64,000 bases of DNA from contig JABIAY010000049.1 in NCBI GenBank assembly GCA_018653085.1, forward strand, positions 118,335-182,334. The letters run 5' to 3'. Within the stretch, counting starts at the first letter, position 1. Every line of letters starts with the position of its first letter. A program made the translations under genes and the position numbers. Below the pieces are notes generated by a model. It saw nothing but the letters and a program-made list of their open reading frames with translations. It ran no database searches and had not been told where the DNA came from. This DNA comes from Nitrospina sp. Lineage in GTDB: Bacteria > Nitrospinota > Nitrospinia > Nitrospinales > VA-1. Of this stretch, positions 1 through 64,000 are shown in pieces.

Positions 1-71
1 TCGCAAACTCTGCCGCCGCGTATATCAATTATCCCTACTTCCGTTACAGTCATCCTGAACGGTACCTTTTT

Positions 72-878
72 TTGAAAAACAAAGTATTCGGAGGCAAAGA
101 ATATTTTCCCGCAACTGGAGCAAGCTATCGGGACCAGGTGGTTGCCGACTTTGAAAAAGTCCTGACCGATAAGGATTGGGATGGCGTGGTCCGTATTTCC
201 CGGGAAGTGGGCAGGGACTACTCCCCTGAAATTGAATCTGAACTTGTCGAAAGACTGGAGAAAATTCTGGAAGCTTCTCCCGACTCGGTGCGTGATACCA
301 GGTTAGGCGTGGCTACCTGTTATCTTTATAGCCCCAAGGCATTAAAAGTTCGCAGAAATTTGATCCGAAAAAAAAGAGTGGCGTTGCAAACGCTTCTTGA
401 AGTCCGGCGTTGTGGTCTCATGTCCCGGCGTTCTTTTGAAAGAGAATTTGCTCTATGGTCCCTGCGGAACATCTATTTCTTCAAGACTAAAGGCCGGGCT
501 CAAATTCAGTTTCTGGATCCGGCACTGCCGTTGGCCGGGGCCCGGGGATTTGAAACCCGTTACTTATGGAGAATTTATTATGAAGGAAGTAGCGTCCATA
601 TGGCGGAAGGCAGTTACCACGTAGACGGGGTGAGGCCCGGATCAATAAAAATCGACCTTGAGAAAAGCGCAGTGGGAACCCTGAACCTGCCAACTGGAAA
701 ACCTCTTATCTTTGAGTTGGGAGCCCAGCGGGTACACCCCAGGGAGTTCAAAAGGCTGAACAGCAAGATGGCAAAAATCAGGTTTGTCATCCACAAGGGC
801 TTTAACTATGAAACTCCCCGTAGCCCGAGAATACAAGTCATTTACCCAGACCGACCAGAGTTTAAATCGTTAAAGTAA
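72..878 (+). CDS. hypothetical protein (5' end possibly outside window)
   Basis: ORF track 268 aa from TTG at 72. The same frame has no stop back to nt 3, so the gene may start left of the window. No motif I recognise. Confidence 0.5.
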   Translation: MKNKVFGGKEYFPATGASYRDQVVADFEKVLTDKDWDGVVRISREVGRDYSPEIESELVERLEKILEASPDSVRDTRLGVATCYLYSPKALKVRRNLIRKKRVALQTLLEVRRCGLMSRRSFEREFALWSLRNIYFFKTKGRAQIQFLDPALPLAGARGFETRYLWRIYYEGSSVHMAEGSYHVDGVRPGSIKIDLEKSAVGTLNLPTGKPLIFELGAQRVHPREFKRLNSKMAKIRFVIHKGFNYETPRSPRIQVIYPDRPEFKSLK

Positions 879-880
879 AA

Positions 881-1300
881 CTATGAGATGGACCGGACCA
901 TGCGGTAGGCCATATTGAGGTTGGCATACTTTGAGGGCCACACTTTCATTCCATCCTCATATTGGATGATCAGGGCTGAGGAGTCCCGTTCTTCCAGGGT
1001 CCATGTGGTTCCCGCGCTACCCGGTTCAAAGATGGAGGAAAGGTAAATATCATCTCCATACTTGTCGGTATTCTTGTAGCTCAGGTCAAACAGGGACCAA
1101 GCTTCCTCCTGAGTCGGATACCGCCAGTCTTCGCACCCGGCGAACCTTTCCATGTTGGTGATTTCCACATAGTCCTGACCTTTAAACCAGTTGAGCCATT
1201 TATTGGTATCTTGGAAAGAGTCGGTTTTCTTCCACATTACTTTTATTTGGTTATCCGTGACGGTGCCATCTCCGTTGTCCGTGAATCGATCTTCTGCCAT
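881..1300 (-). CDS. DUF1566 (Lcl C-terminal-like) domain protein
   Basis: 139 aa with an ATG start. The pattern GDGTVTD..MW......W......DWRYPTQEE..SL resembles the DUF1566 signature as I remember it. Confidence 0.55.
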   Translation of the reverse strand: MAEDRFTDNGDGTVTDNQIKVMWKKTDSFQDTNKWLNWFKGQDYVEITNMERFAGCEDWRYPTQEEAWSLFDLSYKNTDKYGDDIYLSSIFEPGSAGTTWTLEERDSSALIIQYEDGMKVWPSKYANLNMAYRMVRSIS

Positions 1301-1425
1301 AAAATTTATTCTCTTAAGTTTGTTTTTTTCTATTTTCCCGCCGCGTATTTACGGGCATAAAAAAATAAGAAATTTACAGGTTAGCAACATTCTAGAACAA
1401 AAGTTTGCAGAATAAAAGGTGCGGG

Positions 1426-3747
1426 TCAAGATTGAGATGAGGTAATTTGATGTAATTTTCGCGCAGAAGAATCCCCAGTCTCCAGGGCAAGGGGGGAATA
1501 CGGAAGATCTATGACAAAAACCGTTCCCTTGGGGTAATTATCCTTAACTTGAATGGAACCATTGTGGTCAATAATGATCCGGTTGACGATGGCCAATCCC
1601 AAACCTGTTCCGCGCTTTTTGGTGGTGAAATGAGGAAGAAACAGTTTTTCTCTGTCAGCGGGGCTGATACCTGCTCCATCGTCTGAAAACTCGATGCGGA
1701 CGAGTTTTTCTTTTTGAAGAACCCGTGTGCTGATTTGTATTGCTCCTCCATCATCAATGGCATCTGTGGCATTTTCAAACAGGTTGATGAAGACCCTCCG
1801 GATCTGTTCCGGGTCAATATGTACCGCGCCAAGGTTTGGATCGAAATTCTTTTTGATCTTTAAATTTTTATCGTGCTCCGAATAGGAAATCAGGATTTCA
1901 TCAATAATTTTATGCAGGGGGGTTGGTCTGGGATTTGAAGTCGGCATCCTTGAAAACCGCAGAAACTCATTGAGCAGTTCTTTCATCCCTTCAACTTCCT
2001 GAGTGATGATATGGATGCTTTCATCAAAAACCCGGTCAAAGTCTTCCCGGTTTTCATGGTATTTTTTCTTTAATCTTTGTGTATTGAGTTGGATCGGGGT
2101 CAGGGGGTTTTTTATTTCGTGGGCAATTCCCTGGGCCACCTCTTTCCATGCGGCAATTTTCTGGGTCTTTATCAGACGTGTTAAATCTTCAAAAACGATA
2201 ACCAGTCCCCGATACTTTCCGGTGGTCCCCCGAAGAACCTGGATGTTGACCAGAAGGGTAAGGTTGTTTTCTCCTACACGCAGATCAATTTGTTCTTCTA
2301 TGGACTCTTTATTTTGCGCGTTCATGCGCTTGCTGAGCTTTCGGATTGCCTGGTAAGAGGAAAAGTCAAAAGCGTCATGGTAGGAGGACCCGAAAATATT
2401 TTCACTTTTAAGGTCAAGAATTTTTTCTGCCGCCTTATTGAAGGTGGTGATAGTACCCTTTTTATCGACCGAAACCACACCTGCGCCTATATTATCTAAA
2501 ATGGTTTCAATATAATTTCTTCTCCGGTCGAGTTCAATATTCGTTCTCTTGAGATCTTCGTGAGCATATTGAATATTGAGTCTGCTTTCATTTAGTTCCC
2601 GGGTCATGGTATTGAAGGAGTCAACAAGAATTGCTATTTCATCAGTGGCCTTTGCTCCAATTTTGAAGTCAAGGTCTCCTTCTGTGATGCGCCGTACACC
2701 TTCTGCCAATTGCTGAATGGGGACAGTGATGCCTCGTGCCATATAAAAACCCAGCCATATGGCAGAAAACAGGATTAACAGGGTAATGAGAAGAAAGGTC
2801 GTGTAGTAGTTTGCGCTGACCGGAAGCTTCAGGAAGCTTTGTTGCTGGTAGTCCTCAAAAGTGTTTCTGATGGTTTCAATTTTTCTCAATGAGCTTTTAA
2901 AAACAGGGTTGAGGGTGAGAATATAACCCCATATCGAAATTTTTCCTTCAAGTGTTTCTGTAAGGGGTACGACCACGATCATGAGGCTTCCCCCATGGGT
3001 CATCTGAATTTCTGTTACTCCCTCTCCATCAAAACTTTTTTGGATCAATTCAGAATAATTCAAGCGGGTTTGCGGCGAAAGCTTGGATGAATCTATTTCA
3101 GAAACGATGGGTTTTAAATCACTGTCATAGATGAGGATGCCGGTCAGATCATATTCAATCACTTTTTCCTGGACCAGAGTTAGCAGTCGCTCTCGTTTCA
3201 GCTTTAAGTACAGCTCCTCGTTGTTAATAAAACGTTCAATATTTTTGGCTTTGGAAAGGGCTCTTTTTTCAAGCCCCGAATAATAATCTCTTGCAATATC
3301 CATGGAATATTGCAGGGTCTGCTCGGTTTGCAAATTGAACCAGTTCCCGATGCTGAAAGTGAACAGCTTGCTGGCTACCGTGAAAAGCAGTATGGAAGGA
3401 ACCAACGCCAGAATCAGAAAGGCAATGATCAATTTGGTCTGGAACTTGGACCCAATAATTTTACTTTTCCGCTCGTTATAAACCTTAACAAGATTCCGCG
3501 TAATCAGAATGATCAATAAAAATAGCAGGATCAAAATGATATTAAATACGGCAAGAACGGTGATATTGTTCCCAAATGTTGAAGCCGATTGTGCCTGGAG
3601 GAAATAGTTTTCCAGAAACGTCATGCCGATGAGGGCAATAAAAACTCCCAGGATGGTGATGGTCGTACGCCTTCGCTTATCGCGCAACTGCTCTTCGGTA
3701 GGCGGGATATAAATGTGGGGCTGGTTGAGTAGGGGATCGGATGGCAT
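1426..3747 (-). CDS. NtrY-like sensor histidine kinase (TM-HAMP-PAS-HisKA-HATPase)
   Basis: The ORF is open from TTG 3807, but ATG at 3747 (MPSDPLL) is preferred. It has N-terminal TM helices, the H-box HEIKNPLTPI, and ATPase boxes DDGAGI and GTGLGLAIV. Confidence 0.8.
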   Translation of the reverse strand: MPSDPLLNQPHIYIPPTEEQLRDKRRRTTITILGVFIALIGMTFLENYFLQAQSASTFGNNITVLAVFNIILILLFLLIILITRNLVKVYNERKSKIIGSKFQTKLIIAFLILALVPSILLFTVASKLFTFSIGNWFNLQTEQTLQYSMDIARDYYSGLEKRALSKAKNIERFINNEELYLKLKRERLLTLVQEKVIEYDLTGILIYDSDLKPIVSEIDSSKLSPQTRLNYSELIQKSFDGEGVTEIQMTHGGSLMIVVVPLTETLEGKISIWGYILTLNPVFKSSLRKIETIRNTFEDYQQQSFLKLPVSANYYTTFLLITLLILFSAIWLGFYMARGITVPIQQLAEGVRRITEGDLDFKIGAKATDEIAILVDSFNTMTRELNESRLNIQYAHEDLKRTNIELDRRRNYIETILDNIGAGVVSVDKKGTITTFNKAAEKILDLKSENIFGSSYHDAFDFSSYQAIRKLSKRMNAQNKESIEEQIDLRVGENNLTLLVNIQVLRGTTGKYRGLVIVFEDLTRLIKTQKIAAWKEVAQGIAHEIKNPLTPIQLNTQRLKKKYHENREDFDRVFDESIHIITQEVEGMKELLNEFLRFSRMPTSNPRPTPLHKIIDEILISYSEHDKNLKIKKNFDPNLGAVHIDPEQIRRVFINLFENATDAIDDGGAIQISTRVLQKEKLVRIEFSDDGAGISPADREKLFLPHFTTKKRGTGLGLAIVNRIIIDHNGSIQVKDNYPKGTVFVIDLPYSPLALETGDSSARKLHQITSSQS

Positions 3748-4075
3748 AGTGGCTTCCGAAATATCCAGTGGTTTTAAAAACAATAGTTTAACATACAAGT
3801 AAGGCAAACGGGTTGGGGATTTTTACCACCGAAAATTGCTGGTAAGACGCGGATTATCAATGTTGCTGGGAATAAGAATTGAGATTTTTTCAGGAAAATT
3901 CTTGCCCTGATAGGGCGGGGCTCGCATCGTGGAGGCATATTAAAGTTAAAAAACCTTGTCATTATCCTCAAAAAGGGATTAAAATCAATGCATTACCTCA
4001 AATTTCCATGGAAGAACTGTAAAGGGTAGCTGAAATGTCGCTACCTGATCTTAACTCTATAGGACATATCCTGCT

Positions 4076-5404
4076 TTGGAAGACTCTAAGGGAAAAAAAA
4101 TTAATACGTTAGAAGGTTTTGCCGACCAGGTGGAGAATTCTCAGTTTAATGAGGATAGCCTCCTTTCGCTTACCAACAACCTGAAGCTGTTATTCAACTG
4201 TGAAGAGGCGACCCTTTTTGCTTTGGATGTGGCCAAGCGCGAACTTTTCACCAAAAACTTCCACAGCGAGGGTTTTCCTGAAATACGGCTGAATATATCC
4301 GTAAAAAATATAGCAGGATTTGTGGCCGCCACGGGAAAGCCACTTAATATAAAAAATGTAAACGACAGCCAGGAACTTTCTCAATTCCACCAACAGCTTA
4401 CCTACGACTCCAGTTGGGATAAAAACCTGAATACACAAACCACCTCAATGATCGCGGTACCACTTCCATTTAAAAAGAAACTGGTGGGGGTGATGGAGAT
4501 TATCAATAAGGACGGTGGGCAGGGGTTTGATCAAGAGGATTTTTTTAAGGCCAAAGCCATTTCACCGATTATGGGAATGGCAATCGCTAAGTTGGGAGAA
4601 AAAGAGGGCGCATCTTCAAATGGGGACAGTCCTTCTCATCAGCGTCAGCTTCATATTCTTTCGCAAATGATTCATTCCTCAGACAATTTTGAGGATATGC
4701 TGAAAAAATTGAAGCAACCCCTTTTGAAATATTTTGATGCCGAAGCGGTCACGATATACGCAGTGGATGAAAACCGAAAAGAGATTTACTCCAAAGTCAC
4801 TTATGGAAACAAGCTCGGCAGGATTCGGGTTCCCATCTCCCCGAAAAGCGTTGCGGGTTATGTTGCCATGGTCAAGAAAACATTAAATATTCCGGACATC
4901 AAGGACCTTGGGAAAATTAAGATACTACATCCAAAGCTGGCTTTTGATGATTCGTGGGAGAAGGTGGCGGGTGTTTACACTAAATCCCTATTGACCCTGC
5001 CGTTGGTTCATGGTGGTCATTTGCTGGGGGTATTGCAACTGGTCAATAAGAAAGACATGACGCCATTCTCCAGTGCAGATGAAAAAAATGGGCTCCCGAT
5101 TTCCCAGGCGCTGGCTCTTGCTCTTTATAATCACAAAAAAAGTGAACCCAGGGAAAGCTCGTTGCGAACTGCAGGGGCTTCAGTGGCTGCCGGTGAAGGG
5201 CGCCCCACCGTTAAAGAGAATCGTTTGCCCACTGCTAATATTCTGGTTCAGAGAGAAGACGATGAAACCACGATTCTTGTTCGTATCTTGAAGGATGGAA
5301 GCCGCTTGGTGTACCAGCAAATTGATCCTCCGCGGGATGTGATTAAACTGATCAAGGAGGTCGCTAATATCGACTTGGATCTTCCTGCCAACCCCACAGA
5401 CTAA
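4076..5404 (+). CDS. tandem GAF domain protein
   Basis: 442 aa with two GAF-like blocks (..IAGFVAATGKPLNI..MIAVPL..VGVMEIINK and ..VAGYVAMVKKTLNIPD..LLTLPL..LGVLQLVNK). The TTG start is uncertain. Confidence 0.7.
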   Translation: MEDSKGKKINTLEGFADQVENSQFNEDSLLSLTNNLKLLFNCEEATLFALDVAKRELFTKNFHSEGFPEIRLNISVKNIAGFVAATGKPLNIKNVNDSQELSQFHQQLTYDSSWDKNLNTQTTSMIAVPLPFKKKLVGVMEIINKDGGQGFDQEDFFKAKAISPIMGMAIAKLGEKEGASSNGDSPSHQRQLHILSQMIHSSDNFEDMLKKLKQPLLKYFDAEAVTIYAVDENRKEIYSKVTYGNKLGRIRVPISPKSVAGYVAMVKKTLNIPDIKDLGKIKILHPKLAFDDSWEKVAGVYTKSLLTLPLVHGGHLLGVLQLVNKKDMTPFSSADEKNGLPISQALALALYNHKKSEPRESSLRTAGASVAAGEGRPTVKENRLPTANILVQREDDETTILVRILKDGSRLVYQQIDPPRDVIKLIKEVANIDLDLPANPTD

Positions 5405-5441
5405 CAGAAATTCAGCGTGTCTTTATCAGGGAAGAGGCCGT

Positions 5442-6134
5442 TTATTTATTAAACGATCGGATGACGTCTCTGGAGATAGCGCCCTTCTTTTTCTTGGAGC
5501 CGCTTGCCTGTTTCGACAATTCCAAGTCGGGGTCAATGGCGAGAGGGGAGGTTTGCGCCCATGAAGTTTCAAATGCGCTGAATGGGACAAAAAAGAAAAT
5601 ATAATTGAAAGGGAACCAGAACCGGTCTGTTTCCAAATCTGCTTTGACCCGGACGTAGTACTTTTCATCCGGGTCCAGCTTGTAGATTGGGGCAACAGGA
5701 ATATCTTTCAAGGTGAGCATCAGTTTCTGATACCGGGATTCTTTTCGGGTGATTATATTCCTTCTGATATTTTTTCCGAATTCTGAGAACCGGTACGCTT
5801 TCTTGAGAGAATCAAACTGGACTCGATGCCTCACCTTATTAGAACTGACCAGACTATCTGCCCATAACGTATTGGCTTTACGGAGTTCAACCTCGAAGGT
5901 AAAACCCATCGGAACCCCATTTTCGATGGCTTCCAGTATTTTTTCGTCAAAACCATCCACCAGTCTGGCGTTCATCACCACATATTTGCCTTTAGTGCCT
6001 ACACCAATGTTGACAACATCGGGGGACACCGCAGCAACAGGCGACACCAGCCCTGCGGTCAGCAGAAAAAAGGCGAAAACCAGTAAAGAAATCAGGTCAG
6101 GCCGTTTGTTTTTGGAAAAAATCGTACGTTTCAA
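5442..6134 (-). CDS. DUF4390-like exported protein
   Basis: 230 aa with an N-terminal signal/TM segment. The TTG start is preceded by GGAG. Overall similarity to DUF4390 proteins found near ntrY in other bacteria is recalled from memory. Confidence 0.5.
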   Translation of the reverse strand: MKRTIFSKNKRPDLISLLVFAFFLLTAGLVSPVAAVSPDVVNIGVGTKGKYVVMNARLVDGFDEKILEAIENGVPMGFTFEVELRKANTLWADSLVSSNKVRHRVQFDSLKKAYRFSEFGKNIRRNIITRKESRYQKLMLTLKDIPVAPIYKLDPDEKYYVRVKADLETDRFWFPFNYIFFFVPFSAFETSWAQTSPLAIDPDLELSKQASGSKKKKGAISRDVIRSFNK

Positions 6135-7020
6135 TTAATCCCTGCTCCAAAGAAACTTCGGGTTTCCAGCCAAAACTTTCATGAAACTTTTTATAGTCGA
6201 TAACACTTCTGCGTTGTTCCCCATCTCGAGGCGAATCGTGCGCGGCAGAAATATTTTTCTTCGATATGCCCAGCAAGCTTTCGGTTAACAAGTTTACGCT
6301 GGTCTCTTTTCCCGTTCCCACATTGAATGTTCCCGTGCAGGTGGGGTCCAGTGCGATCAAGTTTGCCTGCGCAACATCCCGAACCGAAATAAAATCCCGC
6401 GTTTGCTCTCCATCGCCACATATAACTGGTTCTTGATCCTTCACCAGCTTTTCGCAGAATATCGCAACGACCCCCGCTTCTCCATGAGGATTCTGATGCG
6501 GACCAAAAACATTGCTATAACGAAGTACGGTTGTGCTCAATCCATACTGTTCGTTAAAAAATCCGAGATAGTTCTCCGCGCACAGTTTGGAAATGCCATA
6601 CGGACTCAGTGGCCGGCACGGATGATCTTCGTTTGCCGGAAAATGAATCTGTTCTCCATACATGGCACCTCCGGTCGAAGCAAAAACGAATTTTTCAATA
6701 TTAGAAGATACCGCACTTTGGATGAGTTGTAAAGTACCAATAATATTGGAGTTAGCGTCGAAGAGGGGGTCTGCCACAGAATCGGAAACGGATATTTGGG
6801 CGGCATGATGGTTAATTGCGTTAATTTTCTCGTTTTTTAGAACTTCGGGAACCTTGCTATCAAGGATATCCATTTTATAAAATTTTGCCTTCGGATTCAA
6901 AAATCGCAACTCTCCCGATGAAAGGTTGTCGATAACCGTGACCTGGTGTCCCGCCGCAATATAACCATTGACTATATGTGAGCCGATGAATCCGGCACCA
7001 CCTGTAACTAAAATATTCAT
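6097..7020 (-). CDS. NAD-dependent epimerase/dehydratase (UDP-glucose 4-epimerase family)
   Basis: 307 aa with the Rossmann motif VTGGAGFIGSH and an SDR YxxxK (YGISK). ATGA start/stop overlap with mutS. Confidence 0.85.
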   Translation of the reverse strand: MNILVTGGAGFIGSHIVNGYIAAGHQVTVIDNLSSGELRFLNPKAKFYKMDILDSKVPEVLKNEKINAINHHAAQISVSDSVADPLFDANSNIIGTLQLIQSAVSSNIEKFVFASTGGAMYGEQIHFPANEDHPCRPLSPYGISKLCAENYLGFFNEQYGLSTTVLRYSNVFGPHQNPHGEAGVVAIFCEKLVKDQEPVICGDGEQTRDFISVRDVAQANLIALDPTCTGTFNVGTGKETSVNLLTESLLGISKKNISAAHDSPRDGEQRRSVIDYKKFHESFGWKPEVSLEQGLIETYDFFQKQTA

Positions 7021-9659
7021 TTAGGGTCTTCCTTGAAGTGCTCAGTCAGCTCGAATAGAATTTCCAAAGCTTCTCTGGGAGATAGTTGATTAGGATCAAT
7101 TTCTTTTATTTTCTGGATCAATGGATTTTCCGGCTCCGGGAAAAGGCCCAGTTGCCCTGGTGAGTGTTGGGTATCACAGTTTTCGGAGCGTGAGATCTTG
7201 GGGACACCGACTTCATCAAACTCGCTTTGTTCCAGGTTGAACAGAACTTCATGAGCACGATCCAGAACTTTTTTAGGCAATCCTGCCAGCCGAGCGACTT
7301 GAATGCCATAGCTTTTATCAGTACCTCCCGCAACAATTTTGCGGAGAAAGATAATCTCATCATTCCACTCCTTGACCTGGACATTAAAATTCTTGACTCC
7401 GGAAAGAACCCGGGATAAATCCGTCAATTCATGGTAATGGGTGGCAAAAAGCGTTTTAGGTCCTCCCCCCTGATCCGCTTTGTGGAGGAACTCGACAATG
7501 GCCCAGGCTATACTGATTCCATCAAAGGTGCTGGTTCCCCGGCCAATTTCATCTAAAATGATCAGGCTGTCTGGTGTGGCGTTATTGAGGATGTTGGCGG
7601 TTTCGTTCATTTCCACCATGAAAGTGGATTGCCCTTTCAATAAATGATCCTGCGCTCCTACCCGGGAAAAAATACGGTCCGTGATTCCCAGGCTTGTTTT
7701 GTCTGCAGGAACGAAACTTCCTATTTGCGCCATGAGAGCGATCAGGGCAACTTGTCGCAAATAAGTGGACTTTCCTGCCATATTGGGGCCGGTGATGATC
7801 ATGATCTGCTGTTCCACCGAATCCAGAAAAGTGTCGTTGGAAATGAAACGAACCGAGGGGTCCATTCGCTCTATGAGAGGGTGCCGACCATTTTCAATAA
7901 CAAGGTTTCGATCCTCGGTGAATTCTGGCTGACAATAATTATATCGGTGCGCTGTTTCGGCGAAGGCAGATAACGCATCAACCTCACTGATGATCCGTGC
8001 CATCCCCTGTATCCGGGAGCCTGCAAGGGAAACTGCGGATCGAATTTCTTCGAACAGATTTTGTTCTAAAGCGAATATTTTTTCTTCCGCACCGGTGATT
8101 TCTTCTTCATACTCTTTCAGTTTAGGGGAAATATAACGCTCTGCATTGACAAGGGATTGTTTGCGAATATATTCGGCAGGTACGCGGTCGCTATGTTTTT
8201 TGGTGACCTCTATATAATATCCGTAAATTTTATTGAAGCCGACTTTTAAGACGGGTATGCCGGTTTTCTCTTTTTCTTCCGATTCCAGAGCGGCGATCCA
8301 ACTTTTTCCCTGCCGGGTTATATTTTTAAGCCGGTCCAGTTCCTCGTTACAACCCGATTTGATCAGGTTGCCTTCCTTGAGCCCAAGAGGTGGATCATCG
8401 GCGATATTGCGCTCAATCAAGTCGCAAATATTTTCAAGGTTGTCCCAGCTCTCCAGGTAAGCCTGCACAGAAGCATAGCCTTTAAGAACTTTGAATAAGT
8501 CCGGAAAAACTTCCAGCGATGTCTTCAGTGCTACAAGATCTCTTGCGTTGCAGGCCGAAAGGGTGATTCGTCCCAGTAGCCTTTCCAGATCGAAGATTTG
8601 TTTCAACAGGTCGCGCAGTTCTTTTCGCCCAGCCGGATTGTTCTTGAAGTCTGCCACAATGCTCAGGCGTTGCCGGATTTTTTCTGCGTCTATCAGCGGT
8701 TTTAAAATCCATTCACGAATACGCCTTGCACCCATGGGGGTCAGAGAGAGATCGAGCAGGTCCAACAGGGAATTTTTTCTGCTTCCTTCGCTGGACTGGA
8801 CCAGTTCCAAACTCATCAGGGTGCATTGGTCCAGGGCCATGTAGTTGTGGGTAGGAAAAGGGGTGAGGGCGGTGATATGTTCCAGAGGTGACTTCTGAGT
8901 TTCACGCAGATAATGGATCAATGCCCCGGCTGAAGAAATTGCGGCTTTCATATTTTCACAGCCGAATCCCTCTAAAGACTGGGTTTTAAAATGCTCCACC
9001 AGATTTCTATAAGCTTCACTGAAAGAAAAGGACGCGTCTTCCCAGGTATGCACAAATACCTCGCCAGTTGGAAGCCAGGGCCGGGGGTCATTTTTCAATG
9101 AATCGGGAATAATGATTTCCCGGGGGTCCAGTTTCTGCAGCTCATCTGCAAGAATGGAGGGGTCGCCATTAATCTGGGTAACTTTAAAAACCCCTGTCGA
9201 TACATCCAGTACGGACAGGCCGATCTCGTTTTTTCCGAAGTACAGGGAAGCGATAAACTGATCACATTTAGGATCAAGAATATTGTCGTCCAGAATGGTT
9301 CCCGGGGTGATGACTCGAACTACTTCTCTTTTGACCAGTCCCTTGGCTTGTTTAGGGTCTTCCGTTTGTTCGCAGATGGCGACCTTCTTGCCCGCTTTAA
9401 GAAGTTTAGTGATGTAAAGAGTCGCTGAATGATGGGGGATTCCGCACATGGGTACGGGGTTGGACTTTTTATTTCTGGCGGTGAGTGCGATTTGCAAAAT
9501 GCTGGATGCGGTTTTGGCATCGTCATTAAACATTTCGTAAAAATCGCCCATCCTGAAAAACAAAATGGAATCGGAGTATTCCTTCTTGATGCCCCGATAC
9601 TGTTGCATCATGGGAGTATCGTCTGGTGTGACTTTAAGACTTTTAGCCAAAATGCCCAT
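7017..9659 (-). CDS. mutS: DNA mismatch repair protein MutS
   Basis: 880 aa with N-terminal TPMMQQY, Walker A GPNMAGKSTYLRQ, and the STF..E motif FMVEMNE. Confidence 0.97.
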   Translation of the reverse strand: MGILAKSLKVTPDDTPMMQQYRGIKKEYSDSILFFRMGDFYEMFNDDAKTASSILQIALTARNKKSNPVPMCGIPHHSATLYITKLLKAGKKVAICEQTEDPKQAKGLVKREVVRVITPGTILDDNILDPKCDQFIASLYFGKNEIGLSVLDVSTGVFKVTQINGDPSILADELQKLDPREIIIPDSLKNDPRPWLPTGEVFVHTWEDASFSFSEAYRNLVEHFKTQSLEGFGCENMKAAISSAGALIHYLRETQKSPLEHITALTPFPTHNYMALDQCTLMSLELVQSSEGSRKNSLLDLLDLSLTPMGARRIREWILKPLIDAEKIRQRLSIVADFKNNPAGRKELRDLLKQIFDLERLLGRITLSACNARDLVALKTSLEVFPDLFKVLKGYASVQAYLESWDNLENICDLIERNIADDPPLGLKEGNLIKSGCNEELDRLKNITRQGKSWIAALESEEKEKTGIPVLKVGFNKIYGYYIEVTKKHSDRVPAEYIRKQSLVNAERYISPKLKEYEEEITGAEEKIFALEQNLFEEIRSAVSLAGSRIQGMARIISEVDALSAFAETAHRYNYCQPEFTEDRNLVIENGRHPLIERMDPSVRFISNDTFLDSVEQQIMIITGPNMAGKSTYLRQVALIALMAQIGSFVPADKTSLGITDRIFSRVGAQDHLLKGQSTFMVEMNETANILNNATPDSLIILDEIGRGTSTFDGISIAWAIVEFLHKADQGGGPKTLFATHYHELTDLSRVLSGVKNFNVQVKEWNDEIIFLRKIVAGGTDKSYGIQVARLAGLPKKVLDRAHEVLFNLEQSEFDEVGVPKISRSENCDTQHSPGQLGLFPEPENPLIQKIKEIDPNQLSPREALEILFELTEHFKEDPK

Positions 9660-9671
9660 ATTGTTTATGAA

Positions 9672-10154
9672 TTACAGGTTTTTAAAATGAGGGAGAAGTT
9701 TATTGTAGGTGGCCTTCAGGTGTTCCGGGTGGACTTTGGTTTCCCCCAGAACGGGCATGAAATTAGTGTCGCCGGTCCATCGGGGAACGATGTGGCAATG
9801 AACGTGCTCGTCATAACCTGCTCCAGCCGCTTTCCCGATATTATACCCAATGTTAAAACCATCGGGATTGATTACGGCACGCAATATCTCGATACATTTG
9901 CGGGTCAGTAGGTTTGACTCGGTGGTCTCGCTGGTATCCTGCTCGGTCAAACAACCGACATGACGAAATGGAGATACCATCAAATGGGCGCAATTATAAG
10001 GGAAAATATTCATGATGATAAAAGCCGACTGGCCCCGATGAAGGATATAGTTTTTTGCGTCATCATCTTCCCTTGGAAGTGAACAGAAAATACATTCACC
10101 CGATTTCTCACTTTTGATATATTCCATCCTCCAGGGAGCCCAAAGTTGCTTCAT
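9672..10154 (-). CDS. HIT family hydrolase/nucleotidyltransferase
   Basis: 160 aa with the histidine triad HVHCHIVPRW and the N-terminal APWRMEYI typical of the HIT/Ap4A-phosphorylase-like group. Confidence 0.85.
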   Translation of the reverse strand: MKQLWAPWRMEYIKSEKSGECIFCSLPREDDDAKNYILHRGQSAFIIMNIFPYNCAHLMVSPFRHVGCLTEQDTSETTESNLLTRKCIEILRAVINPDGFNIGYNIGKAAGAGYDEHVHCHIVPRWTGDTNFMPVLGETKVHPEHLKATYNKLLPHFKNL

Positions 10155-10180
10155 GGTTTTTCCTAAATGGTTGTATCAGG

Positions 10181-10651
10181 TCAGAAGTTGCAGGTATCCG
10201 CAAGCTTTTTTCCGGGGTAAATCATCGCGAATAATTCCCGGGTCTTTTTTCGCATTCTCTCTTCCTCCTGATCGGAAATTTCATGATCATAACCCAGGAG
10301 GTGAAGGATACCGTGAATAAGCAGTAAAGTTAATTCTTCTCCCAAGGACAGGCCGTGATTTTTAGATTGCTGACGGGCTGTCTCAAGGGAAATAGCGATA
10401 TCACCCAGGACAGGTGCCCCAGGGGGTTCGGCTTCACCCTCCGAAAGCTGGGGAAACGATAACACATCCGTTGGGCAATCCATACCCCTGAACTGATGGT
10501 TCAGGTCGCGGATGCCTGGGTCCCCGACAAATAATATGCTGATTTCATGCTCATTGCAATCCAGAGAGGTCAGGATTTTGCCAATTTGTTCTTTAATTTC
10601 CCGGGTATCCATTTTGATTCCAGGGCATTCATTGCTGATTAAAATTTCCAT
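10181..10651 (-). CDS. ybeY: rRNA maturation endoribonuclease YbeY
   Basis: Zinc motif HGILHLLGYDH. ATG at 10651 (MEILISN) is preferred over TTG at 10720, which would overlap the upstream gene by 20 nt. Confidence 0.9.
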   Translation of the reverse strand: MEILISNECPGIKMDTREIKEQIGKILTSLDCNEHEISILFVGDPGIRDLNHQFRGMDCPTDVLSFPQLSEGEAEPPGAPVLGDIAISLETARQQSKNHGLSLGEELTLLLIHGILHLLGYDHEISDQEEERMRKKTRELFAMIYPGKKLADTCNF

Positions 10652-10700
10652 ATTGGTATCAAACAGAGGGCAAAGATCAGTGGCTGTCAGGGTGATAGAA

Positions 10701-11666
10701 CTATTCCTGTTCAGAATCAATCTTGGCGTAGGCCGTGATAATTTTTTTCACCAACTCATGGCGGACAACATCCTTGGCCGAAAAATAAACAAAGTCGATG
10801 CCTTGAACCTTGTTCAGCAGGTTTTGCACATGGATGAGCCCCGAATCAATGTGTGTGGGAAGGTCGACCTGGGTAATATCTCCGGTGACAACCATTTTCG
10901 ACCGGAATCCCAAACGAGTCAGGAACATTTTCATCTGCTCTTTGGTTGCGTTCTGGGCTTCATCAAGAATGATGAATGAATCACTCAAAGTTCTTCCGCG
11001 CATATATGCCAACGGGACGATTTCTATAGCCCCATCATCCATAAGATGCCGCACATGATTTTCTTCCATCATATCATTTAAAGCATCATAGAGGGGCATC
11101 AGGTAGGGGTTGATTTTATCAGCGATATCGCCCGGCAAATAGCCCAGCTTTTCACCGGCCTCCACAGCCGGGCGCACGAGTACAATTCGTTTAAACTTTT
11201 TTTTGAGCAAGCCCTCTACTGCCATTGCTACCGCCAGGTAGGTCTTACCCGTTCCTGCCGGGCCAATGGAAAGAACGATGTCGTCCTTCCTGATAGATTG
11301 GATGAACTGGTGTTGCGCCGGGCCTTTAGGGGTGATGTAACCCTTTTTCGGGGAAACGGTAACGCGTTCCGAAAAGATTAGCTTGAGGTCGACTTTAGGG
11401 TCTTCCGCCATAAGCCGGATGGCAAACTTTACGTCTCCATTCTCAACCGGGAGGTTTGCCTCATGCAGTTTCTCCAATTGCATGAAAAGATTTTCTACTG
11501 TTTCGATATCTTTCGGGCTACCTTTGAGCCGGATATGGTTTTCGCGGGTGGTGATGCGGACGTTGAATTTTTTCTCAATCAGTTTGAGGTTGAGGTCCTG
11601 ACTGCCAAACAGTTCCGGAATGAGTGCGTTGTTTTCGAGTACTAATTCTTTGGTATCCGGTTTCAA
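10701..11666 (-). CDS. ybeZ: PhoH-family ATPase (YbeZ-like)
   Basis: 321 aa with Walker A GPAGTGKTYLAV and Walker B FIILDEAQN. Conserved position upstream of ybeY. Confidence 0.9.
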   Translation of the reverse strand: MKPDTKELVLENNALIPELFGSQDLNLKLIEKKFNVRITTRENHIRLKGSPKDIETVENLFMQLEKLHEANLPVENGDVKFAIRLMAEDPKVDLKLIFSERVTVSPKKGYITPKGPAQHQFIQSIRKDDIVLSIGPAGTGKTYLAVAMAVEGLLKKKFKRIVLVRPAVEAGEKLGYLPGDIADKINPYLMPLYDALNDMMEENHVRHLMDDGAIEIVPLAYMRGRTLSDSFIILDEAQNATKEQMKMFLTRLGFRSKMVVTGDITQVDLPTHIDSGLIHVQNLLNKVQGIDFVYFSAKDVVRHELVKKIITAYAKIDSEQE

Positions 11667-11708
11667 ACAGGGTTCTCTCTATTCAGAAGATGAAAAATTG
11701 TGCAGGGC

Positions 11709-12308
11709 TCATCGCCGTGTTCCCTGTGGAGGAATCAGGTTCAAAAACTCACTGCGTGTCCTGGCATCTGCTTTGAAGGAGCCCAGCATGGCACTGGTGG
11801 TGGTGTAGGAATTCTGTTTTGCCACTCCCCGCATGCACATGCATAGATGAAGGGCTTCAATCACTACTCCCACACCCATGGGTTGAAGAATTTCATTCAG
11901 GCTGTCGGCGATTTGTTTGGTCAGTCGTTCCTGCACCTGTAGGCGGCGGCTGAATGCATCGACAATCCGGGGTACTTTGCTAAGGCCGATTATTCTTCCC
12001 TTTGGCAGATAGGCGACATGGCATTTACCAATGAAGGGGAGCAAATGATGTTCGCACATGCTGAACAGGTCAATATCCTTGACTATAACCATTTCATCAT
12101 AGTCTTCCTGGAATAATGCGCCATTGACAAGCTCATCAATATTGACCCAGTAGCCGCTGGTTAGAAATTTCAGCGACTTCTCCACCCGCTCTGGGGTATT
12201 TTGAAGCCCCTCACGCGATGGGTCTTCACCCATCTGCATTAATATTTGTTTAATGAGGTCTTTCAAGTTCTGTTCCTCTGTAAATAACAAAATTGCGTTC
12301 CGACTCAA
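11709..12308 (-). CDS. folE: GTP cyclohydrolase I
   Basis: 199 aa with [16 protein letters not shown] and CEHHLLPF motifs. The start is uncertain (TTG 12308 or 12290) and overlaps the queD 3' end. Confidence 0.92.
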
Positions 12309-12675
12309 ACAATTTTACCTCATGCAGAGTCCCGTTTTCAATTTTGGGTTCGATGATGTTCCAGAAATGGATGGCGATATTTTCCGCTGTAGGAATCACA
12401 TTCTTCAAAAACTCTACATCCACATTGAGATTTTTATGATCGACCTTGTCGACGATTTCTTCGTTGATTAATTTTTTGAGGGCCTTGAGGTCCAGCACCA
12501 TTCCGGTTTCCGGGTCCACTTCCCCTCTGACAGTAACCTCCAGAACATAATTGTGTCCATGCCCATTGGGGTTGTTGCATAAACCAAAGGTGGCCGCATT
12601 TTTCTCATCTGAAAAGGCAGGGTTGAACAATCTGTGGCTGGCACAAAATTCCAGGCGGCGGGTGATATAAATCAT
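12250..12675 (-). CDS. queD: 6-carboxy-tetrahydropterin / 6-pyruvoyl-tetrahydropterin synthase family
   Basis: 141 aa with CASHRL and NGHGHNY motifs of the PTPS/QueD family. Confidence 0.85.
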
Positions 12676-12691
12676 TAGAAATAGTGGAAGT

Positions 12692-12883
12692 TCATTTAAG
12701 GTATTTGCGTTTGTTGTCTGTTGAGTAGAAGCCAGGTCCGTACAAATGAAAGTTCATCTGATTGAACTGCTTGCTCAGTTTGCCGCCACATTTTTCACAT
12801 TCCTCGACTGGCTCGTCACTGACTTTTTGCAGGACTTCCACAATCTCCTTGCACTTTTCACACTGATATTCATATATGGGCAT
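12692..12883 (-). CDS. FmdB-family zinc-ribbon protein
   Basis: 63 aa. MPIYEYQCEKC...CEKCGG is the CxxC-x17-CxxC zinc-ribbon signature of the FmdB/TIGR02605-like family. Confidence 0.75.
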   Translation of the reverse strand: MPIYEYQCEKCKEIVEVLQKVSDEPVEECEKCGGKLSKQFNQMNFHLYGPGFYSTDNKRKYLK

Positions 12884-12928
12884 GGGTTTCTCTATCTCCA
12901 GATCATTGAGTAATTATATTATACATGA

Positions 12929-13993
12929 TCAGCTGAAGTTGTAGGCAAAACATCCACTGGAGCACCGAACCATATAATGAGGGCAGCTTTTGCAGGGCTC
13001 GTTCGGCTGGGCTTCAAACGCATGACTGAGAAACTGGGTGTGCATTTTGGTGATTGCAAGCTCGGTGATCTGCTTGAAGTCTTTGACATTACCGAGCTTT
13101 TTGTTGTGAAACGGAAAACAGTTAAAACAATCCCCTTTAGGGTCAATGTCCATAGGGCTGTCATCCGCACAGCCAAAATAAACATCTCTGTCCTGCCATA
13201 GCGTGATATCGGGAACCGACTGACCGCCATGGTAGATAAATCGCTCTACGAGCGGATATTCGTCTTCTTCTATTTCGTCCAAAAGACAGGGCGGGAACGA
13301 ACAGTCAAAGCGAAAGCACAATTGTGGGAATTCTTTCATCATATCCAGTAACTTCCGCCCCATTTTCGGATAGTCTTTAATGGGCAAAGTCACATTATTT
13401 TCTTCCCCCACAATGGGAAAGGCTGGACTGACACGAATTTTATATTTTTGTCCCGGTGGTAATCCCATGTTCTGATAAATTTCATCGATTTCCCAGCACT
13501 GGGTCGATAAATCCTGCTCGGTGGAATACAGATTGAGACTGAACATGAGACCGAGTCCGTTTTTGCTGAGAATGGCTTCCGCGACTTCCCGGCAACGGGC
13601 ATGGTTTTTTTCAGAAATATTTTCGAGAGTCTGCCAGTTTAGAAGAATGGAAAATTGAATCTGGCGTTCGATGCTTCCTCCACGGCCAACGGTATGCAAA
13701 AGAAGGTCGAGAACTTTGTCCGGCATCAAGCCATTAGTGAAAACTCCCAGAAAGGAAAAGGGCTGCATATTTTCCAGGGTTTGCGACAAGATATCGTTGA
13801 AGTGGGGATGCAGGGTGGGCTCACCCCCCATAAAATTGATGAGCGAGGCATTTTTTACCCGAGGCAACAATTCGTTCTGGAAAAATTCAAAATCCATTGA
13901 CTTGTCATGGGTTTTGACATTTTCCTCCATATATTCATCTGCAAAGCAATAATTGCATTTCAGATTGCAATAGGTATTAAGAATGATGTTCAT
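12929..13993 (-). CDS. radical SAM protein with SPASM-like C-terminal Cys clusters
   Basis: 354 aa with N-terminal CNLKCNYC (CxxxCxxC), GGEPTLHP, and C-terminal GDCFNC and CKSCPHYMVRCSSGC clusters. Confidence 0.8.
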   Translation of the reverse strand: MNIILNTYCNLKCNYCFADEYMEENVKTHDKSMDFEFFQNELLPRVKNASLINFMGGEPTLHPHFNDILSQTLENMQPFSFLGVFTNGLMPDKVLDLLLHTVGRGGSIERQIQFSILLNWQTLENISEKNHARCREVAEAILSKNGLGLMFSLNLYSTEQDLSTQCWEIDEIYQNMGLPPGQKYKIRVSPAFPIVGEENNVTLPIKDYPKMGRKLLDMMKEFPQLCFRFDCSFPPCLLDEIEEDEYPLVERFIYHGGQSVPDITLWQDRDVYFGCADDSPMDIDPKGDCFNCFPFHNKKLGNVKDFKQITELAITKMHTQFLSHAFEAQPNEPCKSCPHYMVRCSSGCFAYNFS

Positions 13994-13999
13994 GACTTC

Positions 14000-14488
14000 T
14001 CAGCCCCTTGACGGTAAACCCGTCAACCGTCCTGGTATTCCAGTCTGACGCCGGGGATTGCTTCCACGAAAAATGTTCAATGTTTTCGGAATATTTTCTT
14101 TCATGGCTTCCATGCCATGCTGAGCGGAAGGTAAGGTCAAACCCCACTCGGGGTCATAGATACCCGCCAGCATTGCATCCTGCCCCAAAACCTGTATGAC
14201 AATAAATTTTTCAATGGAATGTTTTTTTTGCACTTCCAGTGGCATCATCAGGGTTTCATTCTCATTCTTGGAGCCCCTGCGCATCACCGCCTTGCCCGAC
14301 TCGACCGCATCAAAAGATATCGAGGCAATATAGTCGCCCAGTGATTTGAAAATGTATTTTTTGGGAAAAACAACGATGCCATAGTTTTCGCTGTTTTTGT
14401 AGAGCTGGTAGTCGTAACCGGACCCGGCCCGGGCTTGTAAGGGGGCAAGGAAAACCGTCAGGACTATGAGAGTTATGAAATGTTTCAT
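14000..14488 (-). CDS. exported hypothetical protein
   Basis: ATG at 14488 gives MKHFITLIVLTVFLAPLQARA, which is signal-peptide-like. 6-nt gap to the radical SAM gene. Confidence 0.55.
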   Translation of the reverse strand: MKHFITLIVLTVFLAPLQARAGSGYDYQLYKNSENYGIVVFPKKYIFKSLGDYIASISFDAVESGKAVMRRGSKNENETLMMPLEVQKKHSIEKFIVIQVLGQDAMLAGIYDPEWGLTLPSAQHGMEAMKENIPKTLNIFRGSNPRRQTGIPGRLTGLPSRG

Positions 14489-14520
14489 AATATCGATAAT
14501 ACTCCACCCGCCCACTTCCG

Positions 14521-14766
14521 TGGGAGGAAATCAGCAATATCTACCCCTCCGGGGCACTAAGTTTAAGGGGGGATATCACGTACGTACTGGCCCCACGCCT
14601 TCGGCGGTCGCAGTAGCGTCACCGCCACATTGCCACCGGCGGCTCGCCGGCCACGCCTGGTGCTGCTGCCGCAGGGGCAACTGGGCAAGGGCTCATCAAG
14701 CCGAAATAACTCTTTGCTCGCCAGATAAAGCGATGGCACACTGGTCCCACGCCTGGTGGCTAGTGG
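14521..14766. repeat. degenerate double copy of the intergenic hairpin-repeat family (see 59097-59408)
   Basis: 14686-14766 (gcaagggctcatcaagccgaa..ccagataaagcgatggcacactggtcccacgcctggtggctag) aligns with the reverse complement of the 97-bp unit. There is a perfect palindrome ccggcg-gct-cgccgg at 14636-14650. The motif aggcgtggg occurs three times on the minus strand. Confidence 0.7.
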
Positions 14767-15173
14767 ATTTCGTCCGGGGTGAAGAAATAGGATATTTCAA
14801 ATGCTGCAGTTTCCGGCGCATCTGAGCCATGTGAAGTATTTCTTTCAATGTTCTCGGCAAAATCCTTTCGGATGGTGCCCGCTTCGGCATCTGCCGGATT
14901 GGTGGCACCCATTAGCTTTCGCCAGTCGGGAATAGCATTTTCTTTTTCAAGGACGAGTAAGACAACAGGCCCTGAACTCATGGTGGTGGTCATGCCATCG
15001 AAAAAAGGCCGTTCCTTGTGGACAGCATAAAATCCTTCAGCCTGAGCCTTGCTGAGCAGAGTTCGTTTCATAGCAACGATTCTAAAGCCTGCCGATTCGA
15101 TGCGTTCCAGAATTTTTCCGATGAGGTTGCGTTCCACGCCGTCAGGTTTGATGATAGCAAAAGTTCTTTCCAT
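14760..15173 (-). CDS. ndk: nucleoside-diphosphate kinase
   Basis: 137 aa with [13 protein letters not shown] and the active-site motif NTSHGSD. Confidence 0.95.
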
Positions 15174-15202
15174 TTCAGGGCTTTCTTTTAAGGTTTATGA
15201 GT

Positions 15203-15246
15203 AAAATAAAAAAAAGGTATTTGAGCGGTGAAGCCCAAATACCTTT
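15203..15246 (-). terminator. rho-independent terminator after the OFOR operon
   Basis: On the minus strand: aaaggtatttg.g.c / g.c.caaataccttt, a stem of about 13 bp with one mismatch, followed by TTTTTTTTATTTT. Confidence 0.7.
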
Positions 15247-15261
15247 TAGTAAAGCAAGAAT

Positions 15262-15525
15262 CTATCGAAGAACAATTCCAGATTTTTTAATGACAAATCC
15301 TTCGTCCAGTTCTTCAATCCATTTCATTTTAATGGCATCATTCTTAGCGATATCGGAACAGATGTAGACACAAATCTCACAAGCCTTGCACCGGTCTACG
15401 GAGACATAAGCCGACTTATCGGCTTCGCTGTAATTGATACAATTAGTTTCAGGGCAGTATTGCGTACAGAGATGGCAGTTCTTAGCCGAACATATCTCCT
15501 TGTTAACTTCAGCAATGTAGTACAT
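15262..15525 (-). CDS. 2-oxoacid:ferredoxin oxidoreductase delta subunit (2x[4Fe-4S] ferredoxin)
   Basis: 87 aa with two Cys clusters (C..C..C...CP and CKACEICVYIC). Last gene of the OFOR operon. Confidence 0.8.
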   Translation of the reverse strand: MYYIAEVNKEICSAKNCHLCTQYCPETNCINYSEADKSAYVSVDRCKACEICVYICSDIAKNDAIKMKWIEELDEGFVIKKSGIVLR

Positions 15526-15545
15526 GTTCTCTCCAGTCTTTAACG

Positions 15546-16250
15546 TTACGCGGTGGCTTTAGCAGGTTGTTCGGCCTCAGACCAGCCTTGATCGATGGCG
15601 TATTGAACAGCCGCATCCAAAACTTTCTGGTTTGCTTCCAGCAGTTTTTGTTTCTTAGCAAATTTTTTCTCAATAGCACTGTCCAAAGCAGCCGTACCAC
15701 CGGACACTACGATACCTTTTCCGACGAACCGGTCTTTAACGGATGCCGCTAAAGATGCTGGGTCGGGGAGACCAAAAATCCCGGAAATAGCACCACACAT
15801 GGCCATATTGGTAGCCAGGTCTGTTTTTGCCAGTTCATTGGCCATTTCCGTGGCAGGCAGATAGTAAATGCGCGCTTCTTTTTCTTCCAGCTCCCTTTGC
15901 TCATCCGGGGTGAACGGAATCAGTTTCTTGCTGTTGATGAGAATGATTCCATTCTGTTTCAGGCCGGTATAAAACGGCATGGTATAGGACTTGCCCAGCG
16001 TGATTACGGAAGGATGAAAAATCATGAGAACGTTCGGATAGATGATTTCTCCAATCTCATAAATCGTTTCGTTGGAGATGCGGACATAACTCTCAACAGG
16101 GGCATTCCGTTTTTCTGACCCGAAAAAAGGAACCAGGGAACTGAAACCACCGGAAATAACCACCCCGTTACTGATAATGTGGGATGCCGTGACCACACCC
16201 TGACCGCCAATTCCTGCCATACGAATGTTATAGCGCTTAGCTTCTGACAT
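15546..16250 (-). CDS. 2-oxoacid:ferredoxin oxidoreductase gamma subunit
   Basis: 234 aa. N-terminal IRMAGIGGQGVVTA is typical of POR/KOR gamma subunits. Confidence 0.85.
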   Translation of the reverse strand: MSEAKRYNIRMAGIGGQGVVTASHIISNGVVISGGFSSLVPFFGSEKRNAPVESYVRISNETIYEIGEIIYPNVLMIFHPSVITLGKSYTMPFYTGLKQNGIILINSKKLIPFTPDEQRELEEKEARIYYLPATEMANELAKTDLATNMAMCGAISGIFGLPDPASLAASVKDRFVGKGIVVSGGTAALDSAIEKKFAKKQKLLEANQKVLDAAVQYAIDQGWSEAEQPAKATA

Positions 16251-16268
16251 TTTTAGTTTCTCCTCTGA

Positions 16269-17159
16269 TCAGTCTGATTTTTTCTTTTTCGGTTTTTTCT
16301 CAACTTCATCCAGATACGCTTTTGCCGCAGGTGAAATGATTTCTTCAAAACCATAGCGTTCTTTTTCTATCTCGAAGGCATCTTTCATTACATCCGGCGT
16401 TGGGATTGAGTACTCGATGTTGCAGGAGGTATAGGCCTGAATGTAGCTGTGTCCCACTTCCCGAGCAACCATGATAGCGCGACGAACGGTGCGAGCTACC
16501 CGCGCGGGGTTGGTCGGAGCAAGACGGGCGATATAGTCTACGCCAGCAACTTTAGCCAGACCCAAGGCATCGATCTTCTCACCGAATTTTCCACGCGGAG
16601 CCATTTTCATAACTTTGCCCTGATTGGTCATGCCGCTTTCCTGACCACCGGTGTTTCCGTAAACTTCATTGTCGAGCATGATGGTGGTGAATTTTTCTTT
16701 GCGGAACCAGCTATGCATCAATCCCTGGAATCCGATGTCGATCAGTCCGCCGTCACCGGCCATGACCACAACGTCTTTTTTCTGGTTGGGGAAACGTACT
16801 TCGAGTCCTCGTTTCAGACCAGAAGCCACTGCATTGGTGTCGCCGTAGTTGCCGTAGACAAATGGTACAGAAGCCTGGGAAATTGCCAGACGACCACAGC
16901 CAGCGGTGCCAACAACGATGGTGTGTTCAGGGTTGGGCATTCCAATATAAGTGAGACGGATGAACAGGGTCATCGCGCAGCCTGCACACATGGGATGTTC
17001 TTCAATAATTTCCTTGAATTTACCCATATCAGTAACTTTAACGGTTTGTCTGTCTGAATCACCGCGGTTATTGTAGGGGCCGTGTTCCACCAGATCCCTG
17101 TATTCGATGGGTAAAAAGTCTTTAAATGCCGGGGAAGGGCGTAAATTTTCAAGAGACAT
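16269..17159 (-). CDS. 2-oxoacid:ferredoxin oxidoreductase beta subunit (TPP-binding)
   Basis: 296 aa with a CAGC cluster ligand region and the TPP motif GDGG..DIG...N. Confidence 0.9.
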   Translation of the reverse strand: MSLENLRPSPAFKDFLPIEYRDLVEHGPYNNRGDSDRQTVKVTDMGKFKEIIEEHPMCAGCAMTLFIRLTYIGMPNPEHTIVVGTAGCGRLAISQASVPFVYGNYGDTNAVASGLKRGLEVRFPNQKKDVVVMAGDGGLIDIGFQGLMHSWFRKEKFTTIMLDNEVYGNTGGQESGMTNQGKVMKMAPRGKFGEKIDALGLAKVAGVDYIARLAPTNPARVARTVRRAIMVAREVGHSYIQAYTSCNIEYSIPTPDVMKDAFEIEKERYGFEEIISPAAKAYLDEVEKKPKKKKSD

Positions 17160-17269
17160 AGGATTTAATCCTTATATAGAAAAGTTTTTGAATTTATAGT
17201 TAACAGGCGGGCTTTCGCCTCAAAAAATTATACCTGTATTCAAAATGCCAAGCAACAAACGCAAAGAAG

Positions 17270-18502
17270 TTATTTAACTTCTTTGCGGAACTCTTCCAGC
17301 CACTCAAGAATCATCTCGGTCGGCATAGTCATGCCGCCGAAAACCCGAGGGCCGTCTTTAATGATTGCCTTACAGCGGCCATAGAGTACGGAACAGACTT
17401 CCTTGTGTAGCCAACCGGCCTGATTGAACTCAGGGATCAGGATGCGCTTGGCATCTTTAACCGCTTCAAGGATTTCTTCCGTCGGGAAAGGGCGAATGGT
17501 TTTGACTTTAACCAGACCCACTTTCCGGCCCTTTTCCCCTTCCTGCCGAACCGCTTCGCGGGCCTGAGAGACTGCACAGCCGGAGGCAATGATGAAATCG
17601 TCGGCGCCAGGATTAACCACTTCAACCAAGCCGCCAAGATATTTATCGAAGTATTTTGCGGAACGTCCTACTGCCGCAAAAACTTCCTGCTGCCAACTGG
17701 AGTGCATGTGGTAACTGATGAAATTACTTTTTTGAATTGGGGCATCCCGCGAGAGACGCGCTGGGGGATTTTCGTTGTCCATTGCTGGGACTGCCGAACG
17801 CCAACCGTCTCGCGGAGGCAGTTTATATTCCTCCGGTGTGATCGAAACCGGGCCGCGGGCATGGGTCACGAAAAATCCATCTGTTGAGACAACAGCGGGT
17901 AAGGTGACATCGACCTGTTCAGAGGCCATGATTGCCGCAAGCGGGTAATCGTAAAAGTCCTGCTGGTTTTCAGCGTGAAGCATAAGAATTCCGGTATTCA
18001 GCATGAATGACATTTCAATGTTATCCGGCTGAATGGCCAAAGGCGTGTTAATAACCCGGCACATATTGAGCATGATGATCGGGGTTCTCGCACCCGGCCA
18101 GGAACTGATAGCTTCCAAACCGCGCATCAGGCCAGGGCCTGAAGTTGCCGTCAAGCTACGTACTCCCGCGCGGGACGCACCAGAGATTGCAGAGAAGGTA
18201 CCGATTTCTTCTTCGCCCCGGTAATACTCTTTGATATAGCCTTCATCGTAAAGGTAGCCAGCTTGTTGCATGGACTCACTCTGCGGAGTGATGGGGTAGG
18301 CAATTGCTATATCTATGTTTGCGCGTCTCATGGACTCTCTTGCCGCTTCACTTCCCGTGATAAACTGTTTCTCGCGGGGAAGCTCATGAAACATTTTCAT
18401 GGGGTCTACTGCTGTTTGCCTTTCACTCCCAGGCACCCAATCAGCCGCTTTCCCTTCATCGACAGCATTTCTGTTGACTGCCGCGCCTTTCACATTTGCC
18501 AT
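17270..18502 (-). CDS. 2-oxoacid:ferredoxin oxidoreductase alpha subunit
   Basis: 410 aa with AYPITPQSE and TATSGPGL motifs of the POR/KOR alpha subunit. Confidence 0.9.
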   Translation of the reverse strand: MANVKGAAVNRNAVDEGKAADWVPGSERQTAVDPMKMFHELPREKQFITGSEAARESMRRANIDIAIAYPITPQSESMQQAGYLYDEGYIKEYYRGEEEIGTFSAISGASRAGVRSLTATSGPGLMRGLEAISSWPGARTPIIMLNMCRVINTPLAIQPDNIEMSFMLNTGILMLHAENQQDFYDYPLAAIMASEQVDVTLPAVVSTDGFFVTHARGPVSITPEEYKLPPRDGWRSAVPAMDNENPPARLSRDAPIQKSNFISYHMHSSWQQEVFAAVGRSAKYFDKYLGGLVEVVNPGADDFIIASGCAVSQAREAVRQEGEKGRKVGLVKVKTIRPFPTEEILEAVKDAKRILIPEFNQAGWLHKEVCSVLYGRCKAIIKDGPRVFGGMTMPTEMILEWLEEFRKEVK

Positions 18503-18536
18503 GACTTAACTCCTTTTATTTCAAAATATCAGTGCG

Positions 18537-18557
18537 CAGAATTTATAATAAATTCTG
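18537..18557. promoter_or_regulatory. perfect 9-3-9 palindrome in the OFOR leader (possible operator)
   Basis: cagaattta-taa-taaattctg. It lies 35 nt upstream of the alpha-subunit ATG and downstream of the predicted promoter. Confidence 0.4.
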
Positions 18558-18654
18558 GTAAAAACTATAACAAATAACGATTAATTAGGCGGGCTTTATG
18601 GGGGTAACTTGCATTGACTAAAGCCACCTACCGATTTCTTTAAAAAAGAGACAC

Positions 18655-18683
18655 ATATTAGGAACAAACAGCCCTTCTGTCAA
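18655..18683 (-). promoter_or_regulatory. sigma-70-type promoter of the OFOR operon
   Basis: The minus strand reads TTGACA-N17-TAATAT (-35 at 18678-18683, -10 at 18655-18660), about 150 nt upstream of the start codon. Confidence 0.55.
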
Positions 18684-18737
18684 GACTAAAGCCTTATTAT
18701 TGGGTACTTTTCTCCACTTTTTCTGATTCAGGTGGGG

Positions 18738-19061
18738 TCACGATTCCTGAGGTAGGATTTTTTCCAGAGAACCCAGCTCTTCAAAGTACTGAAAGGCCTT
18801 CTGCAAAAACTCGTTTAAGGACTTATCTGTGTAAAATTTAAGGGTTTTATCTGCTAATTCTGTGGAATGGCAAACCTCATATTCTGCAGTTTCAGGGTTT
18901 GAGAACTTGATGACCTCCACTTCCCAATGAATCATGGAAATTTCTTCCTGAGGCCCGGATATAGCAGATAGCCCATAGTTCTTCACCCGGTACAAAAACT
19001 GTGTTCCGCCTAGACCGCTGGGGTTGGAGCGGGTCAAAAATAAATTATCTTGAATAAGCAT
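18738..19061 (-). CDS. hypothetical protein
   Basis: 107-aa ORF with an ATG start. No recognisable motif. Confidence 0.45.
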   Translation of the reverse strand: MLIQDNLFLTRSNPSGLGGTQFLYRVKNYGLSAISGPQEEISMIHWEVEVIKFSNPETAEYEVCHSTELADKTLKFYTDKSLNEFLQKAFQYFEELGSLEKILPQES

Positions 19062-19228
19062 GGTATATCTCTAATATAATAGGTTTTCTGTTGAGCACGA
19101 TGTGACAGAACTCTGTGCACTGATCAATATACCTTAAACGAGGGGACGATCCAAACTCGGGCTGTCCAAATTCGGTTTCGGATGTTATTTTATCAATCAT
19201 TTATCCTCATATTTCTACCGAACTGACC

Positions 19229-19513
19229 ATGCAAGCTATTGAAATGAGTAACCCTGCGGAGATAGAAACCTTTTTAAGCAAAATTCAGTTGACCGGCAAA
19301 GGCTTCACGACTGAATGCCTTCTGGTGGATGTTTATGATGCTGGTTTGGACTACACCGATTATTTGAAGGCCGAGGGTGAAGACCCGGATGCCAGCTATG
19401 AAGGCAAATCCCCGGCCTGGGCCAAATACCATATGCGCCAGGGAAAACGGGTTTTTATGGTTTATGGTGAGGCGGGTAAAGAGCGCCGCACGCATTTTTC
19501 TGAGACTCCCTGA
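19229..19513 (+). CDS. hypothetical protein
   Basis: 94-aa acidic ORF with an ATG start. No recognisable motif. Confidence 0.4.
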   Translation: MQAIEMSNPAEIETFLSKIQLTGKGFTTECLLVDVYDAGLDYTDYLKAEGEDPDASYEGKSPAWAKYHMRQGKRVFMVYGEAGKERRTHFSETP

Positions 19514-19621
19514 TCCCGTGGCTTTCGTTGAATCGATTTTAAAATTTTTCCATCTGATTTAGTAAGGCTGATTTTTTTTCAAGTGGTATCGTCGCTTATT
19601 TAATTTACTTATGGTTTCGCC

Positions 19622-20059
19622 ATGCAATTTGATAAAGAAACACAGGTTCGCATATTAAGGGTTGCCTCAGATCGGCAGCAGGGCAGGGAGGTCGAAGAAC
19701 TTGATGACAGGATATCTTATGTTATGGACCTGCACCCGGAGTTTGAAGAAATCTGGACGATGGGTGATATGGCGGCCTATCCTCAGGAGATCAACGGTCA
19801 GATCGTCAGTCCATTTGTGCACACGGTTCTCCACACCATTGTCGACAGTCAAATCAGAACTGAGCAACCCGAATTTGTGGTGAAGACCTTGAATAGGCTA
19901 CTGGGCCAGGGGTTGGAGGAGCATGAAGCTCTTCATGCAATCATTGCTTCCTTCGCGGATATTCATTTCGCAAGTTTTCGGCAGGGAAAACCCTTCGATC
20001 AACTGGATTACCAAAGTCGACTGGGTTATCTCTCTTATGAGGATAAGGAAGAGAAGTAG
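19622..20059 (+). CDS. DUF1841-like protein
   Basis: 145 aa. SPFVHTVLHTIVDSQI...EHEALHAI resembles the DUF1841 pattern as I remember it. TAG stop. Confidence 0.5.
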   Translation: MQFDKETQVRILRVASDRQQGREVEELDDRISYVMDLHPEFEEIWTMGDMAAYPQEINGQIVSPFVHTVLHTIVDSQIRTEQPEFVVKTLNRLLGQGLEEHEALHAIIASFADIHFASFRQGKPFDQLDYQSRLGYLSYEDKEEK

Positions 20060-20175
20060 TCCGGCGGTTCGCCCCTTGGCAGGGGAGGCCGATAGCAATG
20101 TCTCGTTAGGCCGAGAAAAAAGTTTGCTTGCTCAATGAGGCTATTGCTTACTGGGTCCAGCGTCACGCTGGCTAG
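20060..20175 (-). repeat. single copy of the intergenic hairpin-repeat family between convergent genes
   Basis: ggaggccgatagcaatgtctcgttaggccgagaa...gctattgc...ccagcg-tca-cgctgg aligns with the reverse complement of the 97-bp unit. It is bounded by the TAG stops of both flanking genes. Confidence 0.75.
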
Positions 20176-21041
20176 AGGGCTTTTTGTATGGTCTTGCCCA
20201 GGTCGGCAGGACTTTTCACTACTTTGATTCCACACCGCTTCATGATCTTCATTTTTTCCTCAGCGGTTCCCTGGCCTCCTGAGATGATGGCTCCGGCGTG
20301 TCCCATGCGTCGGCCTGGAGGTGCGGTCTGACCGGCGATGAACCCGACTACCGGTTTGGTAACATTTTTCTTGATGTAGTAGGCCGCTTCATCTTCGGCG
20401 GTCCCACCGATTTCACCGATCATGCAAATGGCTTTGGTGCCCCGGTCTCGTTGGAACAGTTTCAGTACATCGATGAACCGTGTACCGATGATGGGGTCGC
20501 CGCCAATTCCGACACAGGTGGACTGACCGATTCCCAACGCGGTCAACTGACCAACGGCTTCATAGGTCAGAGTTCCACTACGGGAAATGATGCCGACGTT
20601 ACCCTTTTTATGGATGTGGGCGGGCATGATTCCGATCTTTGCTTTACCTGGAGAAATGACACCTGGGCAATTGGGTCCGACCAACCGGCTTTCTGTGCCT
20701 TGCAGATATTTATAGACATTCACCATATCGCTGACAGGAATTCCCTCGGTGATGCAAATGATCAATTCGATACCGGCATCTGCCGCCTCTAAAATCGCAT
20801 CGGCGGCAAAGGGTGGTGGAACAAAGACCATGGTTGCGTTGGCCTTGGTTTTGACTACCGCGTCTCGCACCGTATTGAAGACAGGTACCTTTCCCAATAC
20901 GGTTTGTCCGCCTTTTCCCGGGGTCACACCACCTACGACCTTCGTTCCATATTTCATGGACTGTTCGGTATGGAACATACCTTCCCGGCCAGTGATGCCT
21001 TGCGTTATCAGTCTTGTGTTTTCATCAACGAGTATGCTCAT
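20172..21041 (-). CDS. sucD: succinate--CoA ligase subunit alpha
   Basis: 289 aa with the phosphohistidine loop [15 protein letters not shown] overlap with sucC. Confidence 0.95.
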
Positions 21042-22198
21042 TTTATTGCTTTGACCACTTTTTGGGCTCCATCCTTCATTCCCTTTCCGATGGCGAAGTT
21101 CAGGCCGGAGTCTTTAAGAATTTGATGACCTTCTTCCATATTGGTACCTTCCATGCGTACCACTACCGGGATTTTAATATGTAGTTTTTTTGTTGCGGCG
21201 ACTACGCCCCGGGCAAGAATGTCACAGCGAAGAATGCCACCGAATATATTGATGAAGATTCCCTTTACAGCTGAATCGGAAAGGATGATGCGGAAGCCAT
21301 TTTCAATCATCTCTTCATCGGCTCCACCGCCGACATCAAGGAAGTTAGCTGGTTCTCCGCCAGATAATTTAATAATATCCATCGTTCCCATTGCCAGACC
21401 CGCTCCGTTAACCATACAGCCAATATTTCCATCCAACTTGATATAGTTCAGGTTGAATTTGCTGGCATCCACTTCTGAAGGATCTTCTTCATCCAGGTCC
21501 CGAAACTCCTGAGTGTCTTTATGGCGATACATTGCGTTGTCGTCAATGTCGACCTTCGCGTCCAGAGCCAGAACCCTGTCATCAGAAGTGATGACAAGAG
21601 GATTGATCTCCAGCATGGAGCAGTCTTCTTTTACAAACGCGTCGTAGAGATTAATGATGAAAGGAATGACGGCCTTTAACGCCGCACCTTTTATGTTCAG
21701 GGCGAAGGCTATTTTACGGGCCAGATAAGGTTGAACTCCGATCACCGGGTCCACCGTTTCTTTAATGATTTTTTCAGGGGTGTCTGCGGCAACTTCCTCA
21801 ATTTCCATTCCGCCCGCTTCACTGGCCATGATGAGAACCTGGCTGGTTTCCCGGTCGACAAGAATGCCCATATATAACTCTTTGGCGATGGACATGCCTT
21901 CTTCAATCAGCACTTTTTTTACCAGCCGACCTTCAGCACCGGTTTGGGGAGTGACGAGAGTCATGCCCAGAATATTGCCAGCATGTTTTTCGGCTTCTTG
22001 CGGACTTTTTGCCAGTTTGACACCGCCGCCTTTACCTCGTCCACCCGCATGAATCTGGGCTTTGACCACTACTACACTGGTGCCTATCTTTTTAGCGGCT
22101 TGAGCAGCCTCTGATTTTTTAGAAACCAGAATTCCGTTAGGCACAGGAACATTATATTTCCTCAAAATCTCTTTGGCTTGATACTCGTGAATCTTCAT
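21038..22198 (-). CDS. sucC: succinate--CoA ligase subunit beta
   Basis: 386 aa. [20 protein letters not shown] is the ATP-grasp N-terminus typical of SucC. Confidence 0.95.
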
Positions 22199-22570
22199 GG
22201 ATTTCTTTTGATAAGTATTGAAAAAGTGTGCGCATTTTTAGCATAGGAAAAAGGCGCTTGTCAAAAAATAATAGAAAACCCGAAAACCTTGGTAAAGCGG
22301 CTTTCCCCTGAAAAATCGCATCGCGGATTAAATAAAAAAAGGGGTGGGGCGGGTTAAATCTCTAAACCGAATTAGAATGATATTATGTTGCCCCCTATTA
22401 GCTCTGAGACAAGCACGAGCCAAGGAAGAGCATATTGCGCAAAGAACTCACAAAGTTCTCACATCAAGTTTACGTCGCTTGTGGAATAATTGGACCTGAT
22501 TTTTGTCTTTACTTAGAGTCGAGGCGAGAGTAGATAGAAGCTAGATGTAAATTGTTGTGCTTGATGGTTT

Positions 22571-22768
22571 TTGCCGGATTGGTCTATGAAAAAGAAGGAA
22601 AAGCATAAGACGCTACTTGCGCAAGTGGGGGACTATGTCGGCCGGTATCAGGGAGGGGAGGATATCAGTCATGAACTGTTATCTTTTCTGAAAAACTGGT
22701 TGATGAAACACATTCTCGGGGTGGATCAAAAATATGCTGATTACCTCAATAGCAAGATGGAGGGTTAG
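22571..22768 (+). pseudogene. hemerythrin-like C-terminal fragment (probable remnant)
   Basis: 65 aa ending LLSFLKNWLMKHILGVDQKYADYL, which matches the last hemerythrin helix. There is an in-frame TGA 9 nt upstream of the TTG and no N-terminal half in any frame upstream. Confidence 0.45.
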
Positions 22769-22784
22769 TTAGTTTCTCTGAGTT

Positions 22785-23213
22785 CTAGCATTTTGATGCG
22801 ATATTTTTTGGGGGCTGGTGGTCGCCTTGCCCTGTATTGGTGGACGCGTTGTACAATTGCTCCCATGCTTCGCTAAGTGGGCCCAGTATATTTATGACAG
22901 TTTTCAGGGCTTGCTGGTCGGACTTGATATTCGCCAGTGTCAACTGGCTGAGTATAAATTGATATAAGGATTCCAGGCGCCCAGCCACTTCCCCCCCTTT
23001 TTTTAAATCCAGAGCCAGTGAGAGTTCGTTGATGATATCGTGCGTTTTGTTGATATATTTTCCCTGTCCGGCGATATCGCCCTTCTCAATGCTTTGCAAA
23101 GCCATGGTGGTAAATTTGATGGCTCCTTCATACATCATGAGAATGAGGCGACCTTGACTGGAGGTCGAGATTTCGTTTTTGCGGTATTGATTATGATATC
23201 TTGATGGACCCAT
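22785..23213 (-). CDS. fliS: flagellar export chaperone FliS
   Basis: 142 aa. LILMMYEGAIKF...LYQFILSQL is typical of the FliS four-helix bundle. Located downstream of fliD. Confidence 0.9.
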   Translation of the reverse strand: MGPSRYHNQYRKNEISTSSQGRLILMMYEGAIKFTTMALQSIEKGDIAGQGKYINKTHDIINELSLALDLKKGGEVAGRLESLYQFILSQLTLANIKSDQQALKTVINILGPLSEAWEQLYNASTNTGQGDHQPPKNIASKC

Positions 23214-23250
23214 GCTATTTTATTTCCCGGGTTGTTCAGATTGATTTTTA

Positions 23251-24846
23251 TTAACCACCACCACTGAATAAGGCTCTGATGCCATCAATGGATTGATCAA
23301 AGGCGTCTCTTTGGGAGTTTAATCGCCCCAATAAAACTTCGAGATTGGTAAACTTTTCTCTCAGGTCTTCTTCAAACAATACCAGCCGTTCTTCCAAATC
23401 GATAATGGTCTCGTCATAGTCTGCAATGGTTTCTGTCGCGGTATCGATTTCTGCTTCCAGAGGACCATCCAGGGATGAGTCAGTCAGGTTGGCGAGAATA
23501 CGATTGGTGAGTGCTGCCACGCCAAGGGTTAAAGTGATTGTTCCATAGTCGCCATCGGTGAGGCTGGAGACTCTAAAGTTCAACCCCTCTGCATCTGTTC
23601 CGTCCGCTCCTGCATAAAAGTTTCCTGACCCTGTAGCATCGACAAAAGTGGTGGAACCGGATGTGGCTAACTGTGGCACTCCACCAGAAACCTGGATATC
23701 GTAGCCACCTGATGCGGTTTCGGTGGTGAACCCGATAAAAGTCACTGCAGAACTTGAGGTGCTACCACTACTGGAAAATAATTCGCTAACGTTGGTAATA
23801 TCTTCGGCCATGGCATCGGTCAAATCCCCATCGTCAATGGAGAGGGTGCCATCGCTTAGTGTGCGAACTCCGATTTGTGAGAGATACTGAAAATCTCCGC
23901 TCACTCCCAATATTTCCTGACTGGCAGTTTCGCGAAGCTTTTGTTGCAGGTTCTGAACCGCGAAGTTGGCAAACAAAACACTCGTTTCTCCGGTGTCCGT
24001 ATTCAAAGATAACAGGTCATCCAAGTGCACCATCAATTCGTTGAAACCATCTACGTAAGCCTGGATTTTTCCTTTGATCGTGTCGGTGTCCGAACTCTGG
24101 GTAATGGTTCCGGAACCGGCGGACTCTAAAGTGATAATTGTCCCGGTTATGATATCGGTGACTGTGTTAGTGGATTTGGTAATAGCAACTCCATCGAGAA
24201 CAAGGCTTGCGTCTTGAGCGGCCTGGGTTTCTGTAAAAGTGACAAGGGAGCCAGAGACACTGACAGCATTATCTGTTCCTGTCTGCGTTCCGGATAAAAC
24301 AAGGCGAACAGGATTGGTGTCACTACCATCGTTAAGAAAGGTTGCCTGTGCATTTATCCCGGAATTGTTGATAGCAAGTCTCAGCCCATCGGCTGTATCA
24401 TTCGTGGAGTCTATGGTAATGGTTGCGGAGGCTGCTCCTGCCACTATAGTGAATGTTCCCTGGGTAACGGCACCGCTGGTAGACGAAAAACCATCTGAAA
24501 TCAGTTTTGTTTCGTTGGCCAGATTGTTGACTGTTAAGGAAAAAGTCCCTGATGTAGCTTCGCTACTCGTGCTTAAACTGGCTACCGAATTTGTATCGCT
24601 GGAATTATTGTTAGAAAAATTACTTTGAGTGGATAAAAATTTGGCTTCCGTGTTGAGAGTGTTGACCACGCTTTTGAAAGTTTGCAGTCGACCCTTCAGG
24701 TCCTGAAAGGTCAGAAGCTTTGCTTCTTCCAAAGCCCGCTTGGCTTCAACCAGATTAATCGGGGTACGCTGGAGGGATACCAGGTTGTCGATAATGCCCC
24801 CGGTATCGAGGTTGGAGTTGATTCCAAAAATTGCAGCTTGAGCCAC
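23251..24846 (-). CDS. fliD: flagellar filament capping protein FliD
   Basis: 531 aa with a GTG start after GAAAGG. Conserved N-terminal (GINSNLDTGGIIDNLV) and C-terminal coiled-coil regions, with a Thr/Ser-rich centre. Confidence 0.85.
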   Translation of the reverse strand: MAQAAIFGINSNLDTGGIIDNLVSLQRTPINLVEAKRALEEAKLLTFQDLKGRLQTFKSVVNTLNTEAKFLSTQSNFSNNNSSDTNSVASLSTSSEATSGTFSLTVNNLANETKLISDGFSSTSGAVTQGTFTIVAGAASATITIDSTNDTADGLRLAINNSGINAQATFLNDGSDTNPVRLVLSGTQTGTDNAVSVSGSLVTFTETQAAQDASLVLDGVAITKSTNTVTDIITGTIITLESAGSGTITQSSDTDTIKGKIQAYVDGFNELMVHLDDLLSLNTDTGETSVLFANFAVQNLQQKLRETASQEILGVSGDFQYLSQIGVRTLSDGTLSIDDGDLTDAMAEDITNVSELFSSSGSTSSSAVTFIGFTTETASGGYDIQVSGGVPQLATSGSTTFVDATGSGNFYAGADGTDAEGLNFRVSSLTDGDYGTITLTLGVAALTNRILANLTDSSLDGPLEAEIDTATETIADYDETIIDLEERLVLFEEDLREKFTNLEVLLGRLNSQRDAFDQSIDGIRALFSGGG

Positions 24847-24906
24847 TTGGGGGGACCTTTCTTTGGCAGTTAAATTCGAGGTTGCGCACGAATCCTATCT
24901 CTAGAT

Positions 24907-24934
24907 TTATCGGCCTGTAAAAATATAAACTTTA
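24907..24934 (-). promoter_or_regulatory. sigma-28 (FliA) promoter of fliD-fliS
   Basis: The minus strand reads TAAAGTTT-N12-GCCGATAA, compared with the consensus TAAAGTTT-N11-GCCGATAA. It lies about 60 nt upstream of the fliD start. Confidence 0.75.
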
Positions 24935-25103
24935 ATCATTTTAAGGGTCTAAATTTCATACCAAAGCAGGTGGATTTTCTGAACAAAGAGACTGATTAAA
25001 CGGGGCTTAACTCCTTTAAATCTGTATGTTTATAAAAAAACGTTGATTTGGGAGGCGAGAATGCTAAATTAAGGACAATTTTCCATCAAAAATTGCGAGA
25101 AAT

Positions 25104-25721
25104 ATGTCGGAACAACTAGGACTTTTCGGAGAAACAGAGGATCAGGAGGCCCAAAAACCTGTGAAAGTGGCCTCAGGTCCGCGTGTGCAGTATTTCGACC
25201 TGGAAACCCAGAAAAGTGCTGAAGATGTGGGGGGCTGGGGCAATATCCATAAAATGGGCCTGGCTGTCGGAGTAGTTTGGGACAGCCTGGACCAGGAATT
25301 TTTCACTTATGAGGAAAAAGATGCCCGCCAATTGGTAGACAAACTCCGTACTGCTGACCTGGCAGTGGGATTCAACATCATTGGTTTTGACTACACGGTT
25401 CTTCAACCGTATTCCGATTTCGATCTGCAGGAAATAAACACCTTCGATATGCTTGTGGATGTCAAAAAGCAGTTGGGTTTTCGTCTGAGCCTCAACCATT
25501 TGGCACAGCACACGCTCAATGCTGAAAAATCCGCAGATGGATTGGTCTCCCTTCAATGGTACAAGGAAGGAAAGATCAGTAAAATTATCCAGTACTGCAA
25601 ACAGGATGTAGAAATTACCCGGGATTTATTTCTGTTCGGCGAGAAAAATGGCTATGTGAATTATCAGAGTAGATCCGGAAACCCGCTCAAGCTTGAAGTC
25701 AACTGGAAAGCCACCCTCTAA
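25104..25721 (+). CDS. RNase H-like / DEDD 3'-5' exonuclease domain protein
   Basis: 205 aa with acidic motifs YFDLET, GFNIIGFDYTVL and YCKQDVEITRDLF, arranged like Exo I-III of DnaQ/PolB-type exonucleases. Confidence 0.6.
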   Translation: MSEQLGLFGETEDQEAQKPVKVASGPRVQYFDLETQKSAEDVGGWGNIHKMGLAVGVVWDSLDQEFFTYEEKDARQLVDKLRTADLAVGFNIIGFDYTVLQPYSDFDLQEINTFDMLVDVKKQLGFRLSLNHLAQHTLNAEKSADGLVSLQWYKEGKISKIIQYCKQDVEITRDLFLFGEKNGYVNYQSRSGNPLKLEVNWKATL

Positions 25722-25784
25722 CGAGGGAGGCAGAGAGCAATGGTTCATCGAGTCCAGCGTCACGCTGGCCGGCGGCTACGCCGG
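25714..25784 (-). repeat. short (mini) copy of the intergenic hairpin-repeat family
   Basis: Three hairpins: ccctc-taac-gaggg (25714-25727), ccagcg-tca-cgctgg (25754-25768) and ccggcg-gcta-cgccgg (25769-25784). It also carries ggaggcagagagcaatgg, which is shared with the 97-bp unit. Confidence 0.6.
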
Positions 25785-26762
25785 AATTGTTTTGAGCAGT
25801 TTCTCGATCATATCTGCGACTTTAATATTCTCCGCCTCGGCCTTGAAGTTGAGAATGATACGGTGTTCCAGAACCTGACGGCAAACCGCCCGGACATCTT
25901 CAATGGTAGCGGCAAATCTATTGTCCATCAGAGCTTTGGCCTTGGCTCCCAGAATCAGATACTGTGAGGCACGCGGCCCGGCCCCCCAGTCAATCCATTC
26001 CCGAACGAAATCTGGCGTGCTTCCATTTTGATGCGGTCGGGTGCTTTGGACCAGTTCTACCGCATATTTCGCGACATGCTCGGAAACCGGGACTTGCGGT
26101 ACCAGGTTTTGAAACGCTACGACCTGTTCAGCATTGAGTACGGCTTTTAAATCGGGCGACTGCCCGGAGGTCGTGGACAGGGCAACATTAATTTCATCTT
26201 CTTTGCTGGGGTAGGAAACATTGATGATGAACATGAACCGGTCAAGCTGGGCCTCGGGTAGGGGATAGGTCCCCTCGTGCTCTATGGGATTCTGCGTGGC
26301 GAAAACCAGAAAAGGTTGATCAAGGGTGTAGGTGTTTCCGCCAACCGTCACCTTTTTTTCCTGCATGGCTTGTAGCAGGGCCGCCTGGGTTTTGGGCGGG
26401 GTGCGGTTGATTTCATCTGCCAGGATAATATTGGAAAAGACCGGTCCCTTGATAAACTGGAATACTCTTTTCCCCGTTACGGGGTCTTCGTGCAAGATTT
26501 CGGTGCCGGTAATATCCGATGGCATCAGGTCGGGAGTAAACTGGATGCGGCTGAACCCCAGGCTGAGAGCCTGAGACAGGGTGTTGACTAAAAGGGTTTT
26601 GGCCAGGCCCGGTACGCCCACAAATAGACAGTGTCCTTTGCAGAATAAAGCGATCAAAAGATCCTCAATCACTTTGTCCTGACCCACAATGGTTTTATGG
26701 ATTTCCTGAACGACTTCGTTCTTTGCCTTTAAAAGTTCCTGCACTAGTTGCAAATCTTTCAT
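25776..26762 (-). CDS. MoxR-family AAA+ ATPase
   Basis: Walker A GVPGLAKT and Walker B ILADEINR. ATG at 26762 after GGGAG is preferred over TTG at 26768. Confidence 0.9.
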   Translation of the reverse strand: MKDLQLVQELLKAKNEVVQEIHKTIVGQDKVIEDLLIALFCKGHCLFVGVPGLAKTLLVNTLSQALSLGFSRIQFTPDLMPSDITGTEILHEDPVTGKRVFQFIKGPVFSNIILADEINRTPPKTQAALLQAMQEKKVTVGGNTYTLDQPFLVFATQNPIEHEGTYPLPEAQLDRFMFIINVSYPSKEDEINVALSTTSGQSPDLKAVLNAEQVVAFQNLVPQVPVSEHVAKYAVELVQSTRPHQNGSTPDFVREWIDWGAGPRASQYLILGAKAKALMDNRFAATIEDVRAVCRQVLEHRIILNFKAEAENIKVADMIEKLLKTIPA

Positions 26763-26777
26763 GAACAATCTCCCTGA

Positions 26778-28349
26778 TCAATCTATATAGTTGAACTGCC
26801 GGGTTTGCAGTTCTTTTTCCCTGACCAACCCCAACTTACCATAAACATGGATCAGTCGCATATGCGCGAAAGGATTGAAAGGGTTGATATGCACCGCTTT
26901 TTCGAAATACACACGGGCTGTTTCATATTCTTGATTGGAAAAATGCAATTCTCCCATATTCGTGAGCGTCGTGTGAAAATCCGGGAAAAACGTCAGACTC
27001 TTCTTTAATAAAATTTCTGCTTCATGGTATTTGTGCGTTTGCAGGTAGGTTCCCGCAAGCTTGTTGAATAAAACCGGGGAATGGGTGGACGATTCAGCCA
27101 GTGCTTTTTTGTATTCAATGATGGCGGCTTTAAAATGGTCTCTTGATTTAAGAATATCGCCCAGGAATGTAAGGTTTCGGGCTTCCCGGGACTTCAGTTG
27201 TTTGTACTCCGGCTTTTCCGGTCCCTGCCTGTTTTTGAATTCTGGGGGCAGGGTTTCGATTCCAGGAATATTTTTAAGCTCCAGTTTTTTGGCCCAGCTT
27301 TCCCAGCTTTTTTGGAATTCTGCTAAATCCTGCCCAACATGTTTCATAAAGATGTTTTCAAACTCCGTACTTTTCATCCCCGCCCCTTCGGAAGCAAGGT
27401 CTTCCAATATACGAGGGAAAACGGTATTCCCTTTCAGCGATGCAAGGTACTCCATCATGGAAGACACTTCCGCATAAGCCAGTTGAACATCCTCGGCAGT
27501 TTTCAGTTTTGCGAGAGAGGGCATCATGGCTTCGAGCGGTACCCGGTAATCATTTTTTAAAGCATTGAAAAGTACTGTCTCCATGATGGGAGAAAGGTAT
27601 TGATTCTCACCGCGCCATTGGGTCTCCAGATATTTCGCAATACCTTCATGCATCCAGAGGGGCAGGTGGTTGCGGCTTTTTTTAGTTAACAGATAATGAA
27701 CGTATTCGTGGCTCAAGGTGTCCAGCCAATTGAATCCCCGTGCCAGCGAGCCGGGAGATATCATCATAATGCGGTTGTATTTGCAAAGTGCTACGGTTCC
27801 TGAAGTGAGAATGTCCTTGAGTGTCAACGGTGAAATTTTTGAGAACGGTCCTCGGTCCGAATAAAATTCCACCAGTACTTTTTCTTCCGGATAATAATTT
27901 AAAATTTTTCCCAGAACCTGATAGGAGGCCTCCATGGCTTTCTCTGCATAATGAATCAGGACTTCGTCAGGCCCTTCCTCGAAACGAAAGATGAAATGTT
28001 CGGTTTCCCGCGAGATGAAATTTCTGGAAGCCCTGCGGGTGGCATCGACATGGTTTTTGAATTCCTTGACCTCTTTAAAGTTGTCTCCAACCTGACGAAG
28101 AATATCCCAGGACCGCTCATAATTCCCTTTCATGAACTCAATCCGGGCTTGGAGAAAATGGGCGTCTCCGGAGTCAGGATATTTTTTTAAAAGTTGCTTT
28201 GAGAGTTTTTCTGCGGAGGCAATATCCCAATCCTGTACGAGTTGATAACCACGGTAAACTTCATCGGAAACCGGGAGCGAGGCAAAACTGTTTTGACTTC
28301 CCGCAAAGACCAGAACAAGTACTAATAGGATGTTGGAAATTTTTTTCAC
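26778..28349 (-). CDS. exported TPR protein with peptidase-MA-like (HExxH) domain
   Basis: 523 aa with a signal peptide MKKISNILLVLVLVFAGSQNSFA. HEYVHYL...LWMHEGIAKYLE resembles Peptidase_MA_2. TPR-like helices at both ends. GTGA overlap with the upstream gene. Confidence 0.7.
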   Translation of the reverse strand: MKKISNILLVLVLVFAGSQNSFASLPVSDEVYRGYQLVQDWDIASAEKLSKQLLKKYPDSGDAHFLQARIEFMKGNYERSWDILRQVGDNFKEVKEFKNHVDATRRASRNFISRETEHFIFRFEEGPDEVLIHYAEKAMEASYQVLGKILNYYPEEKVLVEFYSDRGPFSKISPLTLKDILTSGTVALCKYNRIMMISPGSLARGFNWLDTLSHEYVHYLLTKKSRNHLPLWMHEGIAKYLETQWRGENQYLSPIMETVLFNALKNDYRVPLEAMMPSLAKLKTAEDVQLAYAEVSSMMEYLASLKGNTVFPRILEDLASEGAGMKSTEFENIFMKHVGQDLAEFQKSWESWAKKLELKNIPGIETLPPEFKNRQGPEKPEYKQLKSREARNLTFLGDILKSRDHFKAAIIEYKKALAESSTHSPVLFNKLAGTYLQTHKYHEAEILLKKSLTFFPDFHTTLTNMGELHFSNQEYETARVYFEKAVHINPFNPFAHMRLIHVYGKLGLVREKELQTRQFNYID

Positions 28350-31300
28350 TGCACCAGCTCCTTGTAGTACTCGTTAACCAGGCGTTCGTAATTTTTTGGG
28401 GTTTGTTTCTTCATGGCATCCAGAATTTCTTCGCGGAAAGCGCGGGGAACTTTGTATTGGTCTTCGGATGGAAGAAGTACCTGTTCTTTTTGCATGCGGG
28501 GGGAGCCACCACGCCGGGGGTCCCTCCGGCTTCCCGTCCCCAGTCTGAGTGGGGTCCCTTTGTTGCCCTGCTTAGACTGACTGCCAGAATTTTTGATTTC
28601 GTTTAAAAGTTTCTTGGTTGCCTGAAGGGACTTCAAAGCCTTGTTCTCGGAGTCGATACCCCGTTGCACCTGTTGGGCCTGCAACCGATCCTGGGCGTTT
28701 TTAAGGTTTCTTTTTGCATCGCCCATGTTCTGCGACAGGGCGGGTGGTAGCAGAGGGTTTTCTTTATTCATTTTATTAAACAAATCCCTCATCTCTTTGG
28801 CCTGCTTGCTCATTTCTTTTTCCTGGCTAGCCAGTTTGCTCAGTTTACTTTTCTCCTTGTCGGTAAGGAGTGACTGGCTGTTTTTTTCAATAGAGCGTTT
28901 CAGGGAACCCAGTTTTTTCGAAATCTCCGCGTTCAGCCGGGTGACTTCTCTCAGGTCCTGACTCAGTCGGTCACCGATATCTGCCCTCTGGTTTCGGGTG
29001 CTCCGCATATTTCCCTGCCAGCGGAATATTTCAGGATATGTGTTTTTGAAAAGTACGTTGAACTCGTTCAAATCGTTTAGTTCGGTCAACTCGTTCAAGG
29101 TCTCATATTTTTTCTCAATGAGAGGAAGGTTTTGCTTGAACTCCTGAAAGCCTCGGGTTCGCAGGTTGTCTATTTCACCGACAGTTTTGGATAATTCCCT
29201 GCGGGTTTCATTCAACGCCTTGAAGTTGTTTCCCAAATCATCATTCAGACTGGAGTCGATGGTTTTTTGGCCAAGAGATTTTATCTTCTGCCTGATTTTT
29301 GTTTCTTCTTGCACCAGTTCGCGCATCTTGATCATGGCTTTGTGCTCATCAAGATATTTTGAATCTTCTTCCAGGAGGTTTTGGATGGCTTGCACATCTT
29401 TTTTTAATTCATCAAAGAAATTCTTAATTAAGGAATCAAATTGCCGGGCCTGATTTGCGCGCAGTTTCTGATTGATTTCCGAGGTCTCCTGAAGAACCTC
29501 TTTTTGTCTTTTCTCCAGGCTTTCAAGTTTCGCCACGGATTCATTGATTTGCTCGAGCATCTGGTTGTCTACCATGGACTCCATGGATGATTTTGCTTGA
29601 TCCAACTGGTTCGCGAACTTTCTCATATCCTCAAGAACCTTTTTGAGTTCTTCCATCGCTTCATCCATTTTCCCCTGGCTGGCAAGATCCTTGATTTTCT
29701 CCAGCGAAGCCAGGGTGTCTTCCATGTTCAGGTTTTTATAGGCCTTGGAATTGAGGAATTCATCCGGCATGGCTTGATTCTGCTGAGAAAGCTTATCCAT
29801 CATTTGTTGCAGGGTTTGTTGGATTTTATCCAGTTGAGCCCGGAGTTTGTCGGGGGTCAGCGGAGATTTTTTATTGCGGATATTCTCAAACTCTTCCTGT
29901 AGGGCTTCGGTTAATTTGGACAATTGGTTTTCAAGGTCCATGACCTGGTCCATTTTCTGACGATTGGTCATCTTGATCAGGTAAAGGATGCTCTGCTCCA
30001 AACTGGCGACCATTTTGTCGTTGAGCATTTCGACAGAATCCATACCGAAGCTCACCGGGGTGGGTTTCAATATCGTCTTCTGTATTTTATTGATGGCGTC
30101 AATCTGTTCTTCGCGGATAGTGGCCAATCCGCTAATGATACTGTTTAAAAGGGTGAGGTAAGGGCGGGGAAAATAATCAAAATCCCTGGCTTGCTCTTTG
30201 ATGCGCTGGGCAAGACCAATAATGTCAATCAGCGCATCTGCGTGTGAGGCAAGAATCTTTTTTCCATACATCGTGTCGGAGGTTTTCAGGACCTCTCCTT
30301 CAACGAGGCCATTTGCCAGCAGGGCAATCATTTTTTCTGACAACTCTTCCTGCAGACGCACCAGGTTTTCACGCTCTTTTCTGCTGTCGAATATAGTGAA
30401 ACGGTAAATTTCTGACTGTCCGGAGTTCGGGCCGGTAACGTTATCGTTGTCCTTAACCTCTAAAAAATACTGGACTTCATCTCCCTGTTGAAGGTTTTCC
30501 AGGGAGAGGCTCCAGTTGAAATTCCCCGTTGAATCCTTTGCCGACTGCTTGAAGCTTTTGATACTTTTTTTCAGGGTGGTTTTGTTGATCTGGGCAATCA
30601 GGTCAATTTGCCGGATGCCAAAATCATCGTGAGCTTCATAAAACATTTGTACCGTGTCGGTTTCATAATAGACCGGCTTGGGATTGACCGGAAACAGTAT
30701 CACTTGTGGTGACTTGTCCTGCTCAAGCTCAATGGGATATTTTTCTGGCAGAAGGATCTTTTGCCCATCCTGCTTCATTTTGAATTGGTAATGGCCTTTT
30801 TCGCGCAGTATCAAAGAGCCTTCCAGATTTTTGGAGTCTCTCAGTTCCATCATAAAGGTGTCACGGTTATTCACCACCAGTTCCACTCCATCGGCAGGAT
30901 GGTTGCTTGTGCCTTTGATTTTAACTTCGGTTCCGGGCAAAGCTTTGATGGAGCCATCTGAAGGGAAAACGGTTTTCTTCTTTAATTGGGTGTATGCGGG
31001 AAACGCCAACGTCAGGGAGAGGTCTTCAATATGATATTCGAGTTGGCGGTTGGCCTGTTTGGGGTCCCCCTGCTTTTTATCTGCGATAGCCTGGGTTTGG
31101 GCCAGCTCTTCTGTCTGTTGCCAGAAACTGGGCAATGCCCAGCTAGTGGTGGCGAACACTAGTAGCGCAACGAGAAACAAGTTACGTGCCGGAACAACTC
31201 TTTGACAGTCGACTACCGAATCCGGGTCGAGGTTCTGGATGGCGGATTGGGTGCGCTCAAGATGTTTGCGGATGAAAGCAAGGGAGAACAGCGGTTTGTT

Positions 31301-31642
31301 TCCCTGATCGTCGGTTAAGTGGTGTTCCAGTTGTGCGGCATTGATCAGGGAATTGTTCAACTCCGGGTATTTTTTTTCAGCCAGAAGCGCGGCCTGGTCC
31401 CGGTTTATTCTGGAAAACCCACGAGTGGAGTAGAGGCCCCAGCCCAGCAACAGGATGATCAATCCAGATAAGCCGTAGCTCAATGCCGGGTGTGAGGTTC
31501 GAAAATGAAAATACAGATCTGTTGCCAGGGCGCACCCGGCTAAAACCGTTGCACCTGCATAGGCGACCTGAATGATAAGAACCCGGTTCCATTTGGCCTG
31601 AATCCGGTTTAGAAAGCTGTGGATTTTTGAATTGGGTTCCAT
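28346..31642 (-). CDS. large membrane-anchored coiled-coil protein (DUF4175-like architecture)
   Basis: 1098 aa with three N-terminal TM helices, a beta-rich region, about 500 aa of heptad-like Lys/Glu/Gln-rich sequence, and the C-terminal tail YKVPRAFREEILDAMKK..YERLVNEYYKELV. Confidence 0.7.
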   Translation of the reverse strand: MEPNSKIHSFLNRIQAKWNRVLIIQVAYAGATVLAGCALATDLYFHFRTSHPALSYGLSGLIILLLGWGLYSTRGFSRINRDQAALLAEKKYPELNNSLINAAQLEHHLTDDQGNKPLFSLAFIRKHLERTQSAIQNLDPDSVVDCQRVVPARNLFLVALLVFATTSWALPSFWQQTEELAQTQAIADKKQGDPKQANRQLEYHIEDLSLTLAFPAYTQLKKKTVFPSDGSIKALPGTEVKIKGTSNHPADGVELVVNNRDTFMMELRDSKNLEGSLILREKGHYQFKMKQDGQKILLPEKYPIELEQDKSPQVILFPVNPKPVYYETDTVQMFYEAHDDFGIRQIDLIAQINKTTLKKSIKSFKQSAKDSTGNFNWSLSLENLQQGDEVQYFLEVKDNDNVTGPNSGQSEIYRFTIFDSRKERENLVRLQEELSEKMIALLANGLVEGEVLKTSDTMYGKKILASHADALIDIIGLAQRIKEQARDFDYFPRPYLTLLNSIISGLATIREEQIDAINKIQKTILKPTPVSFGMDSVEMLNDKMVASLEQSILYLIKMTNRQKMDQVMDLENQLSKLTEALQEEFENIRNKKSPLTPDKLRAQLDKIQQTLQQMMDKLSQQNQAMPDEFLNSKAYKNLNMEDTLASLEKIKDLASQGKMDEAMEELKKVLEDMRKFANQLDQAKSSMESMVDNQMLEQINESVAKLESLEKRQKEVLQETSEINQKLRANQARQFDSLIKNFFDELKKDVQAIQNLLEEDSKYLDEHKAMIKMRELVQEETKIRQKIKSLGQKTIDSSLNDDLGNNFKALNETRRELSKTVGEIDNLRTRGFQEFKQNLPLIEKKYETLNELTELNDLNEFNVLFKNTYPEIFRWQGNMRSTRNQRADIGDRLSQDLREVTRLNAEISKKLGSLKRSIEKNSQSLLTDKEKSKLSKLASQEKEMSKQAKEMRDLFNKMNKENPLLPPALSQNMGDAKRNLKNAQDRLQAQQVQRGIDSENKALKSLQATKKLLNEIKNSGSQSKQGNKGTPLRLGTGSRRDPRRGGSPRMQKEQVLLPSEDQYKVPRAFREEILDAMKKQTPKNYERLVNEYYKELVQ

Positions 31643-31824
31643 ATATATATGGGGAAAATTTGTCTATCTTCTATTTTATTACACCCGTGCTGTGAATCCC
31701 AATGAATAAATGCCTATAAGCAGGGCAAAAAAAGGTGGTTAATAAATATTGCAATTTATGCCAAACCCAAGCAGAATTTATAGGGAATATAATTAAAACC
31801 CCTTCTAGACTGGGCTTTTTTATC

Positions 31825-32709
31825 ATGAATAAAGCAATTTCATGTTGGCTGATTTTTATTTATTTTGTTTTGGCAATTCCCGCTACTGCAAAAGACCTTT
31901 CCTGGACAGGATGTGGCATTACGAAACATGCCTTCATGAATGAGGTGGCAGATGCTTTTGAGAAGAAGACGGGGATGAAAATCAGGCTGTCAGGAGGAGG
32001 GGCAACCAAAGGAATTCGTTCGGTATCCGCAGGGACTACCGATTTGGGAGGCAGTTGCAGGCCATGGTTGATTTTGCCAAATGGTAATATCCACCCTCAG
32101 GAAATTAATGCCAGATTCGTCCATGTAGGGTGGGATGCTTTGGTTCCCGTTGTTAATCAGAATAACCCGATAAAGACTCTTTCTGTAAAGAACGCTAAAG
32201 CAATTTTGAATGGCGAGCTAAAGAGTTGGGAAGATGTTGGGTGGGCAGGTTCAGGAAAAATTATCCTTTGCACACGAGAAGGCAATGAATCTGGAGTAGG
32301 GGTCATGGCAAGAAGACTTTTGTTTAATGATCCGAACTACAAATTTAAAGGGCGTTCGTTGTTGTTCAAGTCGACAGGTTCGCTTGAACGAAAAATTGAA
32401 GCCTCACTCCGTTCTTTTGGCTTGAGCGGAATAAGTTCCGCTAAAAGGAGGGACTTGAAAATTTTATCTATAGACGGTATTTACCCTTCCAAAGAAAATA
32501 TAGCATCAGGAAAGTTCCCTCTGTTCCGACCATTATTTATAACGACTTCAAAGGTTGAGCCCAAACCTGAAGTGAAAATGTTCATAGATTTTATCAGGGG
32601 GGTGGAGGGACAAGAAATAATATCAAGGCAGGGAACAGTGAACCTTGAAGAAGGGAAAGCGCTGGTTCCTCTGTGGAAAAAAATATTCCCGGAATTCAAA
32701 ATCCCATAA
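31825..32709 (+). CDS. PstS-like periplasmic substrate-binding protein
   Basis: ATG at 31825 gives a signal peptide (MNKAISCWLIFIYFVLAIPATA). GGGATKGIRSV and SGISSAKRR are typical of the PBP-like_2 / phosphate-binding fold. Confidence 0.7.
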   Translation: MNKAISCWLIFIYFVLAIPATAKDLSWTGCGITKHAFMNEVADAFEKKTGMKIRLSGGGATKGIRSVSAGTTDLGGSCRPWLILPNGNIHPQEINARFVHVGWDALVPVVNQNNPIKTLSVKNAKAILNGELKSWEDVGWAGSGKIILCTREGNESGVGVMARRLLFNDPNYKFKGRSLLFKSTGSLERKIEASLRSFGLSGISSAKRRDLKILSIDGIYPSKENIASGKFPLFRPLFITTSKVEPKPEVKMFIDFIRGVEGQEIISRQGTVNLEEGKALVPLWKKIFPEFKIP

Positions 32710-32727
32710 ATACATGGTTTTCCTTTT

Positions 32728-34527
32728 ATGACTATCTGGAAAAAAATTGTTTTCAGTGGCGCATTCCTGATTCTTCTCCTGTTATCAGTTCAGGGGTGGA
32801 TGTTTGGAAGCCTGGTGAATGATGAAATCAGGTCCGGGTTGGACCTCAGGCTGAAAAATAATACCGTCAATTACTTGCAAATGGTTGACGGTTTTCTGCT
32901 GGACATCCATGAAGACCTTGCCGTTATAAGCTCTCATAAGGCACTGGAGGACTATTTCACATCAAGATACTTTGATGATGGTGATGGGATGCTGGAGGCA
33001 GAATCCGCGCTTGAAAAGTTTTTCGTCAGGATACAGCAGGCAAAACCTCAATACCGTGAAAGTTTTCTTGCCACTATTCAGAACGATATTGTTCTTCGAG
33101 TAGTAAAAGGGAAGCGTGTTGAAAAGTTTGATTTTTTGCTCCAGGGAATATCTCCTTCTGATACACAGGAAACAATGTTTAGGCTGGCTGAGTCCGAGTC
33201 AGGAGAGTGGATATTGCAATCGATAAAAATTTTGCGATATTCTGGTCGGATTGAAGGTTTTGTTTGCCTGTATACGCCCATTGATCATTTGCTCAGGCAT
33301 GTATTTGATCGCCCGAACGATTTTAAAATGCTTTATTTGATGATGGCGGGTGGGAAGAAAACCGTTGCTGGATCAGAAAGTATTAGTCCGGATATGCAAA
33401 AAAAACTGCTCGACAAAAATATGCCTGGTTGGGTTGTTTTTACTTCCCCCATCCAGAAACTGGGCTCAAACCTTACTCTGGCTGTTGAAGAGAAAAGTGT
33501 TTATTCAATAGTTGATCGTTTGCAAAAATATGAAATATGGTTTTTGGTTCTAGCTCTAGGTTTTTCGTTGGTTTTTTTGGGACAGGTTGCAAAGAAAATT
33601 ACTGGCCCAATCCATAAGCTTTCAGAGTGGACCCGTCAAATTCAAAAAGAAAAACTGGATCAAATAGAAGTTAATATGCCAGAAGTAATTGGCTCAGATG
33701 ACGAGACTGGAATATTAGCGGAGTCGTTCCAAATCTTGATTCAAAGGATCGTTCAACAAAATAGCTCTTTAGAGGTTCTAGTCGAGAAGCGAACCTCAGA
33801 GCTGAGGGAATCCAAAGAAGAGGCCGAAGATGCCAATCGTGCCAAATCCGAATTTTTGTCTAGAATGAGTCATGAACTCCGTACACCCATGAATGCAGTA
33901 CTCGGTTTTGCTCAGTTGCTGGAGCTGGGTCAGGAGGGAAACTTGACTCAGTTGCAAAGAGACAATGTCAAGCGCATCCTGGGCGCGGGAGAACATTTGT
34001 TGAATTTGATTAATGAAGTTCTGGACTTGGCGGCAATTGAAGAAGGCGAAGCAAAAATAAAAAAAGAAAAATTATCTCTGAAACCTCTGGTGAATGACCT
34101 GATAATGTCAATATCCCCTTCGGCTCAGCAAAGAGGAATTACCATAGAAAGTAAGATGCCCCTTAAAGAAGATTTTTCATTTGTTGCTGATAAGCTTCGT
34201 TTTCATCAGGTAATGTTGAACCTACTTTCAAACGCTATCAAATATAACAAAGAAAATGGTTCTGTTTTTATTGGCTGTGAGACCAATGGGGGTTCTGAAT
34301 TGAAGATAAGTGTTAGGGATACGGGGTACGGTATTCCACCTGACAAGTATGAATTGATTTTTGACCCCTTCAGTAGATTGGAAAACCCCGACCCGACTAT
34401 TGAGGGAACCGGAATTGGTTTGTCGATTACCAAAAGCCTGGTGGAAGCCATGAATGGGACCATTACCTTAGAATCAGAAGTGGGAAAGGGGACCACTTTT
34501 TTTGTTAGTTTTCCCACCGAGGCATAA
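32728..34527 (+). CDS. sensor histidine kinase (periplasmic domain-HAMP-HisKA-HATPase), no adjacent response regulator
   Basis: 599 aa with two TM helices, the H-box [11 protein letters not shown], and ATPase boxes NAIKYN, DTGYGI and GTGIGLSI. Confidence 0.85.
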
Positions 34528-34610
34528 TCGAGATGCAAAAATTGGAGGCCTTTATAGACAAAGCATGCAAAAAGGCTTATATTTGAGTGTATGCAACCGA
34601 TGAGACTATT

Positions 34611-34880
34611 ATGAAAGCTTTTTCACACAACAATAAGAAGCGCTTGCTGATTGCCGTTTTGCTGGCTGTGGGCTTTTTATTCACATCTTCCGCCTCCATT
34701 GCCATGCCGCTCCAAATGGACGAATGCAATGCCCAGACGGTTTGTGAAAAATGTTGCCTCATCAGTGTGCCTGAACTTTCAGGTGTGCAGGCTGAGTATT
34801 TCTTCTCCGCTTGCCCGGATGGAGTTCCAGCGTCTATGCCCATTCCGGTCCCCTTACCTTTTGATCATCCCCCGCAATAA
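34611..34880 (+). CDS. small exported Cys-rich protein
   Basis: ATG at 34611 gives MKAFSHNNKKRLLIAVLLAVGFLFTSSASIA followed by a 59-aa mature part with 5 Cys (DEC..C..CC..C). Lies directly upstream of the efflux operon. Coding status is not proven. Confidence 0.4.
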   Translation: MKAFSHNNKKRLLIAVLLAVGFLFTSSASIAMPLQMDECNAQTVCEKCCLISVPELSGVQAEYFFSACPDGVPASMPIPVPLPFDHPPQ

Positions 34881-34998
34881 CTTTTCCAATTTGTTTTAGT
34901 TGCTCCATCCCCTTGTTAGCCCAATTTGGCTAATATTGAGCCTTTGCTTGGTTTGAGGTTGGAGAAAGATCAACTCCATATAATTGGAAGAGGCGGTC

Positions 34999-36273
34999 AT
35001 GAAATCCATTCGGATCCTTATATTCATGGGAACGCTGATGCTGGTGTTTCCCGGTTTAGTTGGCGCACAAGAAAATACATTTAAATCTGTTCTTCAGGGC
35101 TTTATTGAGACAGCTCTGAAAAATAACCCTGCGATCAAAGCGTTTCAACATCGAATCAAGGCGGCTCAGGAAGTTCCTTCCCAAGTGAGTTCCCTGGACG
35201 ATCCGATTCTGCAATTTCAGTTGATGAATTTGCCGGTTGATACGTTTGATTTATCTCAGGAGGCTGTGACGCAAAAACAGTTCTCTCTCTCGCAAAAACT
35301 GCCTTATCCCGGAAAGCTGGGACTCAAGGCGGAAATCGCGGAAAAAAATATAGCCATCACCCAACAGGATCTGGAGGAAGCCAGGTTGTCCATCACCCGT
35401 GATGTGAAACTGGCTTTTTATGAGCTGTGTTTTGTTTTGGCGGCGACGAACATCACCCGGGAAAACAAAACGCTCCTGGAACAGTTTGTCACCATTGCCG
35501 AGTCAAAATATTCGGTGGGCAAAGGTCTGCAACAGGATGTGCTCAAGGCCCAGGTGGAACTGACCAAAATTATGGAACAACTGATTGAGTTTCAAAAATT
35601 AGCGGGGATCGAAAAGGCGCGGTTGAATTCCCTGATGAACCTCCTGCCCCAAGAGACCTTGACGATTCCACATGGTATTGCCAAGACGGATTTTATTTTT
35701 ACTGTACCGGGACTCCAGGTCATCGCGGAGAAGCATCGTCCTTTGCTATCTAAAATCCGTTCCCTCAAAGAGCGTTATGGGACATCTAAAAAGCTGGCGG
35801 AGAAGGAATACTATCCTAACTTCAATGTCGGACTTAAATACGGCCAAAGGCAGGAGGCCCGTAATATAGATCGTCCGGATTTTGTTTCGGCCTGGGTCGG
35901 GATCAATATTCCTATCTGGTACAAGACCAAACAGTCTCGCCGTGTTTTGGAAACGACTTACAAGGTGGAGATGGCTGGTGAAACCTATAACAAAGCCAAA
36001 AACCAGATCTTCCTGAAAATCAAGGAACTGGTTGACAAGGAACGGCAGGGTGGCAAAACGCTGGCGTTGATTGAGCAGGGAATTCTTCCTCAGGCCCGGC
36101 AGTCTCTTGAGTCTGCGCTCGCCGGTTACAGTGTGGACAAAGTGGATTTCCTGACTCTTCTGAATAATCAGGTGACGTTGTTCAAATGGCAGATCCGGTA
36201 TCACCGTGAGTTGACGGATTATGAAAAAAACCTGGCGGTCATTGAGCAGAGTGCCGGGAAGAATTTGTTTTAA
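34999..36273 (+). CDS. TolC-family outer-membrane efflux protein (CzcC/CusC-like)
   Basis: About 424 aa from ATG 34999, with a signal peptide and two OEP-type repeats. First gene of the CBA efflux operon. Confidence 0.85.
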   Translation: MKSIRILIFMGTLMLVFPGLVGAQENTFKSVLQGFIETALKNNPAIKAFQHRIKAAQEVPSQVSSLDDPILQFQLMNLPVDTFDLSQEAVTQKQFSLSQKLPYPGKLGLKAEIAEKNIAITQQDLEEARLSITRDVKLAFYELCFVLAATNITRENKTLLEQFVTIAESKYSVGKGLQQDVLKAQVELTKIMEQLIEFQKLAGIEKARLNSLMNLLPQETLTIPHGIAKTDFIFTVPGLQVIAEKHRPLLSKIRSLKERYGTSKKLAEKEYYPNFNVGLKYGQRQEARNIDRPDFVSAWVGINIPIWYKTKQSRRVLETTYKVEMAGETYNKAKNQIFLKIKELVDKERQGGKTLALIEQGILPQARQSLESALAGYSVDKVDFLTLLNNQVTLFKWQIRYHRELTDYEKNLAVIEQSAGKNLF

Positions 36274-36305
36274 CGCAAACCGATTGTTGAAATGGAAATC
36301 GAGTG

Positions 36306-37979
36306 ATGAGCGATACAGATAACAAAAATGAAGACCAGCGTCCGGACCCGGAAGAAGCTACAGGGCCGGGAGATCCGTTGAGCGATGCCGTCGTTGAGAA
36401 AATTTCTCAGGCTTCAGAATTGCGTGCGGACAGCGAACGAAGGCCAGAAAGTTCCGGTGCTTTGATCCCGAAAGATGTGAGCACAGAGGAAATCCTGTTC
36501 TCGTTAGAGCCTGCGGCCATGCTGAGAAAGAAAACCGGGTTGAGCATCCTGCGTGTCCTTTTGTTTTGCGCCTTATTGGCAGGAGTATTCCTGCTGGGAT
36601 TCGGAACCCGACCGGAAGTGATGTCGCAATGGATCGATGAGGGCAAAAAATGGATGCAGGTAGGAATGGAAAAGATGGAACCCATTGCCAACAGGATGTA
36701 TGGAAAAACCGTGGAAATGGTAGACAAGATTCATGCTCCATCAGCCAAACCTGCTATGCCAGCTGGCACGGCTATGAAAAAGAAACCGGGGAGAAAAATC
36801 AAATACTGGAAAGCTCCCATGACTCCGGGTTTTACCTCCGACAAACCGGGCAAAAGTCCGATGGGAATGGATTTGGTTCCTGTCTATGAAGATGAAGCGG
36901 GTGCCGGCGTATCTATTAACCCGACCATGGTGCAAAACATTGGGGTCAAAACCCAGATTGTGGAAGAGCGATCCCTGAGCCGAGAAATAAGAACCGTCGG
37001 CCGCCTGACTTATGATGAGCGACTGGTGACTCATATTCATACCAAATTTGGCGGCTGGATAGACAAGCTCTATGCAGACTTCACTGGCCAGGAAGTGAAG
37101 GAGAACGATCCTCTTCTGGAAATTTATAGTCCCGAACTGGTCACTACCCAGGAAGAATTGATTCTGGCTTTGAAGTATCAGGAATCTCTCAAAGACAGTT
37201 CGTTTCAGGAAATCAGCCGTGGAGCGAAAAGTCTGGTCGATTCCACCTTAAGGCGATTGGAGTTGTTCGATGTGCCGGAGCACCAGATTGCGGACTTAAT
37301 TAAAAATCAAAAAGTCAGCAAAACCATGCATATCCATTCGCCGGTAAATGGTTTTGTTATTAAGAAGCATGTTCTTCAGGGAATGCACGTCAAACCCGGA
37401 ATGAATTTATACATGATTGCCGATCTCTCGAATATCTGGCTCATTGCGGATATCTACGAATACGAGATTCCCTGGATGAAGCTGGGTCAGGAAGCGGAGA
37501 TGAACCTTTCCTATTTTCCGGGAAAAAAATTCAAGGGCAAAGTGACCTTTATTGATCCGATACTGGATTCCAAATCACGCACTTTAAAAGTGCGTATGGA
37601 GTTCCCCAATCCCGGCGGTGAACTAAAACCGGAAATGTACGCCGATGTGATTTTGAAGTCTGCAGTGATGAAGAAAGGGGTTGCGATTCCCGAAGAAGCT
37701 GTGATTTATACCGGCGAGAAAACGATGGCGGTCATTCAGAATTCCTCAGGAGGATTTGAATCCAGAGAGTTGACGCTGGGAGTGAAGACGCAGGGTTATA
37801 TTCAGGTTCTTAAAGGATTAAAGAAAGGGGAGCGCGTTGTCACTTCATCGACTTTCCTGATCGATTCCGAAAGTCGGCTCAAAGAGGCATTAAGTAAAAT
37901 GGGAAGTAAGAGCATGGATGTGAAAATGCCCGATAAAAAAAGCGACAAGATGAAACTGCATTTGAAAGAAAAACGCTAA
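36306..37979 (+). CDS. RND efflux periplasmic adaptor (CzcB/CusB family)
   Basis: About 557 aa. The KSPMGMDLVPVYEDE motif is typical of heavy-metal MFPs, with HlyD-like barrel-sandwich and beta-barrel regions. It also has an unusual ~75-aa acidic cytoplasmic N-terminus. Confidence 0.9.
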   Translation: MSDTDNKNEDQRPDPEEATGPGDPLSDAVVEKISQASELRADSERRPESSGALIPKDVSTEEILFSLEPAAMLRKKTGLSILRVLLFCALLAGVFLLGFGTRPEVMSQWIDEGKKWMQVGMEKMEPIANRMYGKTVEMVDKIHAPSAKPAMPAGTAMKKKPGRKIKYWKAPMTPGFTSDKPGKSPMGMDLVPVYEDEAGAGVSINPTMVQNIGVKTQIVEERSLSREIRTVGRLTYDERLVTHIHTKFGGWIDKLYADFTGQEVKENDPLLEIYSPELVTTQEELILALKYQESLKDSSFQEISRGAKSLVDSTLRRLELFDVPEHQIADLIKNQKVSKTMHIHSPVNGFVIKKHVLQGMHVKPGMNLYMIADLSNIWLIADIYEYEIPWMKLGQEAEMNLSYFPGKKFKGKVTFIDPILDSKSRTLKVRMEFPNPGGELKPEMYADVILKSAVMKKGVAIPEEAVIYTGEKTMAVIQNSSGGFESRELTLGVKTQGYIQVLKGLKKGERVVTSSTFLIDSESRLKEALSKMGSKSMDVKMPDKKSDKMKLHLKEKR

Positions 37980-38006
37980 AAGGCGGCTTTAAAGCGAGAG
38001 AACATT

Positions 38007-41000
38007 ATGATTAAACATATTATCGGTTTTTCTTTAAAGAATCGTTTTCTGGTGCTTTTGGCAACTGTTTTCGTGATTGCGTGGGGCAGTTACTCCATCA
38101 GCCGCACGCCGTTGGATGCCATCCCGGACTTGAGTGATGTGCAGGTCATCATTTTCACTGAGTTTCCCGGTCAGGCACCGCAGATTATAGAAGATCAGGT
38201 CACTTACCCTTTGACGACCGCAATGCTCTCGGTTCCTTTCGCAAAAGTGGTGCGAGGATATTCTTTTTTCGGCCTTTCATTCGTTTATATTATTTTTGAA
38301 GATGGTACAGACATGTACTGGGCCAGAAGCCGCGTTCTGGAGCAGTTAAATTTTGTGTCCGGGCGTTTGCCGCCGAACGTCAATCCAACATTGGGACCGG
38401 ATGCCACAGGTGTGGGCTGGGTGTATGAATATGCGCTAGTGGATAAAACAGGTCAGCACGATTTGTCCGAACTGCGGTCCATGCAGGATTGGTATCTCCG
38501 CTATGAATTGCAAACCGTTCCGGGAGTCTCGGAAGTTGCCAGCATCGGCGGCTATGTCAAACAATATCAGGTTGAGGTGGACCCTAATAAGCTGATTGCT
38601 TTCAATCTCCCTCTACACAAAGTTATTAAAGCGATCAAGAGAAGCAACAACGATGTCGGGGGGCGCCTGCTGGAAATGGCTGAAACCGAGTTCATGGTTA
38701 GGGGGCTCGGTTACATCCAGTCATTGGAGGACTTGGAAAGTGTGCCTCTTGGCGTGGACAAGCGGGGAACGCCGATATTGCTCAAGGACGTGGCACGAAT
38801 CCAGTTTGGGCCTGAATTACGGCGTGGTTTAGTGGATTTGAATGGAGAGGGGGAGGTAGTCGGTGGCATCGTGATACAGCGTTACGGGGAAAACGCTTTG
38901 GAAGTCATTCGCAATGTAAAAAAGAAACTGGAAACTTTAAAGGCCGGGTTGCCTGAAGGTGTGGAAATTGTTCCGGTCTATGACAGGTCCGGTCTGATTG
39001 AACGTGCGGTTGACAATTTAAAACAGAAATTGATTGAAGAGGGAGTGGCTGTTTCTGTCATCTGCATTTTGTTCCTGTTGCATCTGCGGTCCGCACTGGT
39101 CGCTATTCTGGTCATTCCTTTGAGCGTTTTAATTGCTTTTATTGTCATGAACCAGCAGGGATTGAACGCGAACATCATGTCTCTGGGCGGAATCGCCATT
39201 GCCATCGGTGCGCTGATCGATGGTGCGATTGTCATGATCGAAAATGCACACAAACATTTGGCCCGGGACCGGGGCAAGAAGAATCACTGGCAGATTATTT
39301 ATGAGGCGGCGACGGAAGTGGGGCCGGCCCTGTTTTTCAGTTTGCTCATCATGACAACGGCGTTTCTTCCGGTGTTCACGCTTCAGGCTCAGGAGGGCCG
39401 CCTTTTCGCACCCATGGCCTTCACCTGGACGTATTCCCTGATTGCGGCGGCTTTACTGGCTGTTACGCTTGTCCCGGTTTTGATGGGATATTTTATTCGC
39501 GGTCATATTTTGCCGGAACGCTACAACCCGCTCAATCTTTTATTTACCGGAATATTCAAGCCGATCATATGGCTGGCTCTCAGGATGAAGCTTCCAGTCA
39601 TTGCTGTCGCTCTTGTGTTGACTGCGGCAACATGGATTCCCCTGGAACGCCTGGGTTCGGAGTTCATGCCTCCTTTGAACGAAGGAGACGTGTTGTACAT
39701 GCCAAGCACTTTGCCGGGGATTTCGATCACCAAGGCCAGGGAGTTGCTCCAGCAAACGGACAAAATCATCAAGACCTTTCCCGAAGTGCACCATGTTTTC
39801 GGAAAAATAGGACGTGCGGAGACGGCCACCGATACGGCTCCTCTTAGTATGGTGGAAACGAGCATCACCATGAAGCCGAAATCGGAATGGCGGGAAGGCA
39901 TAACCCAAAAAATGTTGATTGAGGAGATGGACGCGGCGTTAAAGATTCCCGGTGTGACCAATGTCTGGACCATGCCAATCAAGAACCGCATTGACATGTT
40001 ATCCACCGGCATTAAAACTCCAGTCGGTATCAAGATTGCGGGAGATGATTTGAACACGCTCGAACGATTGGGAAAGGAAGTGGAGTCCTTGTTAAGGAAT
40101 GTTCCCGGAACTGCGAGTGTGTTTTCTGAACGAGTGGTGGGGGGCAATTATTTTGATTTCGAAATCAACCGGGCCGAAGCCGCACGCTATGGCCTTACCG
40201 TTGGTGATATTCAGGATGTTATCCAGTCTGCCATCGGCGGGATGAATGTCAGTACTACCGTTCAGGGGCTGGAACGCTATCCGATAAATGTCCGCTACCC
40301 TCGTGGACTTAGGGACGATTTGGATAAATTGCAGAGGGTGCTGATCCCTACTCCACGTGGGGAACATATTCCCATGGCCCAGGTTGCAACCCTGTCCATT
40401 AAGAAAGGGCCGCCTGTTATTAAAAGTGAAAATGCCCGGCTCAATGCCTGGGTATACATCGACCTGAAAGATATTGACGTGGGCACTTATGTGGAACAGG
40501 CGAGAAAAATTATTGACGAGGGTCTGGAACTTCCTGCCGGGTACAGCCTGGTATGGAGCGGCCAGTATGAATATATGGAGCGCGCCAAGGAGCGCTTGAA
40601 ATTAGTGGTGCCCCTGACACTGGTGATTATTTTTGTGTTGCTGTACCTCAATTTCCAGCGCGTTGCGGAAGCAACTATTGTGATGCTCTCATTGCCACTT
40701 GCCTTGATAGGAGGTGTTTGGGTTCTCTATTACCTTCAATATGAGCTGAGTGTTGCGGTTGCTGTCGGATTCATTGCGCTTGCGGGAGTGGCGGCGGAAA
40801 TTGGTGTTTTGGTTTTAGTTTACTCCAATCAGGTATTTGAACAGCGGTTGAAAAACGAAGAAATCCAAAATAGCGGAGATGTCCTGAAAGCGGTTTTTGA
40901 TGGAACGTCTTCCAGAATCCGACCGATCATGATGACCGTGATTTCTACTATCGGGGGTCTGGTTCCCATCATGATGGGATCGGGGACCGGCTCTGAAGTG

Positions 41001-41171
41001 ATGAAGCGTATTGCGGCTCCGATGATCGGCGGAATGGTGTCTGCAACACTATTAAACCTGATTGTTCTTCCCGCACTCTATACCCTGGTCTTGCAATTCC
41101 GCTTTTCCCGAAGAAGGCAACCCCACAAAAGTGGTTATTCCGAAAAACGGGAATTAACTCCTACCCATTAA
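38007..41171 (+). CDS. CusA/CzcA-family heavy-metal efflux RND transporter
   Basis: 1054 aa with a 12-TM RND architecture. The N-terminus IIGFSLKNRFLVLLATV is typical of the HME-RND family. Confidence 0.95.
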   Translation: MIKHIIGFSLKNRFLVLLATVFVIAWGSYSISRTPLDAIPDLSDVQVIIFTEFPGQAPQIIEDQVTYPLTTAMLSVPFAKVVRGYSFFGLSFVYIIFEDGTDMYWARSRVLEQLNFVSGRLPPNVNPTLGPDATGVGWVYEYALVDKTGQHDLSELRSMQDWYLRYELQTVPGVSEVASIGGYVKQYQVEVDPNKLIAFNLPLHKVIKAIKRSNNDVGGRLLEMAETEFMVRGLGYIQSLEDLESVPLGVDKRGTPILLKDVARIQFGPELRRGLVDLNGEGEVVGGIVIQRYGENALEVIRNVKKKLETLKAGLPEGVEIVPVYDRSGLIERAVDNLKQKLIEEGVAVSVICILFLLHLRSALVAILVIPLSVLIAFIVMNQQGLNANIMSLGGIAIAIGALIDGAIVMIENAHKHLARDRGKKNHWQIIYEAATEVGPALFFSLLIMTTAFLPVFTLQAQEGRLFAPMAFTWTYSLIAAALLAVTLVPVLMGYFIRGHILPERYNPLNLLFTGIFKPIIWLALRMKLPVIAVALVLTAATWIPLERLGSEFMPPLNEGDVLYMPSTLPGISITKARELLQQTDKIIKTFPEVHHVFGKIGRAETATDTAPLSMVETSITMKPKSEWREGITQKMLIEEMDAALKIPGVTNVWTMPIKNRIDMLSTGIKTPVGIKIAGDDLNTLERLGKEVESLLRNVPGTASVFSERVVGGNYFDFEINRAEAARYGLTVGDIQDVIQSAIGGMNVSTTVQGLERYPINVRYPRGLRDDLDKLQRVLIPTPRGEHIPMAQVATLSIKKGPPVIKSENARLNAWVYIDLKDIDVGTYVEQARKIIDEGLELPAGYSLVWSGQYEYMERAKERLKLVVPLTLVIIFVLLYLNFQRVAEATIVMLSLPLALIGGVWVLYYLQYELSVAVAVGFIALAGVAAEIGVLVLVYSNQVFEQRLKNEEIQNSGDVLKAVFDGTSSRIRPIMMTVISTIGGLVPIMMGSGTGSEVMKRIAAPMIGGMVSATLLNLIVLPALYTLVLQFRFSRRRQPHKSGYSEKRELTPTH

Positions 41172-41329
41172 ACCGGCTCACGACATTTCGGATGTCCTGT
41201 TGAACGGATTGGCGGTATTTTACAGCTTATTCTTCAAGTAGTAAGGTTGGAGATTGAGGAAGTAGCAAGGTTTGGCGTGCCAGTCCGGGTCAATCCATGC
41301 TCAGGTTTTAAGAGTGGCTCTATATACAA

Positions 41330-41893
41330 CTAAGATAGCGTCAAGTTTCCCTGTGCGGCGTTTTGGATATCTGCTATTGAACTGGGCAGTCTGATTTTTT
41401 TGCTGATTGAGTCAACGATGGCGGGGTTGCATTTTTTGAGCAAAGCTTTTGCATCATTTAAATGCGAAATAGTGTGGAACTCTTTTTCAGGTGAAAAATA
41501 TACGACAGCCTGTTTGTTATGCTTTAACAGTTCAAATACATTGTTGATTGCACCTGAACTCTTGCCATCCCACAAAACAAACCCGTAATCTGCTTTCGAG
41601 GCCATTTCTTTGTCTTTTGCGGTATAGAAATCGCGCCCTTTAAGTTTAGGGTCTACATAGACCTGTGTCACATCCCAATTACCAATATTATTTCGGCAAG
41701 CTTCCCCGGAACAAAAAATTTTAACATTCGAGTAGTGAGTATCAGTGAGGTATTGTTGCATTGCTTTGTCTGCACCATTTGCGTCACCGACAAGAATGAG
41801 AAAGCTTTTCTCGATCATATTATTGACCCGAGCCTTTATAGCTTCATTAAGTCGGTTCAATTGCCGTGAACCAGATAGAAATACTGTTGTCAT
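41330..41893 (-). CDS. SLOG-superfamily (DprA/YpsA/DUF2493-like) Rossmannoid protein
   Basis: 187 aa with VFLSGSR...LILVGDANGADKAMQQY...GFVLWDGKSSGA. ATGA overlap with the PRTase gene. Confidence 0.6.
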   Translation of the reverse strand: MTTVFLSGSRQLNRLNEAIKARVNNMIEKSFLILVGDANGADKAMQQYLTDTHYSNVKIFCSGEACRNNIGNWDVTQVYVDPKLKGRDFYTAKDKEMASKADYGFVLWDGKSSGAINNVFELLKHNKQAVVYFSPEKEFHTISHLNDAKALLKKCNPAIVDSISKKIRLPSSIADIQNAAQGNLTLS

Positions 41894-42468
41894 CTGTTGC
41901 TCTTGGTTTTTGTCATCGTAAGAACACTCACATCGCTTACTTTTGCTTGTTTATATAAAATGTCGGTTGATACGGATAGAGTGGCTCCCGACCTATATAA
42001 ATCATCTAATAATAGCACCTTTTGGCCTGAAATATTTCTTTCAGAAGAAATGAAAATGGCTTTTTTGAGTTCCTGAATGCGCTCCTCGGGGTCTGTAATA
42101 TTCTTAAGTTCTTTGCTGTCTTCTTTTTTCTCAAGAAACCCAATTAAAACATTAACACCCATTCGTTTCCCCAATTCAAGAGCAATTTCATCAGCGGGTT
42201 GATATGACCTGCTTTTGTTTGAGGAAGGTGCTGGAATTATGGCATCGAATTTGCCAATACCTTTGTATTTACTAAGTAAATCAACAATTTCTTTTGTGAC
42301 GGATTTATCATTTCTATACTTTAGCTTATAGACCAGTCCGCCCATTTCGGTTCGGGTAGTGTCATAGCGTTTGTGCCCAAACTCATCTAGTCCCTGGTAA
42401 ACACTGCCAAGCGTGTGAACATCATAGGCGAAGCCTTTAGCCCAGTTTCCCTCAAGCTTTACGGTCAC
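41890..42468 (-). CDS. ComF-like type I phosphoribosyltransferase
   Basis: 192 aa with the PRPP loop [14 protein letters not shown] and the core [17 protein letters not shown]. The GTG start overlaps the SPFH stop (GTGA). Confidence 0.8.
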
Positions 42469-43211
42469 TCTTTCCCTTTGTTGCGAAAAGAATCGAACAG
42501 CTCAATGGGGATGGGGATATAGGTATGTGTCCCGTCACTTGAAGAAAGATCCAGCAGGGTTTGAAAAAAGCGCAATTGCAGGGCAGGGGGGTGCGCCCCA
42601 ATAAGGTCTGCGGCATCACAGGTTTTCTGTGCCGCTTCAAACTCACCCTGGGCATTGATGACTTTGGCCCGTCTCTCGCGCTCGGCTTCTGCCTGTTTCG
42701 CCAGAGCGCGTTGCATTTCCTGTGGCAGGTCGACATTTTTGACTTCTACATTGGCGACCTTAACTCCCCAAGGCTCGGTTTGTTCATCAATGACCCTTTG
42801 CAGATGGGAGTTGATTTCTTCCCGGTTGGATAACAGGTCGTCAAGTGTGCTCTGGCCTAAAATACTTCGCAGGGTCGTTTGCGAAAGTTGAGACGTCGCA
42901 TACAGATAGTCTTCCACTTCGATAATGGCTCTTTGGGAATCGAGAACACGAAAATAAATTACGGCATTGACCTTTACCGTTACATTGTCCTTGGTGATGA
43001 TATCCTGAGGAGGAACATCCATGACCACGGTGCGCAAGCTGACCTTGACCATTTTCTGGACTCCGGGAACGACGATGATGATTCCCGGACCCTTGACCTT
43101 CCAGAATCTTCCGAACAGAAAAATCACGCCTCTCTCGTATTCACGCAAAACCTTGAACATGCTGAAAACCAGCACGGCAAGTATTATTAGAAAGGTCATT
43201 AGAGTGTCCAT
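42465..43211 (-). CDS. SPFH/band-7 (stomatin-like) membrane protein
   Basis: ATG at 43211 gives an N-terminal TM helix. [15 protein letters not shown]...ITKDNV.V.VNAV.YFRV and the [11 protein letters not shown] coiled coil are typical of prokaryotic stomatins. Confidence 0.9.
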
Positions 43212-43294
43212 AACGGTTCTCCTGTTGAAGTTCGGACTATCTACTAATGATAACAATATTTGAGCTGAGTTTCATCAATGTTAAAATGCTTTTC

Positions 43295-44128
43295 ATGTCT
43301 TATTACTCTGATCAAAAGCTTTCATTTCTCGCCGGAATAATGATTTTTGTTGTTTTGGCTGGGGTTGTGCCGGCTGTTTCTGCTCAGGCAGAGCCGCTGG
43401 AGGTTTCCATCCAGAGTGAGGTCGATGATGCGGGAAACGTTAAACTGGCGTTAACGCTGAAGAATTCGGGTTCCCGGCCCGTTTATCATGTCCACCCGAT
43501 GTTCCATTTTCACCACACCATGTCCATGATGTCGAAAATCATGCGTCTGGATCCGGGGCAGAGCATCACTCTGGAAAATGATAAACACCCTCCCGTTATG
43601 CGGGTGGGCAGGTATCCTTTGACTGCCATGGTGGAATATTGGACGCTTCCCAATGGAGGCGTTAAACAATCGGTTCTGTCCACGGACTCCTTTTTTTTTA
43701 AAGAACCTGTGCAGTCCAAGGTGGAAGGAAGCCTGGAGTCATCGGCCGATTCGGAATCATCCATCCTGAAGGTGTTTCTGCAGAACCGTTCTGCATCCCT
43801 GAAGAATATCAGTATGATGCTTCTACTTCCACCTGGTCTGGAAGCGGAAGATTTTTCCGGAGTGATGGGTTTTACTCTGTATGCAGGTGAAGAAAAGAAT
43901 TTTGAAGTGCGTATTTTTCGGCGGGAAAACGAGGAGCAGGATCGTTTTTTTGTTCGCTTGATGATAGAATATGGGGAAATACTGAAGCATTATTCCGGGG
44001 AGATCAATGGTACGGTTCGTTTCTCTCCCAGTTGGTATTCCATGAAATACCTGCCCCATTTTACTGCTTTAGTGTTTATGGTCCTGATTCTGCTGGGTTT
44101 TTATTACAGAGTTTATAACAGAAAATAG
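43295..44128 (+). CDS. exported/membrane-anchored hypothetical protein with His-rich segment
   Basis: About 277 aa from ATG 43295 (alternative 43286), with an N-terminal signal/TM and a C-terminal TM helix. Two beta-rich repeats (LALTLKNSGS.. / VFLQNRSAS..). HVHPMFHFHH segment. Confidence 0.5.
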   Translation: MSYYSDQKLSFLAGIMIFVVLAGVVPAVSAQAEPLEVSIQSEVDDAGNVKLALTLKNSGSRPVYHVHPMFHFHHTMSMMSKIMRLDPGQSITLENDKHPPVMRVGRYPLTAMVEYWTLPNGGVKQSVLSTDSFFFKEPVQSKVEGSLESSADSESSILKVFLQNRSASLKNISMMLLLPPGLEAEDFSGVMGFTLYAGEEKNFEVRIFRRENEEQDRFFVRLMIEYGEILKHYSGEINGTVRFSPSWYSMKYLPHFTALVFMVLILLGFYYRVYNRK

Positions 44129-44141
44129 AAAGGGTGTTTTT

Positions 44142-44420
44142 ATGACTCAAGCAACGGCTCGACATATATTGGTTAAATCCGAGGATGCCTGTAAGGATCT
44201 GAAGAAGAAAATTGAGGGAGGGGCGGACTTTGGCGAAATGGCCAAGCAACACTCCGATTGCCCCTCTGGAAAAGATGGCGGAGACCTCGGGTCTTTTGGT
44301 CCTGGCCAGATGGTTCCGGAATTTGACACGGTTGTGTTTAATGAAGAAGTGGGAGCCGTGCACGGTCCTGTGCAGACCTCATTCGGGTATCACCTGATCG
44401 AAATCACCAGCCGCAGTTAA
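44142..44420 (+). CDS. ppiC: parvulin-type peptidyl-prolyl isomerase
   Basis: 92 aa. ARHILV...GGDLG.F..GQMVPEF...SFGYHLI matches the PpiC/Par10 family. Confidence 0.9.
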   Translation: MTQATARHILVKSEDACKDLKKKIEGGADFGEMAKQHSDCPSGKDGGDLGSFGPGQMVPEFDTVVFNEEVGAVHGPVQTSFGYHLIEITSRS

Positions 44421-44432
44421 AAGGAGAAGGGT

Positions 44433-44900
44433 ATGACAGTTGCTACTTTTGGAGCAGGATGCTTCTGGGGGGTGGAATTGACTTTTCAAAAAACCAAAGG
44501 GGTGACATCCACTTCGGTCGGTTATACCGGCGGGACAACCCAGAACCCTACCTATGAACAGGTTTGTACCGGGCAGTCCGGACACGCCGAAGTGGTTCGG
44601 GTGGAGTTTGATCCTTCCAGTATTTCTTATGAGGAATTACTCGATGTGTTCTGGGGCTGTCATGACCCGACGACTTTAAATCGGCAGGGTCCGGATAGAG
44701 GCACTCAGTACCGTTCCGCGATTTATTACCACTCACCGGATCAGGAAGCTACTGCTCTGGCTTCGAAAGAGAAGGCAGATGAAGCGGGACGCTTCAAGTC
44801 TCCCATTGTTACGGAAATCACCCCGGCTTCGGAATATACTATGGCGGAAGACTATCACCAGAAATATCTCGAAAAACGCGGTATGGGTAGTTGCCATTAG
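44433..44900 (+). CDS. msrA: peptide-methionine (S)-S-oxide reductase
   Basis: 155 aa with the active site GAGCFWGVE and YHQKYL. Confidence 0.95.
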
Positions 44901-44932
44901 CAAGTGTTGAAAGCTCTGCGGTAAAGAATCGT

Positions 44933-44958
44933 CACCCTGAGTCCCGCGGTTCAGGGTG
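44933..44958. terminator. hairpin between convergent msrA and the GGDEF gene (weak terminator candidate)
   Basis: caccctga-N10-tcagggtg, an 8-bp stem. There is no clean U-run on either strand. Confidence 0.3.
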
Positions 44959-44972
44959 GTGTTGCATGCTGT

Positions 44973-45959
44973 TTATTCCATAACGCGATTCCGGCCTTCC
45001 TGCTTGGCCTTATAAAGAGATTGATCAGCCTCTGAAATCAAGATTGAAGATGCGTCACCTCTCTCAGGAACCCTGCTGGCAACCCCTAAGCTAATTGTTA
45101 CAAACTTGTTGACTGGGGAGGCTTGGTGAGGAATTTCCAGTGCTTCTACAGAAGCGCGAACTTTTTCTGCCAGGCTAAAAGCTCCCTTTTGGGATGTATC
45201 CGATAAGATTGCGACAAACTCTTCTCCACCGTAACGAGCTACTAAATCTCCCGGTCGCCTTAAGGACTTTTCAATTGTGCGGGCCACTTTTTTCAGGCAA
45301 TCGTCCCCAGCCTGATGACCATAGGTGTCGTTGTAAAGTTTGAAGAAATCTATATCCATCATGATAGCGGTTGCAGGCTGGGTGTGACGCATTGAAGATT
45401 TCCATTCCCGTTCTAAAAATTTCTCGAATGTGCGCCGATTGGCGATCCCTGTTAACCCATCCAAAGTGGAAAGAAGCTCTAACTGCTTATTGCTTGCCCT
45501 GAGAGATTTTTCAAGCTCTTGATGCTTGATGACAGACTTCTTCAGTTTCTCGTTGGTTTTTTTTGCATCGTTTAGCATTTGCAGTTTTTCAAAGCAACGA
45601 GTCACTCTAAAAAGCAGTTCTTCCTCCTTGCAGGGTTTGAGCAGGTAGTCGGAGGCTCCTAGTCGTAAGGCTTCTATGGATGAATCCATCTCACCGTGGC
45701 CCGTCATTATTACCACCATTGTTTCTGGCTCGATTTCTTTGACCTGTTTTAATACTTCAAGTCCGCCTATTCCATCCATCACTAAATCTGTAATAACCAT
45801 CTGAAGGTTTTCCTTTTTAAAAACCTCCAATCCCTGTTCACCGCCATTTGCGGTTACTACCCTGTAGCCATTCTTTTCCAATACATAGCTTATCCCAGCC
45901 AGGATGGCTTCTTCATCATCAATAAGTAAAACCGCAGGTTTTTTCATGTCAGCTGTCAC
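44973..45959 (-). CDS. response regulator-diguanylate cyclase (REC-GGDEF)
   Basis: 328 aa with a receiver domain (LLIDDEE...ITDLVM), the active-site GGEEF, and an RxxD I-site (RPGD). Confidence 0.9.
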   Translation of the reverse strand: MTADMKKPAVLLIDDEEAILAGISYVLEKNGYRVVTANGGEQGLEVFKKENLQMVITDLVMDGIGGLEVLKQVKEIEPETMVVIMTGHGEMDSSIEALRLGASDYLLKPCKEEELLFRVTRCFEKLQMLNDAKKTNEKLKKSVIKHQELEKSLRASNKQLELLSTLDGLTGIANRRTFEKFLEREWKSSMRHTQPATAIMMDIDFFKLYNDTYGHQAGDDCLKKVARTIEKSLRRPGDLVARYGGEEFVAILSDTSQKGAFSLAEKVRASVEALEIPHQASPVNKFVTISLGVASRVPERGDASSILISEADQSLYKAKQEGRNRVME

Positions 45960-46573
45960 TTTTTTCCTCTAGCCCCTTTTTTTTCTTTATGTTTTTGCAC
46001 GTCCTTCATAATTTCATTTTTGAAATCTTCAGCGCATTTATCACAATAACTGTGACTGATTTCTATTTCAGTTTTTTTTGCGAGGTATAAATCAGGTTCC
46101 ATCCAAATTCCAGTTCCCGGTTCTTGACCCTCATCGTCCCGGATTTTCTTGCAGGCACAGCAGACGGGGAGGAATTTTTCATAGGCTTTTACCTTATGGT
46201 TGAGTATTAATTGATCGATGCACCTGCGGGTTCTCATTAACAGCTCATCTTTATTGCAGGGTTTCTGCATATAATCGAAGGCACCCAGCCTTAAAGCATC
46301 AACAGCGGTGTCCAAAGTGCCATGGCCTGTAAGCACCATCACCAGAGCATCGGGGTGGGTTCCCTTGATTTTTTTTAATACCTCTATGCCACCTATCCCA
46401 CCCATCATTAAGTCAGTGATTACCAGGTCAAAATGCCCTTCTTTAAATTTTTTGATCCCCTCCTCACCACTTTCTGCAGTGGAAACTCTATAGCCTTCTT
46501 TTTTTAAATAACTGCTAAGACCCAGTAAAATGGATTCTTCATCGTCAATTAACAGGATTAAGTGTTTTTTCAT
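45956..46573 (-). CDS. response regulator receiver with C-terminal Cys/His-rich tail
   Basis: 205 aa with REC (LLIDDEES...VITDLMM...KP), then PVCCACKKIRDDEG...SHSYCDKCAE, then a Lys-rich end. Confidence 0.85.
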   Translation of the reverse strand: MKKHLILLIDDEESILLGLSSYLKKEGYRVSTAESGEEGIKKFKEGHFDLVITDLMMGGIGGIEVLKKIKGTHPDALVMVLTGHGTLDTAVDALRLGAFDYMQKPCNKDELLMRTRRCIDQLILNHKVKAYEKFLPVCCACKKIRDDEGQEPGTGIWMEPDLYLAKKTEIEISHSYCDKCAEDFKNEIMKDVQKHKEKKGARGKK

Positions 46574-46588
46574 TGTCGCGTTCTTAAA

Positions 46589-48541
46589 TTAAATAGGAAG
46601 CACTATGGTAAAAGTGGTGCCTTCGTTGTTTTTGCTATTTATCAAAATGTCGCCGCCATGATCCTTGATGATTCCATAGCTGACAGAAAGCCCTAGTCCC
46701 GTTCCCGTTACAGCAGATTTTGTTGTGAAAAACGGATCGAATATGGATGCCGCAACGTCCTCGGAGATTCCACCCCCCGAATCCTGAACGTGTATTTTTA
46801 CATGGTCACCTTCTTTTTCAGTGGTGATGGTGATTTTTCTGTCTTGAGTTTCTTCCGAAATGGCCTCTTCCGCATTTTGAACGATATTTAAGAGAACTTG
46901 CTGGATTTGGTCGCTGACACAATTTACCTCAGGTAAACCATCGGCAAGATATTTTTTAAGATGGATATGCCTTTGCTGAATCCTTTTATGGAGTAAGGTC
47001 AATACGCTGTCGATGACTTGATGGATATCCGCGGGTTTTTTAACAGTAAGCGAAGGTCTATAAAATCCCTGGAGTTTTCTTACCAGATCAGCCATTCGCT
47101 CACATTGTTTGATTGACAAGCCCAGGAATTTAGCGTGATTGTCCTCAAGCGTAGCCTCTTCCTTAACTTGCTCTAAAAGAGTCTTCATACCAAATATTGG
47201 GTTGTTGAATTCATGGGCGATCGAACCGGTGAGCTTGCCCAGTGATGAAAGCTTATCGGTGTGTAAGAGTCTCTCGTGAGAAGCCTTTAACGCCACTTGT
47301 TGTTGAACAAGGTTTCTGATCACAGATATTAATATTATGATCGAGATAATGAGGGTTATCAACAGATACATAGAGAGCACCAGTAGTGACTCTTTTTTCT
47401 CATTCACCGCTTTGAGGCGAAAACTCTCTGCCATTTCTTTGGCAAAGAGGATCATCTTTTGCATGGATTCGTTAAGCGAAGCCACATGTTTTGCACCTTT
47501 TCCCTTTGTGATTTCTGCCGCTTCCGACCTCCTGCCGTCTTTTATGAGGGAAATAACCTCCTCACGAATTTCCTCCCAGCCCAGAAAATCCAGATACGTT
47601 TGTTGGATATCTTCTTTATCCCCAAGGTATCGTTGGAAAATCATTTCAAACTCTTCAAGAACCACTTTTGAATGGGCCTCCACTTTATCAAGGGCAAAAT
47701 TCAGTTGCGCCTCGTCCTCCGACAAGACGACATCCTTCATGTACCGATGAATCGATATCAGGCTGGCATCGATATGTCTGGCGGCATTACTAACAACAAA
47801 GGGGTGTCGGTAAAATTTTTCAGAAATGCTTGCCTGACGATCTATATACGCAATTGAGATTAAGCCCATTACCAGCAATAGCAACATAATCCCGACAAAG
47901 CCGAATATCGTGTATGCATGCTTGATTTTTTGATGCAACGTAACCAGAACCGCACCAAATCCGAGAATGATGAATCCGCTTGCCGTATGAAAAGCCATTC
48001 GAGTCAGGTTCCCCCAGCCATAGGCATTTTCCAGCCCCATCAGGTATCCACTCAGAGCAACAATGCCTAAAGCAAAAACAAGCAAACCCAAAGCGCCTCT
48101 TACCAGCATAGTTCCTTCTTTACTTTTGATTGATGACAACAGAAAAAATAACCCCATTAGGGTAAAGCATAGAGCAGTGTTCGGTGCCATTCGCCCAGGA
48201 TGGGATGTTTTAGTTGTTATAGAATGTTCCTTGAACATTTCGTCAATGCTCAGGTTCACGTTAAAAACATATTCTGCCAGCGTGAGGCCACCCAAAAGGA
48301 TCAGGAAAAAAGCAAGAGGTTTGGAAATTGAATAGCGGGATTTGTGAATAAAAATTCCTGCCAGGCCACAGGCAAGAAATCCCAGCGCAGTGTTGTATTG
48401 CATGGGAGCCCAGTCCGCATGAATTTGGATCAGCCTGGGTTGGTTGGTGTGCCATCCAAACAGGACCACCCCTGCTATCAGAATGGGTATGACATTAGGC
48501 AGATATGTTTTGAGGCTCAACGATGAGTCTGAATTGTCCAC
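46589..48541 (-). CDS. sensor histidine kinase with polytopic N-terminal membrane domain
   Basis: 650 aa with a GTG start and about 7 N-terminal TM helices. H-box AHEFNNPIFGM. ATPase boxes QNAEEA, DSGGGI and GTGLGLSV. Confidence 0.85.
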   Translation of the reverse strand: MDNSDSSLSLKTYLPNVIPILIAGVVLFGWHTNQPRLIQIHADWAPMQYNTALGFLACGLAGIFIHKSRYSISKPLAFFLILLGGLTLAEYVFNVNLSIDEMFKEHSITTKTSHPGRMAPNTALCFTLMGLFFLLSSIKSKEGTMLVRGALGLLVFALGIVALSGYLMGLENAYGWGNLTRMAFHTASGFIILGFGAVLVTLHQKIKHAYTIFGFVGIMLLLLVMGLISIAYIDRQASISEKFYRHPFVVSNAARHIDASLISIHRYMKDVVLSEDEAQLNFALDKVEAHSKVVLEEFEMIFQRYLGDKEDIQQTYLDFLGWEEIREEVISLIKDGRRSEAAEITKGKGAKHVASLNESMQKMILFAKEMAESFRLKAVNEKKESLLVLSMYLLITLIISIIILISVIRNLVQQQVALKASHERLLHTDKLSSLGKLTGSIAHEFNNPIFGMKTLLEQVKEEATLEDNHAKFLGLSIKQCERMADLVRKLQGFYRPSLTVKKPADIHQVIDSVLTLLHKRIQQRHIHLKKYLADGLPEVNCVSDQIQQVLLNIVQNAEEAISEETQDRKITITTEKEGDHVKIHVQDSGGGISEDVAASIFDPFFTTKSAVTGTGLGLSVSYGIIKDHGGDILINSKNNEGTTFTIVLPI

Positions 48542-48723
48542 TTTATGGCCGATTTGGGTTGCCCTGAATCAGTGCAAATTAGACAGGGGAAATACCTCAG
48601 AACATGCATTTAGCCTGAGACTTCCCATTTTAATGTCTTGATCTATCCATTATAGCCGGGATGGCTTTTTTTTGAATGGAAATATGGGTTTAAAAAAGAA
48701 AGATTTCGGCATATCGATTGTTC

Positions 48724-49689
48724 TTAATTCCCGGTTTGGGGTGACAGCCCGATTAACTTTCCTTTGAAGACTTTCTGTTTCAATTCACCGGGTAGGGACG
48801 ACTGGATGGAATCTTTCAGTGCCTTAAGGATGTTTTCCTTGAGATGGGCGCGACTGTGAATCAGGCTGACTTCGCGGATGGGAACAGGCGGCTTGAAAAA
48901 TCGCAATTTCTTTTTTTTATCCTTCATTCCTCCCAGTGCAAGATAGGGGATGAGCGTGTAGCCGAATTTGCTGTCTACCAGACGCATTAAGGTTTCCAGA
49001 TTGCCACTTTCAAAAACCAGGTTTTTTCTGGACTGTTCTTTGGGAACCTGCTTTTTGCAAATCTCAATAGCCTGATCGCGAAAGCAGTGTCCTTCATTCA
49101 ATAACCAGATGTCCTCCCTGCTGAGTTCCTTTTCCGCAATCATGTCTTTTTTCAATAGAGGATGTTTGGGGCTCAGGTAAATCACAAAGGGTTCATAAAA
49201 AAGAGGCTGTTCCAGAATTCCTTTATGCTTCAAGGGGGTTGCCAGAATCCCTCCATCAAGGGAATCGAGTTTCAGTCGCCGTATGATTTGCTCTGTTTGC
49301 AGTTCTTCGATCACCAGTTCAACCTTGGGGTGGTTCTGGATAAAAGTTTCCAGAAACAGCGGCAACAGGTAGGGTGCCAGAGTAGGGATCACCCCCAGTT
49401 TAAATTCTCCGCGAACTTCTCCTTTATTCCCTTGCGCCAGAGGTGCAATTTTCGATACCTCCAGCAAGGCTTTTTCTGCCTGCTCAATTATTCTCAATCC
49501 GATTTCAGTAGGTTCGACCGGGTTTTTGGATCGGTCGAATAAAATGACCTCCAGGTCCTCCTCCAGCTTCTGGATCTGCATGCTCAGGGTTGGCTGGGTG
49601 ACATGGCATTCCCGGGCCGCCCGACCGAAATGGCGGTTCCGGTCCAGGGAAATCAGGTAGGAGAGTTGAATATGTGTGATAGATATCAT
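48724..49689 (-). CDS. oxyR: LysR-family regulator, OxyR-like
   Basis: 321 aa with an HTH (FGRAARECHVTQPTLSMQIQKLE). EGHCFRDQAIEIC has two Cys spaced like OxyR C199/C208. Divergent from a peroxidase gene. Confidence 0.8.
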   Translation of the reverse strand: MISITHIQLSYLISLDRNRHFGRAARECHVTQPTLSMQIQKLEEDLEVILFDRSKNPVEPTEIGLRIIEQAEKALLEVSKIAPLAQGNKGEVRGEFKLGVIPTLAPYLLPLFLETFIQNHPKVELVIEELQTEQIIRRLKLDSLDGGILATPLKHKGILEQPLFYEPFVIYLSPKHPLLKKDMIAEKELSREDIWLLNEGHCFRDQAIEICKKQVPKEQSRKNLVFESGNLETLMRLVDSKFGYTLIPYLALGGMKDKKKKLRFFKPPVPIREVSLIHSRAHLKENILKALKDSIQSSLPGELKQKVFKGKLIGLSPQTGN

Positions 49690-49694
49690 CTATC
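49678..49694. promoter_or_regulatory. LysR-type box (ATAG-N7-CTAT) overlapping the oxyR start codon
   Basis: gATAGatatcatCTATc is a perfect dyad matching the OxyR half-site / T-N11-A rule. The second half-site is poorly conserved. Confidence 0.45.
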
Positions 49695-49831
49695 ATGATT
49701 ATAAATTTAATTGATTAGACTTATCAAGCGGAATCGGGAAGAATGAGGAAGTAGAATGAGTTTGCGAAAAATCAATAATACTGACGCGAGGGCGTTGGAT
49801 GGACAATGATTTCCATGTGGAGGATAAAGTT

Positions 49832-50890
49832 ATGAAAAAACAAAGTATGAGAATGTGGGGGGTGTCGGGAGTGCTTGCCGGTCTTTTTCTCCTGAGCGGA
49901 GAGGCGCTACTGACTTCCGCTAACGCAGATGAAGCCTACGAGGTGAAGATTCCTCTGGGTTTGGATGAAGAGGGTTTTAAGGTTCCGAAAGATAACCCCT
50001 TGACCAAAGGCAAAGTTGAACTGGGCCGACTGCTTTTTTTCGACAAGCGGTTGTCTGCAAATAACACCATTGCCTGTGCGAGTTGTCATATTCCGGCGCT
50101 GGCTTTCACCGATGGTCAGCCGGTTTCAACGGGCATTCACCACCTGCAAGGCGGCAGAAGTGCCCCAACGGCTATCAATAGGGGTTTTAGTGCGGCGCAG
50201 TTCTGGGATGGGCGCGCGTCCACATTGGAAGACCAGTCTATCGGACCGTTTGCCAGTCCTGTTGAACATGGGTTTGCCAACCATGATGAACTGGTTGCCA
50301 AGATCAGTACATTTGCTGGTTACAAAAAGCTGTTCGCTAAAGTATTTGGTGCGGGAAATATAACCAAGGAGCAGGTCGGTAAAGCCATCGCCTCTTTTCA
50401 GCGAACACTGATTTCCGGCAACAGCCCCTTTGACCGCTTCGACTATGATGGCGATGAGAAGGCTATTTCTGAATCAGCGAAACGTGGCAAAAAACTGTTT
50501 TTCGATAAGGCCCGTTGCAACCTTTGTCATTTTGGCACCAATTTTTCCGATGAAAAATTTCACAATATCGGAATCGGTTGGGGTGGGGAAGCGGTGGACC
50601 CAGGGCGTTATAACGTGACCAAAGATGTTAAAGAATTAGGCGCGTTCAAAACTCCTACACTTCGCGAAATTTCCAGGACGGCTCCTTATATGCATGACGG
50701 AAGGTTCGCAACGCTGGAACAGGTGATTGAACATTACAATAAGGGAGGTGTGAAGAATCCCTTTCTGGATAATCAGGTCATTGAGCTTAACCTGACAAAG
50801 TCAGAAGTGGCAGACCTTGTTGCAATGCTTCGTTCTTTAGAGGGTGAAGGCTGGCAACATGTGAAGGCTCCTACCGAGTTTCCGCAATAA
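49832..50890 (+). CDS. di-haem cytochrome c peroxidase (CcpA/MauG family)
   Basis: ATG at 49832 gives a signal peptide. Two haem motifs (CASCH, CNLCH) and MHDGRFATLEQVIEHY. Confidence 0.9.
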   Translation: MKKQSMRMWGVSGVLAGLFLLSGEALLTSANADEAYEVKIPLGLDEEGFKVPKDNPLTKGKVELGRLLFFDKRLSANNTIACASCHIPALAFTDGQPVSTGIHHLQGGRSAPTAINRGFSAAQFWDGRASTLEDQSIGPFASPVEHGFANHDELVAKISTFAGYKKLFAKVFGAGNITKEQVGKAIASFQRTLISGNSPFDRFDYDGDEKAISESAKRGKKLFFDKARCNLCHFGTNFSDEKFHNIGIGWGGEAVDPGRYNVTKDVKELGAFKTPTLREISRTAPYMHDGRFATLEQVIEHYNKGGVKNPFLDNQVIELNLTKSEVADLVAMLRSLEGEGWQHVKAPTEFPQ

Positions 50891-50903
50891 AAGGATAAAT
50901 TAA

Positions 50904-50940
50904 AAGGCCTGGGGGTTGCCCCTCGGGCCTTTTTTATTTT
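50904..50940 (+). terminator. rho-independent terminator after the peroxidase gene
   Basis: aggcctggggg-ttgc-cccctcgggcct, an 11-bp stem including two G-U pairs, followed by TTTTTTATTTT. Confidence 0.8.
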
Positions 50941-51340
50941 GCTTCCCACTTTCCTCAGTGAAGTTTAATGCTCTAATGCATTTGTCTGTATATTTTTACG
51001 AAAACACCTTTTTAGTATAAAAATATACGTACTCTTTTTTCTAGAAATTTTATTTTAATCACCAGTTTCCCCCTTATTTTTCGCTTTTAATCTTTGGGTA
51101 ATGAACTTGGTCTTTTAAATTAAAGAGTTACCTGCCCATCCCTCCTCCTATGTTTTAAGTGCTTACCTCTTGACATTATTTGGTATCTATCTTGCTTTAT
51201 AAAAGAATGCTGACCTTGTTAAAGCTTTCCGGTCAGTAAGGATTTATCGATAACTTTAGTTTACTTATCAGGATAAATGAACTGAGCAAGACTCCAGATT
51301 AGATATAGAAGGTGGAAATCCTGTTCATAAAAACTTTTGT

Positions 51341-53140
51341 ATGGAAAATCTCTATTCAAATAAAAATACTGAGCCGAGAAGAATTTTAGTTCTGACTGCG
51401 GTCATGGCGGGGATTACCTTTTCTGTTCTCTCAATAGCGCTCTGTATACAGTATCGATCAATGTTCGAACAAGAAAAGAACAGGTTGATCGAAATTGTAA
51501 GAAGTCAAAAAGTGCTGATAGAAAGTATAGCCAGGTTCGATGTCAGGTCCAGTGAGAAAGGCATAGAAGGGAGAGGGTTTGCCGCCACAATAAGTCAAAT
51601 AGTTGAAGCGCATGAGAGCTTAAAAGGCTTTGGCGAAACAGGTGAGTTTACCTTGGGTAGAAGAGAGGGAGATTCCATCGTTTTTATGCTGACGCACAGA
51701 CACGGAACTGGGGAAAACTCAAAATGGATTCCTATGAAATCGGACTTGGCGGAGCCCATGCGCAGGGCCTTGTCGGGTCAGAGCGGCTGGATTTTGGGTC
51801 TCGATTACCGGGGTGAGACCGTATTTGCGGCGTACGAACCGATCGAAGTTTTAAACCTGGGACTCGTAGCAAAAATAGATTTGTCCGAGCTTCGCGCTCC
51901 TTTTATTCAGTCGGCCGTCTATGCGGGATGCATAGCCCTGATAATGATTACCTTGGGCTCCATTTACTTTGTAAGGTCGGGCTCGGTGCTACTGAGGAAA
52001 CTGGGAAAAAGCGAAGCGGATCTCGCTCGCGCTCAGAAAATAGCACACTTTGGGAGTTGGTCATTGGATCTTAAAGAAAATAAACTTAATTGGTCTGACG
52101 AGGTGTACCGCATTTTCGGTTTGCAACCGCAAGAGCTTGACGCGACTTATGATATGTTTCTTGGATTGGTGCATCCTGAAGACCGCGAATCTGTAAAACA
52201 GTCGGTTGACGAGGCCATACATTTATCCAAGCCGTACGACATAGATCATCGCATAGTTTTGCCCGATGGTATCATCCGCGTGGTGAATGAGCGGTCTGAT
52301 CTGGTTTTCAGTGAGACGGGGGAGCCCGTAAGTATGATGGGAACGGTCCTGGACATTACCGAGCGTAAGCAAGCGGAAGAGGAATTGGAAAAACACCGAA
52401 ATCATCTCGAAGAAGTGGTGGCGCAGCGGACTCATGACCTCGAAGCGACTCAGCACCGGCTTGTGCATTCCGAGAAACTGGGAGCCATCGGCAAGCTATC
52501 CGCTTCGATAGCACATGAGTTCAACAACCCAATTTTTAGTATCAAGTCCGCCCTGGAAGAAATTAGTGAAGATGTGGAGATGGATAAAGGGTCAGCAGGC
52601 CTCCTGGACATTGCGGTCAAGGAGTGTGACCGAATCGCCAGATTAACGCGCAGTTTGCAGGATTTCAACCGACCCTCTTTAGATATTTTCGAGGCCATTG
52701 ACATCCATAAGGCGATTGATGAAATACTTTTGTTGAGCAGGAAAAATATCAAGGCAAAAAATATAGAACTTTGCCTGAATTATGACAAACATCTGCCAGA
52801 AGTCGAGGTGGTCCCCGATCAGTTCAAACAGGTGGTTTTGAATATGCTTCAAAACGCCGAAGAGGCGATTGATCAGGGAGGGTCGCTTACTATCACCACT
52901 GAACAGGTGAATTCCAGTGCCAATATTTCTATTAGTGATACCGGTTGTGGAATTCCACCTGATATTATGAAGAATATTTTCGAACCTTTTTTTACCACCA
53001 AGTCAGCGGTGAAGGGTACCGGGCTTGGGCTTTCTGTTTGTCACGGAATTGTTGAGTTACACGGCGGGGAGATAAAGATAGATAGTCGAACCAATCAAGG
53101 TACTACTGTGACCCTGGTTTTTCCTTTGAGGCGTAACTAA
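51341..53140 (+). CDS. sensor histidine kinase (TM-sensor-PAS-HisKA-HATPase)
   Basis: 599 aa with a PAS block (FGSWSLDL...WSDEVYRIFG), the H-box AHEFNNPIFSI, and ATPase boxes QNAEEA, DTGCGI and GTGLGLSV. Paralogous to 46589..48541. Confidence 0.85.
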   Translation: MENLYSNKNTEPRRILVLTAVMAGITFSVLSIALCIQYRSMFEQEKNRLIEIVRSQKVLIESIARFDVRSSEKGIEGRGFAATISQIVEAHESLKGFGETGEFTLGRREGDSIVFMLTHRHGTGENSKWIPMKSDLAEPMRRALSGQSGWILGLDYRGETVFAAYEPIEVLNLGLVAKIDLSELRAPFIQSAVYAGCIALIMITLGSIYFVRSGSVLLRKLGKSEADLARAQKIAHFGSWSLDLKENKLNWSDEVYRIFGLQPQELDATYDMFLGLVHPEDRESVKQSVDEAIHLSKPYDIDHRIVLPDGIIRVVNERSDLVFSETGEPVSMMGTVLDITERKQAEEELEKHRNHLEEVVAQRTHDLEATQHRLVHSEKLGAIGKLSASIAHEFNNPIFSIKSALEEISEDVEMDKGSAGLLDIAVKECDRIARLTRSLQDFNRPSLDIFEAIDIHKAIDEILLLSRKNIKAKNIELCLNYDKHLPEVEVVPDQFKQVVLNMLQNAEEAIDQGGSLTITTEQVNSSANISISDTGCGIPPDIMKNIFEPFFTTKSAVKGTGLGLSVCHGIVELHGGEIKIDSRTNQGTTVTLVFPLRRN

Positions 53141-54114
53141 TGAGTGATAAATCCATACTGTATATAGATGATGAGACGTCTCTTCTTCAAATCATGAGTC
53201 ACGCCCTGGAAAAAAGGGGCTATGAAGTAGCAACAGCCAGCAGTGGTGAGAGTGGGTTGCAAATTTTCAACGAAATAAAACCGAATGTGGTGGTTACCGA
53301 TATCATGATGGAGGGTATCAGTGGCATTGAGGTGTTGAAACAGGTTAAGAAGGAAAGACCGGACACTGTAGTTATCGCTCTTACCGGATACGGGACCATG
53401 GACACATCCATAGAAGCTCTCAGGCTGGGAGCTTATGATTATCTGCTGAAACCCTGTGACCGGGACGAGTTAGCCATCAAAATATCCAAAGGCCTGAAGC
53501 AACAGGGCATGGAAAGGCAAATTAAGGACTTGAATGAACAATTGATCGCTGCCAACTCTGAATTAATAAAAAGGGAAGAAAAACTCAAATCCAAAACAGA
53601 AGAACTGGAGAAATTAGCCATTCTCGACGGATTGACAAATACTTATAACAGGCGATATCTCGATCAATATTTAGATCAAGAGGTGAAGCGGGCGATTAGG
53701 AATAAGCATGAACTCGCCTGTGTTTTGCTGGATATCGATTGTTTCAAACAATATAACGATAACTACGGTCATCAGGCTGGTGATGACGGTCTTAAACAGA
53801 TTGCCAAGGTGCTTTGCGAATCACTGCATCGTGCCAGCGATATCATTGCTCGCTACGGAGGAGAGGAGTTTGCGGTGATCCTGCCAGATACGTCATTAGA
53901 GGGAGCGCTCAAAATAGCAGAGGCGATAAAAGAAGCCGTTGTGTCGCTGAATATCGAACATGCACATTCTTCTGTTGCTGAATGTGTAACCGTCAGCCTG
54001 GGGGTTAGTGCTTTCAAGCCTGCAAACGGATTCCAGACTAGAACCCTAGTCGAAGCCGCTGATAAGGCTCTTTATAAAGCCAAAAATAATGGCCGCAATC
54101 AGGTTTCCTATTGA
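53140..54114 (+). CDS. response regulator-diguanylate cyclase (REC-GGDEF)
   Basis: 324 aa with REC, GGEEF and an RxxD (RASD). The start overlaps the kinase stop by 1 nt. Paralogous to 44973..45959. Confidence 0.9.
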   Translation: MSDKSILYIDDETSLLQIMSHALEKRGYEVATASSGESGLQIFNEIKPNVVVTDIMMEGISGIEVLKQVKKERPDTVVIALTGYGTMDTSIEALRLGAYDYLLKPCDRDELAIKISKGLKQQGMERQIKDLNEQLIAANSELIKREEKLKSKTEELEKLAILDGLTNTYNRRYLDQYLDQEVKRAIRNKHELACVLLDIDCFKQYNDNYGHQAGDDGLKQIAKVLCESLHRASDIIARYGGEEFAVILPDTSLEGALKIAEAIKEAVVSLNIEHAHSSVAECVTVSLGVSAFKPANGFQTRTLVEAADKALYKAKNNGRNQVSY

Positions 54115-54160
54115 GTTCTATCCAAAAATCTGCTCCCACGGAAAAACCCCTGGCTCAAAC

Positions 54161-54592
54161 TCAAGAGCGGGAAAACTTGAAAAGACTGTAGGCAAGAGTG
54201 AACCAGCCGATCATGAAGCACAGTCCACCTAAGGGTGTGACGGGACCAAAAAAACGTGGGCCATCGAAAGTAAGCATATAAAGACTTCCACTGAATAACA
54301 AAATGCCAGAACTGATCCAGCGGGCCGAGCGTTGCAGTTTTGCGTGGATACCGTCCTCAAGCACCAGCATCAGAATTCCAATAGCGATCAAACCCAGTGC
54401 GTGATAACCGAGGTAGTCCGTTGCAGTGTGAAACGTAGCGAGTTTTTTTTCGATCAACCGGGCTTTTAAAGAATGCGCACCAAACGCACCAAGCATGACG
54501 CTCAACCCCGCAAGACCCGCACCCAATGACACCCAGCCGAGACCGGACTTGTTACTGCTGATTGATATCTTGTCGTTTTCTTCCATAGTCAT
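54161..54592 (-). CDS. DUF423 (YgdD/TMEM256-like) membrane protein
   Basis: 143 aa with 4 TM helices and the GAFGAHSLK motif. Confidence 0.8.
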   Translation of the reverse strand: MTMEENDKISISSNKSGLGWVSLGAGLAGLSVMLGAFGAHSLKARLIEKKLATFHTATDYLGYHALGLIAIGILMLVLEDGIHAKLQRSARWISSGILLFSGSLYMLTFDGPRFFGPVTPLGGLCFMIGWFTLAYSLFKFSRS

Positions 54593-54608
54593 CTGTCACA
54601 AAAGCAAA

Positions 54609-54790
54609 TCCCCCCAACCCCCTTCGTAGAAGGGGGAGCTTCAATGGACCCCTCTTTTTCAAAGAGGGGCTGGGGTGATTTACAACCTCCTGTTAAGCCG
54701 AGCCCCCTGGCAGGGGAGGCAAATAGCTATTGCTCATTTCCTCAAGGCGTAGCCTTGTTGCCAGTAGCCAGCGGCGGCTCGCCGCTAACC
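54609..54790 (-). repeat. hairpin cluster plus short copy of the intergenic repeat family
   Basis: Perfect hairpins cccccttc-gta-gaaggggg (54618-54636), cccctcttt-ttc-aaagagggg (54649-54669) and agcggcg-gct-cgccgct (54770-54786). ggcaggggaggcaaatagctattgc is shared with the copy at 20060-20175. Confidence 0.6.
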
Positions 54791-56176
54791 TACAATATTG
54801 TATCTTCGCGCCCGGTATTTTACGCCGAACTCTTTATTGACGATGGTTTCGCATTGAGCTTCATCGACATCCTTCTGGTGCGTGACGATGGTGGCCTGCA
54901 CTTCGGGAATGTATTTTTTAGCCTCGGTGATGAACTCTTTGATCTTGTCGTAGATGCCGTTCCTGAACATGGGTAGAGGCTGGCAGATTTCGTCATAGGC
55001 TTCTGAAGTATCGGTGTTGAGGCTTACCGAGATTTCATCGATCAGCCCAGACAGTTCAGGAAGAATATTGCGTTTGTTGATGACGTTGCCGTGCCCGTTG
55101 GTATTGAGCCGCACACGCCCGCCGGCATCTTTTATTTTTTGTGCCACTTCCTTGACGACATCCAGTCTTAACGTTGGCTCGCCAAACCCACAGAAAACGA
55201 TCTCGTCATAGTTTTTAACATTGTCGATAGACTGCCAGACTTCTTCTGTTGTTGGTTCTCGTTTCAGTTCCAGGTTATAGCCTTGAACTACAGGTTTGGT
55301 CAGTCGGGTGCAGAAAGTGCAATTCGCCGTGCACCGTTGTGTCAGGTTGAGATAAAGAGAGTTGCGGATTTTATAAGAAACGGTTCCAGTTTTAGCGTTT
55401 TCTCCGATTCCGAACAGTTCGAAAAAGTTGAGGGCCATGGTGCGCTGTACGTCGTCAATTTTTAGTCCGCGAATTTCCGCAAGTTTTTCAGCGGTGAAGT
55501 TCACATAGGCCGGTTCGTTCCGTTTGCCCCGGTGCGGAGTGGGGGTCAGGTAGGGGCAGTCGGTTTCGGTGAGCAGTCGGTCTGCCGGAATGGTTTTTGC
55601 CACTTCCCGCAGAGCCTCGGCTTTTTTAAAAGTTACCGAGCCGGAAAAAGAGATATAAAATCCCATCTCCAGTGCTTTGTCAGCCAGTTCCTGATCTCCG
55701 GAAAAGCAGTGGAAGATTCCCGGGCGTGCTGTTGAGTCTTTCGGGTAGAACTCGGACAGGATGGCGATGATATCTTCGTTGGCATCCCGGCTGTGTACGA
55801 TGATGGGTTTGCCCATATCATGGGCCAGCTGAATTTGATTACGAAAATGAGTGCGCTGGACATCATGTGGCGAATAATTTTTGAAGAAGTCGAGCCCGAT
55901 TTCTCCCAGGGCGATAACTTTCGGGTGTAGCAAAAGTTGTCGCAAGTGGACATAGGTGTCTTCGGTGATGGATTTAACATCGTGCGGATGGATGCCGGCG
56001 GTGGCGTATATGAAGTCATACTGTTCCGCCAGTTCCATGGAGCGGTAACTGCTTTCGACATCGCAACCGATATTGACCATATACTGCACCCCGCTTTCGC
56101 GGGCACGCTCGATGACCTCTTCACGGTCTTCGTCATAGTCGGCGCCATCAATATGCGCGTGGGTATCGATGATCAT
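54785..56176 (-). CDS. TatD-family hydrolase fused to a radical SAM domain
   Basis: 463 aa. The N-terminal half has TatD motifs (IIDTHAHID, HSRDA, ETDCPYL). The C-terminal half has CTANCTFC (CxxxCxxC) and GFGEPTL. Confidence 0.85.
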   Translation of the reverse strand: MIIDTHAHIDGADYDEDREEVIERARESGVQYMVNIGCDVESSYRSMELAEQYDFIYATAGIHPHDVKSITEDTYVHLRQLLLHPKVIALGEIGLDFFKNYSPHDVQRTHFRNQIQLAHDMGKPIIVHSRDANEDIIAILSEFYPKDSTARPGIFHCFSGDQELADKALEMGFYISFSGSVTFKKAEALREVAKTIPADRLLTETDCPYLTPTPHRGKRNEPAYVNFTAEKLAEIRGLKIDDVQRTMALNFFELFGIGENAKTGTVSYKIRNSLYLNLTQRCTANCTFCTRLTKPVVQGYNLELKREPTTEEVWQSIDNVKNYDEIVFCGFGEPTLRLDVVKEVAQKIKDAGGRVRLNTNGHGNVINKRNILPELSGLIDEISVSLNTDTSEAYDEICQPLPMFRNGIYDKIKEFITEAKKYIPEVQATIVTHQKDVDEAQCETIVNKEFGVKYRARRYNIVG

Positions 56177-58098
56177 CTTACCTGAATCCCTTGTCCCGGC
56201 TCCTGATCGAATCCGGCCAGCATGATTTTGCCGTCATTGCTTGCCGCGAGGACCATGCCTTGCGATTCGATGCCCATCAGCTTTACGGGTTTGAGGTTGG
56301 CAACAATGATGACCGTTCGTCCAACAAGGTCTTCGGGTTCATAGCTTTCGGCGATGCCTGCCAGCACCTGCCGGGTCTCGGTGCCGATATCGACTTTCAG
56401 CTGGATGAGTTTTTTTGATTTTTTAACTTTTTCCGCTTCCAGGATTTTACCGGTTCTCAGTTCCACCTTCATGAACTCGTCAATGGTGATCTGGTTTGAA
56501 TCGTCCTCTTTTTTGGATGCGGAGGGTTCGGAAAGTTTCTCAAGAATTTTTGCCGCCTGTTTGTCTTCGATTCTTGGAAACAACTGTTCGGCTTTTTGTG
56601 TTTGGCTTCCCGGTTTCAGTCCACCCCATTTGTTGATGGAATTCATACCCTGTTCTTCGATGGCAGTTTCAACGCCCAGTTGTTTCATCATCGCCTCGGT
56701 GCTTTGCGGCATGAACGGATTCAACAAGACTCCCAAAACGCGAAGCGATTCGGCGCAGTTGTACATCACGGTTTTTAATTGCTCTTTGCCTTCATCGGTT
56801 TTTGCCAGATTCCACGGGCCGGTTTTGACGATGTATTGATTGGTGGTATCCACCAGTTCCCAAATCTTTTGCAGGATTTTATTGTAAGCCAGTTCGTTAT
56901 AAAGGTTACGCACTTCACCAATCACTTCTCCGGCTTTTTGAGTGAGTGAACTGTCCTCCGGCCCTTCTGTCGCAGGGGTGGGAATGATTCCATCAAAATA
57001 TTTCTCCATCATATTGACAGTTCGGTTTAGCAGGTTGCCGAGGTTGTTGGCCAGGTCGCTGTTGAGTCTGCCTATGAGGGCTTTATGCGAGAAGTCGCCG
57101 TCCAGTCCGAAAGGAACTTCCCGCAGAAGGAAATAACGGATGACATCAACCCCGAACTGATCGATCAACTGGTTGGGCTCCACAACATTTTGTAGTGACT
57201 TGGACATCTTTTGTCCGTTCACGGTCCACCAGCCATGCGCGAAAATATTTTTCGGTGGTTCCAGTCCAATGGCCTTGAGCATGGTGGACCAATATACCGC
57301 GTGCGTGGTGAGAATATCCTTGCCGACCATATTATGATCGGCAGGCCAGAACCCGGAGGACTTGATGTCGTCCAGCGAACCGTGGATGGAAATATAGTTG
57401 ATCAGCGCATCGAACCAGACATAGGTTACGTAATCTTCATCGAAGGGAAGGGGGATGCCCCAGGCAAGTCTGGATTTGGGCCGCGAGATGCATAAATCTC
57501 CCAGCGGTTTTTCCAGAAAACCAAGCACCTCGTTTCTACGGGAAGCCGGCAGAATGAAATGCGGATCGTTTTTAATTTTTTCGACCAGCCACTGCTGATA
57601 TTTTCCCATGCGAAAAAAATAATTATGTTCTTTGATCTTGTCCACCTTGCGGCGGCACTCCGGACAGTTTCCTTCAGCCAGATCTTTCTCGGTCCAGAAC
57701 CTCTCGCAGGGTGTGCAGTACCAGCCTTCGTAGCTGTCCTGATAAATTTCATCCCTGGAGTGGAGTTCCTGAAGAATATCTCGGACCAGTTTTTTATGTC
57801 GCTCCTCGGTGGTGCGAATGAAACCGGTGTTGGAAATATTGAGCCGCACCCAGAGTTCTTTGAACCGCTGATGCAGTTTGTCGACATGTTCCTGAGGGCT
57901 CACGCCAACATCATTGGCGGCCTGCTGGACTTTTTGCCCATGCTCATCCGTGCCGGTCAGGAAAAAGACTTCATTTCCTTCAAGGCGTTTGTAGCGGGCC
58001 ACCACATCCGCCGCGATAGTAGTATAGGCATGGCCTATATGGGGGACATCGTTCACGTAGTAAATAGGAGTGGTGATATAAAACTTGTTTTGTTGCAT
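56173..58098 (-). CDS. metG: methionine--tRNA ligase
   Basis: 641 aa with HIGHAYT (HIGH), KMSKS, a zinc knuckle CPECRRK, and a C-terminal tRNA-binding (Trbp111-like) domain. Confidence 0.97.
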   Translation of the reverse strand: MQQNKFYITTPIYYVNDVPHIGHAYTTIAADVVARYKRLEGNEVFFLTGTDEHGQKVQQAANDVGVSPQEHVDKLHQRFKELWVRLNISNTGFIRTTEERHKKLVRDILQELHSRDEIYQDSYEGWYCTPCERFWTEKDLAEGNCPECRRKVDKIKEHNYFFRMGKYQQWLVEKIKNDPHFILPASRRNEVLGFLEKPLGDLCISRPKSRLAWGIPLPFDEDYVTYVWFDALINYISIHGSLDDIKSSGFWPADHNMVGKDILTTHAVYWSTMLKAIGLEPPKNIFAHGWWTVNGQKMSKSLQNVVEPNQLIDQFGVDVIRYFLLREVPFGLDGDFSHKALIGRLNSDLANNLGNLLNRTVNMMEKYFDGIIPTPATEGPEDSSLTQKAGEVIGEVRNLYNELAYNKILQKIWELVDTTNQYIVKTGPWNLAKTDEGKEQLKTVMYNCAESLRVLGVLLNPFMPQSTEAMMKQLGVETAIEEQGMNSINKWGGLKPGSQTQKAEQLFPRIEDKQAAKILEKLSEPSASKKEDDSNQITIDEFMKVELRTGKILEAEKVKKSKKLIQLKVDIGTETRQVLAGIAESYEPEDLVGRTVIIVANLKPVKLMGIESQGMVLAASNDGKIMLAGFDQEPGQGIQVR

Positions 58099-58115
58099 GG
58101 AGTGGATTTTCCGCT

Positions 58116-59048
58116 TCAGGGTTTTTGAGGCTTTTGATGTTTTTGAGGTTTTTGATGTTTTTGTGGATTTTGTGAATTTTGTGGGTTTTGTGGGTTTTGT
58201 GGATTTTTGGCTTCTGGCAGTTCGTCCAGAGGATAGGTCACTATGTTTTCATCTTCCAGTCGAACCACGACACGCTGTTCCAGAATTTCATTTTTCAGGA
58301 CCCGCCCCGGGCCTTCCGGAGTTTGAATCGGGCTGTTTACTTTGGGCAGATTCTTGATAAGGGCTTTGTAGTTGTCGTGCTCATATTGCAGGCAACACAT
58401 GAGCCGTCCGCATACGCCGGAAATTTTACTGGGGTTGAGTGCCATGCCCTGGTTTTTGGCCATTTTTATAGTCACCGGTGTAAAGTCGGGGAGCCAGGTG
58501 GAACAGCAAAGCGTTTCCCCGCATACTCCATAACCCCCGATAACTCTTGCCTCGTCACGCACTCCGACTTGCCTCATCTCAATGCGATGGCGCAGATTGG
58601 AAGCCAGGTCACGGATCAACTGGCGAAAGTCCACCCGGCCTTCGGCGGTGAAGAAGAAAATCGTCTTGTTCATATGCGGCTGGTGCACCACCCGACTCAG
58701 GTTCATCGGCAGTTTCAGCTCTACAATTTTATCATTACACAGGATCCTGGCCTTTTCCTCGACCTGATTTCGCCGGCTTTCTACCTGAAAGTCGTTGTCA
58801 TTGGCGATACGCAGTACCCGGTTAAAGCTACGGTTCTCGCGAAAATTGCGCATCTTGTTTGAGGCCACCACACCCATTTTTAATCCCTGCTGGGTGTTGA
58901 TCATCACTGTCATTCCTACCTTTAGTTTCAAGTCTTCCGGATTATAAAGTTCCGATTTAACCTGGTCCAGAATTCGCACCCCAATAACAAATCGGGCCGG
59001 TTGCTTGGGAGGAGAGTTTTTAGCAGTTTCTTTAACGGCAGTATTCAT
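58116..59048 (-). CDS. ricT: PSP1 domain protein (RicT/YaaT-like) with C-terminal PQN/PQK repeat tail
   Basis: 310 aa with the PSP1 motif CGRLMCCLQYEHDNY. Conserved holB-yaaT synteny. Tail NPQNPQNPQNSQNPQKHQKPQKHQKPQKP. Confidence 0.85.
   Translation of the reverse strand: MNTAVKETAKNSPPKQPARFVIGVRILDQVKSELYNPEDLKLKVGMTVMINTQQGLKMGVVASNKMRNFRENRSFNRVLRIANDNDFQVESRRNQVEEKARILCNDKIVELKLPMNLSRVVHQPHMNKTIFFFTAEGRVDFRQLIRDLASNLRHRIEMRQVGVRDEARVIGGYGVCGETLCCSTWLPDFTPVTIKMAKNQGMALNPSKISGVCGRLMCCLQYEHDNYKALIKNLPKVNSPIQTPEGPGRVLKNEILEQRVVVRLEDENIVTYPLDELPEAKNPQNPQNPQNSQNPQKHQKPQKHQKPQKP
58119..58211 (-). repeat. 9-bp-periodic coding repeat (PQN/PQK tail of RicT-like protein)
   Basis: The plus strand reads as iterations of ttttg(a/t)gg(c/t/a) units (ggtttttgaggcttttgatgtttttgaggtttttgatgtttttgtggattttgtgaattttgtgggttttgtgggttttgtgg). 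Confidence 0.8.
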
Positions 59049-59096
59049 AAAACGGGGTCTCTATTTATTTGATAATTTTTCACTAACCGATACTAC

Positions 59097-59408
59097 CTGC
59101 CTCCGGCGGCTCGCCGCCACTAGGCGTGGGGCCAACTGGCAATGGCTATATCTGGCTAGCAATGATCTTCTCGGCTCAACGAGCCCTTGCTGTCTGCCTC
59201 CGGCGGCTCACCGCCACTAGGCGTGGGGTCAACTGGCAATGGCTATATCTGGCTAGCAATGATCTTCTCGGCTCAACGAGCCCTTGCTGTCTGCCTCCGG
59301 TGGCTCACCGCCACTAGGCGTGGGGCCAACTGGCAATGGCTGTACCTGGCTAGCAATGATCTTCTCGGCTCAACGAGCCCTTGCTGTCTGCCTCCGGTGG
59401 CTCACCGG
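59097..59408 (+). repeat. tandem array, 3 full + 1 partial copies of a 97-bp unit
   Basis: Units start at 59097, 59194, 59291 and 59388 (ctgcctccgg...). The period is exactly 97 bp with 2-4 substitutions between units. There are no spacers. The last partial unit abuts the holB TAG stop. Confidence 0.92.
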
Positions 59409-60428
59409 CTATGCGGCCTCACAAAATTCGATAAGCATGTTTTCCAGAAACAGTTGGGCATTGGCGTTGCCGGACAAAGCGACCTGGGTATTGCGGACAA
59501 CGGTGAAACGATCCAGCCAGGTTTTTAGACTGCGGGTTTGGGCTATCTGTATCAGATTAGCCGATAAATTTCTATTCTGGATATCTGATTGACTGCAACC
59601 GGAACGATAGAGAGCCAGGTCACGAATCAAACCCAATAATTCATTTAATACGGACTGCAGTTGTTCTGTCTGCTTTGCCCAGGTTTTCGCAAAGGCAAAC
59701 ACGATGTCCATACGGTCGAAAGACACTTTTTCCAGAACTTCCAGTAGTTGTTCTCTTATAGTTTCCATTTCCTCAAAGTCTTCAGCCAATGCCCGGTCGA
59801 CACTCCCCTGTGACCGCTGGGTGTGAAAGTCGAGATCTGATTCTGTCAACGACTCGCCTTTTTCCTGAAGCTGAGATTGGATAATTTCCCTGATCTCTGA
59901 TGAAGAGAGGCGGTGAAACTGTATCCCCTGACACCTTGATAGAAGGGTCGGCAATAGTCTGTGAGGGTTTGAAGATATCAGTATCAGTACAGTAGATGAA
60001 GGAGGTTCCTCCAGCGTTTTTAAAAAAGAGTTCGCGGCCTGAAGATTCAAGAGGTCGGCGGAATCGACCACCACGACTTTTGTTTTCCCTTCATAGGGTA
60101 GATAGGCCAGTTTTTTTTGCAGTTCACGAATCGGTTCAATCTTAATAACCGCTTCCCGGGAAGTGGGGGTGCTTTTAACCGGTTCGATAAAGAAAAAATC
60201 AGGATGGACGCCGCGCTCAATTTTCAGGCAGGATTCGCACTCGTCACAAGCATCCAGTGGGTCAGACCCTTTACAGTTGAGAGCTTTGGCCAGGGTAATG
60301 GCCAACTTTTTTTTTCCGATACTCTCTTGTCCATAAAACAGGTAGGCGTGTGCGACACTGCTGTTTTGGAGAGCGTTTGTCAGTATTTTTTTTGGCTGTG
60401 ACTGCCCCAGAATTTGCTTAAACGACAT
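59409..60428 (-). CDS. holB: DNA polymerase III subunit delta'
   Basis: 339 aa. N-terminal HAYLFYGQESIGKK is a degenerate P-loop. CDECESC zinc module. VVVVDSADLLN (box VI). Confidence 0.9.
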   Translation of the reverse strand: MSFKQILGQSQPKKILTNALQNSSVAHAYLFYGQESIGKKKLAITLAKALNCKGSDPLDACDECESCLKIERGVHPDFFFIEPVKSTPTSREAVIKIEPIRELQKKLAYLPYEGKTKVVVVDSADLLNLQAANSFLKTLEEPPSSTVLILISSNPHRLLPTLLSRCQGIQFHRLSSSEIREIIQSQLQEKGESLTESDLDFHTQRSQGSVDRALAEDFEEMETIREQLLEVLEKVSFDRMDIVFAFAKTWAKQTEQLQSVLNELLGLIRDLALYRSGCSQSDIQNRNLSANLIQIAQTRSLKTWLDRFTVVRNTQVALSGNANAQLFLENMLIEFCEAA

Positions 60429-60720
60429 GATATTTAGCGGTACCTTTGTTTCCTGTGAAAGCTATTTTAAAACCTAAAGGAAGCGTTTGACATTCCCGGT
60501 TGCAACAAGGGAAGGAAGAAGAAAATCTGCAACCCCTTAAAGGAGTTGAACTTAAAGCGACTTATCCTGACAGCTATCTTAATACACGGTCTGCTGACTG
60601 TAAATTAAAAAGGGTCTCAGGCAAACTGTTTTATTCAGGTAATGAATAGCCGATTGATAAATGCGGTGGAAGCGATGGGTATTGCCGCCCACTTTTTTTC
60701 ACTCTTTATGCCGACAAATA

Positions 60721-60750
60721 TTGAAATAAAGGGTTATTTGTGGTTATAAT
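60721..60750 (+). promoter_or_regulatory. candidate sigma-70 promoter of the ferredoxin gene
   Basis: TTGAAA-N18-TATAAT, 63 nt upstream of the ATG at 60813. Confidence 0.4.
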
Positions 60751-60812
60751 CTCGGCGGTTTTGTTACAATTGTTGAAATGCATCGTTAAACTATTTGTAA
60801 TAGGATGGATTC

Positions 60813-61139
60813 ATGGCCACCAAAGAAAAAACCAAGCGTAACGTACAGAGAAAACGAAAACCAAAAATACTGGCCGTTATCAACGATGCCTGTACCGGTT
60901 GTGCTGGGTCCCCTATCTGCATTACCGAGTGTCCGGTTGACAGTTGTATGTACGAGGTAGAAAATCCGGATGCTCCGGCTTTTAACCGTGTCCATGTCGA
61001 TCCCTTACTGTGCATTGGCTGTAAAAAATGTATCAGTAAAGGCCCTATGGATACTTTCTTAGAAGGTTGCCCCTGGGATGCGATTGATATGATGCCACTT
61101 GAGGCTTATGAGATTGAATATGGATCCCTTCCTTATTAA
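60813..61139 (+). CDS. 2x[4Fe-4S] ferredoxin-type protein with basic N-terminal extension
   Basis: 108 aa with CTGCAGSPICITECP and CIGCKKC...CP clusters. N-terminal KEKTKRNVQRKRKPK. Confidence 0.8.
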   Translation: MATKEKTKRNVQRKRKPKILAVINDACTGCAGSPICITECPVDSCMYEVENPDAPAFNRVHVDPLLCIGCKKCISKGPMDTFLEGCPWDAIDMMPLEAYEIEYGSLPY

Positions 61140-61313
61140 CTGCAAAACCCTTTAAAATTTATTGAATTTCAGATGTGAAGAGGAGGTCTTCAGGGGCTAT
61201 TTAGGCGTTGGCTCGTGAGAGGCTCACCCTGTTCCCGGATTAATGCTCAGGTTGCTGGTATTTAGAGTGCATTTTTAATGTATTTAAGGGGATTTAAGCT
61301 ACAAAATTTTTTT

Positions 61314-61343
61314 TTGGACAACCTCAAAACGTTGCGGTATGAT
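61314..61343 (+). promoter_or_regulatory. candidate sigma-70 promoter of the atp operon
   Basis: TTGGAC-N18-TATGAT, about 45 nt upstream of atpZ. Confidence 0.4.
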
Positions 61344-61387
61344 AGGCCCGATTTCCTGCTAGACGATTCCTCCCAAGCGTTAAATTG

Positions 61388-61630
61388 ATGAGTAAAAACA
61401 ACGGCCTCCGTCAGGGTATGCAGATAGCGTTCAGATTGGGAACTGAACTGACGGTAGCCACGTTGATCGGTGCCTTGATGGGTCATGGCCTGGATCGATT
61501 TTTCGACATCAGGCCTTGGGGCCTGGCAGTCGGGGTCATAGTGGGAGGGGCCGCAGGGTGTTTGAATGTTTATCGGGCGGCTATGTTGTTGGATATAGAT
61601 GTGGAAGACGATGACGATAATAATTCCTGA
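61388..61630 (+). CDS. AtpZ/AtpI-family small membrane protein of the ATP synthase operon
   Basis: About 80 aa with two TM helices (ELTVATLIGALMGHGLD / PWGLAVGVIVGGAAGCLNVYR), like ATPase_gene1 family proteins. First gene of the atp operon. Confidence 0.7.
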   Translation: MSKNNGLRQGMQIAFRLGTELTVATLIGALMGHGLDRFFDIRPWGLAVGVIVGGAAGCLNVYRAAMLLDIDVEDDDDNNS

Positions 61631-61649
61631 ACTGGATAAGATTTAGATT

Positions 61650-62381
61650 ATGGAAAGTCCGTTACATCATTTTGAAGTTCATACCCTTATTCCTATTCAT
61701 ATAGGAGGACTGGACCTTTCTATCAACAACGCTGTAGTGGCGATGTGGGTGGGTTTGGCCATCGTAGCCGGAGCTTTCATGCTGGTGGTGAACCGGGGGA
61801 TTTCTCCCATACCGGGAAAACTGCAGAGTGTTCTGGAGCTTGTCCTGGAGTTCATAAGCGATCTGGTTTTTGAGTTTATCGGGAAAGAAGAGGGTAAAAA
61901 ATATGTTCCGTTCATTACTACCCTGTTTCTATTTATTCTGGCCTGTAACCTGATCGGGCTGGTGCCGGGTTCTTATACGATCACCAGCCAGGTGGCGGTG
62001 ACCGGAGCCTTTGCGGTTGGCATTTTTATCATGACGCTGGTGATCGGATTCAGCAAACACGGCATGCACTTTTTTGGAATTCTGGTGCCGCCGGGGGTTC
62101 CCAAAATCATGATTCCTTTAATGGTTCCTATTGAAATTGTCAGTATGCTGGCGCGTCCTATCTCGCTTGCGGTTCGGTTGTTTGCCAATATGACGGCGGG
62201 GCATACCGTGCTTGCGGTGCTATTTGGACTTGCCTTGACCGCACCAGGATGGGTGAGCTGGATGCCTTTCGGGTTCACGGTAGTCATTAACGGATTGGAA
62301 ATCGCCATTGCATTTATTCAAGCTTATATTTTTACAACGCTGACCTGTGTTTACATTGGCGATGTGATCAAGTTACATTAA
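61650..62381 (+). CDS. atpB: F0F1 ATP synthase subunit a
   Basis: 243 aa with the conserved RPISLAVRLFANMTAGH containing the essential Arg. Confidence 0.95.
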   Translation: MESPLHHFEVHTLIPIHIGGLDLSINNAVVAMWVGLAIVAGAFMLVVNRGISPIPGKLQSVLELVLEFISDLVFEFIGKEEGKKYVPFITTLFLFILACNLIGLVPGSYTITSQVAVTGAFAVGIFIMTLVIGFSKHGMHFFGILVPPGVPKIMIPLMVPIEIVSMLARPISLAVRLFANMTAGHTVLAVLFGLALTAPGWVSWMPFGFTVVINGLEIAIAFIQAYIFTTLTCVYIGDVIKLH

Positions 62382-62413
62382 TTTTTTTGTCACAAAAACT
62401 TTAGGAGGAAAGA

Positions 62414-62635
62414 ATGGGTTCTGAAGCTGCTGCATTAATTGGAATGGGTTTGTGCGCCGCCGGGTTTTTTGGTGCCGCCTTGGGGATCGCTTATATTTTC
62501 GCGAAAACCATCGAAACCGTTGGGCGTCAGCCTAATTGTGAGGCGCGGGTTGCCAAATATTGCTGGATTGGTTTCGCATTGGTAGAAGCAATTGCGCTGT
62601 ATGCACTGGTTATTGCCTTTATCATCATGCCGTAA
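62414..62635 (+). CDS. atpE: F0F1 ATP synthase subunit c
   Basis: 73 aa forming a helical hairpin, with the loop GRQP and the ion-binding Glu in FALVEAIALYALV. Confidence 0.95.
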   Translation: MGSEAAALIGMGLCAAGFFGAALGIAYIFAKTIETVGRQPNCEARVAKYCWIGFALVEAIALYALVIAFIIMP

Positions 62636-62706
62636 AGTCATGCCGTGAAAGGGGCGGTGGCTGGGTGCCACCTCCCTGTTGGACGAACTTTTTTTAAGGA
62701 TTGGAT

Positions 62707-63228
62707 ATGCCTCAATTTGAACAGGTATCTGTTTTCGGCTCGCTGATTTTCTGGTCGCTGGTTTCCTTCGGACTTTTGTTTTTTGTTCTTAAGAAATTTG
62801 CTTTTCCTCCTATTTTGAATGCCCTGGACGAACGGGAAAAAAAGATTCGCGGTGATATTGAAGACTCCGAGAGAATAAAAGAAGAAGCGCAAACGATTAA
62901 AGTGGAGCTGGAAGAAACGCTGAAAGCCGCGCATGGCAAGGCAGAGACGATTGTGCAGTTGGCCCAGGATGAGGCCAAGAAGGTTCTGGAAAAAAATCTC
63001 CAGGAAACCGAGGCAAAAGTCCGGCAGGTTCAAAAAGACGCGGAGCAGGAAATTCAAAGCTCACGCAACAAGCTTCTTCAGGAAGTGCGCAGTTACACAG
63101 CGGCTTTGACGATTGCTTCCACAGAGAAGTTCCTGAAAAAAGCTCTGGATGATGCGGATAAAAAGAAGCTTGTGGAAGAGTCCATTGAGCAGGTAATTGA
63201 GGAACTGGAAAAACGTCAGAACAACTGA
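62707..63228 (+). CDS. atpF: F0F1 ATP synthase subunit b
   Basis: ATG at 62707. Single N-terminal TM helix, then a long charged helix (LDEREKKIRGDIEDSE...). Confidence 0.85.
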   Translation: MPQFEQVSVFGSLIFWSLVSFGLLFFVLKKFAFPPILNALDEREKKIRGDIEDSERIKEEAQTIKVELEETLKAAHGKAETIVQLAQDEAKKVLEKNLQETEAKVRQVQKDAEQEIQSSRNKLLQEVRSYTAALTIASTEKFLKKALDDADKKKLVEESIEQVIEELEKRQNN

Positions 63229-63249
63229 CACCCTAATTAAGGCTGAACG

Positions 63250-63801
63250 ATGCTGGAAAATCAGATTGGAAAAAGATACGCCGAGGCACTGTCCGGAAAT
63301 ATTTCGGATACGGGTGCGCTGGAAAAGGCTCTGGCAAATTTACAGGCCTTTGAAGAGGCCATTCAAGCCGAAAAGCAGTTGGTGCGCTTTTTTGAGCATC
63401 CTTCCATTCCCACAGAAAAGAAACAGAATGTGGTTCAGGAAATTTGCAGTCGTCTTGCGGTGGAAAGCGAAGTATCCAAGATGATGGTTTTGCTCAACGA
63501 GCGGGGCAAGGTCCTGTATTTGGGAAAAATTGTCGAATATTTTGAGCAGGTGGTGGACCGCCGGTTGAACCGCACGCGGGTTCATGTTGTTTCGGCTCAC
63601 CCGTTGACCGATGAGAACATTGGCCGTTTGAAAGCCGCGCTGAATAAGATTTTAGGAAAAACTATTTTGATCGATACCGAGGTGGATGAGTCGCTGATTG
63701 GCGGCATCATGTTACGCATCGGGGACCAGGTGACGGATGACACTATTCGCAACCGTTTGGAGATCTTGAAACGAACGATAGAGAAAGAGGAGGTAGCCTA
63801 A
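63250..63801 (+). CDS. atpH: F0F1 ATP synthase subunit delta (OSCP)
   Basis: 183 aa. IGKRYAEAL N-terminus and LIGG..LRIGD..TD.T.R C-terminus are typical of AtpH. Confidence 0.85.
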   Translation: MLENQIGKRYAEALSGNISDTGALEKALANLQAFEEAIQAEKQLVRFFEHPSIPTEKKQNVVQEICSRLAVESEVSKMMVLLNERGKVLYLGKIVEYFEQVVDRRLNRTRVHVVSAHPLTDENIGRLKAALNKILGKTILIDTEVDESLIGGIMLRIGDQVTDDTIRNRLEILKRTIEKEEVA

Positions 63802-64000
63802 GTGAATTTACGAGCCGATGAAATCAGTTCCATAATTCAAAAGCAGATTGAAGGCTTTGAAGGAGGGATCGAGCTCAAAGAAACCGGACGGGTAATTTCC
63901 GTGGGAGATGGAATCGCGCGGATTTATGGTCTCGGCGAAGCGATGTCGGGCGAACTCCTTGAATTCCCCGGTGGACTCGCTGGCATGGTTTTGAACCTCG
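63802..64000 (+). CDS. atpA: F0F1 ATP synthase subunit alpha (5' partial, runs off window)
   Basis: GTG at 63802. It translates to [18 protein letters not shown]...[16 protein letters not shown], the canonical AtpA N-terminus. It is not in the ORF track because it is truncated by the window edge. Confidence 0.9.

Follow-up and report, generated by a model that had tools for sequence, protein, structure and literature searches.

The DUF1841 and sucD genes converge within the window, a stretch of 64,000 nucleotides from a marine nitrite-oxidising Nitrospina-type bacterium, and the whole spacer between their stop codons is filled by one hairpin-ended element. The sequence of segment 20057–20175 is as given in the preliminary description, and the two stops lie at 20057–20059 and, on the complement, at 20172–20174. 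Related sequence adjoins ndk, a moxR-like gene, a gene for a 463-aa protein (463-aa gene), and holB. The features of the five loci are as follows.

20057..20059, plus strand: TAG stop of the DUF1841 gene (Pfam DUF1841), directly 5' of the element
20060..20171, plus strand: full-length element filling the 112-nt DUF1841/sucD spacer (nhmmer match 20072-20170, 75.7 bits, model positions 2-99)
within 20060..20171, plus strand: partial hairpin module TCCGGCGGTTCGCC, first part of the DUF1841/sucD element
20072-20085, plus strand: hairpin H1 of this element, CCCCT-TGGC-AGGGG
within 20060..20171, plus strand: left arm and core GGAGGCCGATAGCAATGTCTCGTTAGGCCGAGA and right arm GCTATTGCTTACTGGGT of this element
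20157-20171, plus strand: terminal hairpin of this element, CCAGCG-TCA-CGCTGG
20172..20174, minus strand: TAG stop of sucD, touching the terminal hairpin
14511..14662, plus strand: older mosaic near ndk, with a degenerate unit at 14511-14605 (CCCACTTCCGTGGG + GGAGGAAATCAGCAAT ... ACTGGCCCCACGCCT) followed by GC hairpin modules, the last being CCACGCCTGGTG
14663..14758, plus strand: 96-nt unit near ndk (nhmmer match 14685-14759, 52 bits)
14760..14762, minus strand: TAG stop of ndk, within element-derived CTAGTGG
25712..25784, plus strand: internally deleted copy near the moxR-like gene (nhmmer match 25714-25758, 29 bits, 5' fragment), composed of H1 CCCTC-TAAC-GAGGG, core GGAGGCAGAGAGCAATGGTTCATCGAG, hairpin CCAGCGTCACGCTGG and hairpin CCGGCG-GCTA-CGCCGG
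25719-25721, plus strand: TAA stop of an RNase H-like gene, in the first hairpin loop of this copy
25776-25778, minus strand: TAG stop of the moxR-like gene, in the last hairpin loop of this copy
54700..54787, plus strand: truncated copy at the 463-aa gene, CCCCCTGGCAGGGG + GGAGGCAAATAGC ... TTGCCAGTAGCC + hairpin AGCGGCG-GCT-CGCCGCT (nhmmer match 54703-54738, 18 bits, 5' fragment; E = 1e-4 in a three-sequence search)
54785-54787, minus strand: TAG stop of the 463-aa gene, overlapped by the last hairpin of this copy
59097..59408, minus strand: holB tandem array of 3.2 units of 97 nt (97% identity), in the sense orientation of holB
59409..59411, minus strand: TAG stop of holB, with hairpin CCGGTG-AGC-CACCGG next on the mRNA strand

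The five loci are homologous copies of one dispersed, non-coding family, with nhmmer scores of 18–79 bits, and the grouping of these loci as REP/MITE-like elements in the preliminary description is supported. The reverse complement of the holB array gave three matches to the family (75–79 bits), which agrees with the earlier alignment of the spacer element to the inverted 97-nt holB unit; the element lies on the plus strand at four loci and on the minus strand at the holB array, again as first described. BLASTN between the five loci returned only 13–19-nt matches, and a profile was needed to demonstrate homology. Those short matches, together with the fact that 2 of the 5 loci are short fragments of 18–29 bits, would fit an explanation by unrelated GC-rich terminator or attenuator hairpins that are merely alike, in which case both the family and its TAG link would be chance in five loci. 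We regard this explanation as extremely improbable, and indeed as already refuted by the profile search, the module order, and the census: three loci score 52–79 bits; dozens of copies in other Nitrospinaceae, with scores of up to 96 bits, keep the same module order; the core motif and the right-end motif in the window both lie above every shuffle; the TAG enrichment persists in an independent census (described below); and a T-run follows just one of the element hairpins in the window.

The window therefore carries a real family of ~100-base GC-rich hairpin repeats set against gene ends, and the family is restricted to one lineage. The exact core pattern had 19 matches among 185,579 species genomes, comprising 17 in Nitrospinales MAGs, 1 on a mis-binned Nitrospina contig, and 1 chance match, and was also present on 55 metagenome contigs. 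In the window and loci L006–L079, nhmmer identified 166 copies, 83 of them non-redundant. The density is ~1 copy per 8–13 kb (83 copies across loci totalling ~400 kb and, for the 64-kb window, 5 loci), although any copy number per genome is an extrapolation from loci picked because they hold a copy. The most frequent 11-mers in the loci are those of GGCCCCACGCCTAGTGG. Rfam 15 gave no match, either at the gathering score or at E <= 1, and literature searches found no earlier description of Nitrospina repeats, RAYT, or IS200. The Nitrospinales hairpin repeat family is thus apparently undescribed, as was originally suggested, but its behaviour has been published for the GTAG-tagged REPs of other bacteria (PMC3733652).

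The anatomy of the ~96–100-nt unit is modular. A copy includes, in order, (i) a variable GC stem-loop, which is an exchangeable module; (ii) a left arm, GGAGGCAGATAGCAAT; (iii) a conserved, AT-richer centre of ~45 nt, GRCTCGTTGAGCCGAGATAACTCTTTGCTAGCCAAATAAAGC; (iv) a right arm with partial complementarity to its left counterpart; and (v) a right-end stem-loop, for which CCCCACGCCTAGTGG may be replaced by any of three or four other GC stem-loops. The terminal hairpins, all of them short GC-rich imperfect palindromes, are of the kinds CCCCACGCCTAGTGG, CCAGCGTCACGCTGG, CCGGYGAGCCRCCGG, and CCCCTTAGCAGGGG. Pairing is kept in 98% of the cells of the terminal (H2) hairpin, 2 of its 4 pairs show compensatory changes, and none of 500 shuffles reached its covariation score. 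The dominant hairpin, CCAC-GCCTA-GTGG, carries TAG in its loop. No GTAG (GT[AG]G) tag was found at the foot of this hairpin, and no fixed tag precedes the left hairpin; it is only before the CCGGTGAGCCACCGG module that (C/G/A)TAG plus 0–2 nt is often seen. In some copies the left end is the exact reverse complement of the right end, so that these copies are true palindromes with ~27-nt inverted ends (perfectly so in L034_10080, L010_1433, and L065_2361), whereas the left arm of most copies has diverged to GGAGGCAGATAGCAAT. Some copies form 97-nt tandem arrays. The centre is the best-conserved part, as judged from copies that the search pattern did not select.

Elements adjoin gene 3' ends, as had been noted for the five loci: 43 of the 83 non-redundant copies (52%) lie within 25 nt of one. 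Neighbouring gene 3' ends are within 5 nt of the element in 42 of 89 cases, compared with a median distance of 62 nt for 5' ends, and the gene context is tandem for 37 copies, convergent for 20, and divergent for 10. With respect to strand, there is a mild preference for the sense orientation (25 to 12, p = 0.047). Of the window's 13 ORFs with a TAG stop, 6 touch an element, compared with 1 of 49 ORFs with a TAA or TGA stop (Fisher p = 1.7e-4). The stop of each of the five minus-strand genes (ndk, sucD, the moxR-like gene, the 463-aa gene, and holB) is a TAG that lies within a GC palindrome or directly contacts one, and to this extent the observation that every copy abuts a TAG stop stands. 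Beyond the window it does not: stops by elements are TAG in 27 cases, TAA in 12, and TGA in 9 (56% TAG), and the "always TAG" rule is a property of the five-locus sample that fails to generalise to 83 copies. The enrichment itself holds in the census of loci, as TAG accounts for 85 of 363 stops elsewhere (23%; odds ratio 4.2, p = 7e-6).

The location of the stops explains this association. Stops are found in the loops of H1 and H2, in the GATAGC core, or just outside a hairpin. Nearly all of those inside the element are TAG, since an ORF that runs into the consensus, at whichever end, encounters TAG before any other stop in two of three frames; the repeats are thus linked to TAG stops because they carry TAG in their own hairpins. 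The hairpin begins 0–2 nt past the stop of the upstream gene in 14 of 25 cases, whichever the stop, and the stops immediately 5' of the hairpin are TGA in 6 cases, TAA in 5, and TAG in 3. The TAG link would then be a by-product of the element's own sequence. Because the GC-rich ends have TAG, in the CTAG/TTAG loops and the GATAGC core, as their only stop triplet, a gene end overrun by a unit would terminate at TAG; genes that keep their own stop have a hairpin starting 0–2 nt later, with any stop codon.

Comparisons with relatives point in the same direction. A radical-SAM gene in L013 continues across the left hairpin arm as far as the TAG in the loop, where it ends, whereas its orthologue in the window has a TGA stop four codons earlier and no element; other genes use either the TAG of the loop or that of the GATAGC core as their stop. 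The DUF1841/sucD spacer documents turnover at one site. In the relative L080 the spacer is empty; both stops are TAA, and the protein ends have not changed (the sucD C-terminus, IQKAL*, is the same). In L081 and L085 it holds a degenerate element in the opposite orientation. At the codon position of the ndk stop, relatives have TAA (L080) or TAG (L081, L085), and more generally, orthologous spacers that are empty or differently filled have TAA or TGA at the same codon positions. Between the two ideas in the preliminary description, an insertion preference for (C)TAG finds no support in the stops 5' of hairpins, in the TAA and TGA of empty or differently filled spacers, or in the surveyed flanks, which show no conserved target, and the capture of stop codons is the better, given the loop-TAG stop in L013 against the element-free orthologue and the TAG of the consensus in two of three frames.

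Whole units are gained or lost. The 96-nt unit at 14663..14758 is present in the window and missing from L085 and L086, which are 95% relatives that keep the older mosaic at 14511..14662. The direct repeat that flanks this indel, CCACGCCTGGTG (12 nt), is the terminal hairpin of the element itself. The holB array has 2.2 units in another assembly of the same species compared with 3.2 in the window, a difference that may reflect short-read assembly collapse. Copies are retained at orthologous sites upstream of serA-like and folD-like genes in several species-level MAGs. From these comparisons we propose that units accumulate in short spacers at gene 3' ends, that whole units may be gained and lost when copies of the terminal hairpin recombine or when slippage occurs between them, and that units persist at orthologous sites across species. 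Gain and loss could alternatively be due to a transposase acting at the terminal hairpin.

By analogy with REPs, the elements may be moved by a tyrosine (RAYT-type) transposase. A tblastn search of the 745 kb of fetched DNA with three Y1 sequences (RAYT/IS200/IS608-type, approximate queries) found no transposase, which is weak evidence of absence; no transposase-like ORF lies between element pairs, where the ORFs are housekeeping genes, and no parent insertion sequence was found within the fetched loci. Listing of all junctions led to the rejection of a TA, TNA, or YTAR target site, and 37 left and 64 right ends showed neither a target-site duplication nor a conserved flanking target. These results bear on the possibility of a classical MITE, which would derive by deletion from an insertion sequence, would carry terminal inverted repeats, and would be moved in trans by a DDE transposase; its target, such as TA, TNA, or CTAG, would often coincide with stop codons. 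The ~27-nt inverted ends of a subset of copies (CCACTAGGCGTGGGGCCAACTGGCAAT ... ATTGCCAGTTGGCCCCACGCCTAGTGG), the non-coding length of ~100 nt, weak reverse-strand echoes of the model at the same loci, and several flanks reading TAA|CC, TTA|CC, or GG|TTA are all consistent with such an origin. We nevertheless consider it unlikely, given that the surveyed ends have no direct target-site duplication, that directly before the hairpin TGA and TAA stops are equally common, that the sole clean indel is bounded by the element's own hairpin without a flanking duplication, that the fetched DNA has no parent insertion sequence or transposase, and that the terminal hairpins can be exchanged as modules, a feature characteristic of BIMEs and not of MITEs. 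An observation that counts against the REP/BIME reading given below is that the centre is more conserved than the arms, unlike in most MITEs and REPINs; this may point to a function in the host or to a site that is bound sequence-specifically.

At the RNA level, the hairpins may be co-transcribed and, by analogy, could protect mRNA 3' ends or modulate expression. The earlier proposal that they act as terminators is not borne out: among the element hairpins in 14000–27000, only that at 25769–25784 has a T-run, and a canonical terminator, at 15247–15212, lies outside the element hairpins. The RNAalifold consensus of 33 copies was weak (−3.8 kcal/mol) and, outside the terminal hairpins, lacked compensatory pairs, including in the centre; single-sequence folds were no better than shuffles (z = −0.3 to −1.9), and the forward and reverse folding energies had a mean difference of 0.0 overall (sense versus antisense, p = 0.74). 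A hint of folding asymmetry in 29 full-length copies was gone when all 39 were included. Two candidate features were also rejected: a mini-ORF (GGAGG, 9 nt, ATG ACT CGT TGA), whose ATG varies to AAG, ACG, and AAA, and an IHF site in the centre, whose match to WATCAANNNNTTR is, by eye, imperfect. 

A host-functional structured RNA or protein-binding 3'-UTR module, with a functional centre and a hairpin at the stop that tunes termination or mRNA decay, would account for the centre being kept in copies that the search pattern did not select, for retention upstream of the serA-like and folD-like genes, for the hairpin 0–2 nt past any stop in 14 of 25 cases, and for the mild sense-strand bias. This possibility is quite improbable in our judgement: elements occur in both orientations relative to transcription, including at 2 of the 5 window loci, the folding results above (consensus, shuffles, and strand comparison alike) do not indicate a structured RNA, Rfam has no match, orthologous copies have decayed (L081) or are absent (L080), and by the serA-like gene the flanking intergenic DNA is conserved too. 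A related and similarly doubtful proposal is that the repeats are domesticated 3'-end modules and not just selfish DNA that is tolerated; their conserved 45-nt centre would bind a Nitrospinaceae protein or RNA, and their stem-loop would be selected for its place 0–2 nt past the stop codon or over it, coupling termination to mRNA decay or ribosome rescue; if true, it would imply a genome-wide layer of post-transcriptional control in slow-growing nitrite oxidisers.

The repeats are most probably lineage-specific, non-coding, GC-rich, hairpin-ended interspersed repeats of the REP/BIME kind (REPIN- or ERIC-like) in uncultured marine Nitrospinaceae. This is an ordinary kind of repeat, and the concept of TAG-linked repeats is not new. 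REP, BIME, and REPIN systems are known from Enterobacteria, Pseudomonas, and Stenotrophomonas (PMC3733652; Bertels and Rainey 2011, PMC3116915), and REPs lie mainly between convergent or same-direction ORFs (PMC3733652). GTAG-tagged REPs are located within 20 bp of ORF ends, and their termini donate TAG stops to the flanking ORFs (Di Nocera et al. 2013, PMC3733652). The Nitrospinaceae repeats resemble REP/BIMEs in several respects: (i) both are short GC-rich imperfect palindromes of extragenic DNA, and in the loci surveyed the Nitrospinaceae copies are likewise dense; (ii) both form mosaics of several hairpin types, in which inverted pairs can fold into a longer hairpin, as well as tandem arrays that vary in length; (iii) both lie mostly between convergent or same-direction genes, at most 20 bp from ORF 3' ends, with termini that supply TAG; and (iv) both are inherited vertically and persist across species. 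By contrast, the Nitrospinaceae unit is ~97–100 nt long with a non-palindromic conserved centre of ~45 nt, whereas a REP is a 20–40-nt hairpin with a variable spacer; TAG is placed in the loop of the dominant hairpin, whereas the GTAG tag of REPs is at the stem foot; and REPs are RAYT-associated, whereas no RAYT was found in the 745 kb searched with approximate queries. In the literature searched, Nitrospinota is not among the phyla reported to have REP-type repeats. The family thus extends REP/BIME-type repeats to a phylum without prior reports and provides a clean illustration of why such repeats associate with TAG stops.

Other intergenic repeats offer partial parallels. ERIC/IRU elements of Enterobacteria and Correia elements (NEMIS/CREE) of Neisseria are imperfect palindromes of ~100–150 nt, found in either orientation in transcribed intergenic regions by gene ends; both have internally deleted and truncated variants and can give neighbouring genes C-terminal codons and stops. 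A duplicated TA target, together with promoter and IHF-site features, is characteristic of Correia elements, and ERIC elements are not known to have exchangeable GC stem-loops at their ends. The Nitrospinaceae repeats resemble both in size, in occurring in either orientation near gene ends, in deleted variants, and in contributing stops, but they have no known sequence similarity to them, and the TA duplication and promoter/IHF features of Correia elements were not seen here. MIRUs of mycobacteria are intercistronic tandem arrays with a unit of 50–100 nt and a strain-variable copy number, overlapping flanking stops and starts. The holB array is similar in having tandem units between genes of one operon, a variable copy number, and a stop overlap; unlike a MIRU, the Nitrospinaceae unit is 97 nt long (not a multiple of three), is hairpin-ended, and occurs mostly as dispersed singles in both orientations.

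Nitrospinaceae are the main marine nitrite oxidisers, and their genomes are almost all metagenome assemblies, in which the repeats give rise to gene ends and stop codons that are artefactual or that vary. Arrays of differing length and indels of whole units offer markers for strain typing. A repeat at about every 8–10 kb breaks assemblies, and the contigs L016, L063, and L084 end inside arrays.

The spacer between the DUF1841 gene and sucD (112 nt) has a G+C content of 58% or more versus 31–42% for ordinary spacers of the window, whose overall G+C content is 46%. Our re-inspection of 20057–20175 matched the sequence reading of the preliminary description, and the two flanking genes end as follows:

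20057–20059, plus strand: TAG of the DUF1841 gene (145 aa)
Complement of 20172–20174, minus strand: TAG of sucD

NCBI names a Nitrospina sp. MAG as the source of a protein with 100% identity to the DUF1841 protein. Among the housekeeping genes of the window are sucCD, flagellar genes, and those for 2-oxoacid:ferredoxin oxidoreductase. Two ORFs of 328 and 324 aa (44973–45959, minus strand; 53140–54114, plus strand) showed inverted similarity of 72–75% in 48–80-nt stretches and are probably oppositely oriented paralogues, 7–9 kb apart. The 9-nt tandem repeat TTTTGTGGA (58120–58209, 9.4 copies, with 18- and 27-nt periods also detected) is located at the 3' end of a 310-aa minus-strand ORF (58116–59048); the C-terminal tail of its protein is therefore repetitive.

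Because pairwise BLASTN among the five window loci of the element gave shared matches of only 13–19 nt, more copies were gathered with a degenerate 27-nt pattern from the common core, GGAGGCNNANAGCAANGNYTCRTYRRG, which was scanned against 185,579 species, each represented by a single genome. Seventeen of the 19 matches were in Nitrospinales or Nitrospinaceae MAGs. Another was in a contig of a Candidatus Peregrinibacteria MAG (L018, CAXCBS010000196.1), which is probably mis-binned, because it is 85–89% identical over its length to the Nitrospinales loci L008, L022, and L024; the last, in a Deinococcaceae contig of 67% G+C, was dismissed as a chance match. In metagenomes, the pattern was found in 55 contigs, nearly all marine and alike in flanking architecture. 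A profile (A1) built from 33 non-redundant copies was then run on the window and the pattern-derived loci, and the census gave 166 copies at a cut-off of at least 30 bits, 83 of them non-redundant. The window loci scored as follows:

20072–20170: 75.7 bits
59097–59408, minus strand, three units of the array: 75–79 bits
14685–14759: 52 bits
25714–25758: 29 bits
54703–54738: 18 bits

These scores indicate that the five loci are one real repeat family, so the homology of the proposed copies, named beforehand as a point open to refutation, holds under profile search. The alignment of the 20057 element to the reverse complement of the 97-nt unit and the orientations initially assigned to the copies were likewise correct. 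Three metagenome contigs (L016, L063, and L084) terminate within tandem arrays of the element, which is evidently a cause of breaks when these genomes are assembled from short reads.

On the strand bearing GGAGGC, the unit has five parts:

Part 1: GC stem-loop, one of several types, CCCCTTAGCAGGGG, CCCTCTAGCGAGGG, CCACTAGCCGTGG or CCGGYGAGCCRCCGG
Part 2: left arm, GGAGGCAGATAGCAAT
Part 3: centre, GRCTCGTTGAGCCGAGATAACTCTTTGCTAGCCAAATAAAGC
Part 4: right arm, TATTGCCAGTTGG
Part 5: stem-loop, CCCCACGCCTAGTGG(T), with the alternatives GGGTCCAGCGTCACGCTGG, CCTGCGGAGGTTCTCCGC, and CCGGCGGCTCGCCGG

In copies found without pattern selection, CCACTAGGCGTGGGGCCAACTGGCAAT is a frequent left end and matches the reverse complement of the right end exactly; such copies are therefore true palindromes with inverted ends of ~27 nt, and the left arm GGAGGCAGATAGCAAT is a diverged form of CCACTAGGCGTGGGGCCAACTGGCAAT. 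The top 11-mers of the dereplicated loci (36–46 occurrences) belong to GGCCCCACGCCTAGTGG, the hairpin of which has 98% of cells paired, compensatory changes in 2 of 4 pairs (A-T to G-C; C-G to T-A), and an observed score beyond all shuffles. No conserved fold was found for the centre of the element (RNAalifold consensus of −3.8 kcal/mol, no compensatory pair), individual copies did not fold better than shuffles (z = −0.3 to −1.9), and the element matched no Rfam entry, whatever the threshold. Another, smaller family of hairpin repeats occurs at 54605–54675 and in the loci L006, L014, L020, L025, and L042. Its sequence is CCCCCTTCGTAGAAGGGGG or CCCCCTKATMAGGGGG, in many cases accompanied by GGGATTGAGGGGGTT; 8 non-redundant instances were counted in about 400 kb, and it frequently adjoins the main element. 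A 27-nt motif, AGATTGAGGAAGTAGCAAGGTTTGGCG, has three intergenic copies of 70–78% identity (41251–41277, 44209–44235, and 49740–49766), with a similar string near 22520, and may be a further small repeat or a regulatory site that the copies have in common.

The element is closely associated with gene 3' ends, which lay inside or within 25 nt of 43 of the 83 non-redundant copies. Nearby 3' ends were within 5 nt of the element in 42 of 89 cases, and gene starts were at a median distance of 62 nt. Copies were located between same-direction (37), convergent (20), or divergent (10) genes or apparently inside ORFs (6); in same-direction spacers, 25 were co-oriented with the genes versus 12 anti-oriented (p = 0.047). 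The preliminary description stated that every copy in the window abuts TAG. In the window, 6 of the 13 TAG-ending ORFs touch the element versus 1 of the 49 others (p = 1.7e-4), and in the census, the adjoining stops were TAG in 27 cases, TAA in 12, and TGA in 9, compared with TAG in 85 of the 363 remaining genes (odds ratio 4.2, p = 7e-6). TAG is thus ~2.5-fold enriched but not the rule; the excess, which had been named in advance as refutable, extends beyond the five window loci. The enrichment results from where the stops fall relative to the element, as surveyed for 25 genes located upstream on the same strand as the element:

Stop 0–2 nt upstream of the hairpin's first base: 14 genes (TGA 6, TAA 5, TAG 3, near background)
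Stop in the left-hairpin loop: 7 genes (TAG 6, TAA 1)
Stop in the GATAGC core: 2 genes (TAG in both)

Where a gene converges on the right end, its stop is within the CCTAGTGG loop or at a CTA/TTA directly after the hairpin. TAG is the first stop in two of the three frames of the consensus, whether entered from the left (positions 7 and 23) or from the right (positions 6 and 28).

Comparison of filled and empty sites supported the earlier idea of stop capture. The window radical-SAM gene, which has no element, ends with ...FAYNFS-TGA at 12929, whereas its orthologue in the locus L013 ends with ...FAYNFVATP-TAG; its reading frame crosses the left arm of the hairpin and closes at the TAG in the loop, a case of stop capture by the element. 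In the relative L080 (DUF1841 85% identical), the DUF1841/sucD spacer is 31 unrelated nt with TAA stops on both genes, and the SucD C-terminus IQKAL* is identical to that of the window. In L081 and in L085/L086 (95% relatives), the same spacer is occupied by an oppositely oriented, degenerate element, and the stops are TGA/TAA and TAG/TAA, respectively; elements have therefore entered this spacer on more than one occasion, and the forward, well-preserved copy of the window is the youngest. The last codons of the window moxR-like gene are within CCGGCG-GCTA-CGCCGG, a hairpin also present in L081, there with the loop GTTA and a TAA stop; L080 has a TGA stop and no hairpin, and the protein length is equal in all three. 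Downstream of ndk, a 96-nt unit (14663–14758) present in the window is absent from L085 and L086; the 12-nt CCACGCCTGGTG from the element's own terminal hairpin delimits the indel, and the ndk TAG is within the element-derived CTAGTGG with or without the unit. Both the window and L083 carry 3.2 units of the holB array, versus 2.2 in L082 (possibly by assembly collapse), and the HolB protein is identical in all three. The proposed insertion preference for CTAG was not borne out, as the 37 left and 64 right junctions examined showed neither a conserved target nor a target-site duplication. CTAG is strongly avoided across the window (32 observed versus 246 expected from base composition or 61 from a Markov estimate), and 8 of the 32 occurrences are within the 996 bp of element sequence (1.6% of the window). 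Between sucC and an RNase H-like gene, L081 carries a block (12876–18925) with a ResIII helicase-like gene, two N6/N4 DNA methyltransferase genes, and an IS1595-type transposase fragment, where the window has flagellar genes; the block resembles a restriction-modification island acquired by insertion.

Hallmarks of REP/BIME-type repeats are hairpin modules that can be exchanged, inverted pairs, tandem arrays of varying size, and persistence by vertical descent over long periods. The element shares them, and the original REP/MITE-like reading is supported. The element differs from REPs/BIMEs in that (i) its unit is long; (ii) its centre is conserved and non-palindromic; (iii) its TAG is in a loop, not in a GTAG tag at the stem foot; and (iv) no transposase is known for it. 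With approximate query sequences, no Y1 transposase (RAYT, IS200 or IS608-type) was detectable in the 745 kb of fetched DNA, and the ORFs between element pairs are housekeeping genes. GTAG- and CGTC-tagged REPs, for which Nitrospinota is not among the listed phyla, are mainly located where ORFs share a direction or converge, in the convergent case mostly within 20 bp of both ORF ends, and can encode C-terminal residues (Di Nocera et al. 2013, PMC3733652). The TAG association is a by-product already documented for such repeats. The family had been put forward as undescribed, and neither the literature searched nor Rfam yielded a published account of repeats in Nitrospina. The family is new, the kind of repeat is already known, and the family and its TAG link are of modest significance overall.

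The intrinsic-terminator role initially proposed was not supported: in the window, a T-run follows an element hairpin only at 25769–25784, and canonical terminators exist elsewhere. Folding energies did not favour the transcribed strand (p = 0.74). Given the single T-run hairpin and the lack of strand preference, only the analogy with REPs suggests that the hairpins may form a 3' barrier to exonucleases. There is a small chance that the element has a host function, because its centre is conserved and its hairpins abut stop codons exactly.

Follow-up and report, generated by a model that had tools for sequence, protein, structure and literature searches.

A tandem array at the holB stop codon of Nitrospina and the hairpin-bounded intergenic repeat family to which it belongs

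In a Nitrospina sp. genome the spacer between holB and the downstream PSP1/RicT-family gene is taken up by a GC-rich 97-nt unit repeated head to tail. We asked what this array is, whether its unit occurs elsewhere, and how it could have come to lie directly against the stop codon of holB. The array was analyzed within a 64,000-nt stretch of DNA (the window) and compared with related contigs; the features discussed are collected in Table 1.

Table 1. Array, family copies and neighboring genes in the window
Feature	Position	Strand	Remarks
Tandem array, three complete 97-nt units and a partial one of 21 nt	59097-59408	+	read from the sequence; covariance-model matches of 100-108 bits
Array units, phase of the original prediction	59097-59193, 59194-59290, 59291-59387, partial 59388-59408		
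Array, phase of the family	59097-59116, then units 59117-59213, 59214-59310, 59311-59408		59097-59116 is a leading CTGCCTCC plus hairpin
Terminal hairpin ccggtggctcaccgg (CCGGTG-GCT-CACCGG)	59394-59408	.	adjoins holB stop, 59409-59411
AT-rich, non-repeated 48-nt tail from array to PSP1 start codon	59049-59096	-	common to the 74-nt spacer of L123 and L124
holB, DNA polymerase III delta' subunit (Pfam DNA_pol3_delta2)	59409-60428	-	TAG stop 59409-59411
PSP1/RicT-family gene, downstream of array	58116-59048	-	in L125 and L126 starts 5 nt past the holB stop
metG	56173-58098	-	
tatD-radical SAM fusion	54785-56176	-	
Composite nest of family modules downstream of ndk	14516-14759	-	best single copy 14662-14759, 83.6 bits
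Single diverged copy	20060-20171	-	fills the entire spacer of convergent DUF1841 and sucD
Shortened copy (right half) between convergent genes	25710-25784	-	
Shortened, diverged copy	54697-54784	-	directly past the tatD-radical SAM stop; 8-nt spacer in L125

The tandem array between holB and PSP1

The only strong tandem array that Tandem Repeats Finder reported in the window lies at 59097-59407, with a period of 97, 3.2 copies, 97% matches, no indels and a score of 580. This bears out the period and copy number given in the original prediction, and the unit-specific substitutions listed there read as described. A 41-nt core of the unit was counted three times in the sequence and not once in 100 shuffles, and the G+C content of the array is 62% versus 46% for the window. 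All genes around the array (holB, PSP1, metG and the tatD-radical SAM gene) lie on the minus strand, and the 'U' orientation in which we describe the family corresponds at the array to the plus strand of the window, antisense to holB and PSP1. The array occupies the whole spacer up to the AT-rich tail and begins at the first base past the holB stop, so the hairpin CCGGTG-GCT-CACCGG is indeed found where it had been placed, immediately 3' of the TAG. In the phase of the family each unit starts with CCACTAGGCGTGGGGCC and ends with GCCTCC followed by the CCGGYGGCTCRCCGS hairpin. The C-terminus of HolB (...EFCEAA*) is identical in relatives that do not carry the array, many metagenome contigs and the MAG GCA_018697965.1 code for exactly this HolB protein, and HolB homologues bear the names Nitrospina, Nitrospinaceae and Nitrospinae.

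Several familiar identities were considered for the array and set aside. As stated in the original prediction, this is no CRISPR array: each unit runs directly into the next without a unique spacer, and the neighbors are holB, PSP1, metG, tatD and the atp operon, with no cas genes nearby. A coding repeat is incompatible with the period of 97 and with the absence of the sequence from relatives. Since this period is not a multiple of 3, plus-strand open frames switch frame with every unit and are not genes; they also lie antisense to the operon, which agrees with their earlier description as artefacts. A mini-ORF after GGAGG on the gene-sense strand was likewise dismissed, its ATG not being conserved in the family, where core position N varies. 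No intrinsic terminator (a GC-rich hairpin with a U run) is present at the array on either strand.

We compared the same site in related contigs. The claim that the holB-PSP1 spacer is normally short holds for two related Nitrospina lineages (L125 and L126, ~83% nucleotide identity to the window), in which it reads TAA-AACTT-ATG and measures 5 nt, while in two others (L123 and L124, ~88% identity) a 74-nt spacer consists of one solo hairpin, GGAGGCAGATAG and the AT-rich tail. These empty or solo-hairpin spacers identify the array as a lineage-specific insertion, in keeping with the original prediction. Among sequences at least 99.8% identical to the window, L003 and L007 have 1.2 units, L001 and L004 have 2.2 units with different units missing, and L002, L008 and the window itself have 3.2 units; these counts come from short-read assemblies, and the 1.2- and 2.2-unit variants may be real alleles or collapsed repeats. 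A further contig, L005, also has 3.2 units and is identical to the window from position 64000 down to ~57100 and ~83% identical below that point. L005, with an identical array between flanks of seemingly 96% identity, is not evidence of constraint, since the contig switches to diverged sequence at ~57100.

An assembler might itself have created the tandem copies or their number. Contigs L130 and L070 have their ends inside arrays, L130 beginning within the holB-PSP1 array, a run of N interrupts this array in L006, and the assemblies disagree on copy number. However, the same 3.2-copy sequence with the same substitutions is present in the window, in L002 (GCA_018697965.1, an NCBI MAG), in L005 (ENA) and in L008 (JGI), three different sources, and at least three copies are thus independently supported. 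Moreover, the substitutions that distinguish the units allow short reads to order them, and collapse lowers copy number and cannot create copies. An artefact of this kind is therefore extremely improbable. A metagenome scan for unit-to-unit junctions returned only 4 loci (the holB-PSP1 locus at a contig end and three overlapping contigs of another Nitrospina region), and is uninformative on how common arrays are.

The neighborhood has other repeats and gene arrangements of its own. The 3' end of PSP1 contains a 9-nt tandem repeat of ~9.4 copies (58120-58209; also scored at periods 18 and 27), which codes for a PQN/PQK-rich tail. PSP1 length ranges from 282 to 310 aa among relatives, and the 9-nt repeat is probably a coding length polymorphism. 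The tatD-radical SAM gene encodes a TatD nuclease and a radical SAM domain in one 463-aa protein, overlaps the metG stop by 4 nt, and is kept as a fusion in all Nitrospina relatives examined. Farther away, two paralogous pairs of a PAS histidine kinase and a response-regulator GGDEF gene lie in inverted orientation at 44973-48541 and 51341-54114, and give rise to the long inverted repeats 45282-45361/53726-53805 and 45631-45704/53383-53456.

A dispersed family of hairpin-bounded repeats

The unit is not confined to the holB-PSP1 spacer. BLAST, nhmmer and a covariance model gave 5 family loci in the window, and the diverged copies that had been claimed at four other places were found at 14662-14759, 20071-20170, ~25710-25775 and ~54697-54784. 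Beyond the window, a scan with a degenerate 21-nt core, GARNCNTTGCTNTCKGCCTCC, across one genome per prokaryotic species found at least 114 loci; among the matches listed, at least 28 are from Nitrospina, Nitrospinaceae, Nitrospinales or Nitrospinota MAGs, and those outside Nitrospinota are single hits in unrelated taxa. A covariance model (R1) built from 14 full-length copies had 61 matches in 286 kb of Nitrospina DNA and 1 match in 610 kb of other loci. This one match is on L092 (CAXCBS010000196.1), a 2.2-kb contig binned as Candidatus Peregrinibacteria, which is 85% identical to the Nitrospinales chromosome L029, carries the orthologous element and is, given this identity, almost certainly mis-binned. 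The copies elsewhere thus uphold the prediction of a dispersed family rather than a local duplication, and as far as the sample extends the family appears to be restricted to Nitrospinota. Arrays also occur at other sites: L070 has 2.0 copies of a related 89-nt unit at a contig end, adjacent units are present in L017, L101 and L120, and in all four the units are linked by a CCGGTGGCTCACCGG hairpin, as in the holB array. The literature that we searched describes no repeat family in Nitrospina, and the elements constitute a previously undescribed family of ~100-nt hairpin-bounded intergenic repeats of these marine nitrite-oxidizing genomes.

The elements are GC-rich, non-coding and modular. In the U orientation, the left module is CCAC-TAGGC-GTGG followed by GGCC, replaced in some copies by CCAGCGTGACGCTGG. 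It leads into a conserved center of ~60 nt, which contains ACTGGCAATAGCTTTT and GGCTAGCAAAGAGTTATCTCGGCTCAACGAGTCATTGCTATCTGCCTCC and ends in TTGCTATCTGCCTCC, and of which ~33 nt are kept among species that share only 60-85% identity in HolB. The right hairpin combines a free stem sequence with a conserved loop of the CTAG/CTAA type (CCAC-GGCTA-GTGG, CCTC-GCTA-GAGG or CCCT-GCTA-AGGG), or has the variant form CCGGYG-GCT-CRCCGG, as in the holB-PSP1 array. In L042 and L014 it reads CCCAC-GCCTA-GTGGG, the inverted left module, and these copies have true terminal inverted repeats, CCACTAGGCGTGGGG ... CCCACGCCTAGTGG. Such repeats are limited to a subset of copies (the L042, L014 and L046 type), and the remaining copies, including those of the array, have other hairpins instead. 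Many copies are shortened or mosaic. The consensus at the foot of the hairpin is GCGTGGGG, with GTGG in place of GTAG; the latter was seen only as a stem variant in one copy, L046.

We examined whether the hairpins are supported by compensatory change. The terminal hairpins were 98% (left) and 93% (right) paired with many compensatory pair types, in an alignment that was fitted to the covariance model. Helix 1 (98% paired) showed the types CG37/GC7/AU6/UA6 and AU31/GC14/CG6, helix 7 (93% paired) showed CG25/GC19 and others, and the pairing of both was far above every shuffle and every slid control. The stem variants CCAC/GTGG, CTCC/GGAG, CTAC/GTAG, CCGC/GCGG and GCAC/GTGC were also visible in the raw sequence and in a MAFFT alignment. 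Furthermore, the C/T and G/A positions of the 59394-59408 hairpin covary across the family: L089, L017, L070 and L101 have a T-A pair, whereas the array's own hairpin at 59105-59118 has C-G, as do L054 and L029. Thus, even allowing for the model-fitted alignment, the terminal hairpins are supported by compensatory change.

The remainder of the fold is less uniform. Support for the inner helices is weaker, and they contain many G-T pairs; under the predicted structure, 141 G-T pairs versus 56 A-C pairs fall on the U strand, an excess that we did not take as a sign of a strand-specific fold because the structure was predicted on that strand. Eighteen of the 61 real copies (~30%) fold end to end into one long hairpin, as the two inverted REPs of a REPIN do, and the array units do not; a hand-made composite consensus that joins the family center to a ACGGCTAGTGG right end folds end to end with z ~ -5. 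For RNA of the entire spacer, folding was better than in shuffles in the gene-sense direction (z = -2.47) and not in the opposite one (z = -0.16).

The conserved center, the covarying hairpins and the G-T excess could indicate that each unit is transcribed, or processed, into a trans-acting structured RNA, which would make the array a cluster of small-RNA genes. However, no Rfam family matched anywhere in the window at gathering thresholds, and at E values up to 10 the array gave only IMPDH RNA at chance level (13.7 bits against a threshold of 95, E = 5.8). No promoter-like or terminator-like site was found in or adjoining the array on either strand, and the window has no tRNA or tmRNA. Furthermore, elements occur inside operons in both orientations: between co-directional genes, the U strand was sense at 8 loci and antisense at 11 by crude gene calls, which argues against an orientation-dependent RNA role for the center. 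Together with the abundance of shortened and mosaic copies, the weak inner helices and the bias in the G-T count, this leaves a small-RNA array very unlikely.

Stop codons, hairpin loops and the genes around them

The GC-rich spacers of the window are all at gene 3' ends, and in the family as a whole the elements keep close to stop codons. In 27 of the 51 non-overlapping copies, an ORF of at least 100 aa has its stop codon no more than 15 nt from an element end, in 14 of them at 0-1 nt, and TAA or TAG directly precedes CCAC at 7 of the 19 clear left ends. In some cases the element itself provides the stop codon. Thus ndk ends at the TAG of a CCACTAG remnant. Between the convergent genes for an RNase H-like exonuclease and a MoxR ATPase, the 54-nt spacer consists entirely of the 25710-25784 element, and both stops sit in its hairpin loops (CCCTC-TAAC-GAGGG and, on the other strand, CCGGCG-GCTA-CGCCGG).

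At ndk, ~165 nt are inserted between CCACTAG and GCGTGGGGCC, that is, inside the loop of an older CCAC-TAG|GC-GTGG left hairpin. The repeat content of this spacer is unlike that of the near-identical strain L132 (L132 1565-1758), which has ~108 nt of a second repeat family that are missing from the window. The copy at 20060-20171, whose left end is the alternative CCAGCGTGACGCTGG hairpin, showed no strain polymorphism, all contigs compared being alike. The tatD-DUF423 spacer is filled in some lineages and empty in others.

Other elements and one affected gene call were noted as well. At 54600-54680, and in L017, L056, L070 and L132, there is a second hairpin family, short and GC-rich, with CCCC(T/C), a loop and GGGG, for example CCCCTCTTTGAAAAAGAGGGG. 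A longer 'family 2' unit has the form CCAGTACTGCATTGC..CAAGCAA..TCAAGCGCAATACTTT, and both it and the CCCC/GGGG hairpins adjoin the main family in several Nitrospina genomes. In the complete Nitrospina chromosome L126, the called start of DUF423 lies inside an element copy (15325-15400), giving a protein of 161 aa versus 141-144 aa elsewhere.

Placement of this kind raises the possibility that the hairpins are kept because they regulate expression in the service of the host, a reading compatible with a mobile origin. On this view, ribosomes terminating at holB would be stalled by the hairpin at its stop codon and less HolB would be made, 3' hairpins would shield upstream mRNA from exonucleases, and the ratio of HolB to PSP1, whose genes are otherwise tightly coupled in the operon, would depend on the array. 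According to the summary in PMC12306157, a gene in E. coli is translated less when a REP follows its stop codon at a distance of fewer than 16 nt (Liang et al. 2015), and REPs stabilize upstream mRNA (Newbury et al. 1987). The position of the first hairpin immediately past the holB stop, the proximity to stops in the family, the covarying stems, the better fold of the gene-sense spacer RNA and the retention of an orthologous copy at one site in two Nitrospinales, 85% identical, are consistent with such a role. However, related species have an empty spacer and copy number varies, so that no fixed dose is required; moreover, the center occurs in mixed orientation, and placement beside stops may only reflect short 3' spacers as the sole tolerated landing sites. 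We consider it unlikely that the array is maintained as a host-serving cis element.

Side effects on the host are likely all the same, to judge from the layout of the locus. The holB-PSP1 distance is 360 nt with four strong hairpins in the window versus 5 nt in relatives, where the PSP1 ribosome-binding site is likely to lie inside the holB 3' end. The array is therefore likely to place a stable hairpin at the holB stop and further hairpins in the holB-PSP1-metG-tatD transcript, with loss of the tight holB-PSP1 coupling.

Origin of the array and relation to known repeats

Within the array, the units share 97% identity; the best other copy in the window reaches 74-76%, and no copy elsewhere exceeds ~81%. 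As each other's closest relatives they multiplied in place and are not separate arrivals, which supports the recent amplification that their near-identity had suggested. The family behaves as REP/BIME/REPIN- or MITE-type repeats do: its members sit in 3'-end spacers in either orientation, differ in presence and absence between lineages (as at the orthologous holB-PSP1 and tatD-DUF423 sites), and nest within themselves. Some copies are old, such as the orthologous element of L029 and L092, in which at 85% flank identity the ends are conserved and the center has diverged. We conclude that the array is probably a locally amplified cluster of a Nitrospinota-specific, non-autonomous interspersed repeat of the REP/BIME/REPIN- or MITE-like kind.

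In the history that we propose, an element would have landed directly past the holB stop, where relatives have a spacer of 5 nt. The direct repeat 'hairpin + GGAGGCAG' flanks its 97-nt unit at either end, and unequal recombination or replication slippage between these direct repeats would then have duplicated the unit head to tail, resulting in 1.2 to 3.2 copies. The same recombination or slippage would also give contraction to a solo hairpin, and the 74 nt between holB and PSP1 in L123 and L124 resemble a solo remnant of the hairpin + GGAGGCAG repeat. Alternatively, given the ndk case, the array could have grown by repeated self-targeted insertion beside the hairpin.

A RAYT-like HUH transposase would be the obvious candidate for spreading the element, and in REP/REPIN systems the genome has a RAYT (TnpA_REP) gene between copies of the repeat; a tblastn search with an E. 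coli RAYT sequence as query gave no match in 316 kb of Nitrospina sequence, equivalent to ~10% of one genome and drawn from many genomes. No transposase was found among 20 ORFs of the window nor among the genes flanked by elements, and membership in any named family is accordingly unproven. Direct repeats indicative of a target-site duplication were absent from the 20-nt flanks of 35 copies and from the empty and filled holB-PSP1 sites, which weakly suggests an HUH mechanism (RAYT or IS200-type) rather than DDE transposition. In the loci examined we saw no insertion sequence that shares the ends of the element and could be its parent.

These absences of a transposase and of target-site duplications count against a mobile repeat, as does GTGG in the place of the GTAG tag typical of REPs. 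The conservation of the ~33-nt center goes beyond what would be required of an element that is purely selfish and may point to a function in the host, and some of the copy-number variants on which local turnover is based may be collapsed in their short-read assemblies. A doubtful further interpretation is a distinct non-autonomous class that targets positions just past stops and its own hairpin loops, the CTAG/CTAA loops serving as ready-made stops on either strand. Such a class would be moved by an enzyme other than RAYT, and the host may use it to tune termination or polarity. With respect to the interspersed-repeat reading that we prefer, GTGG instead of GTAG, the lack of target-site duplications and the lack of a transposase lead us to call the family REP/BIME/REPIN-like or MITE-like and to file it under neither.

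Several known systems offer close parallels. E. coli BIMEs are mosaics of hairpin modules found at 3' ends and within operons; BIME-2 elements are arrays of alternating REPs with a tandem copy number that varies between strains. The Nitrospina family shares with BIMEs the small set of hairpin modules and linkers, tandem reiteration, variable copy number and location at gene 3' ends or within operons; in contrast, its sequences are unrelated and it has a ~60-nt conserved non-palindromic center. The E. coli BIMEs are reportedly the subject of Bachellier et al. 1994, cited in PMC6006769. Pneumococcal BOX is likewise a modular intergenic repeat, with an internal boxB module in variable tandem number; it resembles our family in this modularity and reiteration and differs in sequence and host, and in Nitrospina the whole unit is reiterated instead of an internal module. 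Among MITEs with structured bodies (reviews PMC3184786, PMC10969869) are Neisseria Correia/NEMIS and enterobacterial ERIC/IRU, for which head-to-tail tandem arrays are not typical, and we know of no parent insertion sequence with ends matching those of the Nitrospina family. These MITEs and our family are alike in their length of ~100-150 nt, a subset with terminal inverted repeats, insertion in either orientation, co-transcription with neighboring genes and the ability to provide stop codons, whereas the Nitrospina elements form head-to-tail arrays with no target-site duplication detected. The foot of a REP hairpin bears a conserved tetranucleotide, GTAG or CGTC (PMC3733652, PMC6006769). Our family lacks this tag; it resembles REPs and BIMEs in its GC-rich palindromes of conserved structure, which in those families are imperfect and ~20-60 nt long, and in its extragenic location at 3' ends in high copy number, to judge from the 61 matches in 286 kb. 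In P. fluorescens SBW25, REPINs form tandem clusters and are inserted into or beside other REPINs (Bertels & Rainey 2011, PMC3116915). The Nitrospina elements are similar to these in being extragenic, ~100 nt long and, by extrapolation, present in many copies per genome, with two short palindromes around a spacer that are inverted copies of each other in a subset, ordered clusters of near-identical tandem copies, new copies in or beside old ones and long persistence in a lineage. They differ in that no RAYT gene was found, in the GTGG consensus, in array units that end in the CCGGYG-GCT-CRCCGG hairpin rather than an inverted left end, in the ~30% of copies that fold end to end, and in belonging to Nitrospinota rather than Proteobacteria.

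Altogether, the array is real, a tandem cluster from a repeat family that is new and, in the sequences sampled, specific to Nitrospinota, and that probably represents a familiar kind of interspersed repeat in bacteria; it is fairly ordinary and of modest interest, and current views of bacterial repeats are unchanged by it. Its most unusual features are the exact placement at stop codons, the stops within hairpin loops and the case in which an older copy received an insertion in its hairpin loop. Nitrite oxidation in the ocean is mainly the work of Nitrospina, which are almost entirely uncultured, and for their genomes the family explains intergenic breaks in contigs as well as gene calls that run on into spacers, since it can mislead gene callers, as at the start of DUF423 in L126 and in the plus-strand ORFs at the array. 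The copy number of the array and its presence or absence provide a hypervariable marker for co-existing strains, and the family offers a non-proteobacterial system for the study of REP-like spread and of the effect of stop-codon hairpins on expression.
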